From Patellaria atrata CBS 101060 (taxonomy: Eukaryota), in contig MU006095.1 of NCBI GenBank assembly GCA_010093705.1, forward strand, positions 1 through 64,000: 64,000 nt of DNA, written 5' to 3'. Positions 1 to 64,000 of this stretch are shown piece by piece; the first letter of the stretch is position 1; the number at the start of each line of letters is the position of its first letter. The position numbers were made by a program, and so were the translations under genes. A model generated the notes under the pieces. That model had not been told where the DNA came from. It saw nothing but the letters and a program-made list of their open reading frames with translations, and searched no databases.

Positions 1-260
1 TTAAAAATCTAGTTTTATTATAATTAAAAAATAATAAAAGTATAAAATATAGATAAAATTTAATTAATTTAAAATTATATTAATAAAAGTTAATATATAA
101 AGAAAAGTAATTATTTAATATATTTTTATAATTAATTTAGAAAATATAAATATAATTTTAAAAATAAATTAATTATAAATAATAAATTTAAATATTAATT
201 AAAAGATAAAAAGTATTTAAATTAATTAAAATATTTTATAAAAAAATAAAGTTAAATAAA

Positions 261-379
261 TAAAATATATTAAATAAATAAATATTAATATATTTATAAA
301 ATATATTAAATAAATAAATATTAATATATTTATAAAATATATTAAATAAATAAATATTAATATATTTATAAAATATATT
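261..379. repeat. 36-bp tandem repeat, ~3.3 copies
   Basis: Unit taaaatatattaaataaataaatattaatatattta at 261, 297 and 333. Confidence 0.85.
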
Positions 380-1019
380 TTATATTATAAAATAATAGAA
401 ATTTATAAAAATAAAATTAAAAGTATAAAAGTAATATAATTTAAAAAAATAAATATTAAAAAGATATTAAATAAATTTAAAATATTTAAAAAATATAATA
501 AATTTAAAAATTTATTTAAAAAAGATATAATAATTATACTTTTAAATTATTAAATATAAAATTATAAAATAATATTTAAAAAAAAGTATAAAATTATAAT
601 TTAATTTTATTTATTTATTATTAAAAAAATAATATAAAATATTTAAAAAATATATTTATATTAATTTAAAAAAAAATATATATAATTTAATAAAAATTTA
701 ATAGTTTTATTAATTTTATTTATATTAAAGAAAAATAATAAATTAAAATTATATATTAATTATAAATAATTAAATAATATTATAATTAAAAATAAATATT
801 ATAATTATAAAATAAAAAAAATATTATTATTAATAAAATAATAATATAAAATATTAAAATAAAATAATAAATATATAAATTATATAATTAATAATAATTA
901 AATAATAATTTTATTAAAAAAAATAAAAATAATAATTTTATTTAAAATAATAAAAATAATAAAAATATATTTATTTATAATTATAAAAAAAGAAATATTT
1001 AAAGATAATCTTTTTTTTA

Positions 1020-2640
1020 TATATTTAAACTTTTTATAATTATTTTTATTATTAATTTAATTTTTAAATTTAAATATTATAATTTTAAATTTAATTTTAT
1101 TTATTATATTATTTTTATATAATATATATTATTTTATTATAAATATAATTTAAAATTAAAAAATTAATAAATTATATTATTAATTTAAAATATCTTTATT
1201 ATATATATTTTATTATTTTATTAAAATTATTTTTATAATTAATTATATTAAATTTATTTTTATTTTTATTTTTAAATTTATTTTATTTTATTTTAATAAA
1301 TATAAACTTTTATTATAATAAATAAATTTTTCTTTTATTTTATATTATATATAATTAATTAATAAAAAAAATAATTATATTATTTTATATAATATTATTT
1401 AAAATTTAAAAAAAAAATTTATATATATAATTTTTAATAAATTATTTATAAAAATTTAAAATTAATTAAAAATTAATTTTTATTTATAATTAATATATAT
1501 ATTAAATAAAATATTTAAAATTATAATTTTTATAATTTTAATAAAAGAAATTTTAAAATAAAGATTATTTAAATTAATATAATTATTATATATATTTAAA
1601 TAATTATAATTAAATATATAATAAATAATAATTTTTATATTTTTATATTTTTATATTTTTATATTTTTATATTTTTATATTTTTATATTTTTATATTTTT
1701 ATATTTTTATATTTTTATATTTTTATATTTTTATATTTTTATATTTTTATATTTTTTTATTATTTAAAATATTAATTATTTTATATTTTAAAATATAAAA
1801 TATAACTTTTTTTTTTAAATTATTAAAATAATTTTTTAATAATTTAATTAATAATAATATAATTTTTAAATAAATTAAATATTTTAATAAATATATTAAA
1901 ATTTAATAATAAAAATTTTATTAAATAATTATTTATTTATTTAATTTAAAAAACTTTAAAAAATTAATAATATTATTATTTTTTATTTATTTATATATTT
2001 TTTCTATTTTATATAATTTTTAAATATTAAATTCTTTAATATATTAAAATAATTATATAATTAAAAATTTAAAAAATATATTAAAATTTATATTATTTAT
2101 ATTATTAAAATAAAGTTTTTTATTATATTTAAAAGTATTTATTTTAATATAATAAAATTTTAAAATATTAAAATTAACTTTTAAATATTAATTTAATATT
2201 ATATAAATTTTTAATTATAATAATAAAATTTAATATTAAATTATAAATATTAATTTATAAATTTTTTAAATATTATATAATATAATAAAAATTTTTTATA
2301 ATTTTAATATATATAAAATTAAATCTTTTAATATTAAAGAAATTTATATATTTATATATTTTTAATAATATTAAAATTAACGAAAAATATATAATTAATA
2401 TTATAATAAAAATCTATATTTATTAAAATAAAATAAAATAATAAAATATATATAATAAAAATATTTTAAATTAATAATATAATTTTTTAATTTTTTAATT
2501 TTAAATAATATTTATAATAAAATAAAATATATTATATAAAAATAATATAATAAATAAAATTAAATTTTAAAATAATAATATTTAAATTTATAAATAAAAA
2601 TAAAAATAAAAATAATTATAAAAAGTTTAAATAATTTTAT
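1020..2640. repeat. Inverted pair of relic repeat copies (~1020-1220 vs ~2430-2640); a further direct copy lies at ~14290-14510
   Basis: The reverse complement of 1060-1220 aligns with 2430-2600; atttattatattatttttatataatatat and ttttaataaatataaacttt recur near 14330 and 14475. Confidence 0.7.
1631..1750. repeat. (ATTTTTAT)n tandem repeat, ~14-15 copies
   Basis: Directly visible 8-bp periodicity. Confidence 0.9.
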
Positions 2641-5600
2641 TTTTTATAATTTAATTTAATAATAATTATTTTATTTATTTTATTTATTATTATAAAATTT
2701 TTTTTTATAAAAAATATTTTATTTTAATATATTTTATATTATTATTTTATTAATAATTTAATTTTTTTAATTTATAATTATAATATTATTATTTTCTTTT
2801 ATAATTTTTATTTTAAAAATATTATCTTATTATTTTTTAATTATAAAGTTTAATATTATTTTAATATTATTATAAATTTTCTATAATTCTTTTTTTTTAA
2901 AAAATATTAAAAATTAAAAATTTTATAATTTATTATTATTATTATTAAATATTAAAGATAAATTTATATAAATTTATAATATTTTTTTTATTTTTTTTTA
3001 TTATTTTTATAATTTTTTCTATTATATTAATTTAAAAATATAATTTAATTTTATATAAAAAAAAGTTTATTTATATAAATAAAATAATATTTTATCTTTA
3101 TTTATTATTTAATTTTATATTAAAAAAATAAAAATAATTATAAAAATTATAATTTTTTATATTTATTAATATTAATTATTTTTATAAATAATTTTAATAT
3201 ATAAATTTATTTATTTATTTATTTATTTTATTTAAAATTTTAAAATAATAAATTTTAAAATAATAAATTTTAAAATAATAAATTTTTTATTTTCTCTTTT
3301 TTTTTATAATTAATATTAATTTTTAATTAATATTAATTTAAATTTTTTTATTTTTAAAATTTTAAAATTCTTTAACTTTAATAATAAAATTTTTTAAATT
3401 TTTATTTATAATTTAATATAAAATATTATTAAATATTATATATTATTAAATAAAATAAAATTTTTTAATAATTATTATTTTTATTATAATATAAAATATT
3501 TTAATAATAATAAAATAATAAAATTAAATAAAATTTATATTTTAAATTTATAAAAAAAATTAATTTTAAAATTTATAATATATTATTATTATATATAATA
3601 TATATTTATAAAAGTTTTAATAAAAATATAATTTAATTTTTATTTAAATTAATTATTAATTTAATTATTAAAAATTTATTATAATTAAAAAATAAATAAT
3701 TATTTAATATATTTTTTATTTTAATTTATTTTTATTTATATTTTAAATATATAAAATAATAAATATAATAAAAAAATTATTAAAGATATAAAATAAAAAA
3801 TAAATAAATAAAATTTAATTTAAAAAAATTATAATATATTTAAATAAATTAAAAATAACTTTTAATTAAATAAAAAATTATTAAAAAATATTTTAAAATA
3901 ATTTTAAAATAATTAATATATAATTTAAATTTATTAAAAAGATAAAAATTAAATATAATATTTATAATTTTAATAAAATTAATTTTTAAATAAATATAAT
4001 TAAATTAATAAAAATTATTATAAATATAAAAAAATATATAAAATTTTATTTTATTTAATTAAATAATTAAAAATAAATTATAATTATTTAAAATATTTAT
4101 ATTATAAAATATATAATTTTATTTTTTATTATTTATAAAATTTATATTTATATTTTTATATAATATAAAAAGATAAATATATTATATAATTAAAAGATTT
4201 TAATCTTTAAAAATATTTAAATAAATAATATATTTAATTTTAAATATTTAAAATATTTTAATATATATAATAAAAGTATATTATTTATTTATTTTTAATA
4301 ATTATAAAAATTATTTTAATTAAAATTTTTAAAATTATTATTTAAAAAATAATATTTTATATATTTTATATATTTTTTTATTAATTATATATATTTTAAT
4401 TATTTAAAATAATTTTTTTTTATTATTAAAATATTAATACTTTTAATATATTTAAAATTTAATATATTAATATATTTTTTATATTAATAAAGAAAAAATT
4501 TTATTAATTTTTAAATATATATTTTTTAATATATTTATAAAGAAATATTTTTATAAAATTTTAAAAATCTTAAATTTTATTTTTATTAATATATATATAA
4601 TATTAAATTATTTTAAAATATATTTATATATTTTATTAAATTATTATTATTATAAATATTATAATATTTAAAAACTTTAAATAATATATTTAAATTATAA
4701 TTATAATTAAAGTTATATAAAATTTTATTATTAAATTATTTATTAAAATTTAATATAAATTTATATAATTTATAAAAAAAATTAAATAAATAATATATAA
4801 AATAATATTTATAAATATTTATATTATTAAATTTAAAATATAATTAATTATAATAATAAAAAGAAAAATATATAAATAAAAATAAATTTAATATAATAAT
4901 ATAATAAAATATAATAAAATATTTATTAAAATATTTATAATATTTTAATAATTAAAGAAAATTTAAAATAATAATAATTATAAAATAATTTAATTAATTA
5001 TATAATATTATAAAAATTATAAAAAAATTAAATATAATATTTAAATATATAAAAAGAATTTAAAAAAAACTTTTAAATTTAATATAAAAATAAATTATAT
5101 AAATTTTTTATTTAATAATAATTAATTTAATATTTTTTATAATAAATTATTTATATTAAAAAATTTTATAATATTTAATAATATTTTATAATAATAAATA
5201 TATATATTATTAAAAATAATAAAAATTATTTTATTTTATTTTTTTAATTATATATAATATTAAATATAATTTTTAATTTTTTTTAAATTATTAAAATTAT
5301 ATAATATAAAATATTATTAAATATTATAGAATTTTTTAATATAAATAATTTATTATAAAAAATATTAAATTAATTATTATTAAAAAAAAATTTATATAAT
5401 TTATATTTATATTAAATTTAAAAATTTCTTTTAAATTTTTTTTATAAATTTAAATATTATATTTAAAATTCTTTATAATTTTTATAATATTATATTATTA
5501 ATTAAATTATTTTATAATTATTATTATTTTAAATTTTTTTTAATTATTTTTATTAATATTTTATTATATTTTATTATATTATTATATTAAATTTATTTTT

Positions 5601-5775
5601 ATTTATATATTTTTTTTAATTATTATTATTAATTATTTTTTAAATTTAATATTATAAATATTTATAAATATATTTTTTTATATTATTAATTTAATTTTTT
5701 TTATAAATTATATAAATTTAAATTTAATTATAATAAATAATTTAATAATATAAAATTTTATAAATTTTAATTATA

Positions 5776-6301
5776 TATTACGGCTATAAGTTATAGGAAC
5801 GTGTAGACGACGAGTGAGGGGAAGAAAGGAACACCACTCGGGAGAACTACGGATGAAACGAGTGATAGAGAATCACGTGACCCAGACGTTGGTCGCTGGT
5901 CGTACTGGTCGCAGAGAACGACCAACGACTAAAACGACTAGACAGTGGTCGCTGGTCGTACTAGTCGCGTAGAACGATCAACGACTAGAACGACTAGAGT
6001 ATAGGCAACCAAATTGACTATAGAGGATAGGAATATTTAAGGACGGTCTTTCCCTCATGTATTTAGATTCTTCGTAGTTATTCTTACCATCAATCTTACC
6101 NNNNNNNNNNNNNNNNNNNNNNNNNNNNNNNNNNNNNNNNNNNNNNNNNNNNNNNNNNNNNNNNNNNNNNNNNNNNNNNNNNNNNNNNNNNNNNNNNNNN
6201 GCCGAACCTACCTTTGTGGTTGACCACGTTAAGTGAGAAGCCAGGCGCGTTTCTAGACTTATCCAGTTCTATCTCGATAAGTATAGACTCCCGTTGTAAC
6301 A
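5776..6301 (+). repeat. 5' LTR (contains a 100-N gap)
   Basis: Matches 12493-13018 except for transitions. Confidence 0.95.
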
Positions 6302-6347
6302 TTATAACTACCACGCAGTAGGAAAGCGTATAATAGACCTAGACACG

Positions 6348-8450
6348 ATGTCGTCAGCCGCAGCCAACACGAAGACGGATAAAGAACATATCCAAGCGTT
6401 GTACAAACGCATCAGCGAACTCGAAAACGAAGGGATAGTCCAAGAACTTAGGGATCAGCTCGAACAACTTACCGTACAGTTGCTCTCACCATAGAAGCGA
6501 ACCGCGAAAGTTAAAGAACCCGCACCATACGATGGAAAGCGAGACGAGCTAAGAGGATTCTTAACCCAGGTGAGGATCTATCATAAGAGAATAGGGCTAA
6601 CGGACGACAGTGAACGTGTACTCGATGCATCAGCGTACCTTAAAGGAGACGCTTTGGAATGGTTCGAACCCATTGCACGAGACTATCTTGAGAACAGCGA
6701 AGAACACCAAGAAGACGAAACAGTTGAGATCTTCAAGTCGTTTCCAAAGTTTGAGGAAACGCTCAAGAACGTCTTTGGGGAAGTCGACGAACAATAGGCA
6801 GCTGAAAGAAAGCTTCAAGGACTCAGATAGAAAGGGTCAGCCTCGAAGTATGCGACTACATTCCAATAGGTAGCATCAACATTGGGTTGGCCCGATGAAC
6901 CACTGATGATCGCTTTTTATCAAGGTCTGAAGGAAGAAGTGAAGGACGAGTGGGTTCATTACGAGAGACCAACAACCATGCAGGACGCAGTGACCTTAGC
7001 AGTTAGAATAGATAATAGATTGTACGAGCGTAGACAGGAAAAGGGAGGACGGAAGAATGTTATGGTTGGATATAGGAAGAAGGTAATAAGGGCCACGAAT
7101 AGACAAGATTAAGGGGACCCGATGGACCTCGACCGACTACAATAGACAAAACAGAAGAAGTCGAAGAAATAACGACAGTTCACCTAAGAAGAAAAAGAAC
7201 GCTTTACGAATAGAGTATATCTACAATACGGAGAAGTGGGACATTTCAAGAAAGACTATCTATAGAAGACGTAACCACCCTCGCGACATAACCGACGTAT
7301 GCAACTCAGAGTCATGCACCTGACACCACCATCACCAGTCTCATCGCTAGAAGAGGAAGAAATTGAAGAAACGCCGCTACTATACTAGACGGGGGTGAGC
7401 AGGCCACCAACGCCGTTCCTAATAGCAGGAAACTGGCTGAAGGAGGAGACACTCCGATAACGTTTAGACAACCAACAATGTTGGGCGTGCGGAAATATAT
7501 GTACACACACAGCATCAGAATGCCCAGCATAGAATCAAGGTTAGAGAATTAGAGTATAAACATCTAATAGACCAGGCCTCACGTACCGGATTATGGAACA
7601 ATAACAACGGCTCGAATAAGAGTTCCGAGATTGGGAGCCGATCGAACCCAAATCCGATACCGACGTGATCGTCGAAGAACAATAGTTGAACCTTACACTA
7701 AGAGTAGAAGACTATCTAGCCTTTCGATGGATATAATATAGAGAGAACGACTACTTATACTATAAATAGTAGAAGGCCATAGCGAAGTTTAGGGATCGAG
7801 ACCCTACTTATATACACTTATCTAAAGGCGAATGCTAGGTAAAAGGATGCAAAATCCACGAAGATGAAACGAGAAAACCGGAAAAGAACCAAGAACTCGA
7901 ACCACCAATAGGCGATTATGGAAAGTACGATAGTTTCGACTACACGGACAAGCTTAGGTGTAGGCGACACTATTAGACACTAATCTATACGGGATGTATA
8001 GTAGCAACGTGGGAAGACTGCGAGTATGGCACGGATTGCTAGTACTATAGAGGTTTAGAAGAAGAGTTCTATAAAGGAAAAGTATTCCCGTAGGAGATGA
8101 AAGTACTCTAAAACGACGAAGAAGTACTTAAACACGTTACTAAGTATAACGTATAAGACTTCGGACAATACGCGATAAGAGGTATATAGTGTAACTATTA
8201 TACGGTATAGAGGTGGAGAGTAGGAATCAAGAGTAACCCTAGCCACGACGTAGTTATTAAGAGGGAGTGTCGAGAGCTCGAATATAAAGAACACCGCAAA
8301 GGCCCGTATTACGATAAACACGATAGACTACACTAGACCGAGTGCACGGAACCCGGTTACCTAGCGTATAGCTACGCAAAAAACTACTAAGCCACTCGAG
8401 ATAGGAACGATTAAGAAATATAGCTCCTAAGTTCCTTAAAACCCTACGAA
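6348..8450 (+). pseudogene. gag: gag remnant with CCHC zinc knuckle and a long Cys/His-rich extension; 3' end approximate
   Basis: ATG at 6348; Retrotrans_gag-like SAYLKGDALEWF and FYQGLKEEVKD; RIP-altered knuckle Y(C)LQY(C)GEVGHFKKDY(C) at ~7217-7258. Confidence 0.85.
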
Positions 8451-8499
8451 GTAACGGTAGAACGCTTTAAATAGATATTACTATATATAGTAAGAGAAC

Positions 8500-11400
8500 G
8501 ATAGCGCTAGTCGATAGCGGCGCCACCGATTCGTTTATCTCACCCCGATAGGTAGAAAAGAAGAGTATACCTTACACGAAACTTGAAAATCCAGTCCCGT
8601 TACGACTAGGAAATAGCGAAGAAATAGAATATAAACGAGGTCTAATTAACTTTAGAACTATACTAGTAGAAGTTAACGTATAAGGAAAGGTAATTACTTA
8701 GCGTATCCCTATAACCGACCTAGGAGATATAGATATAATTCTAGGGATAGACTAGTTATAAATAGTGAACCTAGATATTAACTAGAAGATAAGAAATATC
8801 TAAATTAACCGAGACACCTTACGAAAGGATAAAGTTAAACGAATAAAACGTATTAAGTAAACGAACGCTAGTATATCTATAGAATATATTTCGCACTATA
8901 AGATAATAAAGATCTATAGAAATAAACTTAAGAGTGTAGAAGTAGTATAGCTTAGGAAAATAAACGCTAAGAAGGTTTTTAAAGAATCTAAAATACCTAA
9001 AGAGTATAATAAGTTTAAAGATTTATTTAAGGAAGATATAGCGACTATACTTCCAGATCACTAGATATGGAATTATGAAATAGTGCTAAAGGAGGGTACG
9101 AAACTACGACCCGGTTCAATTTACCCGTTAATAAGAGAATAATATAAAGCACTTAAAGAGTATATCCGTATTAACTTAGAAAAGGGATATATACGATCTA
9201 GTGAAAGCTTAATAGCTTCACTAATTCTATTTATACTAAAGAAGAATAGTAAGCTAAAATTATATATCAATTATAAATAGCTAAATAATATTACGGTCAA
9301 GAATAGATACTTATTACCCTTAATCTTAGAAATCTAAGATAGGTTATAAGAAGTAAAATAGTTTATAAAATTCGATATCTAAGATAGTTACTATCGAATT
9401 AGAATAAAAGAAGGCGAAGAATAGAAGATAGTTATAAGAATAAGATTTAGATTATACGAATATATAATAATACTATTTAACTTAATTAACGCCCTAGTAA
9501 CGTTCTAAGTAGTGATTAATTATATATTACGAGAATACTTAGACGTATTTATAACTACTTACCTAGATAATATGCTAGTATATATAAACGGAACACTCGA
9601 AGAGTATAGGAAGTATATAAAGAAAGTATTAACGAAATTACGAGAAAAGAGACTTCTAATATATCTAGATAAATGTAAATTCTATATTAAAGAAACGAAA
9701 TTTCTAGGCTTTATCGTTACTATTAAAGGCGTACGAGTAGACTTAAAGAAGATAGTTATAGTTAAAGACTAGCTTACTCTAAAAAGTGTAAAAGATATAT
9801 AATCGTTTTTAGATTTCGCGAACTATTATAGGAAGTTTATCTAAGGGTACTTAAAGGTAATAACGCTATTATTAGAATTAATAAAGAAGGAAAATACCTT
9901 TACTTAAATAGAAAAGATATAGGAAGTATTCGATAAATTTAAGAAAAAGTTCACTATAACACCTATCCTAGTTATATTTAATCTAGAGAAATCAATAGTG
10001 CTAGAGACTAACGTATCTAATTATACACTAGATATATATATAAGTTAGCTAGATAAGAAAGAACGACTATATCTAGTAACCTTTTATTCACGGAAATTCA
10101 CGGCCGTAGAATTAAACTATAACGTACACGATAAAGAATTATTAGTAATCGTCGACGTATTTAAATAGTAGAGGTTATACCTTAAAGGACCTAAGTTCAC
10201 TATAAAAGTTTAGTTAAATTATTAAAACTTAATAAACTTTCTTATAATAAAGAAGTTAAATCGAAGATAAGTAAAATAGATAGAAACACTCGTATCTTTT
10301 AACTTTAAGATATTCTATAGACTAGAAGTCGAAAATAAACTAGCCGATACTATAAGTAGAAGATCCGACTACCTAGAAGGAATAAAACCGATACACGACG
10401 CGATACTAAGGAAAGAAAACGACGCGATCACCTATAATTAGCTAAAATTAGCTATAATGCTAATAATCGAATCCACGAGAGAATAACAAATTCGTGATAC
10501 CTATTAGAAGGATAGTATAATAGAGGAGTTCTAAAAGGGTAACGACTCTAAAGCAATAAAAACGGCTTAAGGAATATAGCTATACGACGGACTCGTATAT
10601 ATGCTAACGACACTACGAAAGACCCTTACTAAAGAAATCCACGAAGTACCAGCATATGGTCACTAAGGCATTAATAAAACCTTGGAAAGGATCCTAAGGA
10701 ACTACTATTTCCTAGGGATAAGAAGTATAGTGAAGTAAGTCATCTTAGAGTGTAATGACTATACACGAAATAAGAGTGTAAAGCACGCACCTTATAGACA
10801 AATGCAACACATTGAGCCACTAAAGCGAGCATGGGACTCAATAACGATGGACTTCATTATAGGCCTACTAGGATCCAAAGATCCAGCGATAGGAGTAGAG
10901 TATAACGCGATATTGGTTATCGTGGAACGACTAACAAAGTTCACCTACTTTATACTAGTAAAGACAACGATGATAGCATCACAAGTAGCAGTATTAGTAA
11001 TGAAAACAGTGCTAGCAAATCACTAGATACCGAGAGAGATTATCTTAGATAGAGATAAACTGTTCAAATCAGCGTTTTAGCAAACTCTAGTATAGAGTCT
11101 AGGGGTAAACTATAAGCTATTAACAAGCTTTCACCCATAAATAGATGGCTAAACTAAGAGAATGAATTAATCTCTAGAGCAATACTTACGTAATTATGTG
11201 AATTACTAGTAGAATAACTGGGTAGAGCTACTACCGATAGCATAATTCGCACACAATAGCGCGAAGTCCGATACCACGAAGGTTTCACCCTTCTATGCGA
11301 ACTACGGTTTCGAACCAGAAGCATATCGTGAGCTAAGAACAGTTTAAAGTATTTCATAGGAAGTAACGTTGAAAGCCGGGCAAATCAAAGAATTGCACGC

Positions 11401-11923
11401 ACAGCTATCACGAGATATAGCTTTCCAGACGACAAGGGCTGTAAAGTACAGCAATCAACATAGGTCGCTGGAACCGACCTTTAAAAGGGGGGACAAAGTT
11501 TACTTATTACAAAAAAACCTTAAGACTAAAAGACCTAACAAGAAACTAGACCACAAGAAAATCGGCCCTTTTAAAATCAAACAGGTTAAAGGAAAAGTCA
11601 ATTATAAGTTGGAATTACCATAAGGAATGAAGATACACCCAGTTTTCCACGTATCACTCCTAGAACTAGCACATGCTAACGCTAAACTCTAAACACGACC
11701 TATAGAACTCGAGGAAGAAGATATCTACGAGGTAGAACGAATCTTAGACCTGTAACGAGTAGATGGTCAGTATAAGTACTTAGTAAAATGGAAAGGCTAC
11801 GAACACGTAGATAACACGTGGGAACCACTCAAACACTTGACGAACTGCGATCAGAAACTTGAACAGTTTCATCACCAAAACCAGGGAATTCCAGACCCTC
11901 GAGGGCAGAGAAATCCAAACTAG
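8500..11923 (+). pseudogene. pol: pol remnant: protease, reverse transcriptase, RNase H, integrase, chromodomain
   Basis: ALVDSGAT at ~8503; YLDN (YLDD with G>A) at ~9560; NYNVHDKELL at ~10115; WDSITMDFI at ~10830; KIGPFKI at ~11560; YEVERIL...YLVKWKGY...NTWEP at 11725-11830. Confidence 0.93.
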
Positions 11924-12377
11924 ACCAACCAGAAGGAGACACGATAGCGGAGGAAGAAGGAGCGACCGAGGAAGCTCGCTGCCCTTCGGCTGCTCGCTCC
12001 AAAGCCTCAAGTTCCTCAATGGAACCAAGCTCACGGCGAGACATTTCAAATTCCTTCTCCTCAAGAGAACGAAGTTGTTTGCGAAGGCGACGCACACGAG
12101 CCTAGAGGGATTCTTGCTCATCCTCAGCAGCAGCTAGCTCGGAGCGGGTACGAGCCTTCAAAGCATCGAGCTTATCCCAGTCTTTCTGTGTTACCACGAG
12201 GTCACATTTCGAGCCTCGGGCAAGACACTCAGAACAGAAACCAGAAGGGATATCGACAATACAAGAACGGGAGGAGCGACGACAAGCGGAACAGGGAGTC
12301 GGCATGGGACGACCGTGTAGAGCGACACGGGCAGCGTAGCGACGACGACGGACTGGACGGGGTTCAGCTTTTGGCAT
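11829..12377 (-). pseudogene. Antisense ORF inside the retrotransposon: six-Cys Zn-cluster-like motif plus coiled coil (~180 aa), broken by one TAG
   Basis: MPKAEPR...CSACRRSSRSCIVDIPSGFCSECLARGSKCD...EQESL*ARVRRLRKQLRSLEEKEFEMSRRELGSIEELE. The two listed ORFs share a frame across the TAG at 12102-12104. TATA-like gtatataata on the minus strand at ~12431-12440. Confidence 0.75.
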
Positions 12378-12492
12378 CTCGGAAGAAAGGAAAGAGAGGT
12401 GCATACGACTTAACAGGTGGGCAACACGTCTATTATATACCCAAGCAAAAGAAACAAACTCTTGGGACAAGAGTTGAGAAGGGGGAGGATAG

Positions 12493-13018
12493 TGTTACGG
12501 CCACAAGTTGTAGGAACGTGCAGACGACGAGTGAGGGGAAGAAAGGAACACCACTCGGGAGAACTGCGGATGAAACGAGTGATAGAGAATCACGTGACCC
12601 AGACGTTGGTCGCTGGTCGTACTGGTCGCAGAGAACGACCAACGACCAAAACGACCAGACAGTGGTCGCTGGTCGTACTGGTCGCGTAGAACGACCAACG
12701 ACCAGAACGACCAGAGTATAGGCAACCAAATTGACTATGGAGGATAGGAATATTTAAGGACGGTCTTTCCCTCATGTATTTAGATTCTTCGTAGTTATTC
12801 TTACCATCAATCTTACCNNNNNNNNNNNNNNNNNNNNNNNNNNNNNNNNNNNNNNNNNNNNNNNNNNNNNNNNNNNNNNNNNNNNNNNNNNNNNNNNNNN
12901 NNNNNNNNNNNNNNNNNGCCGAACCTACCTTTGTGGTTGACCACGTTAAGTGAGAAGCCAGGCGCGTTTCTAGACTTATCCAGTTCTATCTCGATAAGTA
13001 TAGACTCCCGTTATAACA
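12493..13018 (+). repeat. 3' LTR (contains a 100-N gap)
   Basis: TGTTAC...TAACA termini, preceded by a polypurine tract. Confidence 0.95.
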
Positions 13019-14560
13019 TTATAATTATAATTTAAATATATTATTTAAAATCTTTAATTATTATAATATTTATAATAATAAAGATTTTAATAAAATTTAT
13101 AAATATATATTAAAATAATTTATTATTATTTATATATTAATAAAAATAAAATTTAATATTTTAAAAGTTTTATAATAATTTTTCTTTATAAATATATTAA
13201 AAAATATATTTTAAAAAATTAATAAAAAGCTTTTATTAATATAAAAAATATATTAAAAGTATTTATATTTTAATAATAAAAAATAGATTATATTAAATAA
13301 TTAAAATATATATAATAAATAAAAAAATATATAAAATATTAAAATATTATTTTTTAAATAATAATTTTTAAAATTTTAATTAAAATAACTTTTATATTTA
13401 TTAAAAATAAATAATTAATATATTTTTATTATATATATTTATATATATATATATATTAAAATACTTTAATTATTTAAAATTAAATATATTATTTATTTAA
13501 TTATTTTTAAAAATTAAAATTTTTTAATTATAATAATATATTATAATATTAATTCTATATTTTTTATATTAAATATTTAGTTTATTTATAAGAAATCTTT
13601 ATTAAATTAAATATAGAAAAGATCTTTAAATATTAATTAATTAAATAGAAAATAATTAAGTTAAAACTTAATAAAATAAAATTATTATATATAAATATTT
13701 AGTTTATAATATTATTATTTCTTAACTTAATCTTTATATTTAATAGTTAATAATAGAGATAATTAAAATATAATTACTATAATTATATTATATTATTATA
13801 TTAATTATATAATATATTTATCTTTTTATATTATATAAAAATATAAATATAATTTTTATAAATAATAAAAAATAAAATTTTATATTTTATAATATATATA
13901 TTTTAAATAATTATAATTTATTTCTAATTATTTAATTAAATAAAATTAAATTTTATATATTTTTTTATATTTATAATAATTTTTATTAATTTAATTATAT
14001 TTATTTAAAAGTTAGTTTTATCGAAATTATAAATATTATTATTATAAATATTATATTTAATTTTTATTTTTTTAATAAATTTAAATTATATATTAATTAT
14101 TTTAAAATTATTTTTAATTTATTTAAATATATTATTAAATTTTTAAATTAATTTTTATTTATTTATTTATTTATTTTATATATTTAAATTAATATAAATA
14201 TAATAAATATAAAAAAAGTTTTATATTTAAAATATTTAAATATTAAATTAAATTATAAAAGATAAAAATATTTAAAAATATTTTTTTTATATATTTTAAT
14301 TTTTTATAATTATTTTTATTATTAAATTTCTTTATTATATTATTTTTATATAATATATTTTATTTTATTATAAATATTTTTATAATATATATTTTTTTTT
14401 ATTTTATTAAATTTATTTTAATAATTAATTATATTAAATAAAAAATTAAATATATTTTTAAATATATTTTATTTTATTTTAATAAATATAAACTTTAATT
14501 ATAATAATTAAATTAAAAAGTAAAAAAAAATTTTAATTAAATAGTTTATTATTATAAAGT
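13019..14560. repeat. AT-rich RIP relic block, continuing the right arm of the fold-back
   Basis: Same composition as 1-5775; homologous to the reverse complement of 3780-4700. Confidence 0.9.
13529..13800. mobile_element. 272-bp RIP-eroded insertion (solo LTR or MITE)
   Basis: Absent from the left arm of the palindrome; flanked by a TTAAT duplication (13524-13528 and 13801-13805); 12-bp inverted termini tataataatata/tatattattata. Confidence 0.7.
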
Positions 14561-14561
14561 T

Positions 14562-14631
14562 TATATCGATAGAATCTTAACTCTATTAAATAAGGAATGG
14601 TAGAGAGTTACTATCTATAACATTATTATAA
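14562..14631 (+). repeat. ~70-bp direct repeat, left RIP-mutated copy (partner 20781-20850)
   Basis: tatatcgatagaatcttaactctattaaataaggaatggtagagagttactatctataacatt vs tatatcgatagaacctcgactccatcgaataatgaatggtggagagttactacctatgacatc. Confidence 0.85.
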
Positions 14632-15165
14632 GAAGAGAGCGATTACTTTAATCCTCGGCCCGTCTTAAATAGCTGTGTACGTTGACACATCCTCATTACA
14701 TCAAAGAGCAGCCGAACTTCAATCAAAACCAGCAGTTTCGAGCACTCAAGCGGGACCAAACCGAAATGGAACAATCAATCTTCTCGTTCCTCGAGACTCA
14801 CGAGGCTGCTTCTATCAGAGTCCTACGATATCATCGATCGCAACTTAAGACCCCTCTAGCTAGCTTGATTCACGCCCGAAGTGAAGATGCTCCGTCGCGA
14901 ATTGAATATCTATGGAGACTACAACAATAAATACACTCCGGGTAGAATCAGGATGGTATATATCTCTCCGCCCGAGAATCCTGACATAGTAGAACCTTTG
15001 CTATCAAAGTGGGAGCGTAGCAAGTACTCAATAAGAGCCTCGAATATGGAGACTACACTTATAAACTATAAGTACACCTACCGCCTCCCATGTCCTCTGG
15101 ATCATCTCTTGTGCTGTTCACTCATCAGTGGCTATTCTCTCAGTGTAGGTTCGACATGGAGATGA
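14562..15165 (+). pseudogene. Unidentified degenerate coding relic
   Basis: The repeat's frame runs through TAA/TAG codons into ORF 14682-14930; no family recognised. Confidence 0.3.
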
Positions 15166-15904
15166 ACCCCTCGACCTACAGCTCCGTAGTCTTCTATCCT
15201 TTATATTTTTAAGTTAATAACCTGCTGTCTCTAGGGCCAACGTACATTTAATCAACTGTCTACTTATTTACAGCCTCCGTAATCCGTAGAGTCCACCATT
15301 GTATATGCTTTGTGCACAGATTGCAGCTTAGTCGGCCTAGATCGGCAGAACATCTCAGTCTTTCCTTATTCTGTACCGTACACTATCTTCGTTGATAGAT
15401 CCATTCGTAACAAACCGTAGATAAATCTTATTAACTGAACATCTGCTCAGCCGGTATTCCGTCCAATCTCCTCTTTTAAAATGAGTTAAGTGAGAGTGAT
15501 TTAGAGTATGATGAGGGAATAGTATGGAAGCGTGGAAGGTACTCTGAGTGACGTTGGTACTCGCTCTGTACGTGAGAGAGATGAATTAGCTTGTCAATGT
15601 AAAACATTGACCAAAACTGGGTACTGATACTCTATTATGGGCTCTTTTCCAAGTTAGGTTCTCTCCCCGCTGCCAAAGGCTTCCCTTACATTATACAATT
15701 GGAAGAGTGGCTCGATTAGATGGTATTACCACATGAAAAATAGTCACAAATAGGTAGTAAATCAACAGCTAAAATCTCGAAAGTGGAGAGTCGGCAATGC
15801 TATTGTGATTGCACGCTATCATAGCTGGACGCCGTCCACACCGACTATAGAAACCGTACAACCGCTTATGCGTTTTGAGATCCCTCGCATATTAGTGTAA
15901 TAAC

Positions 15905-16690
15905 CTATTCCTCATCCTCATCACCCTCATCATCATCCTTCTTCTCAGCAGCCTTGGCCTTCTTTCTCCTTACACGACCAGGGCGCCCACCACCGAATGG
16001 AGAGGTGAGCGCGAAATCGATGTGCTTCTGGGAATCGAGGCGAACCACAAAGGATGGGACGTTGACGATCTGCTTACCGACGCTGTGATTGACTATTAGC
16101 GAAAGAATTAGAGTAAATGGAGTGGGATATTTACCGGATATGCCTCTGCTTGATCAAGACACGAGCGTGATGGATGGACTTAGCAAGACCGAGCTTGTAA
16201 ACGCAGGTCTGCAGACGGCGCTCCAAGAAATCCTCGATCTTGAGCGCGAGCACGTAATCGAGCTTCATGCGGGATTCGTCGAGCACACCGACACGGACGA
16301 GACGGCGAATGAGGGCGTTCCCTTCGAAAAGGCGCTTGGGGTCTTTCTCATCGAGAGTGAGAAGCTGACTGTGGAATGATTTGTTATCAGCAAGCAATCA
16401 AGACACACGACGCGCTTTTGTATATTAAGAAAAGAGATTGCATACCGTGCAGCACGACGAATCTTGGACAGCGTCAACTGCACACGCCACACCTCTCGCT
16501 TGTTGCGGAGACCATATTCGCCAACGGTTTTCAACTCAGCATCCCTATTGCACGTATTAACACCATCTTCAACGACATGAAGCAGAGATCAAGCTCATGC
16601 TCAGTGGCCGTGAATCGCAACGTACAGACGGGCGGATTCGAATGGACGACGGGGGACCTTGTAGGTCTTGGAATAACTCCTGGGAGCCAT
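15905..16690 (-). CDS. RPS9: 40S ribosomal protein S9 (uS4), 4 exons
   Basis: [22 protein letters not shown] / [17 protein letters not shown] / [19 protein letters not shown] / [27 protein letters not shown] introns. Confidence 0.97.
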
Positions 16691-17008
16691 TGTCGTCGGT
16701 GTTGTCAGGTTATTTGTTGACGACGACGAAGTTCCTCAATATCGGCGTCGAGATGTAGTTCGATTTCTTCGTGATTCTCACTCTTGGGATTGCTAGAGGT
16801 GAGTTGTGCGGAGCCTCGCTTAGCCGTGACGGCAGATCTATTTCCCCGCTTACCGAGCCTCACACACTCGGGTTCTTGGGCGCTAGGAAATTGCATTAGC
16901 GAACGACAATTGCCTCCCGTCCGAAATATTAACAACAGCGTGAGCACGACCGACACCATTTATTGACACTGAAAGTTAATTCTATCGACAGTCAAGACAT
17001 CGGTCACA
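16691..17008. promoter_or_regulatory. Shared bidirectional promoter of RPS9 and RPL21
   Basis: 318-bp gap between divergent ATGs of two ribosomal protein genes. Confidence 0.65.
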
Positions 17009-17598
17009 ATGGGTCACTCCGCTGGTTTAAGAGCTGGTACCCGATACGCCTTCAGCCGGGGCTTTAAGAAGCGCGGTTACATCCCCCTCTCGACATACCT
17101 AAGACAATACAAGTGAGGACTCCACGTTATGCTCCCAGGTATCTAGAAATTGACAGAGTATACAGAGTCGGCGATATCGTAGATGTAGTCGCAAACGGAG
17201 CTGTACAGAAGGGGTCCGTCTATCCCTACCCACCCCCTTTGCAACCGCAAAACTAATAAAATCACAGCATGCCCTACAAAGTCTACCACGGAAAGACGGG
17301 CGTCATTTACAACGTGACCAAGTCCGCCGTCGGCGTCATTCTACAGAAGCAAGTCGGCAACCGCTACATCGAGAAGCGCGTCAACGTTCGCATCGAGCAC
17401 GTCCGCCTATCCCGATCGCGAGAGGAGTTTTTGGTCCGTGTGAAGGATAACGCGGCGAAGAAGAGGAAAGCAAAAGAGGATGGCACGCCCGTGAACTTGA
17501 AGAGGCAACCGGTGGGCCCGCGCGATGCGAGAACAATCAGCCTGGCGGATAACGCTCCGGAGAGCATTGCGCCAGTCGCATATGAGACAACGATTTAA
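17009..17598 (+). CDS. RPL21: 60S ribosomal protein L21 (eL21), 3 exons
   Basis: [17 protein letters not shown]...[39 protein letters not shown]...YETTI. Confidence 0.97.
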
Positions 17599-17950
17599 GT
17601 GGGTGCAGGTTTTCGATGTGGGAAGGACATGACGGAAGGCCGATGTTGAGCAAAATGCATGATGAGGGTCTTTTATTGCTGCATCAAATGCTAGCATGTG
17701 TATTTAGGGTCTCTTAAGAATCAAGACCGTCCATTGTGTTCTGCATTTAACCCAAGTCCTGACATATCTCTGCACAAATTGCACGTTTTCCACAGTGACT
17801 GTTGTAAGGAAAGATTAATCTACATTGGGAGAAAAAGGCGCTGAGGAGTGAATAACACAAGGAATCAGATGACACGCAATCATTAAGAAATGTCAATGTA
17901 TTAAGCTATTTCGAGAGAATTAGTGAAAGCTACTAGAGCATGTATCTTAT

Positions 17951-19049
17951 CTACTGGTTGGCATTATAGCCAAAGAACTCGTGGTCAACAAGACCTCCAC
18001 GTCCAAAAATGCTTCCCGGGAAAACCACGGGAAGGGGCGCAACATAGTTGTCCTCCATTTGCTTCTCGAGGCTCTCGTATGGGATGATGGCGCGATCTTT
18101 GGCTTCATCGGCCATGGTGGGAAGGTAGGGATCGACGCGCTCTAGGATGGGCCAGGAATCCTCTTTCTCCTGGAAGCCAGGCTGATCGTTCCACTCGTCC
18201 ACCATGCATGAAAGAACATTGTCCTGTCCTGCAATACCAAGAATACCTTGACCATATCCGTAGTTGTTCAGCTCGAATTCTGGTTGTTGAATTGCAACTG
18301 TTGCTACCTTGTGTTTCGTTCCACGGCGTTTCTTGTCACCAGCCTTGCGCGGCTGGTACTGATAGTTAGGATAGGTGAGCGCATGGATGCGCTTCGCCTC
18401 AGCAGCCATGTCCTGATAGGCCTTCTTCACGTCCTGCTGCTCATTCTTCCACTGAATTCCAATGACCTTGGCTAGACGCTTATTAGAACAAGTGCGGCGA
18501 AATAAGTGAGCAAACTTACAGATATCATTGTTGTGAATGCCTGGGCATTCCGAAAGGACTTTCGAATGATGGTGCTGACGGTAGAGGATGAATGCATTGG
18601 GTGGACGAGGGATTTTCGAAGCACTCTTTCTGGACTTCTTCGACTCGAGACTCGGTCCCGGAGCAACTGGGGATGGCGCATCAGCTTCAAAGGGGCCGGT
18701 AGTGCTCGAAGAGGTTGTGACTTCCACAGGAGGCTCCGGCGGGAACAGCACGATGGCTCCCTTATGGGACATTTTCTCGGGAACGACACTAATCATAGTT
18801 CTATTCGAATTAGACAAATTCATTACATAACCAAACAAGATGTGAATGCGCTGAGACATACTGATAACGGTCAATGATGACTTTGATGCCATCATTTCCG
18901 AGAGCGTTGGTGGTAGGAGCATCCAGTGACATAATCGCATTATGTCCAAGAGAGTTGAGTGCGATTTGCCAAGCATTCTCGATCGTCTGTTGCTGGGCGT
19001 GGAGAACAGAGCGCTGACTCTGGTTTGTTATAGCTATGATAAAGAACAT
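17951..19049 (-). CDS. MAT1-2-1: Mating-type HMG-box protein MAT1-2-1, 3 exons
   Basis: KIPRPPNAFILYRQHHH...HNNDIS|KVIGIQWKNE...YPNYQYQPRK. A 48-bp intron at 18472-18519 splits the Ser codon, as is typical of MAT1-2-1. First intron 18801-18861; frame intact. Confidence 0.93.
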
Positions 19050-19462
19050 GAAGTCTTAAAGTGAGTAGAATTGAAGAATGTGCGAAGGACGAAGCAGAAG
19101 GAGGTTGAAAGGGAGATGCTGAGAGGGTGCCGAGAAAAAGTGTTGTAGGAAGAAGGGCAGGCTGGGGGAGTTATATTGCAAGCTCGCTAGCCGTTGAATC
19201 CACAAGCGAGCTCACGAGGACATAATTGACTCAGCAGACACTGCACAGAATTGAGGGGGTTAGGGCGTTGCCCTAGCAACGCTCGCGGGGCGGTGTAAGT
19301 CTATTAAAAATGAGTCACAACCAAAATCCGATATGCTACAGCGGGGAATGCCCGAAGCCCACCCGCGCGTGATGGTCAACGTCGTTTGTTTAAGGCTTCA
19401 CACACTTACCAACAACTTCAGCGAGCTCTTCCTAATAGAACACCAATTATCCCCGTACAAAC

Positions 19463-20209
19463 ATGAACATCTATCGACGATTATACCCTAAGCCCATCGA
19501 AGTGCGTCGATCGGAGCGATTTACGAAAGCCACGCGGAAGAGATGGCCTACTCGCCGTACTAGTGGGAATGGTCAAGGTTGTATTCCCAGAGACTGGCTC
19601 AATCGTGCATCGGCGTTTAGTATGGTCCACCAAGTTGAATTTCACACCGATGTACAACTCGAAAAAGATAAAGTTCTTGAGTTATCCAGGTTGCTTCGGA
19701 AGGTTCAAAAGGTCGCAGCCAAGATGGTAGTTATTGCGAGTGAACCGAGTAAGCCCCAAAGAAACGACCAGGAAAATGCTATGGTGCGTTGCGCTATACG
19801 CGAACTGATGCGAAAGTCAGTATCTATATTCCTACGAAACGTAAATGGAGTAATTACGTTAATCCCTCAGTAGGATAACCAGAACCCATATAATGAACTG
19901 TAATATTCTGGCTAGCGATACCAGGCATCGGGCAGCATTACAAAGTATATTCCAAGTTTCGCCACGGCCAAACGATGCTGAGTATCGTTATTTGATGCAA
20001 GTAGGAAACGGGTTAGGATTCGATCAGGACGTTAGAGAGTGGTGTAAGTCCTATACTTCTTGTACTCTACCGTACGATCACAGTGGGCTAACAGTAGAAA
20101 AGTCGAATGTGAAAGGGAACGACTCCGGACTTTGCGAATCATGAAATACTTCTGGACCAAAAAGGCAAAAAGCCTGCACCGGAAGGAGAAAGGGAGAGGT
20201 AGTGGATAG
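19463..20209 (+). CDS. Accessory MAT1-2-linked gene, ~209 aa, 3 exons, with a C-terminal homeodomain-like segment
   Basis: Predicted introns 19816-19873 and 20044-20102 give ...RAALQSIFQVSPRPNDAEYRYLMQVGNGLGFDQDVREW/FECERERLRTLRIMKYFWTKK...; divergent from MAT1-2-1. Confidence 0.65.
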
Positions 20210-20533
20210 TGTTCGGTACGCAATTCAGAGGAGAAAGCGAGGAGATAAGAGAACGGCTCTGCTCTGGAGAAGGCATGTCTTACTCAGACAAAGGTCTGAT
20301 ACCATCGAAGTGCGTATGTGTTAGCGAAACGAAAGCACCGAAGATGGACAAAAATAAAAGGTTCCTTTGTCCTCCAGAACTGCAAACGTAGAACTACCAG
20401 CGTACTACGCAATTGCTCTATATCTAGAATACTAGGATAGTGTGCTAAACCATTCCTAGTATTACCTTGTTTCCGACTACCTATAGGTACCTTAGTGAGG
20501 TCGGTTTGATGCGTGACGTTCATTTTAAGATAT

Positions 20534-20779
20534 TGTTACGAACATGGAAGTAGCCAGTGAGGGCGCGACGGGGGAACGTCGGAAGAGGAACGGAGATATA
20601 AGTCACGTGACTATGGTGATCAGTGTGATCAGTATAGTCAATTAAACTAATCTAATATATTAGTATAGTAGTTATAGCTAATCGAATTAGATTTAACTAG
20701 TGTAACCTAACTACTGTATAAAAAGATTAGATTAAATTAAAGAGAAGAAGAGGTTATAGCTAAACAGTCTACCGTTACA
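20534..20779. mobile_element. Solo LTR, 246 bp, partly RIP-mutated
   Basis: TGTTACG...CGTTACA termini; ATAT duplication at 20530-20533 and 20780-20783; TpA-rich interior. Confidence 0.75.
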
Positions 20780-20780
20780 A

Positions 20781-20850
20781 TATATCGATAGAACCTCGAC
20801 TCCATCGAATAATGAATGGTGGAGAGTTACTACCTATGACATCGTCACAG
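20781..20850 (+). repeat. ~70-bp direct repeat, right less-mutated copy (partner 14562-14631)
   Basis: Ungapped alignment with about 15 mismatches, all but one being C>T or G>A in the left copy. Confidence 0.85.
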
Positions 20851-21061
20851 TTCTATTTTAATTTTGCTTTAATTCTACCGCGGGACGCTCCCTAACTAAA
20901 AGGAGACTTGCCGATACATACCCCCGGCCATGCTCTTGGCCTGCCATCCTTAAGTAACCTCACATCATCCTCACCTGTGAAAGACACATCGACAGCGAGC
21001 AAATAACGTTCTCATACCAATTCATCTATCTTGAAAACTGCGACTACCCGATATACTTTCA

Positions 21062-21721
21062 ATATTGCAGCGTCTTTTCGCGCGACACTTGTCCCCAACC
21101 ACACGCCTCTTGAGCTTACGTTCTACTCGTCGCACCTACGGCAGTGAACTCGCGGATGTGGAAGACAATTCCTTCAATCGAGAAAGAGCAGCGGTTAAAC
21201 ATCATGCAGAGTAGACAAGTGGTAAACCGAAAGACACTCTGAGTTCTTCCATGACTGACTTGTGGGGATCGGAAGATACCTGGCGTAAACTTTCAAACTG
21301 GTAAGCTGTCCGCCAATATATATTTAATCTAACGTAGCCGCTCGACTTGTGCTATTATAGAGCTAATAATTATAGAGCGCCGTCGTTCCTAACATCATAT
21401 TTGCGGGAGCTAATGCGTGGATTCTGTGGAATGAGCACTGGGAGCATTTCGCCCACGGTTCGTCTCTAGAGGAAAAGACCGAATACTCCTATCCCAACAT
21501 AAGGTTTAAGAACTACTTCTGGGAAGACGGTGATAAGGTTAGTCCCAAGCAGTCCATCATAACATACATAATTCCATATTAGGTATTCCTTCACAGCTTT
21601 ACGATTGCGGTTCACTTGACAACTGTCACATATACATATCCATATATATATATATACTAATGTGAGTCTATTGCAGACACTTTCCTGGAACGATAAATTC
21701 AATTATCACAGGAAAATGTAG
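21062..21721 (+). pseudogene. COX13: Cytochrome c oxidase subunit VIa pseudogene, 4 exons
   Basis: Spliced: (ATA)LQRLFARH...DNSFNRERAAVKHHAE*TS/DTWRKLSN/AVVPNIIFAGANAWILWNEHWEHF...EYSYPNIRFKNYFWEDGDK/TLSWNDKFNYHRKM. ATA occupies the start position; in-frame TAG at 21212-21214. Confidence 0.88.
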
Positions 21722-22159
21722 TAACGGGAAACATTAGTGCACGACCATGTGTAGCCAGGTCGCTATATTCTAGTTGGAGGACGGATTCCCTAAGCAATCA
21801 AGGGACAAGTTTACAAAGCTGATCATCTTGCCTCTATGTGCTTTCGAACATTGATGACGTATTGTGAGATGTGCCGCGATGCAGGTGATGCTTTTCTATG
21901 AGTCAGAGTTTGATGTCACCTGGCCAGTTGCTGCGGCGGTTGCCCGGGTGACGCAAAATAATAATGGCCCAGCCTCCCCATTATCGGTGATTGCATGTGC
22001 TCAAATTAAGCGAGCAGCACCGCAGCCGACCTTTTTAAATTCTTTGTTCCTCTGCCTCCTCTTCCTTTTTACAACCTCTTTGTTCCAACCTTTGAGACCG
22101 CTTTCGCACACGCATTTGGAACAATCCTCATTGAACTTCGACAACTCCTTTCGCTCATC

Positions 22160-23189
22160 ATGTCAGAAGAATCCGTTGCAGCTCAAATGGCAGCCTTCAT
22201 GAACTCTTGCAATGAAACGCAGCTCAAGGCAATCCGAGGGTGGCTCGACAAGAATCCCATCGCTGTGGAGGGTCCGGCCACCACAATCTTGGATACTGGT
22301 CGCCCTGCGACCCACCCGCGTCGTAGACGCATTACTCAAGATGGTTCGGCCATGAGGCCCTTGAATAGTTGGATGGCCTTTCGAGGTAAGCTACCATGTA
22401 AGCATAGCAGTCATGTGAAGCACAGTACTAATGTTTACAGGCTATGTGAACAGCGGCCTTTGTGGCGGCTGGAAACAAATGGACGCTTCGGCATTCATAC
22501 GTTGTTTGTGGCGTTCGGACCCTACGAAGAACAAATGGGCTATCATCGCGAAGGCCTATTCGGAAATCCGCGACACGGTTGGCAGAGTTAACATAGATTT
22601 GAAAGAGTTCCTGGACCTCGTGTGTCCTGAACTCGGCCTTGTCCCTGCGGATGCGTATCTAGAGGTCTTCGGTTGGGTGACCCAGGAGAATGACGGTGTG
22701 CGAACCGTCCATCGCGTAGCAAACTTCGATGCGACCAGCCTCCATCCCGACATCTTGTACACCAACAAGACGTCCACCGATCTCGTCCATTTTTGCGAGC
22801 AAAAGGGATTTTTTTTCAAACCATCTGTTGCACCAACCGCCAATGCTTCGGGTGTCAGCCTCGCCATGGTAGCCCGTCCGGCTACGGAGAACAACGTTGA
22901 CGCGTCAGTCACAGCCGGTGGAGACTCAAAGGTTGTCTATGACGATGACAATTTCCCGGAGAAAGGACCTCTGCATCCCCGAGCTGCAGTCGAAGGACAG
23001 GCAGTCCTCCTCGTCATCGGTGGGTCAAAATATCCGCACAATGACCAGTTCCAACCCGACGATGAGAACACCCTTCTACAGTTCGATGACGCTCTCGGTG
23101 CCGACTTCAACCACTTCGATATTTGCAACTTCACTATGGGAAGTTGTTTAGATTTCTCTATGTATGATCCGGAGTTCAACACCTACTAG
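22160..23189 (+). CDS. MAT1-1-1: Mating-type alpha-box protein MAT1-1-1, 2 exons
   Basis: RPLNSWMAFR/GYV...WKQMDASAFIRCLWRSDPTKNKWAIIAKAYSEIRD; intron 22386-22440 at the usual alpha-box position; frame intact. Confidence 0.93.
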
Positions 23190-24379
23190 GTATGTAGCCC
23201 ATTCCCGTTACAATGATAACAGGCTAATATAGTAATTCAGATGGATGGGTGGATGGGTGGATGGATAAGCTTGCTGGTGGTTGCTGGTTGTTTTGACGGT
23301 CTCGCCAAAAGAAATTCTTCAGGTCACGGGTAGTTTTCTTGTGGCTATGGAAAGTTATTGGGGTGCTTCCTTGGGGTTTAGTTAGCTTAAAATAGTCATG
23401 AATGAAATCCTAAAAGTCCGACTTGGATAACTTGTGCTCCTCAACCGCCAGGATGTCAAGGTTCTACGTAGTGAAGAGTAATGCACCTAACTAGAGAGAC
23501 TAAACACAGCAGGAAGTTATAGATCATATTCTACGGTGCTACTTCCTGTTGTTATGGTGGGGAAGATAGGATGTGTCTATCCGCTCATGCCATTGGAGAG
23601 TGGTGCAAGTTCTAATTGACTTATAGTCTTTGACGGGAAACGAGGTCGCTGATATAGGAAATTCGGGCGCGGATAAGAACAGGTTTACACTTTGATCATC
23701 ATCGGAAATTCCTAACTAGAAAAGCATGCCACCTTCGATCGAACACTTGATGTAGAGAACCTTTAGGATGTCCGAGGTAAAAGAACAGAAGTATGGGAGA
23801 GAAAGGGTCAAGTTTCCAGGTAATTCCATACCTAAATTATGTGTGTAGGATGTCTTAAAAGCCCTAATCAATTGAAATGCCAATAGTCCTCGACCATGCA
23901 ACTGGTTGTTTTTAATATTCTATCGAACGTCAACAGGATCGTGAAAAATCTATGGTCTGATAGCACCGTGGACCCATCTATGCACTCGAATGCAATGGAT
24001 GTATTTACTACTTTGCACACATATAGAATAACATGGTAAGATGGTGTGCTCAAACAGTGGTATTTTGCATAATCGATCCCATCCACTCAAGCAATTCCAA
24101 GGGAACGGAGCCTTGACGTTCAATTAAGATGTGCGCTATGCTGACATTGGATGGAACGGTCAGGGCGGTTAGCTCTTCCAAAAACTAAGCATTCACTCCT
24201 ACCTCACATATCTTCTCCATATCACATCAAACAGACAGGCTTCCGCATCCTAGAAATCAGTTTCATTTCATAGCTCTAGCGCGCATTCCGCATACCGCAG
24301 CTGCTCATAGGCGTGCTTAGGTTGTGTGGGAACGTCCGCAAATGGCGACTATTCTCCGATCATTCAACGTCGACCCACC

Positions 24380-27099
24380 ATGGTGACCCTCACCAGCTTC
24401 CTCACTATCTACATCTTCGGTGGCTTGACGTTCCTTCCGCTAGTTTGTGTTGCTCTCCTATACCATGCATATCTAACCTGCCGTATTCGAGACTCAGCCG
24501 CCTCTAATGCTAAGCACAAGAAGCCACTTCCAAGTGAGCTTGATAAGCTAAAATCCCTGACAGACTGGGATATTGGGCCCATCGGCCTCTATCAGGATGA
24601 TCTCCATTCGAGGCGTCATTCTGATGTCGCCGCTGGCTACTTCGCAGTGTGCAGGGAGTTTATCGCGGGCGGTGTGAATGGCAAACCGCCAGAGCGGACC
24701 TCGTTCACTGGGTCAGTTGCCCCGACGGCTAGCTCCAGCATCTATCAGAGCATGTATAGGAGTTTCTTTGATAGGAACAAGACCCAGGTTTCCGTTATTG
24801 ATACTGGAGCAGTCAGATCATCGAGAAAAGCCTCCAATCTATTTTACATTGTTTTAAGGTACTTCTCGGTGTGGTCTTGTCGTAGTTACTAAAGGTATAC
24901 TAACGCAAGAATAGGCATGGTCATTTGATGCTATATGATGATTCGGAGCAAGTAGAGGTGCGACACGTTATATCGTTAGCTCTATATGAGGTTGATGTAT
25001 ATGCTGGTGGTGAACCAATCCCTGAAGGCGAACTTTGGATCAAGCGCAATTGTATTCGCCTAACACGGAATGCTACATCGGATGGTATGGCTACGGATTT
25101 GAGATCCTTATTCTTTTTTTCAGACAATAGCTCTGAGAAAGAGGATTTTTACCACGCTCTTCTGAGCAGCAAAGAACACAAACCCGGCGATATCGGCGAT
25201 TCTCCATTACCACTCCAGTTTGAGCACAGAGACATCGTACAATTGATACAGCAACTACATATATCTGGCGAAAGCTTTCAAGCTCGCTGGTTGAATGGGC
25301 TGATTGGGAGAATCTTTCTCGCCGTTTACAAGACTTCTCAGGTTGAGAATTACATTCGAATGAAGATCACGAAGAAGATCGCTCGAGTACCAAAGCCGGC
25401 GTTTCTTAGCGATGTTAGTATTCAGAAGATAGATATGGGACATTCACCACCATACATTACCAACCCGAAACTGAAAGAGCTAGCCGTGGACGGAGAATTG
25501 ATACTGGAAGCAGATGTCAAGTATACCGGCGAGTTCTCATTAGAAATTGCTGCTGTTGCACGCATCGAATTAGGATCCCGGTTCAAACCTCGCGAGGTGA
25601 GCTTGGTTTTAGCGCTCATTTTACGAAAACTTGAAGGTCATGTTCTTCTTAGAATTAAACCTCCTCCGAGTAATCGACTCTGGGTCTCTTTCGAAACAAG
25701 CCCAAAAATGGAATTGGCCATTGAACCCATCGTAAGCTCTCGTCAACTAACGTATGGATTTATTCTTCGCGCAATTGAAAGTCGGATTAGAGAGGTCATT
25801 CAGGAGACTCTCGTGCTTCCTAATTGGGATGACGTACCTTTCCTTGATACCTCACTTCAGGATCATCGAGGAGGTATATGGAAAGGGGAAGATGGTGTCC
25901 ACACTGTCTCTGGAAAATCAGAAGCTTCCGTAGAAGACAATGCTAACAAAACTAAGCATCAATCCGCTTGGGATAAAGAAACCCCGTCTTTAGAGGAGAA
26001 TCAGGTCATAGCTACTGGTGTGGATTCTACACAAACTCTCGTTAAGCAGCGCAAATCTCGGTATTCTGGGTTATTTGACGACAGTGAGAAAGTCCTAGGT
26101 GGAACGACTCAGATTGAAGACAAGGTTCAGAGTCGCAAACCAAAAGTTATGAGATCGAATTCATTCACTAGAGGTGCTCAACCTATAGTGAACACAGATC
26201 TGGCTATCTCTCAGAGCACCCAAACTGGAAACCAGGGGCTGAATGCAGCAGCCTCGATGAAGGATATCTCCAGTCGATCTCATCCCGCATCGCCAATTCG
26301 CCCTAGTACACACCCAGATGAGATAAGAGTGATGGATGGGCCTAAGACTAAGAGTGTGTCTTCTAGCTCTTCTACCCTATCGATTGCTGAGAGTCATCCG
26401 GATGATAGACGAGTGGAATCACGTGGCTTCTCTGGTGATGCAAGGTCTCAGTTGGTTGATAATCGAGTCCCAGGTGAGATCTTCGCTACACAAGCAGCCG
26501 ACATGTCCCAGAGCATTATTAACCCCTCATCGGTGGGGTTAACTGCACCGAGTGAGAAGCGCATCGCATTGAACCAATCTATAAACTCAGCTACCACTAT
26601 GGCGAAAAAGTGGTGGGGTACCCGGCATAATCCAGTCCCTATAGCCCGCGCGGCTTCAATCAAACTAAACAAATCTCATAGCCTAGAAGGGAAGTCGGAG
26701 ATACCGGTCAATACTATTGACGATTCATCACCATTATTAGGATCCCCTTTGCGACCAATTGGACGTGGTCAGCCATTACCGCCAATTGGAACTCCCTTAC
26801 CACTACCAAAGTCAGAGAGGACAACATGGACGCCTACTTCTTTTATGAATCCTATGAAACGCAAACCTTTGCCGGTTCAGAACCAATGCTATCCATCACT
26901 TCAAGGGGTAGGTGTTGATCAACAAGGCTCGGATCATACGGTCAATTTACACAATCCGTCCACCGTATTTCTTTCTGCTGGGCAAGATTGTGCCGTTGAC
27001 CCGCAAGATGATGCAAAGCTTCTCATAATCGCGGCGCCGACAGATTCTTTGCCCTCGAGTCCGGTAAAGGAACACCAATACCAAAGCGTCTCTGAATGA
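24380..27099 (+). CDS. PH-like plus SMP (DUF2404) domain membrane contact-site protein, Nvj2-like
   Basis: N-terminal TM (IYIFGGLTFLPL), AAGYFAVCREF, FYIVLR/HGHLMLYDD, RWLNGLIGRIF, KPPPSNRLW, TLVLPNWDD; one intron at ~24859-24914. Confidence 0.88.
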
Positions 27100-27590
27100 G
27101 AAGATGAGAGTTCAGAATGATTGATTGAACCTCCTTATCATCACCTCACTAGCCCTCAGCAACAGGAAGAAGAGTTTTACGATGCAAACACTCTCGAATT
27201 GCTGTCAGATTGAACAAGCGCATAACTTCTATTATAGAGTCAAGGGGATATTTCAGCGCAATTCTTGTAACTGCGTCTTAAGAGCACAATGGTGTACTAT
27301 CGAGTCCAACCCTTCATCATCAATAACACGTGAGGCCTCCAGTCAAGGAGCAAGTTTTGTTCTTAGCTTTCGTAGTTGGCTAGAAGGGCGGAGCGAAACG
27401 GAAATTGAAAATCTCTAAGGTACAGTGCGTGCATTCTAGTATAGGACAAGCGAATCAAGGGGCATAACTTGAGTTCTTCATACCACATAAATCACGGCCA
27501 CAGCCATAACTTCTTATCATCTACTACTTGACGAATTGTATTAGAAAGCACCAGTTTATCTCCTCATATAGGGAAAGGAGGGAGTATTCA

Positions 27591-29100
27591 CTACTTGCTC
27601 GGATCTCCATCTCCAGTCTTATGTTTCTTAGTTCCCCTGATCACTGCAACATCCTCAGCTGTGAAATCCACTTTGACCGCTTGCATCATTGGCAAGTGCA
27701 AGTTTGGTGAAAGGCGTCGTCGGCGACGCATTGGTAGCATCTCTAGCGCGAAGTCAGTTCTGTATCGTTATAGAAACTCTGATAGTATGGCGAATGAACG
27801 TACCGGCAAACGCTCCTAGCTGACTAAAAGATATTTCTATATTGTATGGAGACAAATCCTCGTCGTCTTCATCGCTGTTATCACCGCCAGTGTACGGACG
27901 GCGCAGCCCATCAACCTACTCTACATCAATACATGTTATGTTAGATCTGATTGCTATGTATTCGACTTACAGGAGCATAGAAGGTTTGTTCTACCCGTTC
28001 CTCACCGTCATTGAGCTTGTGTTTGTTCGGCTTTTCCCACTTCTCTGGGGTCTTGGACGTATATCAACATTATTCACGTGCTCTACAGGGTTGACATATT
28101 TCTACTTACGAGATTCATATCCCTCATAAGTTCTCTATGTTCATCCCGCCACTGCGCTAAAATGGCACTACCTCCAGGCGGAATAAGCTGAACGGATTGT
28201 GGAATGTGAGCTGGAAGCTCCGTAACGCGAGTCTCATCTCCAGGGCCAAAGAAGGGATTCCAATCATGTACAATCCCAGCAGCAGGTAGACCAGGAACTC
28301 CGTTTGCTAGGAAGGGGCTCCATGGTTGTTCATGTCCATCAAAAGGGGTTGAGTAGGGTGGTCCACGGTCCACAATCTTCTCACGGACATGCGGTGCATA
28401 TTCCATTTTCAGATCCTCCTGAAAGTCGGTCATCAGTTTGAGCGCATCTTCTGTCCCTTGTTGAATTCGATTGATTCTTGTGAAGAAATCGTCGTATAGG
28501 GCTCTGTCCTCGAAAAGCTCTTCGTGTTCATAAAGCCTGTCGATCTCCTCATGGATCTCAGCTTGGATGTCAACAATATCCTTTTCTTCACCTTCATCTT
28601 CACTCTCGTCCTCATCTTCTTCGTCTTCGAAGAGTCTACAGTTAAGACGGTCATCCAGCTCATTAGGTTCCTTATATCCGCCGCTATCTTTGTTTTCGTT
28701 CTCATTCAAGAGTTCTTTCTCAATCCCCTCTTTGAGTTCCTTCAGATCGTCATCTAGTTCGGTACTGGTTACGTATGATTGAGTTACCTTGCCTTCATCT
28801 TCATCTGCATCACCACCAGCTACCTCCCACGAAAGCATCATTGTATCTTGAATGAGGGTCATGATTCTGAGAATGTTCTTCAAAAATGCGGTGTTGCACT
28901 TGCGAGGACCGGTTGGAGACTCATCTGAAAGGTCAATTAAAAACAAAAAGCAGTAATTGTAGGACAAGGACCGTACCTTTCATCGCGCCACGATCAATTG
29001 CTTCTTTCCGTCCAGGCTCTGATGTTGGTTGCGGCGTATCTGACGCGTTACCAGTGAATGCGCCCTCTATATTGGCGGATTCCATATTGGCGGACTCCAT
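27591..29100 (-). CDS. Acidic hypothetical protein, multi-exon
   Basis: Long D/E-rich exon (28083-28967 ORF); GT-AG introns plausibly link it to a 5' exon (MESANMESAN...) and to 3' exons ending ...GDGDPSK*; no family recognised. Confidence 0.6.
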
Positions 29101-29576
29101 GTTAGATTGTAGCAGGTCGGACTGCAACGTGATGCAAGAGACGGGTGATAGAAAAGAAAGTTTGGTTTGGACGAGGGAAACAGAGCGAATTTAAAGATGT
29201 GGGGCGCGTTGAATCACAATTAAAAAAGAGCACGTGGTATTGTGCCTATCTTGCAAACGCGGTGAATCGTTCAAATCGAAGAGTGCATTAAAGTAATGTA
29301 TAGGACAGTTCCCTGATGAAGTAGAAACCGGATTGCTGCTTAATGAGCAGGGAAAATGAGTAAAAAGAAACCCAAAATGTATGTACAAAAGATCACCTCC
29401 AGTTTAGCTTCAAAAGGTCAAGAGAGCGTTTTCCGCCCATTCTGAATAAGATAAACTGGACCTGCGCTCAACGCCCCAAACTCAGGAGAATCTAAGTCCA
29501 TCCACACAAGCAAGGGTTCCAACAATTCTTCGCATGAAAGATGTGTTCTTGGAGGCGTATCTTCGAGCCGACGTGG

Positions 29577-30704
29577 TTACATGACAGTGCAGCTATGACC
29601 GCTCTCTTTCTTACCGCCTTTGACCGAAAGAGCAACGCGAGCAGCCTCAGTGAACGCTTCGTTCACACCTCGGTTTTTCATGGCTGAACACTCTATAGAG
29701 CGTCAGCGATGTGCCCCGAAGAGATATATCATCAAGCGGGGAGTAGAGTTTAGGATCAGGAATATAAAATATGACCTTACCAAGATAACGGAGCGCCTTG
29801 ATCTTTTCCGCGACCCTTAGGCCATCATCGTAGTTTATCATTGGCTTCTCTCCTTGCCCAGCATCCTCGTCCTCGTCGCCTTTCTCTCGAAGGTCACATT
29901 TTAAGGCTACGAGGACAAGCTTGACGCCAGGGCAGTTTTCGGCGATCTCTCCAACCCATTTGGTTTCAACATTCTCGAGAGAGATTGGAGAATCAACCTT
30001 ACAGTAGAATATTTTGTTAGCCGACCTCATTGTGCATAGGGGTCACAGTAGAGAAGTCTGTCCCCTCACCGAGAAGCATAGCATAATCGCGTGTGTATCA
30101 TCGTAGGATAATGATCTTAACCGGTCAAATTCTTCTTGACCTGCTGTGTCCCATAGACTCAATTCCACGTGTACGTTATCGATGAAGATGTCTGTATTTT
30201 GCTGTCAATGGACGATCATGTGATGCGCCCGAAGTAGCAGAGGGTGGAGGATTTATTACCATGAACGTAATTTTCTGCACAAAGATTAGCCGTAATTCAA
30301 TATATATCCCTCTGAGTAAGGAAGACTTACCAAAGACTGTAGGCTCACTGTAGTAGAGAAGGTGAAGATTAGTGGTCTGGTCCGCGCGGGGGTGTCCATA
30401 AAAACTTACTAGACAGTCGGAAAGTAACTATTTTGCGAGACAAACGTTAGTAAAAAGCGTAAACGCTAAAGGATTGTCGGATTGCGTACCCTCTAGTGAA
30501 CACGTTCAGCAATGACGTTTTACCGCAAGCTCCATCACCCCTATGCACGCGAATCATGAGTTAGCCAACAGAGGATCCAGAAAGCGACCCGAGCACTCAT
30601 GCGCCGGGTTAAGGGGTATATCGAAAGGGTCGATAAGATCAATAGACGTACAGCAGCACGAGCTTCCGCTGCACAGTCTTCGTTCCACCACAGAGAGAAG
30701 GCAT
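29577..30704 (-). CDS. RHO3: Rho3-type small GTPase with micro-exons
   Basis: [85 protein letters not shown] end CTVM. Confidence 0.93.
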
Positions 30705-31522
30705 GGCGGCAGTCGGGATAGTCGAGTTATAGTCGGGTTTGCGCTCAAGAACCTGGAGATAGAACGTAGAGCCTGATTAAGGAGGGGGATAGTAAGGAAG
30801 TGAATGCATAGAGACAGGAAAAAGGTATTAGATAAGAAAGTAAGGAAGAGTACTGCAGAGAGAAAGAGAGAGGGTAGAGTAGGGGAATATTTGGTTAATG
30901 ATGGGGTGGAGGCGTGAGGTAAGGTAGTAGAAGTGATAGTTCGCCGGTTGATGGATGGATTTCAAGCAAAATGGGCACGAATGGGGGCTCCGGGGGGTCG
31001 ATTCGCGATCTAGGCAGGAAACGAATCGACTTTTCCAAAGAAGTGACACTAGCGACAGATCTCCGCCGGGTTGTTAGATGTTCAGTTGCCTTTACATTCT
31101 ATTAATGAATCGTGTCAATTAACTTTTTCGGTATTCGTGTCTTCGAGCAGTTGGTACGAGGACCTTACCGCGCAGTATATTACTTTCCAAGGTCTTGTTA
31201 GTATACCTAGGACATCTCAAACATCAACAACTGTAGATAGCACCGAAATACAGCTGCATACTGTGCTGAAAGAGCAACTGAACGAATTATCTCTTTTAAT
31301 ACCCCTTGTGATAAGCGCCCGCAAGCGCCCGCCAGCGAAAGAGGCATGTGCTTATTAGCGATTAAAGGGGTGCCGCGGATGGTGAGGGAAGGTTTGCACC
31401 CACGTGGCACCTCCACTTTCTCGACCATTTTCACATTCTCACTCTTGGGAAACCGTAAGGTTTAAAACATCATGTTTCGCAAACCGTGATATTGCAGTGA
31501 AAGTAAGGTATAATACAGCACA

Positions 31523-32850
31523 TTATGTCTCAACCGCGTCACGACCATATCTGGAGGACCCAAGCCGCTCGCCCATATTCGCACCAACTCCTATCTGCCG
31601 ATGTATCTTCGAGATGAACTGACCCTTCTCCGTCCGTCGACTATCCTCATCTGCCTTAATTTTAGCCTCTCTCTCTTCTGCATCTGCTAAACTCTTGTTT
31701 CGGATTTCTTCTAATTCTTGCGCATTCGATTGCATTGCCGTTAGCTTTCTTGCCCTCTCTTCAGCGTCATCCTGGCCAGAAAGAACCTCATTCGATCGTC
31801 TCTCTAGTTTGGTTTCGCGCTTAGAAGAGTGACTACGGCGACGATACTGGTTTGGACGTCTTTCCTTATCGTCTTCACGCTTAGGGGAACGACTACGGTG
31901 TCGATATCCGTTCGAACGTCTGTCAAATTCCTCTGCACGCTTTGGCGAGCGGCTACGGCGATGATATCTATCTCGTGACCTATTACGTCTGCTATTCCGC
32001 TCTGGCAATTTTCGAGAATATCTGCGATCATCTTCGCTGCTTCTACTGCGCTCATAGCTATCACGGGAACGGCTTCGTCTTCTATTACGACGGGTATCGA
32101 AGTGTTCGCTACGCCGACTCTTGAGGGAGTGTTTCTCATGATTATGACTTCTCTTCTCATAATACCGCTCTTCATAGTCACTATAATGCCGACGTTTGCT
32201 ACGGTGACGATCCTCCCCGTCCCGATGGTGGTACCGATGATGCCGCCGATCTTTTTCTCTTTCTCTATCCCTGTCTCTTTCCTCATCTCCACTGGTCTGT
32301 TTTGTGAGCTTCCGTCTCTGAGTCGGGTCATTCATAATAGCCTCGAGTGCAGCTTGCTCTTGCCTTTTGATTGCTAGCATAGGGTCTTCCCGAACCTTGG
32401 CTGCGGTATCCCGCGAGGTGTTCGCGTTATGCGATGCCATGAACGAATCCTGAATCGCACTCTTTTCAAGTTTCGTATTCTCCTCGTTTTTGAGTAGAGT
32501 ATCGATACGTCGTTTTCCCAAGAGAAAGCCTTCCATCTCATCCGTTGTGCCGACTTGACCACTTGATGGCCCTGCATACATCCAGTCCACCCGGTTCATT
32601 CTCTTCTTACCACCAGCTGCTTCTTGGAGATTTTGAAGTTCCTGAATGGCACGTTCTTCTTCCCGCTCTTTCCGGATGAGTTCAATCTTTTTGCGCTCCT
32701 CCAAAGCCTTCTTTTCTTCGTCGTACACCCTGCGCTGATTTGACATCAACACACTAGAATATGGTTAGTATTGATAATATGGTATACGGAGAGTTTCTGA
32801 AAGCTAACGCACGGGTGCCATGATTTCTTCAAATTCAAGTCTCCTCCCAT
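31523..32850 (-). CDS. CWC25: Pre-mRNA splicing factor Cwc25
   Basis: [46 protein letters not shown]-rich C-terminus. Confidence 0.93.
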
Positions 32851-33334
32851 AGTGACTGCTTTTTAGATAGTTACTTGGTCTCGAAAACAGGGGATGATAA
32901 TCTTGCCGAAATGATAGACGTTGCAAAGTCACTTCAGGGAAATCCGTATTCAACGATAATATCGAGTTACTCAAAGACTACACGCGTAACCCAACCATCA
33001 CTAAAGGTCGTATAATGGGATGTTCGAGAGTATTCTGTGGAAGTGATATGTTTGTTGCGGCGAAGGGACTTTTGTAGGCGGGAATCCGAACCTGAGCCAC
33101 CCGCGCTTGGCGCTTAGTTTTAGCTCTTATCGATAAGAGTGAATTGCTTCACGCTTGGATTATTGGAGCCTTGTTGTCGGCATCGACATTTCTCCGTCAG
33201 AGCACTTCTTTCGCCCTAATTAAGTCTTACCCTGATATATCTTTCTCGTCTCTTACCCTTTCTTTCCGGCCATAAGTTTGAATTGAACATCGAACACACC
33301 TCGTTACCCTTGAAGCTGCCAGAAATAGCTCAAT

Positions 33335-35135
33335 ATGTCTGACGACGATGACTTCATGCAAGAATCCGATCAGGAGGAGTAAGTACCGTATATCACGGCA
33401 CAACTTCGAAAAATCACACCAACATCCTATAGGTACGATTTCGAGTACGAAGACGATGATGAAGAACAATCTGGCGACGTGGACATTGAAAATAAATACT
33501 ACAATGCAAAACAGATGAAAGCAGACAGCCCTGAAGATGCTGTCGAAGAGTTTCTAGGGGTTCCCACATTGGAGACAGAGAAAGGGGACTGGTATATCCA
33601 ATCTCTATACCCTGATATCACCCAGCGTATCTGACTGGACCACTTAGGGGCTTTAAAGGACTAAAGCAGGCAATTAAGCTTGAGTTCAGGTTAAAACGGT
33701 ACGAGCAGGTAAGTATTGCAAAACACTACCATATCTTACGCAAAGCTGATTCAAAATCTAGGCCGTAGAACACTACAAGGAGCTCCTCACCTATGTCAAA
33801 TCTGCCGTCACACGCAATTATTCAGAAAAGAGCATTAATAACATGCTGGATTTCATAGAAAAAGCTGCGGAGGATGAAGATGCGAATCGCTGCATGGAGC
33901 AATTCTATTCACTCACGCTCGAATCATTTCAGAGTACAAATAATGAACGCTTATGGCTCAAGACGAACATCAAACTAGCTCGTCTGTGGCTGGACCGTAA
34001 GGAGTACCAACAACTTACTGACAAAGTTCGTGAGCTACACAAGGCTTGTCAAAAGGAAGATGGGGAGGACGATCCCAGTAAGGGTACATATGCCCTTGAG
34101 GTATATGCTCTCGAGATCTTGATGTATGCTGAAACCCGCAACAACAAACGGCTAAAGGTAACCATGGAGATATGAAGGTGCACAGTTTGACTGGTGTGCT
34201 GATATCTGTGCATAGGCTTTGTATCAACGAGCGTTGAGGGTTCGCTCTGCCGTACCACATCCCAAAATCATGGGTATCATCCGCGAGTGCGGAGGTAAGA
34301 TGCACATGAGTGAAGGTACATAACTAGCATGTCAAAACGTCATGGATAGTAGGCGCTAACGGAGACAGAAAACTGGAAAGAGGCTCAGAGTGACTTTTTT
34401 GAAAGCTTCCGCAACTATGATGAAGCCGGATCTTTACAACGTATCCAGGTTCTCAAGTATCTGGTGCTGACGACGATGCTTATGGGTTCCGATATCAACC
34501 CTTTCGATTCACAGGAGACCAAACCGTATAAGAACGATCCCAGGATCGCAGCAATCAAAGACCTTGTGGACGCCTATCAACAGGATGATATTCACGCTTA
34601 CGAGAAAATACTTGCAAGTAACAAAGACCTCTTGGCCGATCCGTTCATTGCGGAGAATATCGACGAGGTCACAAGGAACATGCGGACAAAGGCGGTTGTC
34701 AAACTGGTTGCGCCTTACACTCGGTTCACGTTGCTCTTCATTTCGAAACAGCTGAAGATTTCCCTGTCGGAGGTACAAGACATTGTAGGATTTCTTATCG
34801 TGGATAAGAAGTTACGCGGCAAGATAGACCAACAGAACGGTACTGTGGAGGTGGAGAGTGACACGGACATGGATCGGGTGCATGCGATGCAAGAATGGAG
34901 CAGCGCGGTGGGGTCGCTCTGGGCGACGGTACTTGACGATGGTGACGGGTTTAGATCGGAAGAGATCAGTCAGTTCCAAACACGAGGAGGAGTTCATATG
35001 GACCCCGAAAGCTTCGGCGGCTCGGCATCAAGGAGTGCGAACGGAGGGATTGGCGGGAAGTTGAGGGAGATGAGAAGTGGAGGGAAAGGTAAGGGGACGT
35101 CGGGTAGGTTGCCGGGCGGTCCTGCATACAAGTAG
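33335..35135 (+). CDS. CSN2: COP9 signalosome subunit 2 (PCI domain), multi-exon
   Basis: [76 protein letters not shown]. Confidence 0.95.
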
Positions 35136-35321
35136 AACTGAGGTGTTCTTGTCTTACGATATCGACTACCTTGGCCTTCAAGAAATTCCACAAAATAACC
35201 AGCATGAGCCAATTGTTTTTGAAAGCATTTACTTTTCGGGGGGACGGATTTACTCTGAAGACATTTTGTCAGTGGGTGTGAGTATACTCCACGGGGCGTT
35301 CCGTCATGTACATGTACTAGT

Positions 35322-35347
35322 AGGAGGAGGAGGAGGAGGAGGAGGAG
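35322..35347. repeat. (GGA)n microsatellite
   Basis: Directly visible. Confidence 0.85.
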
Positions 35348-36070
35348 CTCATGTAGCATTTGAAAGGGGGTGCGCATCGAACAGGGAGCTTCATCCGGAG
35401 GAGCTCGGTCAGAGAGCCAGAGAAATGATGATGATGGTACAAAATAGTCACAAACGACAATTTGTTAGTAACACGAATCAATCTTACGACCGATGTCACT
35501 GTGGGGCAGATGAGATGTCTCTTCCCGTATCGTTTGAGCGTACAGTGTACATTCATTTTTTGTATGTGCTCTCCACTCTCTCCACTTGTCCTGTGTGTGT
35601 GAGCAGTTTGGAGTCTGGATGAATCAAACAAAGCTGCTGTGCCGGAAACCGACATTAAGGATGCAAGAATCCATCAGTCCAGGATTATTGCAGCAACAAG
35701 GTGCATTTGGCGGGCAGCCACGGAATGTGCTTGAGCGGCGTTTGGGAGGGATACGGTATACATGTACCTACTGTACTGTAGAACTATGTGCCCTTCAGTT
35801 TTCCCCTCCTCAATACTATCAAACACCAATAAGGTACCTTAACCTTTCAAACAAACGAATGGAAGAAGTGAAGGAACGGTAAGGAAATGCTCTGCTCCGC
35901 AAGAAACCCGCATTCGCCAAGGTACAGTACTTATCTTTTGCATCTTTGTGCCTTTGTACTTACTTTTCAGCTTGTACTCCCATCCGATTACTTCGGCGTT
36001 CACAGAGAGTAAGGTAGGTACTCCGTACTTACTTAGTACAGTACTGATTTCTAACAGGGAAGGAGCGCCA

Positions 36071-36138
36071 GTAAGGTACGGTAGGTACGGTAGGTACGGT
36101 AGGTACGGTAAGTACGGTAGGTACGGTAGGTAAGGTAG
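36071..36138. repeat. (GGTAGGTAC)n 9-bp tandem repeat, ~6-7 copies
   Basis: Directly visible; dispersed GGTAC/GTAC copies occur at 35750-36240. Confidence 0.85.
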
Positions 36139-37459
36139 CTACGTAGAGGCGCGGGGTTCATAATTCATAGGTACCTACGGCAGGTACGGTAGGGCGAATT
36201 GGCATATGGATACCTCATTGTATACCGCAAGGTACCGTAAGATACTCTGTAACATATACTCTTATGGTGTTTTCTTTCACCTCCTACCTTGAGAGTTTGA
36301 TCTATTAAGTATTTCATCATAATAAATTCCAACCCATAGATTCCCATCGCGGCAAACGGGATGGGCTTTGATGGGTTGGAATTGAACTGGGATTCTGATG
36401 CCCTTTCAACTAATCAATAACAACACCCAACCCAGCGGCATTGCTTGGCCTTTAAGCCCTGTCTTCCCTTTAAAAGCTGGAGAATTTTTTGATAATAATA
36501 ATGCGAGCTATCATATTTTCCTCCAACGTACGGTAGTAGTAGTAGAAACAACAGGCGAGAAAAGAGCGAGAAGCGCGGGCAAAGCAACCATGGAATCAAA
36601 TAAAATGCGTTTTGATGCGCCAGCTGTCACCATGCTTTTCCCACCACCTAGATCATCCATAACTGTATTATTAGACACTAAAGCAAGTACTGTCAGCAGT
36701 CCGCAACCGTGAATCTTTTTTCAACTCTTGTCTTTTTTTCTCTCCCTCGAATCCTGCTGTTCCCACCCGTCTTGCTTCCGTTACCATCCCTGCTGTAGTC
36801 GTTTGCGCCGCTCTTTGTCTCGTTACGCGCGCTACCAGTCTGATCCAGTCTGAAAGTCTACGAGTCTGCGAGCAATCGTACTTTTGTACTCTTGTGCGGC
36901 ATTGCTTCCCTCCGTTTCACCTGGAGACCCTCCATCTCCTCCAATTGCTCGATATGCATGAGGCGTCCTTAGCGGCTGCGGTCGTGATCGATTGACGCTC
37001 TCTCCCTTTTTCCCAGCACTCGGCTCTCAGGTGGAACGGTAGGCTCGCCGTTTCGATCCGCCTACGTGAGAGTGTCGCAAAACGCCTCTGGTACCTGGCA
37101 GCGGGAACTCAATAAGCTTTGAGACTCGATAGATCAAGTCCGTCCTTGCCCTTGATATATCGAGCGCCTCGAGGAAACACTGTGCAACTGAGTCCAACCC
37201 AGGGACACGGCGAGCTGCCGATACTAAAACCGACCGCACTGCTCTTTGCTCTTTTGCTCTTCAATTGCGAAGCTCGTGGTGAACCTGGACACCAGAACTA
37301 TATCTGCCTGCCCTTGCTGTATACTTCTTGCCTGACTTTGCTTCATTGTTCTTTTACATTCGAACGACCGCTCTCCATCTGCTGACTCTCGGGACTTTTG
37401 TGAACAACCCCACCATACGTACCAACCTACCTTTTATATCTCTTTAAGTATTCACCCCA

Positions 37460-39419
37460 ATGCAAATCAGAGACGGAAATTTGGACATACGGGCCATGAG
37501 TCGACAAGTGGTACTGCCTTCTAATTCATATTCTTATCTACCAAGCTCCCTTCACGAGCATTCCCTTGCTTCGTTGTCCTACAGGACACCTCAACAGCAG
37601 CAGCTTACGCTACGCTCACCGGAGCTTCCCGCGTCCATAAACTTCGCAACTTCACAAACTCACCATCCTTCACCCAATAATTCCGGCATGGGTTACGTAC
37701 AATCCGAGGAAGAGCTCGCCGAGCTGGAGAAGCTCTCGAACGAGTATCGGCCTGTTGCAACCGTATGTCTATAATTTCGCAGACTTCCAAAACGTCCAGC
37801 TCCAATGTTTGCTAACCTGCTCAGGGTCCTCTTGTCGGTGAAAGACAACCTAGCAACAACATCACCGCTGAATATGCCAATGCCGATCCAGTATATCGCG
37901 CGAAGACTGCTGTAAAACTCGCCGATGTACCTTTATTCTCTCGATTTTGTCGTCACTGACTCGAGCACAGGCTCTACCGCAAAAGTACTCTCACTATCGT
38001 ACATGCAGAGGCGATGGACACTGTGGTTGGCGAGGTAAGCAGCTGACATGCAGACCTGCAGCCCGGAGTAGTACAAGGCTCGTTACTAAACTGCTTGCTC
38101 AGCTATCGCCTTTGGCTATTTCGAAAACCTTGCCCGCGTGGGAGATGCACTCAAGTTCCAGGAGGAGGAAACTAGACTTCGGTCCATGGGGAACATATTG
38201 AACGCTGTGGGATTTGACGAAGAGCTTTACGAAGATTTCGCCGGCGACACATATGACCTCCTTCGCAAGATAGCCGCCACCATCGGTACTTCTGATGATG
38301 GCACCGTTCTATTCAGCAGTTTCAACGATGAGCCGTTGTCCCTTAGTATCATCACGTACTTGAAGGTAAGTCCTGGGTGAATGTGCACGAGCGGTCATCA
38401 CGATCTCCCTTCTCAACTCGGAACCTTTTTCTCACTATCATACTAGTTGCTCACAAGTGCCTGGATGCAAACCCGCCCAGATGAATACCAACCCTTCCTC
38501 TTGGGTGATGATATCAGGGAGTATTGTTCACGTAATATTGAGCCTGCTGTTTGCGAGATTGACCACGTCGGAGTCAGTGTTCTTGCTGATGTGCTCCTAA
38601 AGCCTGCTGGATTTGCTCTGGAGATCCTCTACCTCGATCGAAGTCCTGGTACAGAGGTTACTCCCCATTGCATGGATCCTCTCGATGTCAATGGCATCCC
38701 ATTCCAAAACCCTCCAACTATTCGGTTATTGTACCGTCCGTAAGTAGGAGTCGGTATCAAGGAATATCAAGCCATAAGCTGACGGTTCGTTAGTGGGCAT
38801 TACGATCTCCTCTACAAACTTGAGGAAGTTCTGGCCATACCCTCCCATTCACTTGGCACGTCGGTGTACCTAGCTCACGACGCCGAGGATTACACACCAA
38901 TATCGAGGTATGAAGATGTGCTGTCGGTTATCCCAGGCATGTCACTAGCTGCATCTGCATCTAACCCCATGGGATGGAATTATGGGGCTCTACCTCTCGA
39001 CTACAACTCTACTCCAATCTCAGCAGCACCAATTGCAACCGACCCCAGTTATCAGTCTGTGCACATGCCGAACCCGGTCCATGACTTCCCCTCGCACCAT
39101 CTTGCAATGGAGCAACCCGTGAATGTGGTCAGTTCGACCATTCCCATAGATCGTCCTGGTCCGTTTCGGCCTTCGGCATGGGAACTAAAGACCGATTTTT
39201 CAAACCTGAACCAGGCCATTCCCTTCCAGACATCTATCTTTCGCAAGTAAGTATCAATCCAACCCAGTTGACTTCTATGACTGATATTAACATCTCGAAA
39301 GCTCTCACTACAATACAGCACATTTCTTGAACCCTGACTTCCAACCGGAGGAGTGGTCACCGGACAGCGAATATGTGACAACGAACAACAAGCAGCGTAG
39401 CAAGTCCAGTTCGCAGTGA
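37460..39419 (+). CDS. Otubain-like deubiquitinase (peptidase C65), multi-exon; start codon uncertain (37460 or 37688)
   Basis: YRTCRGDGHCGWR/AIAFGYFE, EIDHVGV, LEILYLDRS, LLYRP/GHYDLLY; ends SHYNTAHFLNPDFQPEEWSPD. Confidence 0.9.
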
Positions 39420-40851
39420 CTGTCAACTCGTTCACAATAGCTCCAACGATCATCTCCCGGATGGTCGACTTTGTGCTTTTCAGCGAAAGGCGTTTACAAT
39501 CCACTCTGGGCAGGCATTCTATGCACTGCCATGTTCATGACTATACGATAGCAACGAAACTTTCCCCTTCCACCCACATACTTTATTCGAAAACAAGCCT
39601 GCCACAGCGCTACTCTGAATACCGCTGCGGTTTCACGATCAATGACGACCATCTAAGACACATTGCCTCAGGGTTACGCAACTAGACACTCGCATCGATA
39701 TTATATTGGTACTCAAGCCGACCTTCCGCTTACCTTAATTGTTTGAATACTTTCCTCCCGGCCGACTGCTTTTCCATTTTCCTTCTCCGCAATTCCCCCC
39801 TGCTCAAGTTACACTTCTCACATATCTAGCAGTTGGTACCATCGCTCCATAGCCTTATCTATTTCGGTTTCATACATTTGGAATAGCGTCTATAAGCGAG
39901 TTATTCCCAGCAGAGAGGAACATGCGGGAATGAGTTATAACCAGAATAAGAAAAGACGAGAAAAAAAAAACCCATCAAAGTTACCATCAACTAGTGCGGT
40001 ATATCAGGCTTGAAATGAGCAGAAATCCTATAGCAACCATCCGCTTGTAGAAATATTGGACAGATCACATTCAAGGCTTTAGGGGATATTGCTTAGTTTC
40101 TCTGTCTTTTGCGCCCATCGTTGCGGTAGCATATACCTTACAGACTGTATCTAAGTTGCTTTTCTTAACACTTCTCATTTGTTGGTTAGTTAAAGACGCC
40201 GACGCTGAGAGGTGCATAGGAATAGCCGAAATAGTATCAATACTCAACCAATACACTTTGACTCCTGTGATGTCCAATAATGAATGAAGAACCCGCATTT
40301 GATATTCAGCCACCATGTTTAACGCTTATTGCTTTTGTTACTGACCTTTCTAGAAACGAACAACATTGGTCGGTTTTACCTCCGTTTCCAATAAACCATA
40401 TGTACTCATCGATCGATCATCACACAACGCACACACATTGCAAATCGATCTCGATAACAGGCTCTTCCGGATCTCGGATGGGTAGTCAACCATGTAGTTC
40501 TAGCCTTCTCGCATACCTAAGAACCAATCACAGGGAACAATGACCAATGGGATCAGATCGGCGGTCAACTCGTTTATCTAGACGCCACATACCCGCTACT
40601 AGGGGTGTCAGTATCGAATCGGGCTTAGATGTCGACGAGTATCTCTAGACTTTCAAAAGCCATAACCCTTATGACCCTTCCTAACTCATGTCAACCTGTC
40701 ATCGCCATCGTCCCAGCGTCGCATCCCATCAACTCAAGACGCCATACATCCGCCCCTTCGCTCCAGCCGACTCCCCGAAACCTTATCCCCATCCCCCAAA
40801 CCTAGATCTGGTACTCCCCTTATCCTCCTTTATCCCTCAATCTCCCTCTTG

Positions 40852-42661
40852 CTAATAGCAACCTCCTCCCGTACCTTCGGTAACACTCTCATCCGTATAC
40901 AACCTCGTCAACCCCTGTCCCTGTCCCTGTCCCTTACCCGTACTCCCCATCCCCGTCGCCGGTCCATCCCTACTGCTGACCCGATCCCTCTCGCTCCTTA
41001 CGGCCCGCGCCTCTTGCATGATCCATACGCCGCTACTCGTCCCTATCCTCTCCGCGCCCGCTTCGACCATCTTAATGACGTCCCAGACACCCTTAAGACC
41101 GCCAGAGGCCTTGACCTTGGTCCTCCTGCGCTCGGTGGTCGAAGCCGCGTACGTACCCCCTCCTTCGTTTCCCCCTCCCGCGTTGCGGGCGTGGAGCTCG
41201 CACACGGCGCGCATGAGTCTCACGTCGTCGATCGTGGCGCCGCGGCCGTTGAAGCCGGTCGAGGTCTTGACGAAGTCGAAGTGCGCGGCCGTGCAGAGGA
41301 GGGTGCCGGCCACGATTGCCGGGGGAGGGAGTTGGGAGGTCTCGAGGATAAGCTTCAGGGTTGCGGTTGCACAGAGGTTGCGGAGGGTTGCGAGCTCGAT
41401 GTAGATCTCGTTGTAGGCGCCGGAGAGGAGCTTGGGATAGTTGATTACGATGTCTAGCTCGGTTGCGCCGGAGGAGATGGCTGCAAGCGCTTCACTGGAG
41501 GAGGGGAGACGTTAGTATGGTGTTATGGTGGGTTTGAGGGAAAAGAAGGGGTGAACTCGTGACTAGGGTATGGGACCGAAGTGAGACCAGGAACTTGAAA
41601 TTCGGGGCTATGGGGTAAGGTCTCGAGTCTCGGGTCTCGGGATCTGGGGATAAGGCCTAGAGTCTAGGAAATAGGGACTAGGAAAGAAAGGGAAAGAGAG
41701 TAGGGGAGCAGGGTTAGGTTAAAGGTGTGATATGGTGACGTAGATCGAAAAGGGGCGGTGAAGTAGTGTGGTCTCGGAGATGAACGGACATCAAGAGACA
41801 TCAGAGAGAGAGAGAGAGAGAATCAAAGCGAATAGGATGTTCTTAGGAAAGTTGATTCCATGAAAGATGCGACTCACTTGCTCTTCTCGTTAATGTCGTA
41901 TGTCCCCTCGTGGAAGCCTATGACACACGCCACCACTACCCCGGAACCTTTAAGATTCTCGACGCAACGCTCGACGTAGTTCTGGCGGACGCATACGCTC
42001 TGATAAGCAGGGAAATTAGTGATCTGGTTATGTTGCATTGCCACCAAATCCCGGGAGCCCGGTACGAGGTTCTGATCTTGTCGAAGTGCTTAGATGTGGG
42101 GGATATGTATGGTAACCCGATGGATTACCACGCATATCACACCGTATGAGGAGGTGATTGAGCATTGCATTTCATAATCCTTTTTTTCTTTTTCCGAGTA
42201 GAACGAAAAAGTGAAACTAGACTCTCCTCCGAACTGGCAGATGCTCATACGTTAAACGACTGGGGCTAACTAACGAATGTCCTTCAGGAAAGCTGAGACG
42301 ACAATGGGAGAGGAAGAAGATTAAAGTAAATGGAGTGGCCAGTTTCTAAAATTTTGGAGAAATGAAGCATAAAATGAAACGAACTCTATACTCTACATAT
42401 CAAAATAAAAAGCTCCCACATTACTCCCCCATAGAACTACTCATGGAGACTCACCATAAATCCCTCCCTCCTCGCCTCATCGCAAAGTCCATCAATCTGC
42501 GCCGGCGTGGCATCCAACTTCAGCAGCGTATGATCGATCAACTTTGCAAAGTCCCCTGACTCGAGGGGCGGAACAGGATACGGCGTCGTCGCTACCTTGA
42601 CGGCTTTCTCGGTTTCCCGAATGAGTGCCACCCATTCGGGATCGGTGTAGCGAACTGTCAT
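40852..42661 (-). CDS. Deoxyribose-phosphate aldolase, 3 exons
   Basis: LIDHTLLKLDAT, SVCV, VIGFHEG, GATELDIVIN, LKLILET, DFVKTSTGF, VKASGG, GAERIGTSSG; introns 42000-42454 and 41495-41877. Confidence 0.93.
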
Positions 42662-42872
42662 TGCTCTAACTGGCGTGTGGGAAGTCGCTACCAAAAATGT
42701 ATCTATGACCAGAAAGTTTTTATTCGATCTGGAAGGATTTTCTTTTCTCTTTCTTTTATTTTATTACCTAAGAACTTGCAGATTCGCCGTGTTTTTTTGT
42801 CCTTAGAAAGCTACAGAAGCAGAATAATAGCTACCCCTCGTACCTTTATACGAGCTCATACTCCACCTCAGG

Positions 42873-43558
42873 ATGTTCCGCTCCGTAGTCCTACGCCGGT
42901 CTGTGCAGCTAGACTACTCGCACCTTAAGCTCGCCTACCTCGAACATCAACTTACACACCTGCCCTTGCAGCTATCCGTTCCTTTCACCAGTCAACACCA
43001 GCTCGGAATAAGTAAATATGGGACGCCGACTCTTCGTCTCGAGACCGCATGTCCGCCCTTGCGACTGAGGTGGAAGTCCTAAAGGAACAGTTAAGGACGT
43101 CGTCCAGAGACGTTGAGCACGCCAAGTGCAGCCAGTTCGCCGAGTTGGGAGTAGACTCCCAAAAAGAGACCTTGGATTGGTTGAGTATAGGGAGTTGGTG
43201 AAAGGGGAACGTGAAAGGTACGAGTCTATCCTCAAATCGCGGAAGGAATCCGAGGATAGCTCCTCAGCTGCGATGACAGTCGTAAGTGTTTGCTTTTCCC
43301 GTGATCATGAGTACTGTACATCTCGTCTCTAATAGATTTTAGTCTCTCGTGTTGCTTGCTATTGTTGCTGGGTTCGTTGGATAGGTTTCTTATACAGATG
43401 TCTGGAAAATTTCACGAGAACGACCCCTCGACGAAAGGATCGAGAAACAATTGGTTCGAACCATGGTATTAGAAAAAGTACGCATCGAGACTGAGATCAG
43501 AGAACGCTTCAGCGAACATTACCAGAAAATGCCTCGACCTCAGATGGAAATACCTTAG
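42873..43558 (+). pseudogene. Possible small degenerate gene
   Basis: R/S-rich presequence-like start, a GT-AG intron near 43282-43335 and a coding-like tail (...EKVRIETEIRERF...), but the frames do not join cleanly. Confidence 0.3.
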
Positions 43559-45100
43559 TGCTCACTCACAACATAGACCACTCTTCATTAACCGTCACGT
43601 ATTACTCTCACCTCCAACAACTGTAGCCCCAGGAAACATTTGTATGATTGACCGTTAAACGCTGGGATAAGTCGTCCGCTGACCACGCGTATTGTATGTT
43701 GTCCCCAGTGCTGAAATCACTACATTCTAGAGGTATAACGTCCAGTTACCTACCGTATCTCTCCACTTTATTGGACAATTTTCAACTCACTACGCTTTTA
43801 TGATTACGAATCGAAAGCACTCAACTCATTATACCCTTATGGCCCGAATAAAATCTCTCAGCTCACTATTTCAAATGCTATGAATAAAACACGATGGGCC
43901 CAGCTTTAAGGAACTCATCTCCACGGATACACTAATGAGTCAACTTCGATGTTACGCTATTGCGTGTGGGTGACTCGATTTGATCTCATGTCTACGGACT
44001 CTTGGGATATTTACATACTGTAGCTCTACCACCCAAATATCAGGTAGATTACACGTCATAGTACGCTTTCATCAAGTCTACCTAGAATAGCTTAGCACAT
44101 CGAACGAGAGTATCTCTCATGTCAGCTTCCTCCCAAGATCCTCCCACTCTTCACCGAGCCCTCGATCAATGTGATCCTTGATAATCACACATAGAACAAG
44201 AACACCAATTCACTTTCCTCTTACTGAAGACTCTCAGCTCAGCTCAGCTCTATAGCTCCATATTCCCCCATTTCCCTCCCAAATCAGAAGCAAGCAACCA
44301 ACGAACCAACCCCCTTTTCGCAGACTCATACTAGCCATACTCCTTACCTACGACTGCATTCACCTCACCCTTTATCACAATTGGCCCATTAATTCCTCTG
44401 TAGGACCATTAATGGAGAACAACGCTTCTGCAACTGTACTCAGATATGTATGGTGTAAGTATATGGGCATGGCATTTGATGGGTCTTGTAGGCTCTGATT
44501 CGTTCCGTATATTCGAATTTTATCTTATGTTCCAGGTTTCTTTTTGGAGAGGGGGGTTGAAGTGTAAGTAAGACTTGAGCAATATAGGAAGGAAACATAG
44601 TTCTCCCCGTTATATAGTGCCGCTTGGAGTTGAAAGGCACTCCCATTTCTAGAGTCAATGAGGCGCTGTTGGAGTTAAGTGAGTCGAAACTGAAAAAGCA
44701 AGAGTTCGGGTCATCATGAACACTGACGATTGATTTTATTTCTTCCTATGCATACGACTCCAAAATGCAAGTAGGTTCCTCGATGCTACAAAGACTCCTC
44801 GCTTCATGAGCACAAGGTCATCAGAGCGCGTACAAATGCCGCCATCTCCCCTCCACATGCATCTATCCCTTGAAAAGCCGAGACGGAAATACACGCACAC
44901 AACATATCACTAAAGAAAAAACCTGCAACTCCGAAGAATTTTTGAAATTGCATCTGATGATATCCCGTCTACTATCCACATACAATCATCCCGCTCATAT
45001 GAACCGTCGGTGCCCAGTGTCACCCAACCCTGAACATGACTTAATGACGCTCCCCATTTTCAGATCCCCAATATCCACGACAATTCATTGAATTCGGTAT

Positions 45101-45690
45101 CTACTTTCTCCTGAACGAGCAGCCCTCTGTGAGTCTAGCTTTGCCACCAGTCGGCTGGCAGAGCACCTGCGAGCAGCCCTGGCAGACGACGACGGTCTGT
45201 GCGTGCGAGAAGACAGTGGTGATGGTGAAGCAGCCGGGGCACTTGACATCCATGAAGAAGGAGCGGGGTGCGGGAACGAGGGTCTAGTTACAAAAAGGCG
45301 TCAGCAATCATTCTACTCTTTCACACCTTCTCCCGATATTCTAGACTGTACTCTCTATGCTTTCATCCCCGCGATTCCTGCTCTCCGGATCGAGGTGGAA
45401 GAAGCGGATTTCGGAAATGGGCAACTTGGGGAATGAAGCACGGGGAAATGTACCTTGAGCTTATGCTTCCTGGCCTCTGCTTGAGGGGTAGGGTTGAGGA
45501 GATCGACTGCGAGAACCTATCGACCGTGACACATTAGCATTCCTATTCTATCCAAAGCCTCATCAATCCCCTTCAAGGCATCATCCGACTCTCCACCGGA
45601 AAGCATCGATATCACTCAACACCCTTATGCGGAGGTATTCTGATTCTCGCCACCCGATACCACACTGCAAGCTTAGGATATTCTCACCAT
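45101..45690 (-). CDS. RPS27: 40S ribosomal protein S27 (eS27), 3 exons; first coding exon is ATG only
   Basis: [82 protein letters not shown]. Confidence 0.96.
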
Positions 45691-46347
45691 ATTGACTGGC
45701 CTGGCTTTTGCAACTGAATTGTCCGCGGAGGTATTATTTGTCGACTATTCGATGAGCCTGGAAAATTGTAGGTACAGCGGAGGATATAGTTGTCGATAGT
45801 TGATGATGCTGAAGAGGTCGAAATGGAACTTGTGGTTTCGGTGGAGGAGTTCGGCTAATGTCTTGGCGCGATATATTTTCTTACGCTTGCCACCTGTTAA
45901 CTCATCCTCTCCCGTTATAGCTGGACGATACTTTACGGTTCCGTATATTGAAAGGAAGCACACGACTCTTTGGTATGTCGTGTATGAATAGTGATTTACA
46001 AGCCCAGAAGGAGCGCTGCAAAATTGACGTCAAGGGTAGTACGTCCGGACCAGAAAACCTTCAATATGGTGTCCGATGACCATCAAGTAAATCGTGATAT
46101 TTACAGGGTATTGTCGTAAAACTATGGATCTGAAAGAGAATATTACTACTACATCGGACCCAAGCGCCTCCTCCTAATGTCGTACAGTAGTTTCAGAATG
46201 AACAAGGACCATCAAATCCCATTTTGCCTCCAACCGTCACTAACACCAAGCAAGCCTAAGGAAACATACCCTTTCCAGCCGTCGATACAGGCTCTCTTCG
46301 TGGTAGGATAGATGCTGACTACCCCAATTGAACCCATAAGATTAGTC

Positions 46348-47619
46348 TCATTTCTCCCAATTATCGAACCTCACACTCGGCGTCCTCTGTAACGGTAGCG
46401 ACGGCTCTGAAGAACTTCCCGGTACTGAGCCCGAATCCGCTGGCTCAATCGATACCTCGACCCTTGTCTCCATCTTCACCTCTCCTAGACCCGTCGGGTG
46501 AACCATCGTGTCCATACTGCCATCCGGACTTGCCGATCGTAATGAGATACTGTCTGCCCGATGAAATTGCCTTCTACTTTCATGGGCTACGCCACCTGTG
46601 ATGGTGACCGTTCTGTTGACTGTGCCGCCTTTGTCGAATGTGGTGATCTCCCATCCACTTTGGTTTGGGTTTGCCGATCTTGAGTTGGACTTGTTTCCGG
46701 TGATGTCTCCAGATAGTAGGACACGTCTGGTCAGTGTGTAGAGTAGAGTATCGAGCCAACCGCAAGAGGTGATCATGCAACCTGCGACTACAAAATAGAC
46801 ATCAGGAAGGTTTTTCCCGCTCATGGAAGCCATACGACCCGCGGCAAGGGGTAGTGTCAACACGACGTAAATAATAGGATAGACTACCATGTACCGTGCT
46901 GCTTGGGTGACCTTCCGGTGTGTCTTGGACTGATCAGCGGTCAAAATGTTCGATAGTTGTTTCCGAAGATAGAAGAACACGATGCCATATATAATAATGG
47001 TACCGAACTCGATGAGGAAGATCCAGATATAGTGCAGCCATAGCCGCTCTTTCTCGTAGTCTTGAGACGCCCAACACCACATCCCTGCTCTTGTGAAGTA
47101 CTTCTTGTGGACGGCGGGACCGATGATGGTGAGGAGTAATGCAAAACCCCAGCACAACAGAATTGAGCCCACGAAGATGCCGTACGGGATCTTGCGCCCT
47201 TGAATAACTGATACCCAGGTATGGAGAGCTATAGCAAGGACAAAAAATCCGCTAGCTACGTCTCCTATTTGGATCAGCCAACCTTGAGCGAAGCAAGCAC
47301 TACTAGGAGCCACGATCCTTCCTTCTCTCATCCAGTGAAAACTTATCAAGAAAGACGCTGATTGCTGCAAGTCGGCAAGTAGGAGGTTATAGATCAGCAC
47401 CACATATTGGTTGTAGCCAACGTATGTTCTGTAGTGCTTCCGCCACGAGATCATCCGATACGTGATCCATCCCAGTAGACATGATGTTGATATCGTCGAG
47501 AGAAGTCCGAAAAGACCCAGCGGAATAAGTCCTCTCTTTATATGTGACGGTAATGGATCCAGGCTATATGGATATGGATAGTATGTTGGTTCGGGAGATG
47601 CACGTTCTAAGATATCCAT
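46348..47619 (-). CDS. Git3/Gpr1-like 7-TM G-protein-coupled receptor
   Basis: Seven hydrophobic segments; NLLLADLQQS, CFAQGW, IALHT, GMWCW, MVVYPIIY..LTLPLA..R, GWLDTLLY.LTR. Confidence 0.88.
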   Translation of the reverse strand: MDILERASPEPTYYPYPYSLDPLPSHIKRGLIPLGLFGLLSTISTSCLLGWITYRMISWRKHYRTYVGYNQYVVLIYNLLLADLQQSASFLISFHWMREGRIVAPSSACFAQGWLIQIGDVASGFFVLAIALHTWVSVIQGRKIPYGIFVGSILLCWGFALLLTIIGPAVHKKYFTRAGMWCWASQDYEKERLWLHYIWIFLIEFGTIIIYGIVFFYLRKQLSNILTADQSKTHRKVTQAARYMVVYPIIYVVLTLPLAAGRMASMSGKNLPDVYFVVAGCMITSCGWLDTLLYTLTRRVLLSGDITGNKSNSRSANPNQSGWEITTFDKGGTVNRTVTITGGVAHESRRQFHRADSISLRSASPDGSMDTMVHPTGLGEVKMETRVEVSIEPADSGSVPGSSSEPSLPLQRTPSVRFDNWEK

Positions 47620-50282
47620 GGTGAGAGTAGACGGTTACGCAAAGCATAAATAAACAAAAGGTCAAAAAATGGTCATCGGTCAAGACTTCGCCTGGATTAA
47701 GTGTGAGGGAAATCAATCAATAACAGAAGGACCGATTCCAAACACTAAGTGAACGTTGAGTGGAAGGACTGGAAAATGTATACATGTAAGAAAGGTGTCA
47801 ACTCCCTAGAAGGATGTTCAGGAACGCGTATAGGAAATTTGTGGGGGAATAGCCCGACTTTTCATCACATAAGACGGGCATTTCAAGGTACCCAGCTGCT
47901 GTCTCATCCCAAGAATGCCAAAAAAGGGCAAGAAAACTATGATCTCGGCGAGACCATAGGAAGAATGACTTACTGCAGGAAAGGGTAACACCCTCTCGTA
48001 AGCATATCGAGGGGTTGGATGTGATCGTCACCAGCTTCCCATGCATAGGTAGGGATTCTTTCCTTGGGTGGACGAGCTTGGGTCATGCTCTTCGCTGACA
48101 TGCTTGGGTTTGGGAAATAGAAACGGTAAGGAAGGAGTGAAATTCAGTAGATGGTGTCGACGGTGATAATAATCGACGTATAAGCTATGCCGTTTGAAGG
48201 GTGAAGCACATGGGGGCTGCTAGATCGAGTTGACTTTACCGGGTTATGGCCTGAAAATTGGCTCTTATGCATCAAGTTGGCATCCACGTGCTGAGAGCGA
48301 GAAGATGGCGTAGAAGGCTATGAAATGCGTGGGAAATGATGGAATTGCAAGTACTCGCTCCAATAATAACGTTACCGTTGCGCAAACTGGCAGTTCGGAA
48401 CAAGCCTTTTTTCTCTCATTTATCTTGCATACTTAGATGGCCAAGAGTATGGGGATATCTATCCAAGACGCCATCTTTCAGTAGCATTATTATCGACTTT
48501 GCGGAGGCGGGGCAGCTAGTAAAGCATAGCGCATCGAACTATTGAACTTCGAGTCGTGGGGAGTTGACAGTTTGACATGAGAGATGGCGTCCTGCTGCGT
48601 GTAAAGTCAGAGCTGATAAGTGATAACAAGTGACCACCTTCCTGCAAGTAGGATAAAGATAGTGCTGGCTGTGCTAATGGTAAAGCAAGTTAGAACTCAA
48701 CATATCTCCCACCGCTCGTGATTGTATCCTTATAGACAGCCACCAGATGCACAGTCAGAACGCCATTCTATCTGGTTGGAGTAAACTGACGAGCTCGCTT
48801 CGACGGTAAGTTATGTAGGCGCAAGGCTGTTCCAGCTTTCATCTGTGAGTATAACGAGGGATCCCTTTCAAATCCCTCTTGTGAGAGGCGACCTGATGGA
48901 AGGAGCCGTTACCGGTGATCCATGCTCAGTAGGATTTAACGGCACTGCTAAGGCGTCAACTACTCGTGAGATTGATAAAACAGGCTGAAGTAGTAGAATT
49001 AGAGTTTCTCGCTCGAGAAAAGGTCCCGCTTGGCGTTGGTTGGCGGTATCTGCAGTGTTGAAGACAAGACGGGAAAAGATGTGACGTATCTGAGGAATTT
49101 GACATGAATAATGTGAGCCGGAAATGAAATAAAAAGTATCAAGGTAAAAAGGAATAGAAGAGATCAGATTAGTGAATTACAGGAAGTCAGAAACACTTGC
49201 GACGATAGCGTATTCGATCGATAATGCGCAGTTGATATCTTCTTGAAGGCCTTTTTTTCAGGAACTGAATAATCGCTGCTCAAGAAACGGCCTTCCAGTC
49301 CCAATCGAGCAAAATCTCCTAGCGATTCAAACTTTTCTTGGTAATTCGTCCGTTGTGTCAAAGCTCAAGAGTCGAACTCGACGGGAAGAAAGTCGAAACC
49401 GCACCAAAAAATTGGAATGACCGAATTGGAAGACGATCACACATTCATCTATTTATCCCAAATCCCGGTCCACAAGTACCGGGTAACGACCTCCAGACCG
49501 ATGGACTACCTGACTACTTCTGCATGGTCTCTTCAGGTTCAGAAATTCAGGAGAACTTGCAGGCATCTTGGGAATCTTGCGCACATCTTGTCTGCAAGTG
49601 GTATACTTCATCACATATATCTGTAGGAGGTGAGAATAGAGCACACAGAAAGACCTGCAGATGACGCAGCCTGAAACAATATTTTCACTGTAGTGCGCTG
49701 AAAGTGAGCTGACTGAGGCGCCCTTGAGGCGATTTACTGTACAGTTAATCGATGTCTCTTTTGAATAGTGGTTATGATTCAGGACATCGTTTCAAACTTT
49801 CAAGTACCGGTAGGCCCAGTCGGTACAGTACAGTTATTATTGACCAAACGCCTATCGCCTGTGTTCGGCAGCGAGAGGGAAAGAGCAGCGGCGAGTAATT
49901 CAACCTGCTGGCCAGTGCATCAGATCTGTCAGAAACTGTCAAAGCTGCATACCTCCGTATTCTGCAGCTCTTTGCTTCAAGGCATGCAACATTGTCAAGG
50001 TACCTAACGTTACGCGGCAGTTGTACAGTATAATACCTCTATAAACCGTTCGGCTATTAATAATAGTGAACTTGAGGGTATGGTGACTGCTGAGCAGCGC
50101 TTGTAGCAAAGTATGCGTAGAAGTAGATGCATAGTACAGGAAATCGTGGTAATGTGTAGACAGGCATCACTGTAGTACGCATTCGTCTTACATTGAGTGT
50201 AAATAGTAGTCCAGAAAGAAAAAGGGTATACCATATACACCACCGAAACACCACCCAGTCATTCAACAAAAGAGATATCCTT

Positions 50283-53097
50283 TCAACGCGTTCGATCAAT
50301 AGCGTCACGTTCTTGTCGTGTTCGTCTTCCTAAACCCCAAAGAGTCAGCCCGAAAGTTCCATTCGCTGGAAGACTGCTCCACGCGGGTAGAAGGGGCCAT
50401 CGGTCGTTTCTAGGCCACCGTCCCCGTCCCCGTCTCCGCGATTCACGACCACGTTCACCTCGATTGTTGCTCAACTGCTCTTCGCCCCTCTCGAGATCAG
50501 CAGTATCGGGTACTAGAAGATGTGCGCTAGCAGAGTTATTTTGGATAGTAATAGCCTGAGTCTGGACATCCTCCTCATCCTCATCAACGCGAGATGCACT
50601 GTCATAGAGGCGGTGAGGAGATCGAGAAGACCCAGAACTAGATCCAGAATTGTTGCGAGCTAATGAACGCACAACATCCCCCTTACATATAGGGCACGTA
50701 CGACGTCGAGTTATTAACCACGGTGTGCTGCTCAAGTTAGCAATCGGAAGAATCAACTCAGCATTGCAGTAAGACTTACATGCACTCGGCATGGAATTCA
50801 TGCCCGCAAGGTAAGCTCATGACTTTACTCACGCCGTCGACATATTCCTCAAGACAAACAACACACTCTTTCTGTCTGCCCCCATAGCGTCGTCGCCATT
50901 CGGCGAGTCCTGCTTCGCGCTTCTCCTGTCCTGATGCAGACGACTCTCGACTGCTCGAACTCAGGGGGGACGTCGGACGAGGCACTTCAGGAGTTGTTCG
51001 AGATCTAGGTCGCGAGTGATTGTGGGGTGGCCGAGGTGTTCTTGGCGTTGGTTGAAGGAGAGGGGTCGTTGGAGAGGATGAGTTAGGAGATGGAGAGAAT
51101 ACATAGGGTGTAGAAGGAGCTGCTTGCTCGTTGGACAACGTATGGTATGTACGAACCGGCAAGCGATCCACAACAGATTTGGGTGCTCGCCAGCGTCGAC
51201 GACGGATACGAGAGCGTACAAGAAGTAGTGCGTAAACAACGGTCAGAGTTACAAGCGGACTAACGACGAGAACAAGGAGAGTATCGAAGAAAGGACTCGT
51301 GGACATGTTTGTAGGTGTGAGTGTTACCCATAATCCTTCTCTGTCAGGGTTTGACTCTTGAGAGCGATCTTGGTCACCTTCAGGTTGAGATCCTGCTTTA
51401 GAATCTCCTAGGTCCTCTGATATATCGGCTGGATCAATGACTGCTTCCTCTTCAGTGTCTTTAAGTAAGTTCCCAAGCCAACCTTTGGGACTTTCGACTT
51501 CATCTGCAGGATTGCCGTGATTTTCGTCCTCCACTGCGGAAGGGACCATTTCTGCCTCTGCATACTCTCCACTACCTGGGAGCACGCTACCTCCCTTAAG
51601 TTGATCCTCGGTGTTCTCCTGACCACCTAGTTCATTGGTAGCCCGAGGTTGATTGGTAGCTGTTCGAACAGGTAGTAAATCTGGGTCTCGCCAATCTTGT
51701 TCGCCTATTACGAAGTTGTCACTCGGACCCTTGGTGGGTGTCTGCTTGTGATTTTTAGGTGAGTTATGGGCTTTCTTAGATTTATGGGCCGGTTTCAAGG
51801 ACGATTCCTCCTCCCAATCTTCGGCCTCGACCCAGTTGATGTTTCCGCTGCTCGGTGGTCTCCTGCTGTCTCCATTGCGGGACCTTGAACCACTGCTAAA
51901 GCCGAGTTTGGAAACAAGCCAAGTAAACCAACCGAGACCACTATCAGAGTTGAGATTGGATTGAGATGGCCGTGAGGCTGGGCGTTTACCGGGTGGTCGA
52001 GTGATTGAAGTGTGCTTTGCGGAAGCAACTGTCTGCGTGTGGGCTAACCTATCAACACCTTCAACCCCTTCGTCCCCATCAGAAGGCCCTGTATCATCAT
52101 AATTTACTTTGTTCCCGTTTGCTGAACTAAGTCGTGTAGGATCTTCGGATGAAGTATCCAGGACACCACCAGACGGGATTAACGATGATAGTAGATGAGC
52201 CGTAGTATGGGATGTAAATAGAGCAGGAATGGTAATATTAGAGGTGTCGCCTTTGGCGTACATCGTGATCAACGGCCCACCTCGTACATTGTCTCCGACG
52301 ATGATGGCTACTCCGCCCCTTCTTTGGGCCCATTTGACCTTCTCAAGAAAACCGCAACCTCCTCGACTGAGAAGCACGATCTTGCCCTCAATTTCGGCAC
52401 TCTCTTGCAATGATTGGATGTCTGCGTGAGCTCCACTAGCCTCATGGCTTGTTGATGGTCTTCTGTTGACGGGAATCGGCGAGCCGGAGTCTGGTAAAGG
52501 TTGATGAAGGAAGTTGTCCGTGCCGTCGTCCTCTTGGATTGTAGAAACTTTGTTCGCCTGGGAAGACTCCAATAGTTCATCCTCAACAGCAGCTCCCCGG
52601 CGCGAATGTGGATTTTCCTTCTTCTCGTGACCCTTTGGACTACCATTACCTTTAAAGGTTTTGCGTCTAGATCCAACCGAAATCTCCGTAGCATCGGTAT
52701 CTTTACTTAATTCTTCAGACCACCCTGGGACATCACTACACCCCAGTTCGCCCTCTGCAACGGCTACGACGCCTCCGCGGCCTAGAGTTATATCGCCAAA
52801 ACCACTTCCAATCCATACCTGACCGCTCAGACCTTTCGAAGGTAGCAAGGGTCCAAAGGCAGCAGGTCGAGCCAAGAAAAAGGTCGAGTTGTCATCAGTC
52901 AGGCTGATAATAGCAGAAGGTGGGAAAAGCGCCGATGGAGAGGTGAAGGAGAACAAGGCTCGTAGTCTGCTTTGCTGTTCGCTGGATGATTGACTTGAAG
53001 AGACCTGACGCTCTTCGTGAGGTAGATTCGCGTAACATAGTAATAGGACGGCGATGGAGGAAATTGTAAGGGTTAGAAGAAGGCGTAATGGCCTCAT
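50283..53097 (-). CDS. PA-domain transmembrane RING-H2 E3 ubiquitin ligase
   Basis: Signal anchor; PA domain (LLSRGGCGFLEKVKWAQRRGG); TM helix; CVVCLEEY...LPCGHEFHAEC/ITPWL...CPICK; one intron at ~50729-50777. Confidence 0.92.
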
Positions 53098-54180
53098 GAT
53101 TAGGATGATTTGACGTTGAACTTGGAGCTTGTGCAAGACGGATGCAGCAATAACGCTGGACAGTATTCACGTCAGATGCATGCAGATTCTTCCGATCAGG
53201 CGTGGCCTGACACTCGATGTGTTGATGACGAGGTAGGAAGAGGATACGGCAAGGCCTGGTGGCGAGAGCTGATGAGCGCTGGTAGCTTGAGAGCGGGATG
53301 TTAACAACGGGAGGCTCGATCTGTGGGGATATTCTTGAGCTCGCGGAGGGAGCTACCTTGAAAAAAGCTACGAGACAGAAAATATTCAAAGAGAACGACA
53401 AGTTCTTCGGATTTGTTCTACAATAAGATATAGGCAGAAGTTGGAGGAGGAACGCACGAAGTTATGGGTGGTGGTGAAGGTTCCCTATGATCTAAGGTAT
53501 CAATCATCCTTGGCTTGTGGTCCGGGATGCCGATGAGTGCAAGATGTGGAGGGGATGAGGCGGCTCAAGCCGAATCCCCCCATCATCATTCATCAACCGC
53601 TCACTGATCCCGTCGGTCCAGATCTATAGCAAGTAGCACAGATATCTACTCCAAACCGTCAAAAATGACTTGTCAACTATTTTACCATGGCACAATATAT
53701 GAAGTATGCGGTAGAGCGCATAATCATGCTGCAGTACGCCTTTTACGAACTCTGTAATCTTCATATCTGCTGTACAGTCCTTTATCGAACTCCATCCCTT
53801 GCGTTCAACTTCCGAAATACATGCAGGCCGCCGTCCTAATTAAAAGAAGCCAATCGATTCATTCCATCCAGTATCATTGGGAAAATTTCTTGTCTAGATG
53901 TCCCCGAAATGGCACCTTTGGCTCATTGTACGGGCGTGACGGGGAACCCTTCAATTGCTCGTAATGTCAAGCGTACAAAATGACCAAATAGCCAGAGAGA
54001 TCCCCCAAACTGTACAAGACTACAGCTGTAGCGGGACGGAACGAATCTTCACCCAAATGATGAAGTGCTGTTCTCCCATGGAACGCACAGAAGAACTAGT
54101 TCTAGACTCTCCCCACGATTTGTTACTTCACGATGGTTTGATAGTACGATAACATCCTATTGTCAGGTACTGTAGTCTGC

Positions 54181-54250
54181 CCCTACTTGTCTGTCCCTAC
54201 TCGTCTACCCCTTACTCGTCTCCTCCCTACTCGTCTGTCCCCTACTCGTC
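54181..54250. repeat. ~14-bp tandem repeat (CCCTACTCGTCTGT)x5
   Basis: Visible upstream of the aquaporin gene. Confidence 0.75.
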
Positions 54251-54602
54251 GGCTCCATTATGTCCCTATCTCTTTCCTCAGTTGCATTGTAGATGTAGTT
54301 CGAACCTGCTCTAAGAGTGAAATTCCTTTTTCACTCTCTGGTCTTCCCAGTCCTATGGCCACCTTACCTTACTCTTCGCTCTTCTCCCGTCCTCTTCTTA
54401 AATCTCCACCTTTAACCTCTAATACAGTTCCGTCTCCCTCAACTCTAGCATCCTTTATTGTCCCTCTTTTTCATACCAATACCTATCCTTATATCAGCCG
54501 CACCTATACTTTCATTGTCCTCATCCTCACTTCCGCAAACGCTTAGTATACATTCCACCGGACCTTCTTTAACCGCCCCTTCAACTCACAAAGCTCACCA
54601 CC

Positions 54603-55759
54603 ATGAACGTCAACATACCCGCCGAGAATATCGTCTTGCCCGGGATGAGGGCCAAAACTGCCGACCCAAACCACCCGGTCGAGAGGCGTTTCACTGGCAT
54701 CGGATGGATGCCAAACCCGATCAGAAACCACTTCATCGCCATGATTGGAGAATTCGTTGGCACTTTCCTCTTCCTATTCTTTGCTTTTTCGGCTACCCAA
54801 GTTGCAAATGCTGCCGCTGCCTCTAGCTCTCGATGGGGATATGAGGGTCCGAACACTTCAGTCCTTCTCTACATAGCTCTGGCTTTTGGGTTTTCACTGG
54901 CTGTGAACGCATGGGTCTTCTTTCGTATCAGTGGAGGCTTGTTCAATCCCGCTGTAAGCCTTTCCGCCGGAGGAACCTACTTCAAACCTTAAAAAACCTA
55001 GTCCCTAAAAACCTAACCCCTACTAATGTCCAACTTCCGTGTAGGTTACACTAGGCCTCTGTCTCATCGGTGCAGTCGGCTGGATCCGCGGCATACTAGT
55101 CGTCATCTCCCAACTCCTTGGCGCCATTACAGCCGCAGCCGTTGTTTCAGGCCTCTTCCCCGGTCCGATGCGCGTCCGCACCTCTCTCGGCGGCGGCACG
55201 TCTGTCTCTCGCGGTCTTTTCATCGAAATGTTTCTGACCGCGCAACTCGTCTTTACCATCTTCATGTTGGCGGCCGAGAAACATAAAGCCACCTTCATCG
55301 CGCCCATCGGGATCGGATTGGCACTTTTCATCGCCGAGCTCTCGGGTACATCGCCAATCACTTAATTCCCGAATTCCCGAATCCTTCCATCACCCAATCT
55401 CGAAGTCTCTCCATCTCTTGATCGCTCAAATTCCTGCCTCAAGCTCCCGCCCTATCTCAACCCTACCCAATCAACGCAACTCTTAATCTCAGCCACTAAC
55501 ACTACCCCCAGGTATCTACTTCACCGGCGGCTCCCTCAACCCCGCCCGCTCCTTCGGCCCTGACGTCGTCCTCGGCCACTTCGATGGCCACCACTGGATC
55601 TACTGGCTCGGCCCCGCCCTCGGCTCCCTCCTTGCCGTGCTCTTCTACCGGTTTGTCAAAGTACTCGAGTACGAGACAGCGAACCCGGGCCAGGACTTTG
55701 ATGCGCGGGAGGCCGAGCAGTATAGACATGACGAGGAACGCGGTGGGAGACGTAAGTAG
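54603..55759 (+). CDS. Aquaporin (MIP family); a further intron could move the stop to ~55824
   Basis: GEFVGTFLFLFF, FRISGGLFNPAV, AAEKHKATFIAP, TGGSLNPARSFGP, HWIYWLGP. Confidence 0.93.
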
Positions 55760-56197
55760 AAAATAGTGGAGTGAAGGAAAGCAGGTGAGGGTTTGTGATG
55801 GTGAGCTAATGGTGTAGATTTTTAGAACCAATAAAGCATTGATATTGCGTTTGTGAGAGATACCGTCGGCAGGCGTAGGAGCGGGAGGCTGAGGTTTTTG
55901 CTTTATGTGCTCTTTGGTAGACGGATTGCTGGATTGTTCTGCGAGTGGCTGAGACCTTTTTAGGAAAATGGGGTAGTGAAGTTACGGATTGTCCAGTTTT
56001 GTGTAAGATACTGTATACCGGTTGTAGTTACGAACTTGAAGACTTTTGCACTCCTATGATCATTCTCTCCTCGATAATAATATAAATCGCCTTTCCTCAC
56101 TATCACTGTTCAGGCGCAGGCAATATACCATCAGCTCACAACCGTTGAGATTAGTATTGAAAATGGAAGTAGAACTTATACTATTATCCGAGGCTCA

Positions 56198-57553
56198 TTA
56201 TTTCCCCCCCTTCACCAATCCAGCAAAAGGTATAAATCCTTCCATCTCCTGCTCAATCATTGTCATCTTTCCCATCACAAGTTGCATAATCAAATAGTTC
56301 ATGAAACACTTAACACCTACCTCCTCACCCCTCTTTACAAAATATCCTGTCACATACTGAATCTCCCTCCTACCCCCCTCCCTCGCCTCCTTCAACATCA
56401 CACTGACCTGTCCCGCGGTCTTCCCCAAATTTCCCACCACAATGTTTTCCAGCCGCTCCGGCGCAAACCGAGTGTGAAGGTTTGGAAGACCCTGGAGTTC
56501 AGGTAAGGAGCGAATCACGAGCGAGATTTCCGAGATGAGCAGGCGGAAGACACGCGTGATACGGAAGTTGTAGAGAAGGCTGCCGTTACGGACATCACAT
56601 AGAACCGTGATAGGGCCTATAATCGCATTCACTGCGAGCTTTTCGAGTTGGAGTTGGAAGAGGTCGGTTGGGCCCATGGGTGTGGCTGACAAAAGAGGTA
56701 TGCGGGTTAGTGAGCGCATGAGCGCGAGAGATGGTTGAGGCAATTGGCCTAGTAACTCCTTATGAGATTTAGAAGAGCTAGAATAGATCGTTTTGGGGGC
56801 CTGCCAGACAGGAAGACCAACAAAGATGGTGCCATGTGTCTCGTGAACCACGGTAAAGCTATTAGCAGACGAGACAACATGTGAGCAACTGCCGACTAGG
56901 TAATTAGGCCGTGTTGCTGGGTCTGGGAAATATTCCTTGTTGATCTCGTCTAGGAAACCCATAGCTTTCTGGAAGAAGAGGATGGAAGTCTCTGGGGTTA
57001 TTCGGTGGCGTATGGCACCTATAGAGCTCATGACGTGTGAAGCTTGAGTCGTGACTATAAGATATCGTATGGGGTCGTTGCTAGTCCCATCAATAGAAGA
57101 TGTGTCCACTGTTGGTATGCCTAGAGGAAAATCGAATGAACCCCCCCGGGACCCGTTATCCATTGGAGTGCTCGTATTGCTATTGAACCCTATCTCTTGT
57201 CCGTGTCTTCGAGGAATCGGAATCGCCCATTCAATGTCAAATCCAGATCGCTCAAGCTCAACACCATCTGTCTTCAAGATGACCTTTCCACCGCTGGCGT
57301 GCTCCCAGCGCTTGTATTCTTTGCGCGAATGGAATAGTAAAGATATCCTTGGTAGATCTTGACCCTCTCGAAGATTGAATGCGAGGAATTTCCCGAGCGC
57401 TCCGGTCCCAAGAATATGTATCCTCTCATCCTGCTTGATACTTGACATCTCGGTTTTCCTATCTCTCCTGCGACGTACTGGACCTTTCCGTATGGTACCA
57501 CTGGCGAAGAAACTGGAGGGGCTATTGAGCTTGTGAGCGGAGAGATCATTCAT
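56198..57553 (-). CDS. Ketopantoate reductase (PanE/ApbA) family protein; true start probably in an upstream exon (~57780)
   Basis: RIHILGTGALG, LEKLAVNAIIGPITVL, NGSLL, REIQYVTGYFV; gtacgt...tag intron near 57520-57581. Confidence 0.8.
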   Translation of the reverse strand: MNDLSAHKLNSPSSFFASGTIRKGPVRRRRDRKTEMSSIKQDERIHILGTGALGKFLAFNLREGQDLPRISLLFHSRKEYKRWEHASGGKVILKTDGVELERSGFDIEWAIPIPRRHGQEIGFNSNTSTPMDNGSRGGSFDFPLGIPTVDTSSIDGTSNDPIRYLIVTTQASHVMSSIGAIRHRITPETSILFFQKAMGFLDEINKEYFPDPATRPNYLVGSCSHVVSSANSFTVVHETHGTIFVGLPVWQAPKTIYSSSSKSHKELLGQLPQPSLALMRSLTRIPLLSATPMGPTDLFQLQLEKLAVNAIIGPITVLCDVRNGSLLYNFRITRVFRLLISEISLVIRSLPELQGLPNLHTRFAPERLENIVVGNLGKTAGQVSVMLKEAREGGRREIQYVTGYFVKRGEEVGVKCFMNYLIMQLVMGKMTMIEQEMEGFIPFAGLVKGGK

Positions 57554-57987
57554 ATTTAATACAGAACCTGAATTGTACGTACCTATTCATATGAAATCGT
57601 CGAGAAAGGAAACTTAGGCGGGAAACATCCCCTAGATTCCTACTACCTAGGATACATAACGATGAAGCCCTTGCTATCCCCAGCCGTAGCCGTGGTAACA
57701 ATTGAAAGAGTTGCAAATGACCCAGGATGAAAATGAAACTGTTGTATGTTAGACAGAAAATGAAAGCTCTAAAGGGTATCTCATGGATAAAGACACAACA
57801 GAAAATAACTGTATATACAAAGTGTGAAACTTTAGATGATATCTATGACACGAGCTGGCGACGCGAACTTTCAGTTCTGGTTGAAAACGGTTAAATTTCG
57901 GCAGAATGCAGTGGTAGAGCTACCGCATTTATTTTTCTTCAGGTTCATTTTCTGCGCTGCAAAGCAGGGCAGTCTTCGAACTCAAAG

Positions 57988-58713
57988 ATGGATTCGGCGG
58001 AACTCCTTGATTTGATCGATGAACTGGAAAGCAATATCGATGACCTAGAGGAAGCACTGAGCCCAGTGCTGATCAACCCTCTCGCGAAGACCGCAAGTAA
58101 ACTTCCTCTTCTTGACAAAGCCAAACTCCATGTCCTGGTCACCTATGCAGTCGAGTCTATTCTCTTTTGTAAGTGGAGTTCGTACGTATTTATACTAGTT
58201 TCTAACTCCTTCAAAGCATATTTGCGTCTCAATGGCACCGATGCGAAAGAGCACCCGGTTTTCGAAGAGCTCACCCGAGTAAGGCAATACTTTGAGAAGA
58301 TCAAGTCCGTAGAGATTAGTGGGCAGAAACCCAATATGGTTTTAGATAGACAAGCTGCTGGCCGCTTCATCAAGGCTGGTCTGTCCGGGAATGACAAGTA
58401 TGACCGTGATAGAGCGGCTCGTCAAGCGCAGGAGAAGAAAGCTGCCCATCTTAAATTCGAGGAACTTTCAAAGCAACAACATACCGGGAAGCGGAAGGCA
58501 GACGAAGCAGATGGGTTAGATCAGGACTCCGAAGGCATCACTGAAGCAAGTTTGTCAGAGGATAGGACTCAACCGCAAAAGGTTAAGAAACCTAAACAGA
58601 AAGCAAAGACGAGGAGTAAAATAGTGCTCCGAGGAGAGAAAATAGCAGGAAAAGTTGAAAAGAGAAAGGCAAAGAAAAAGAGCCGAAAGAGTGAGGACTC
58701 CAACTTGACCTGA
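57988..58713 (+). CDS. Exosome-associated C1D/Rrp47 (Sas10/Utp3/C1D family) protein
   Basis: LPLLDKAKLHVLVTYAVESILF, HPVFEELTRVRQYFEKIK, LDRQAAGRFIKAGLSGN; in-frame intron at ~58169-58216. Confidence 0.88.
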   Translation: MDSAELLDLIDELESNIDDLEEALSPVLINPLAKTASKLPLLDKAKLHVLVTYAVESILFCKWSSYVFILVSNSFKAYLRLNGTDAKEHPVFEELTRVRQYFEKIKSVEISGQKPNMVLDRQAAGRFIKAGLSGNDKYDRDRAARQAQEKKAAHLKFEELSKQQHTGKRKADEADGLDQDSEGITEASLSEDRTQPQKVKKPKQKAKTRSKIVLRGEKIAGKVEKRKAKKKSRKSEDSNLT

Positions 58714-59385
58714 TTAATCTACCAGGAACTGGAAGCATTGAATCAGCTCGCACTGTTTTTCCATCCGGTAGTTCAGCACCAAGGATCTGTGTGAAAATTA
58801 ACGCGTGTCTACCATTTGAGTGTAGCAACAGATTCATTCCTCTCGGTCGAGAGAACCTCGCTCCCAGGGGCACAAGCGGAGAGCATAGTTCCATACCGAT
58901 GGATGAGACAACGCTCCCATCAACACTACCATTTCTATTGATACCCATCTCCGCATCCCCAAGGAGGTGTAGTCAAGGGTGATGGTTTGCGTTCCGTTAT
59001 CACAAATTTATTGCTAAGTAGCTGAACGGAAACAAGCAATAACGAGAGGCTCGAGAGCTACTTTTAGTCTATGAAAGTTTTGTGACTTTTTTCAAGGTTC
59101 AACTTTGCCTTAAATGTACTTATACCTACTAGGATATGAACAAACTTAAGGGTAGTCTCAGTGTTCACCCAAAGTTACTGCGACGAGCACTGTTGAATAA
59201 AATACATTGAATTTATACAAAGCTCTAGCCATGCTTTGCTCCTCATTCCCGGTAGGAATGGTCCAGCTGTGAACTGTGTCGGCTCCCTTACCCTCAAGCG
59301 GTGAACGACCCTCCATTTCAATGAGTAGTTGAAATATCCCTTTTGAGCCCTAGAATAACCCAAGTCAAACCCAGCATATCTCCCA

Positions 59386-59775
59386 ATGTATCCCTTCGAA
59401 GACAAATTGGTCCCAACCGAGTTCCAATCCAAATCCAATGATGAGGATATCGAGTCCATACACGTCCCTAGTAGGTTCATTGACGAACTACGCAGTTACC
59501 TCTATGTGAACAACTTGAATGGTTTGCTGGGACTCTCAACGCCGTTTGACGATGACGTGGAGGCCCAGTCAGCGTTCGAGATGGCAAGTCTGGAGAGCCA
59601 GTACGGTTGTTCCGAGACATCAGTTTCTCGACAAAGGGATCACAGGTGTCGTGTGCTTCTTTTCCTCGCTTTTTGCTGTAGTTTCACAATTGAGTCATCT
59701 GTAAGGTATCTTAATATGTTAACAGAGCTACCTCTCCCTCGGCGCCTTGGCGTATGTGATAGTGATAACATATGA
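59386..59775 (+). pseudogene. Possible relic of a hypothetical gene
   Basis: Coding-like segment (LVPTEF...FIDELRSYLYVNNLNGLLGL) flanked by stops; family not identified. Confidence 0.25.
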
Positions 59776-60026
59776 TTGATTAGCTGAACAGCTTCAGCAG
59801 GAGCTTGCAGGAACATGCTGAGCGCTTCGGGGACAGCCCTATGATGGGATGGGAGCCGCCTCGGCTTGTAATGAGGAAACCTGTCCGGGCCGCTCCCGTC
59901 ACCAGATCCACAAACGAGCTGGGTAAGCACCATGAAAGGGTTCACCCGCAGACGGTACAAAGTACCTTATTTAACTCAAACCTGACTGCGATAACTGCGT
60001 AGTCCAAACTAGCCTCCTTCACACCA

Positions 60027-61191
60027 ATGGCGTCAGTTGTCTCTACGTCCAGAATTCTCCCTTAGTGAATCGTCTTTACCTGCCCAACAAATTTCGAAGA
60101 CTTCCCTCATATAATGCGAACACTGACATCCCACATCAACATTAGCCAAACCCTCCAAGGCAAGAATGCATTATTCACGGCCATCTGCAGGCTTCGTGAC
60201 CGCTCAGACGGTCCTTAGCTTGCTACGTTTGTACTTTCACCTATTGTAGTACGTGAGACTAACCTATAGCAGTGATCCAAATGAAGAGAGGGTCACTGTT
60301 AAGACAGCTCCATTAGAGTGCTTAATGAAGAAGCCCAGATGATGCGGCTCTTCAGGGGGCATGACTCCATCCGCCAATTAGTCGATCAGATTGATGATCC
60401 AGAATCGGTGATACTCGAATATATGGACGACAATGTACTCAACTTGTTGAAGCGGAAGCAACTTCCAAAAATCGAGGCGAAGCGTGTTCTTAAAGTAACA
60501 TTTAAGGAGCTTACCGCATTACATGACCAAAACATCGTGCACACAGGTACGTGCTAATAGGGAGGCGCTGCCTATTGCGAAGCTGTCAAGATTGATTAAG
60601 TCGCAGATATCAAATCCAACAATATCCTTGTTAAGTGTAGTACACAGGGTACCCGGTATAAACTCAGCGATCCGGGCGATTCCGAATCACCTGATGTGCC
60701 GTCAAATAACGGAATGCATGTAATCTGCACGGAGATTTTTTGCGCTCCAGAAGTACCTCTTGGTATGCCTTAGACGACTAAAGCTGATATCTGGGCAGCT
60801 GGTGCTATAGTAAGTGGTTTCTAAAACGAGTTAATTACCTATTTTTTTCTAATTCTATTCTGGGAATAGGGAATTACTTTGCTCACAGAAAGGTATTATC
60901 TTCCTCCTTAAAAATGCACCTCCTCCTCATCTATCTATGGGAGTTCTTCAAGTGCAGAATGATTATTATGGACCCATCAGCAGAAAACAGTTCGAACGGC
61001 TCGTTGGCTATACGGTCCAGCCGCTACTACGACAGTTTGAAGAAAATTATCGACAGTTCCCGTTGTCAGCTGGTTCCCGAGAGATTAGCCTGGAGGATGT
61101 TGAGTTCTTCAACTCCATAATGAAGATTGATCCGAGGCAGCGCCCAACGGCGAGAGAGGCTCTAAAGCATCAATGGTTTTATAAAGTCTAA
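60027..61191 (+). pseudogene. Ser/Thr protein kinase pseudogene
   Basis: VILEYMDD, IVHT/DIKSNNIL, KLSDPG, CAPEV...MP*TTKADIW (TAG at 60771-60773 where W is expected), IMKIDPRQRPTAREALKHQWF. Confidence 0.8.
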
Positions 61192-62040
61192 ATCATGTGC
61201 CTGGATGGTAGTGGCACCTTTCAGAAACATTATAAAATCTCTCCAAATTATAATTGGACGGAAGTTTTTCAGTCTGGCGTAAGACTTGGCCAGAGCGATT
61301 CAAGTGTAACTCCCTCAAGGTATGGTTATGAATATTAGTTGTATGCTTCCTACGGTATGGAAATTGTCGCTAATGGCTCTGGTAGCTGAATCTCTCCATT
61401 CGAGTAGATATAATACATAGTCTACTTCTCACTGATGTCCAGACTCGGGGTGGATTTGGCGATAATAGTAGGGCTGATCCGAACAACTCATTTCGAAGAG
61501 ACTTGATGAAGTACGTCCCCTCCCTTAAGAGGGGCCATAAGATAAATGGTAGATCCGGCGAGGTATTGAATGCGCTCGATGGATGGAAGCTCATTATGTC
61601 CTTTACCTGAGATGCCAATGGGGAACCGATGCCCACTCCGCCATTTGGCCCAAGGTATCGGTAGCTCAAATGGACAAAGTGTGCACCTCCTCTTGTTCCA
61701 GTTGTGGGATAGGTTCGATGGTTTTCGTATTGCCTTCCCATTGTAGATCAGCTTGTAATTTATCCTCTAGGGCCACAGAATTGCAAGTGCCATAAAGGGT
61801 TAGTTTATTACATATGTGCCGAACGAAATCGATGACACGGCCCCCGGCTGATGTCCAATAGACTCAGTCACGTGCATTCCTTATTAAGCATCATTTGATA
61901 AGCAGAACAGAATGAATCTTGACCTCCGATGTCAAGTTTAAACCTACCTTATTACTTTGTATCTTCCTTTCATACATCCCCAACCCAAATTCATCTACAG
62001 GAGCGCCCTTCATACAAACTTCATCCTATCAAGATCCAAT

Positions 62041-62611
62041 ATGCCTCGTCAACGCGGAGGAGCTGCACCTGCTCGTCGTCCAGCCGCGGCGCCAGCTAGA
62101 CCTGCCGTTCATCCACCACAACCCACAACCACACGCCAGGCATCGACCGCTGCTCATCCTCCAGCTACGCAGGCCGCTCATCCACCTGCACAGCAAACGC
62201 AAGGTTCGCAAGGTCCGGGTCTATTTGGGCAAATGGCTAGCACTGCTGCGTAAGTAACAGATTCCTCCCTGCGTTTTGGATCGCCACCCGGACGAGTGAT
62301 TCCCATTTGCTTCGGTCCCCCTCAATCTCTTTTCGTCCCTAATATGTGTCTGTTATAGTGGTGTTGCTGTCGGTTCTTCCATCGGACACGCAATTGGAGG
62401 ATTCTTCGGCGGCGGTTCGTCTGCGCCTGTGGAAACCCAAGCCAGCGATCCCGCAAGCACGACATACAATACCAATACCGCACCAAGAGTCTGTGAACAG
62501 GACGTCAATAACTTTAAGAAATGCATGGATGAGAACGAGGGAAACTTGACGATCTGTGGATGGTATTTGGATCAACTGAAAGCATGCCAGTCTGCCGCTG
62601 CTCGTTACTAG
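62041..62611 (+). CDS. MIX17: Mitochondrial CHCH protein Mix17/CHCHD2-like
   Basis: PGLFGQMASTAA/GVAVGSSIGHAIGG plus a twin CX9C motif; intron 62250-62358. Confidence 0.92.
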
Positions 62612-62778
62612 ATAATCCATCGCTCTGAAATCCGCAGCACGGTCTATGAACTAGGAAGCTTAAGGGTGTAGTGCAGCGTAGCTTCAGGGAATAAACTATG
62701 CATCAAATTGGAGTTGCGGACGGCATTGTCTTAGGCCTACAATACCACCACCAGGCTTGTACATAAAGAATCAAAACA

Positions 62779-63506
62779 TCATTGAGCTACAATGCTTGTA
62801 CTAAACCTTGCTTTATCGGACTGACCCTGAACGTTAGAGTTGTGCCGGATACTCTTCTTGATAGCTTTTCTCAGCCGAGAGATCTCTATTTCAAGTTCCC
62901 GCATGTCCTTCGTCAGCTTCACTAACGCTGGTAGCGGCTGCTCGACTGCGGTTTCGAAGGACTTTTGCGCGGAACGTAGGGGCGGTGGTACAAGGATACC
63001 AAACCAATGGAGTGGATTTGTCGGCCCCTTTTGAAATCCTTCAGATGCCTCTGCTTTCTCGTCGGAAGCAGGACTGTCCTCATTGTTCTCTTTGGATGCA
63101 TAACTGCTGCTCTCTGCATCCTCTTCTTCCTCGGTTTTAACTTGTGAAGCTGAAAGCCCATCACTAGCAATAGATATACTATAAGATATTGTTCCATTTT
63201 CCTCCTTCACATTCCTAACCCTCCGTAAGTATCATACTCGTAGTTGCGAAATTGGTAAGGGTGGACCTACACTCTCCTAATAGCTTTCATACGCTCATCG
63301 TAGTAATCTTGCCCATACCGTGTCCTCCCGCCATTACTGAAGTTAGCTTGCGCCAGAGAGAGAAAGCCTTGAGAGAGCTGTCTCGATAAGGTAGCACGAG
63401 CGCTCTGGTATGAGTCGAGTAAATGGAGGTATTTGGTTAACTGTGCGTCGAGCTTTTGAATGAGCGCGTCGTGGTCGGGCACGGCGGGAGATTCGGAGGT
63501 AGTCAT
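62779..63506 (-). CDS. V-ATPase assembly factor Vma22/CCDC115-like
   Basis: GFLSLAQANF..RYGQDYYDERM; NPLHWFGILVPPPLRSAQKSF; one intron. Confidence 0.85.
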
Positions 63507-63711
63507 CAACGGCAAGTCTTCGAAATAAGTTCAATTATGAAATTGTGTTCTTTACTGTACAATATACAAGAATGAAATCAGAAGCAGTGATTTCGGAGAT
63601 ACCTAACCCACTTACCTTAGTGCAGTGGTGGCCCATGCGTCTTTTGATAGACGTCAAGCTTCATACCTTTTCTGGCCCCGACCACGAATAATTTCCAAAT
63701 TTCTCTTCACG

Positions 63712-64000
63712 ATGAATATCATAACGGCTCTCCCTCGACTATTCCGTATTGCGGGTAGGACACGGTCTCGAAGTCCTCGAATTGGCCTGGAACAACCCTA
63801 CATATGTCAAGGATGCCGCCAGACCAGAACACAACGCCGCTGGCAACACTCCCAACCAGCCGACGACCCCAGCTTCACCTCCATCATCGACCATCCCGCT
63901 AAACTAGTCCGATCAGGACGTAGACACGGCTACGGTCTCATAGTCCTAGGTGATTCCCGCTCCTAAAAAACCACTATCCTCTCCCATGGACTTCGAAGCT
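63712..64000 (+). CDS. SHY1: SURF1/Shy1 cytochrome c oxidase assembly factor, 5' part only
   Basis: Mitochondrial presequence followed by ADDPSFTSIIDHPAKLVRSGRRHGYGLIVL; runs off the window. Confidence 0.7.

Follow-up and report, generated by a model that had tools for sequence, protein, structure and literature searches.

Does the small gene that faces MAT1-2-1 in Patellaria atrata CBS 101060, a Dothideomycete, belong to the homeodomain genes? By the accepted view, the mating-type (MAT) loci of Pezizomycotina harbor alpha-box and HMG genes, having lost the homeodomain genes known from yeasts and basidiomycetes (Lee et al. 2010, as cited in PMC5358931). We analyzed the first 64,000 nucleotides of contig MU006095.1, hereafter the window. 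Positions 19463-20209 of the window probably constitute a three-exon gene that is a diverged member of a homeodomain family whose genes face MAT1-2-1 head-to-head in a number of MAT loci of ascomycetes.

Gene model and neighbors in the MAT region

The gene is covered by three open reading frame (ORF) pieces, all on the forward strand (19439-19873, 19863-20144, and 20048-20209). The NCBI annotation places here a hypothetical protein of P. atrata CBS 101060 with 195 residues (P0001), including the W|F junction between its last two exons. The small gene opposite MAT1-2-1 is a real gene. All three exons are open, and their splice signals are usable. The codon-usage log-odds of exon 1 is +16.8 in frame versus -14.5 and -33.8 in the other frames, that of exon 2 is +6.3, and that of exon 3 is 0.0, which is the best of the three frames, yet ambiguous. 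Exon 1 ends four codons past a conserved C-A-I-R motif, and intron 1 cuts the fifth codon (phase 2). The coordinates are compiled in the table.

Features of the P. atrata MAT region, in window coordinates
Feature	Position	Strand	Basis
MAT1-2-1 (HMG box)	17951..19049	-	Pfam HMG_box, E 2.9e-17
Divergent intergenic region, 413 bp between both start codons	19050..19462	.	read from sequence
Exon 1 of the homeodomain-family gene	19463..19815	+	P0001; codon usage
Intron 1, predicted short form, 58 nt, TAG acceptor	19816..19873	+	read from sequence; family spacing; profile alignment
Exon 2: homeodomain-like helix 1, helix 2, and start of helix 3; ends with W48 and the first base of codon 49	19874..20043	+	family profile; alignments; codon usage
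Intron 2, predicted, 59 nt, splits codon 49 in phase 1; donor GTAAGT, branch site CTAAC, acceptor AAG	20044..20102	+	NCBI model; family
Exon 3: rest of helix 3 (F49 E50 C51 E52 R53 ...) and basic tail; stop codon 20207-20209	20103..20209	+	NCBI model; sequence
Main exon of COX13 (cytochrome c oxidase subunit VIa), located between MAT1-2-1 and MAT1-1-1	21376..21582	+	Pfam COX6A, E 4.9e-20
MAT1-1-1 (alpha box)	22160..23189	+	Pfam MATalpha_HMGbox, E 2.2e-26

Two models compete for intron 1. An earlier note on this DNA had proposed a 58-bp intron and a protein of about 209 residues, whereas the NCBI model has a 100-nt intron (19816-19915) and 195 residues. From the junction codon to helix 1 there are 24 residues in the four relatives worked out, 21 in the short form, and 7 in the NCBI form, and the alignment to the family profile extends into the disputed stretch. 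Because of this spacing and this alignment the short form is favored, and the NCBI annotation probably overstates the length of this intron. For intron 2, the proposal of the same note (59 nt, AAG acceptor, W joined to F) coincides with the NCBI model. Two sequencing runs of one sample (X1 and X2) consist of genomic contigs, and no joint spans either intron in them.

The protein encoded by MAT1-2-1 has 98 relatives, several of which carry the name MAT1-2-1 in their own source. Its NCBI model (P0004) starts at about 18772, and the spacer between the two divergent genes would then measure about 690 bp. The 413-bp spacer described earlier presumes a start at 19049. It is backed by an upstream exon (18864-19049), a counterpart of which is kept in the metagenome locus L003 (BLASTP E 5e-7). 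The conservation of this exon suggests that 19049 is the true start and that the NCBI model misses the first exon of MAT1-2-1; together with intron 1, this would correct two NCBI annotations. The divergent spacer of L003, about 389 bp, is comparable in length. As MAT1-1-1 is also present, 3 kb from MAT1-2-1, the MAT region is of a fused, homothallic type.

Relatives beside MAT1-2-1 and their homeodomain

The comparison set comprised 80 metagenome loci encoding MAT1-2-1 relatives, with 6681 six-frame ORFs. A phmmer search of these ORFs with P0001 gave two matches only, L003:331-735(-) (E 0.0026) and L003:63-293(-) (E 0.003). The two ORFs adjoin each other, are collinear with exons 1 and 2, and point away from MAT1-2-1. 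Profile searches added L021/L022, L018, L007/L061, and L019/L020, and more weakly L008 and L017. Every family member found lies upstream of MAT1-2-1 on the opposite strand, so that the head-to-head arrangement claimed for P. atrata holds in the window and likewise in L003, L007, L018, L019, and L021. More than 1500 bp upstream of MAT1-2-1 are available in 23 of the 80 loci; eight of the 23 have an ORF at E below 0.01 (five distinct sequences), six of these eight being in the training set of the profile or duplicates of it, and in the other 15 no such ORF was found upstream of MAT1-2-1. A profile built without P. atrata had a single match among the 1201 ORFs of the window (19863-20141, E 5.9e-5). 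As judged from these searches, the match between P. atrata and the family is beyond chance. The alignments show homology to the L003 gene and, via the profile, to the genes of L007, L018, L021, and L019. L007 and L022 are canonical MAT loci with SLA2, the homeodomain gene, MAT1-2-1, APN2, and APC5.

We then inspected the relatives for a homeodomain. Exon 2 alone, which is without the last third of the domain, matches PF00046 in L021 (E 2.2e-4, 21.4 bits against a cut-off of 22.9, profile positions 5-47) and in L003 (E 0.014); exon 2 of L007 and of L018 gave no match to PF00046, leaving two matches among four relatives. From helix 1 to W48, the genes of L003, L007, L018, L021, and L019 can be aligned gap-free with the homeodomain of another metagenome locus, L059, which matches PF00046 with E 1.2e-10. 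The loop between helices 1 and 2 is gapless against this typical homeodomain, and the family thereby has non-TALE spacing. Against PDB, the best match of the family profile is ZHX2 (E 0.2), and ZHX3 also appears (E 1.2); the alignments contain no gaps and stop at W48. By our reading of the alignment, a basic N-terminal arm, which is a homeodomain feature, is present in none of the five genes aligned.

Both intron positions recur in the five genes read (P. atrata, L003, L007, L021, and L018). In all five, intron 1 is in phase 2 in the fifth codon after C-A-[IV]-R, and intron 2 is in phase 1 in codon 49. The intron 2 junction of the relatives consists of a W or Y codon followed by T|GT...AG|TC or TT. 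Owing to the phase-1 position in codon 49, F49 is always formed across the splice. The residues that follow are variable. L003 reads Y-F-A-N-R-R across the junction (Y48, F49, Asn51, Arg52, Arg53), L021 has Asn50 and Arg53, L018 has neither Asn51 nor Arg53, and L007 would have Asn51 only with splicing at its CAG acceptor. Taken together, the comparisons show a family of homeodomain genes with conserved orientation and conserved positions of both introns. The homeodomain reading of the P. atrata gene is supported through these relatives, by their PF00046 matches, shared introns, and linkage to MAT1-2-1. The earlier note had made this reading depend on homologues with an L/F/P/WF pattern and MAT1-2 linkage; the relatives carry the pattern, are linked to and divergent from MAT1-2-1, and two of them match PF00046 in exon 2. 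None of the three outcomes that the note named as refuting was observed.

The P. atrata protein and rival explanations

Taken alone, P0001 looks weakly homeodomain-like. PF00046 was not matched by whole P0001, its residues 105-195, or exon 2 at E up to 10, a range in which the HMMER filters discard most matches above about E 0.1. Against PDB, P0001 matches the POU homeodomain of Oct4 (E 0.0026) and the ZHX2 homeodomain (E 0.4); no homeodomain was found with exon 2 alone, the match vanishing without exon 3. The AlphaFold2 model of residues 105-195 has a pLDDT of 70.4 and helices at fragment residues 16-28, 35-47, and 50-87, and the full-length model is unusable (pLDDT 40). Foldseek matches are weak, the sole MATa1 row being 1yrn_A with E 6.8. 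ESM Atlas feature searches with the whole protein and with residues 105-195 returned nothing homeodomain-like (best scores 0.79-0.80), and the ESM Atlas structure rows are TPR-like with TM 0.62 or below.

In a canonical homeodomain, F20 and W48 are 28 residues apart and the recognition helix has W48, F49, Asn51, and Arg53. The F20-W48 spacing in P. atrata is 30. Compared with all the others, its helix 2-turn-helix 3 region has a three-residue insertion and a one-residue deletion (net +2), and none of the other five sequences in the alignment has an indel in the helix-turn-helix. Its recognition helix keeps W48, F49, and Arg53 and has Cys at position 51. This differs from the earlier note, which had Asn51 replaced by Glu; in the numbering set by W48 and F49, Glu occupies positions 50, 52, and 54, and the start of helix 3 is acidic. 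Judged by the aligned residues, erosion has gone furthest in the P. atrata copy.

A paralogue in the same genome (P0002, locus of KAF2837074.1), with 70% identity over 92 residues, is encoded on another contig, is not MAT-linked, and has a model without helix 3. In libraries of 1.84 and 5.8 billion proteins, no full-length relative besides P0002 was found, and exon 1 of P0001 matched only P0001 itself and P0002 in the protein library. The family alignment A5 retrieved from the protein library only ORF calls of exon 1 (P0102-P0104). A metagenome scan with the alignment of P0001 and P0002 yielded 218 pattern matches, none of which was confirmed. Two further matches were set aside: P0003, a C2H2 zinc-finger repeat protein found by phmmer in the 1.84 billion representatives, matches residues 28-71 and is irrelevant to the homeodomain part, and the PDB match of P0002 to HmvA (E 0.36) was taken as chance.

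What might such a protein do? We propose that the homeodomain has been eroded in P. atrata, through the net gain of two residues, the exchange of Asn51 for Cys, and the three Glu residues around it. Since this domain is eroded and the basic N-terminal arm seems to be missing, the protein probably no longer reads DNA canonically on its own. If active at all, it would most likely serve as an accessory mating-type regulator via protein contacts or a partner, and the 413-bp promoter between the two genes may drive its expression together with that of MAT1-2-1.

A somewhat unlikely alternative is that the copy, though of homeodomain descent, is now a functionless relic whose frame is open by chance or because its decay is recent. 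Relaxed constraint on an idiomorph-specific regulator would fit a self-fertile, fused MAT locus with MAT1-1-1 and MAT1-2-1 so close together, and the indels seen in this species alone, Cys51, the acidic start of helix 3, and the codon-usage score of exon 3 point the same way, as does the length of exon 3, which encodes 48 residues in L007, L018, and L021 and fewer in P. atrata. Decay is less easily reconciled with three exons that are still open between usable splice signals, with the coding-like codon usage of exons 1 and 2, with a paralogue of 70% identity, and with intact C-A-I-R and P-N-x-A-E motifs. That the resemblance to homeodomains is mere chance and the gene a lineage-specific orphan is highly improbable and close to refuted: P0001 has no Pfam match, its fold matches are weak, and large protein libraries hold no relative besides the paralogue, but two collinear L003 matches adjoin MAT1-2-1, the profile finds the gene reciprocally in the window, intron positions and phases are common to the family, and relatives match the Pfam homeodomain.

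It is also improbable, though less so, that the transcript is spliced differently from the model, with intron 2 kept or another acceptor used. Helix 3 would then be incomplete, the protein ending at W48 or in an unrelated tail of 16 residues. The CAG acceptor (20094; 51-nt intron) gives this tail, and the TAG acceptor (20097) gives a stop, as the earlier note had said. Three AG sites follow the CTAAC branch site within 11 nt, AAG being the weakest of them, and the homeodomain match in PDB depends on exon 3. However, the branch adenosine is just 3 nt from CAG and 6 nt from TAG, and AG sites so near the branch point are usually skipped. Among the three frames, that of AAG stays open longest and scores best in codon usage. 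The AAG acceptor is further supported by the relatives, because in all four of those examined F49 arises by joining at this phase-1 position. Our preferred reading remains a three-exon, diverged member of the MAT1-2-1-linked homeodomain family.

Comparison with known mating-type systems

Homeodomain proteins at Pezizomycotina MAT loci have been reported before, in lichens (PMC6414310, 2019) and in Verruconis (PMC5358931, 2017). In view of these two reports, the statement that accessory MAT1-2 genes generally have no assigned domain, on which the earlier note relied, is incomplete. New here are a Dothideomycete member, outside the sole class said to possess one; a defined exon-intron structure in which both introns are conserved and one interrupts homeodomain codon 49; a fixed head-to-head arrangement with MAT1-2-1; and a graded series of recognition helices, from near-canonical in L003 to eroded in P. 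atrata.

The lichen case is an auxiliary MAT1-2 gene of Lecanoromycetes, described as a 'homeodomain-containing protein' with fast evolution and varying intron number (Pizarro et al. 2019, PMC6414310) and named MAT1-2-14 by Ament-Velasquez et al. 2021 (PMC10512270). Compared by description only, it resembles the P. atrata family in being an accessory gene of the MAT1-2 idiomorph that adjoins MAT1-2-1 and is flagged as homeodomain. The text of Supplementary Fig. S1 places it between MAT1-2-1 and SLA2, the position that the L007 and L022 relatives hold. The differences concern orientation, taxonomic range, and domain. MAT1-2-1 and MAT1-2-14 are tail-to-tail according to PMC11515122, in contrast to the head-to-head P. 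atrata family, and PMC10512270 states that MAT1-2-14 has no homologue outside Lecanoromycetes, whereas P. atrata is a Dothideomycete. The supplement of PMC10512270 does not mention a homeodomain. The published domain of MAT1-2-14 is pfam11569 (Homez), given for some species. In our search of the P. atrata family with PF11569 at E up to 10, none of the six exon-2 rows matched. ZHX, the best PDB match of the family profile, and Homez are related. MAT1-2-4 of Aspergillus fumigatus, to our knowledge without an assigned domain, is another accessory gene of the MAT1-2 idiomorph, likened here by description only. It is needed for mating (PMC8454179, citing Yu et al. 2017). Within Dothideomycetes, PV09_01801 of Verruconis gallopava lies at the MAT locus; it reportedly carries a homeodomain motif, and a role in regulating mating was suggested for it (Teixeira et al. 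2017, PMC5358931). The likeness, again by description only, is that of a homeodomain gene in a Dothideomycete MAT region; unlike in P. atrata, the account of that locus in PMC5358931 reports no alpha-box or HMG gene.

Canonical homeodomain genes also lie downstream of MAT1-2-1-type HMG genes, in the metagenome loci L059/L060, L049, L041, and L069. They share with the P. atrata family the gapless alignment from helix 1 to W48, residues N27, A29, and E30, an intron at the W48/F49 boundary, and linkage to a MAT1-2-1-like gene. Unlike the family, they pass Pfam, read F-S-N-R-R in three of the four loci examined, are encoded 1-3 kb downstream of the MAT1-2-1-like gene on its strand, and have the intron in phase 0 between codons 48 and 49. 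In L059, the flanking genes are not the usual MAT neighbors.

In Saccharomyces cerevisiae, MATa1 is a homeodomain gene beside an HMG gene of the same mating type. Its product, a non-TALE partner of alpha2, resembles the P. atrata protein and its family as a short homeodomain protein with non-TALE spacing and an intron in helix 3. The a1 intron lies between W48 and F49 in phase 0, and that of the P. atrata family lies one base later (phase 1). Asn51 is absent from P. atrata, unlike from MATa1, and we know of no alpha2-like partner in Pezizomycotina. Retention of a1 intron 2 alters the C-terminal part of helix 3 and leaves helices 1 and 2 untouched, and a1 alone is described as having no sequence-specific binding (PMC3287188). 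Descent of the P. atrata family from yeast a1 is plausible. A bolder form of this idea, which we put forward tentatively as doubtful, is that the family is the 'lost' Pezizomycotina counterpart of MATa1 and that its linkage to MAT1-2-1, the homologue of a2, predates the divergence of filamentous ascomycetes and budding yeasts; the W48/F49 intron would have been kept exactly in the L059-type genes or slid by one base in the P. atrata family, and fast evolution would have led to the gene being renamed or overlooked in different classes. If so, the family would include MAT1-2-14 of lichens and possibly other MAT1-2 accessory genes, and P. atrata would be a self-fertile species in which this erosion is at a late stage. 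With existing genomes, it can now be tested directly where the MAT1-2 accessory genes come from and whether a1 was truly lost.

Homeodomain signal of the P. atrata protein

NCBI already lists the gene at 19463-20209, as encoding a hypothetical protein of 195 aa (P0001, KAF2838978.1). Taken alone, P0001 is only suggestive of a homeodomain. Neither the full sequence nor residues 105-195 nor exon 2 had a homeodomain match in Pfam. A phmmer search of the PDB matched the Oct4 POU homeodomain in homeodomain register (E 0.0026 with the whole protein, 0.027-0.038 with residues 105-195), and the next match was the ZHX2 homeodomain (E 0.4). The Oct4 match depends on exon 3, as exon 2 alone found no homeodomain in the PDB. 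The AlphaFold2 model of full-length P0001 is unusable (pLDDT 40), and that of residues 105-195 (pLDDT 70.4) shows helices at 16-28, 35-47, and 50-87 of the fragment, in the order expected. Of the 44 rows that Foldseek returned for the fragment model, 24 are homeodomains (among them Oct4, engrailed, CDX2, an HD-ZIP, and MATa1), every one at E 2.8 or worse. An independent structure search placed no homeodomain among its best 50 matches, and ESM Atlas searches yielded nothing homeodomain-like.

The only relative of P0001 in large protein libraries is its paralogue P0002 (KAF2837074.1), which is encoded on another contig of the same genome and shares 70% identity over residues 54-145 (92 residues). 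Its N-terminus is unlike that of P0001, and its model stops within helix 2. The metagenome protein P0003 (1117 aa) is a C2H2 zinc-finger repeat protein, and its inter-finger repeats give five matches to P0001 residues 28-71, at ~38% identity; as this stretch is unrelated to the homeodomain part, P0003 was rejected as a homeodomain relative.

Relatives upstream of MAT1-2-1

Relatives were reached via the neighbouring MAT1-2-1: 98 related proteins were collected, and an alignment of 42 led to 80 metagenome loci (L handles) that encode MAT1-2-1-like proteins. Among their 6681 six-frame ORFs, P0001 matched only L003:331-735 (E 0.0026) and L003:63-293 (E 0.003), which are adjacent, lie on the strand opposite MAT1-2-1, and are collinear with P0001 exons 1 and 2. 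Profile searches added L021 (duplicate L022), L018, L007 (duplicate L061), and L019 (duplicate L020), with L017 and L008 as weaker matches. Every profile-found member is upstream of and divergent from MAT1-2-1, and the MAT1-2-1 linkage of homologues raised in an earlier sequence-only note is seen in L003, L007, L018, L019, and L021. In L007 and L022 the MAT locus is canonical, with the order SLA2, homeodomain-family gene, MAT1-2-1, APN2, APC5. The sequence upstream of MAT1-2-1 exceeds 1500 bp in 23 of the 80 loci; eight of these 23 carry such an ORF at E <0.01 (five distinct sequences; six of the eight loci had served to train the profile or duplicate loci that had), and the profile search found none upstream of MAT1-2-1 in the other 15. 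As a check in the opposite direction, a profile of only the five environmental sequences matched exactly one of 1201 window ORFs, 19863-20141 (E 5.9e-5). The observation on this gene is real and beyond chance.

Judged by sequence, P0001 and its MAT1-2-1-linked relatives are a homeodomain family. Pfam PF00046 was scored on exon 2 alone, which covers the domain minus its last third; L021 gave E 2.2e-4 (21.4 bits, cut-off 22.9, profile positions 5-47), L003 gave E 0.014, and L007 and L018 gave no score. Across its intron-2 junction L003 reads Y-F-A-N-R-R, which we take to represent the homeodomain signature W-F-x-N-x-R. From helix 1 to W48 (homeodomain numbering), no internal gap is needed to align the five environmental members with the Pfam-verified L059 homeodomain (E 1.2e-10), and N27, A29, and E30 are common to all. 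The family profile extends no further than W48; its best PDB match was ZHX2 (E 0.2), with ZHX3 at E 1.2, both stretches being gapless and ending on W48. The relatives, through their PF00046 scores and the gapless L059 alignment, bear out the homeodomain interpretation of the earlier note.

P. atrata is the sole sequence requiring indels in helix 2-turn-helix 3 (three residues in, one out, net +2). Its helix 3 retains Arg53 and has Cys51, with Glu at positions 50, 52, and 54, and not at 51 as originally read. L021 has Asn50 and Arg53, L018 lacks both Asn51 and Arg53, and helix 3 of L007 is canonical only with use of its CAG acceptor. A basic N-terminal arm, which is an expected homeodomain feature, was found in none of the five aligned genes.

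Both introns are common to P. atrata, L003, L007, L018, and L021, as read from the DNA. Intron 1 is in phase 2, within the fifth codon past a conserved C-A-[I/V]-R motif in all five genes. Intron 2 is in phase 1 and interrupts codon 49: after the W codon (Y in L003) comes T|GT..., the downstream exon opens with TC or TT, and F49 is thereby formed across the splice in every case. Nothing else available speaks as strongly as this for the AAG acceptor of P. atrata intron 2 (20044-20102), which has a GTAAGT donor and a CTAAC branch site; the W|F junction proposed earlier is the same in the NCBI model. Intron 1 is 100 nt (19816-19915) in that model versus 58 nt in the earlier reading, and either keeps the frame. 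From the intron-1 junction to helix 1 there are 24 residues in four relatives, 21 with the 58-nt intron, and 7 with the NCBI intron; the spacing makes the 58-nt form more likely, against the 195-aa NCBI model. Codon-usage scores of exons 1 and 2 (+16.8 and +6.3) are both coding-like, and that of exon 3 is ambiguous (0.0), yet the top among three frames. Both sequencing runs matching the window DNA are genomic.

In L007, L018, and L021 alike, the third exon is 48 residues long and has a similar K-P-x-x-x-H motif directly ahead of the stop. P. atrata exon 3 has a similar K-S-L-H nine residues ahead of its stop, and the P0002 model terminates in L-V-H.

MAT region of P. atrata

Names on matching proteins assign the window to Patellaria atrata CBS 101060 (Dothideomycetes, Patellariales). 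Its gene content was compiled for 16 to 27 kb. MAT1-2-1, the homeodomain-family gene, COX13, and MAT1-1-1 all lie within ~5.3 kb (17951-23189). As both master mating-type genes lie within about 5 kb, the arrangement is of a fused, homothallic type. SLA2 and APN2 were not detected in the window among ORFs of at least 110 aa. Set against the SLA2...APN2 order of L007 and L022, the gene order of 17951-23189 is that of a rearranged MAT region of self-fertile type.

Features of the P. atrata MAT region and of the metagenome loci
Locus	Feature	Position	Strand	Basis or remark
Window	Ribosomal protein gene L21e	16-27 kb region		Pfam
Window	Ribosomal protein gene S9	16-27 kb region		Reading of ORF
Window	MAT1-2-1, HMG box	17951-19049	-	
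Window	Homeodomain-family gene (P0001)	19463-20209	+	
Window	Exon 3 of P0001 gene	20103-20209	+	
Window	COX13			Between homeodomain-family gene and MAT1-1-1
Window	MAT1-1-1, alpha box	22160-23189		
Window	PH-domain gene	16-27 kb region		
L007	Third exon of relative	8434-8574	-	
L018	Third exon of relative	1640-1780	-	
L021	Third exon of relative	1611-1751	-	
L059	Canonical homeodomain gene	13137-13799	+	PF00046, E 1.2e-10
L059	Second HMG-box gene	14264-15211		
L060	Canonical homeodomain gene	11004-11669	+	
L049	Canonical homeodomain gene	3531-4145	+	
L041	Canonical homeodomain gene	2237-2854	+	
L069	Canonical homeodomain gene	3899-4018	+	

The NCBI MAT1-2-1 model (P0004, 257 aa) begins at about 18772 and leaves out an upstream exon, 18864-19049 (minus strand), which is kept in L003 (34% identity over 50 residues, E 5e-7). 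Given this conservation, P0004 is probably truncated at its N-terminus.

The first 4 kb of the window is simple A/T-rich sequence (~98.5% A+T, GC 0.014-0.015), and GC is 0.065 at 4001-6000. A 10-kb AT-rich stretch follows (GC 0.25-0.42), with the MAT region beginning ~2 kb past its end; Pfam had no match for the long ORFs of this stretch (window 1-16000). The AT-rich block adjoining MAT (1-16000) could be centromere-like or repeat-mutated. Contigs of the genomic runs break at 18162-18210, 20742-20787, and 22524-22574, where depth is ~1.5-2x that of the neighbours, and two of these three stretches fall inside MAT1-2-1 and MAT1-1-1. The breaks with raised depth suggest short exact repeats elsewhere in the P. 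atrata genome; a repeat search within window 15000-26000 found none.

Fate of the gene and comparison with other homeodomain genes at MAT

Its indels, Cys51 with Glu at 50, 52, and 54, the lack of a basic arm, and the variable helix 3 of the family lead us to regard the P. atrata protein as descended from a homeodomain but probably no longer able to read DNA canonically by itself. The protein may work via a partner or serve as an accessory factor, its expression coupled with that of MAT1-2-1, or else the copy may be decaying in a self-fertile species.

Descent of the family from yeast a1 is plausible, though we consider it less likely than not. The non-TALE spacing, the linkage to an a2 homologue, and the intron at the W48/F49 boundary speak for it, and so does a second set of loci in which a canonical homeodomain gene is next to a MAT1-2-1-type gene. 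In these L059-type loci, the homeodomain gene is 1-3 kb downstream of the HMG gene on the same strand; its intron (45-49 nt, phase 0) falls exactly between W48 and F49, and of the four loci read here (L059, L049, L041, and L069; L060 left out), three have F-S-N-R-R in the following exon. L059 carries a second HMG-box gene, and its flanking genes differ from the usual MAT neighbours. Against a1 descent, the intron phase of the P0001 family differs by one base, the closest sequence matches in the PDB are Oct4 and ZHX2/ZHX3, and we know of no alpha2-like partner. Intron 2 of S. cerevisiae a1 lies at the W48/F49 codon boundary. Passages of PMC3287188 place intron 2 ahead of the C-terminal part of helix 3 and describe a1 alone as having no sequence-specific binding. 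Within the literature collection searched, no paper was found that ties these MAT1-2 homeodomain genes to a1 via intron position or layout.

The premise of the earlier note that MAT1-2 accessory genes generally have no assigned domain proved incomplete. Pizarro et al. (2019) reported a Lecanoromycete MAT1-2 auxiliary gene with pfam11569 in some species and drew a 'homeodomain containing-protein' next to MAT1-2-1 (PMC6414310), and Teixeira et al. (2017) reported that the MAT locus of Verruconis gallopava, a Dothideomycete, encodes a homeodomain protein (PMC5358931). Hence, this kind of gene is already published, and P. atrata adds an eroded new member to it; the wider pattern that it exposes is worth following. 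The Lecanoromycete auxiliary gene is named MAT1-2-14 in a passage of Ament-Velasquez et al. (2021), which states that it has no homologue outside Lecanoromycetes (PMC10512270). By position, the family of P0001 would fit MAT1-2-14 as drawn in Fig. S1 of PMC6414310, but the orientations, compared by description, disagree: MAT1-2-14 is tail-to-tail in Lepraria according to a passage of PMC11515122, whereas the family of P0001 is head-to-head.
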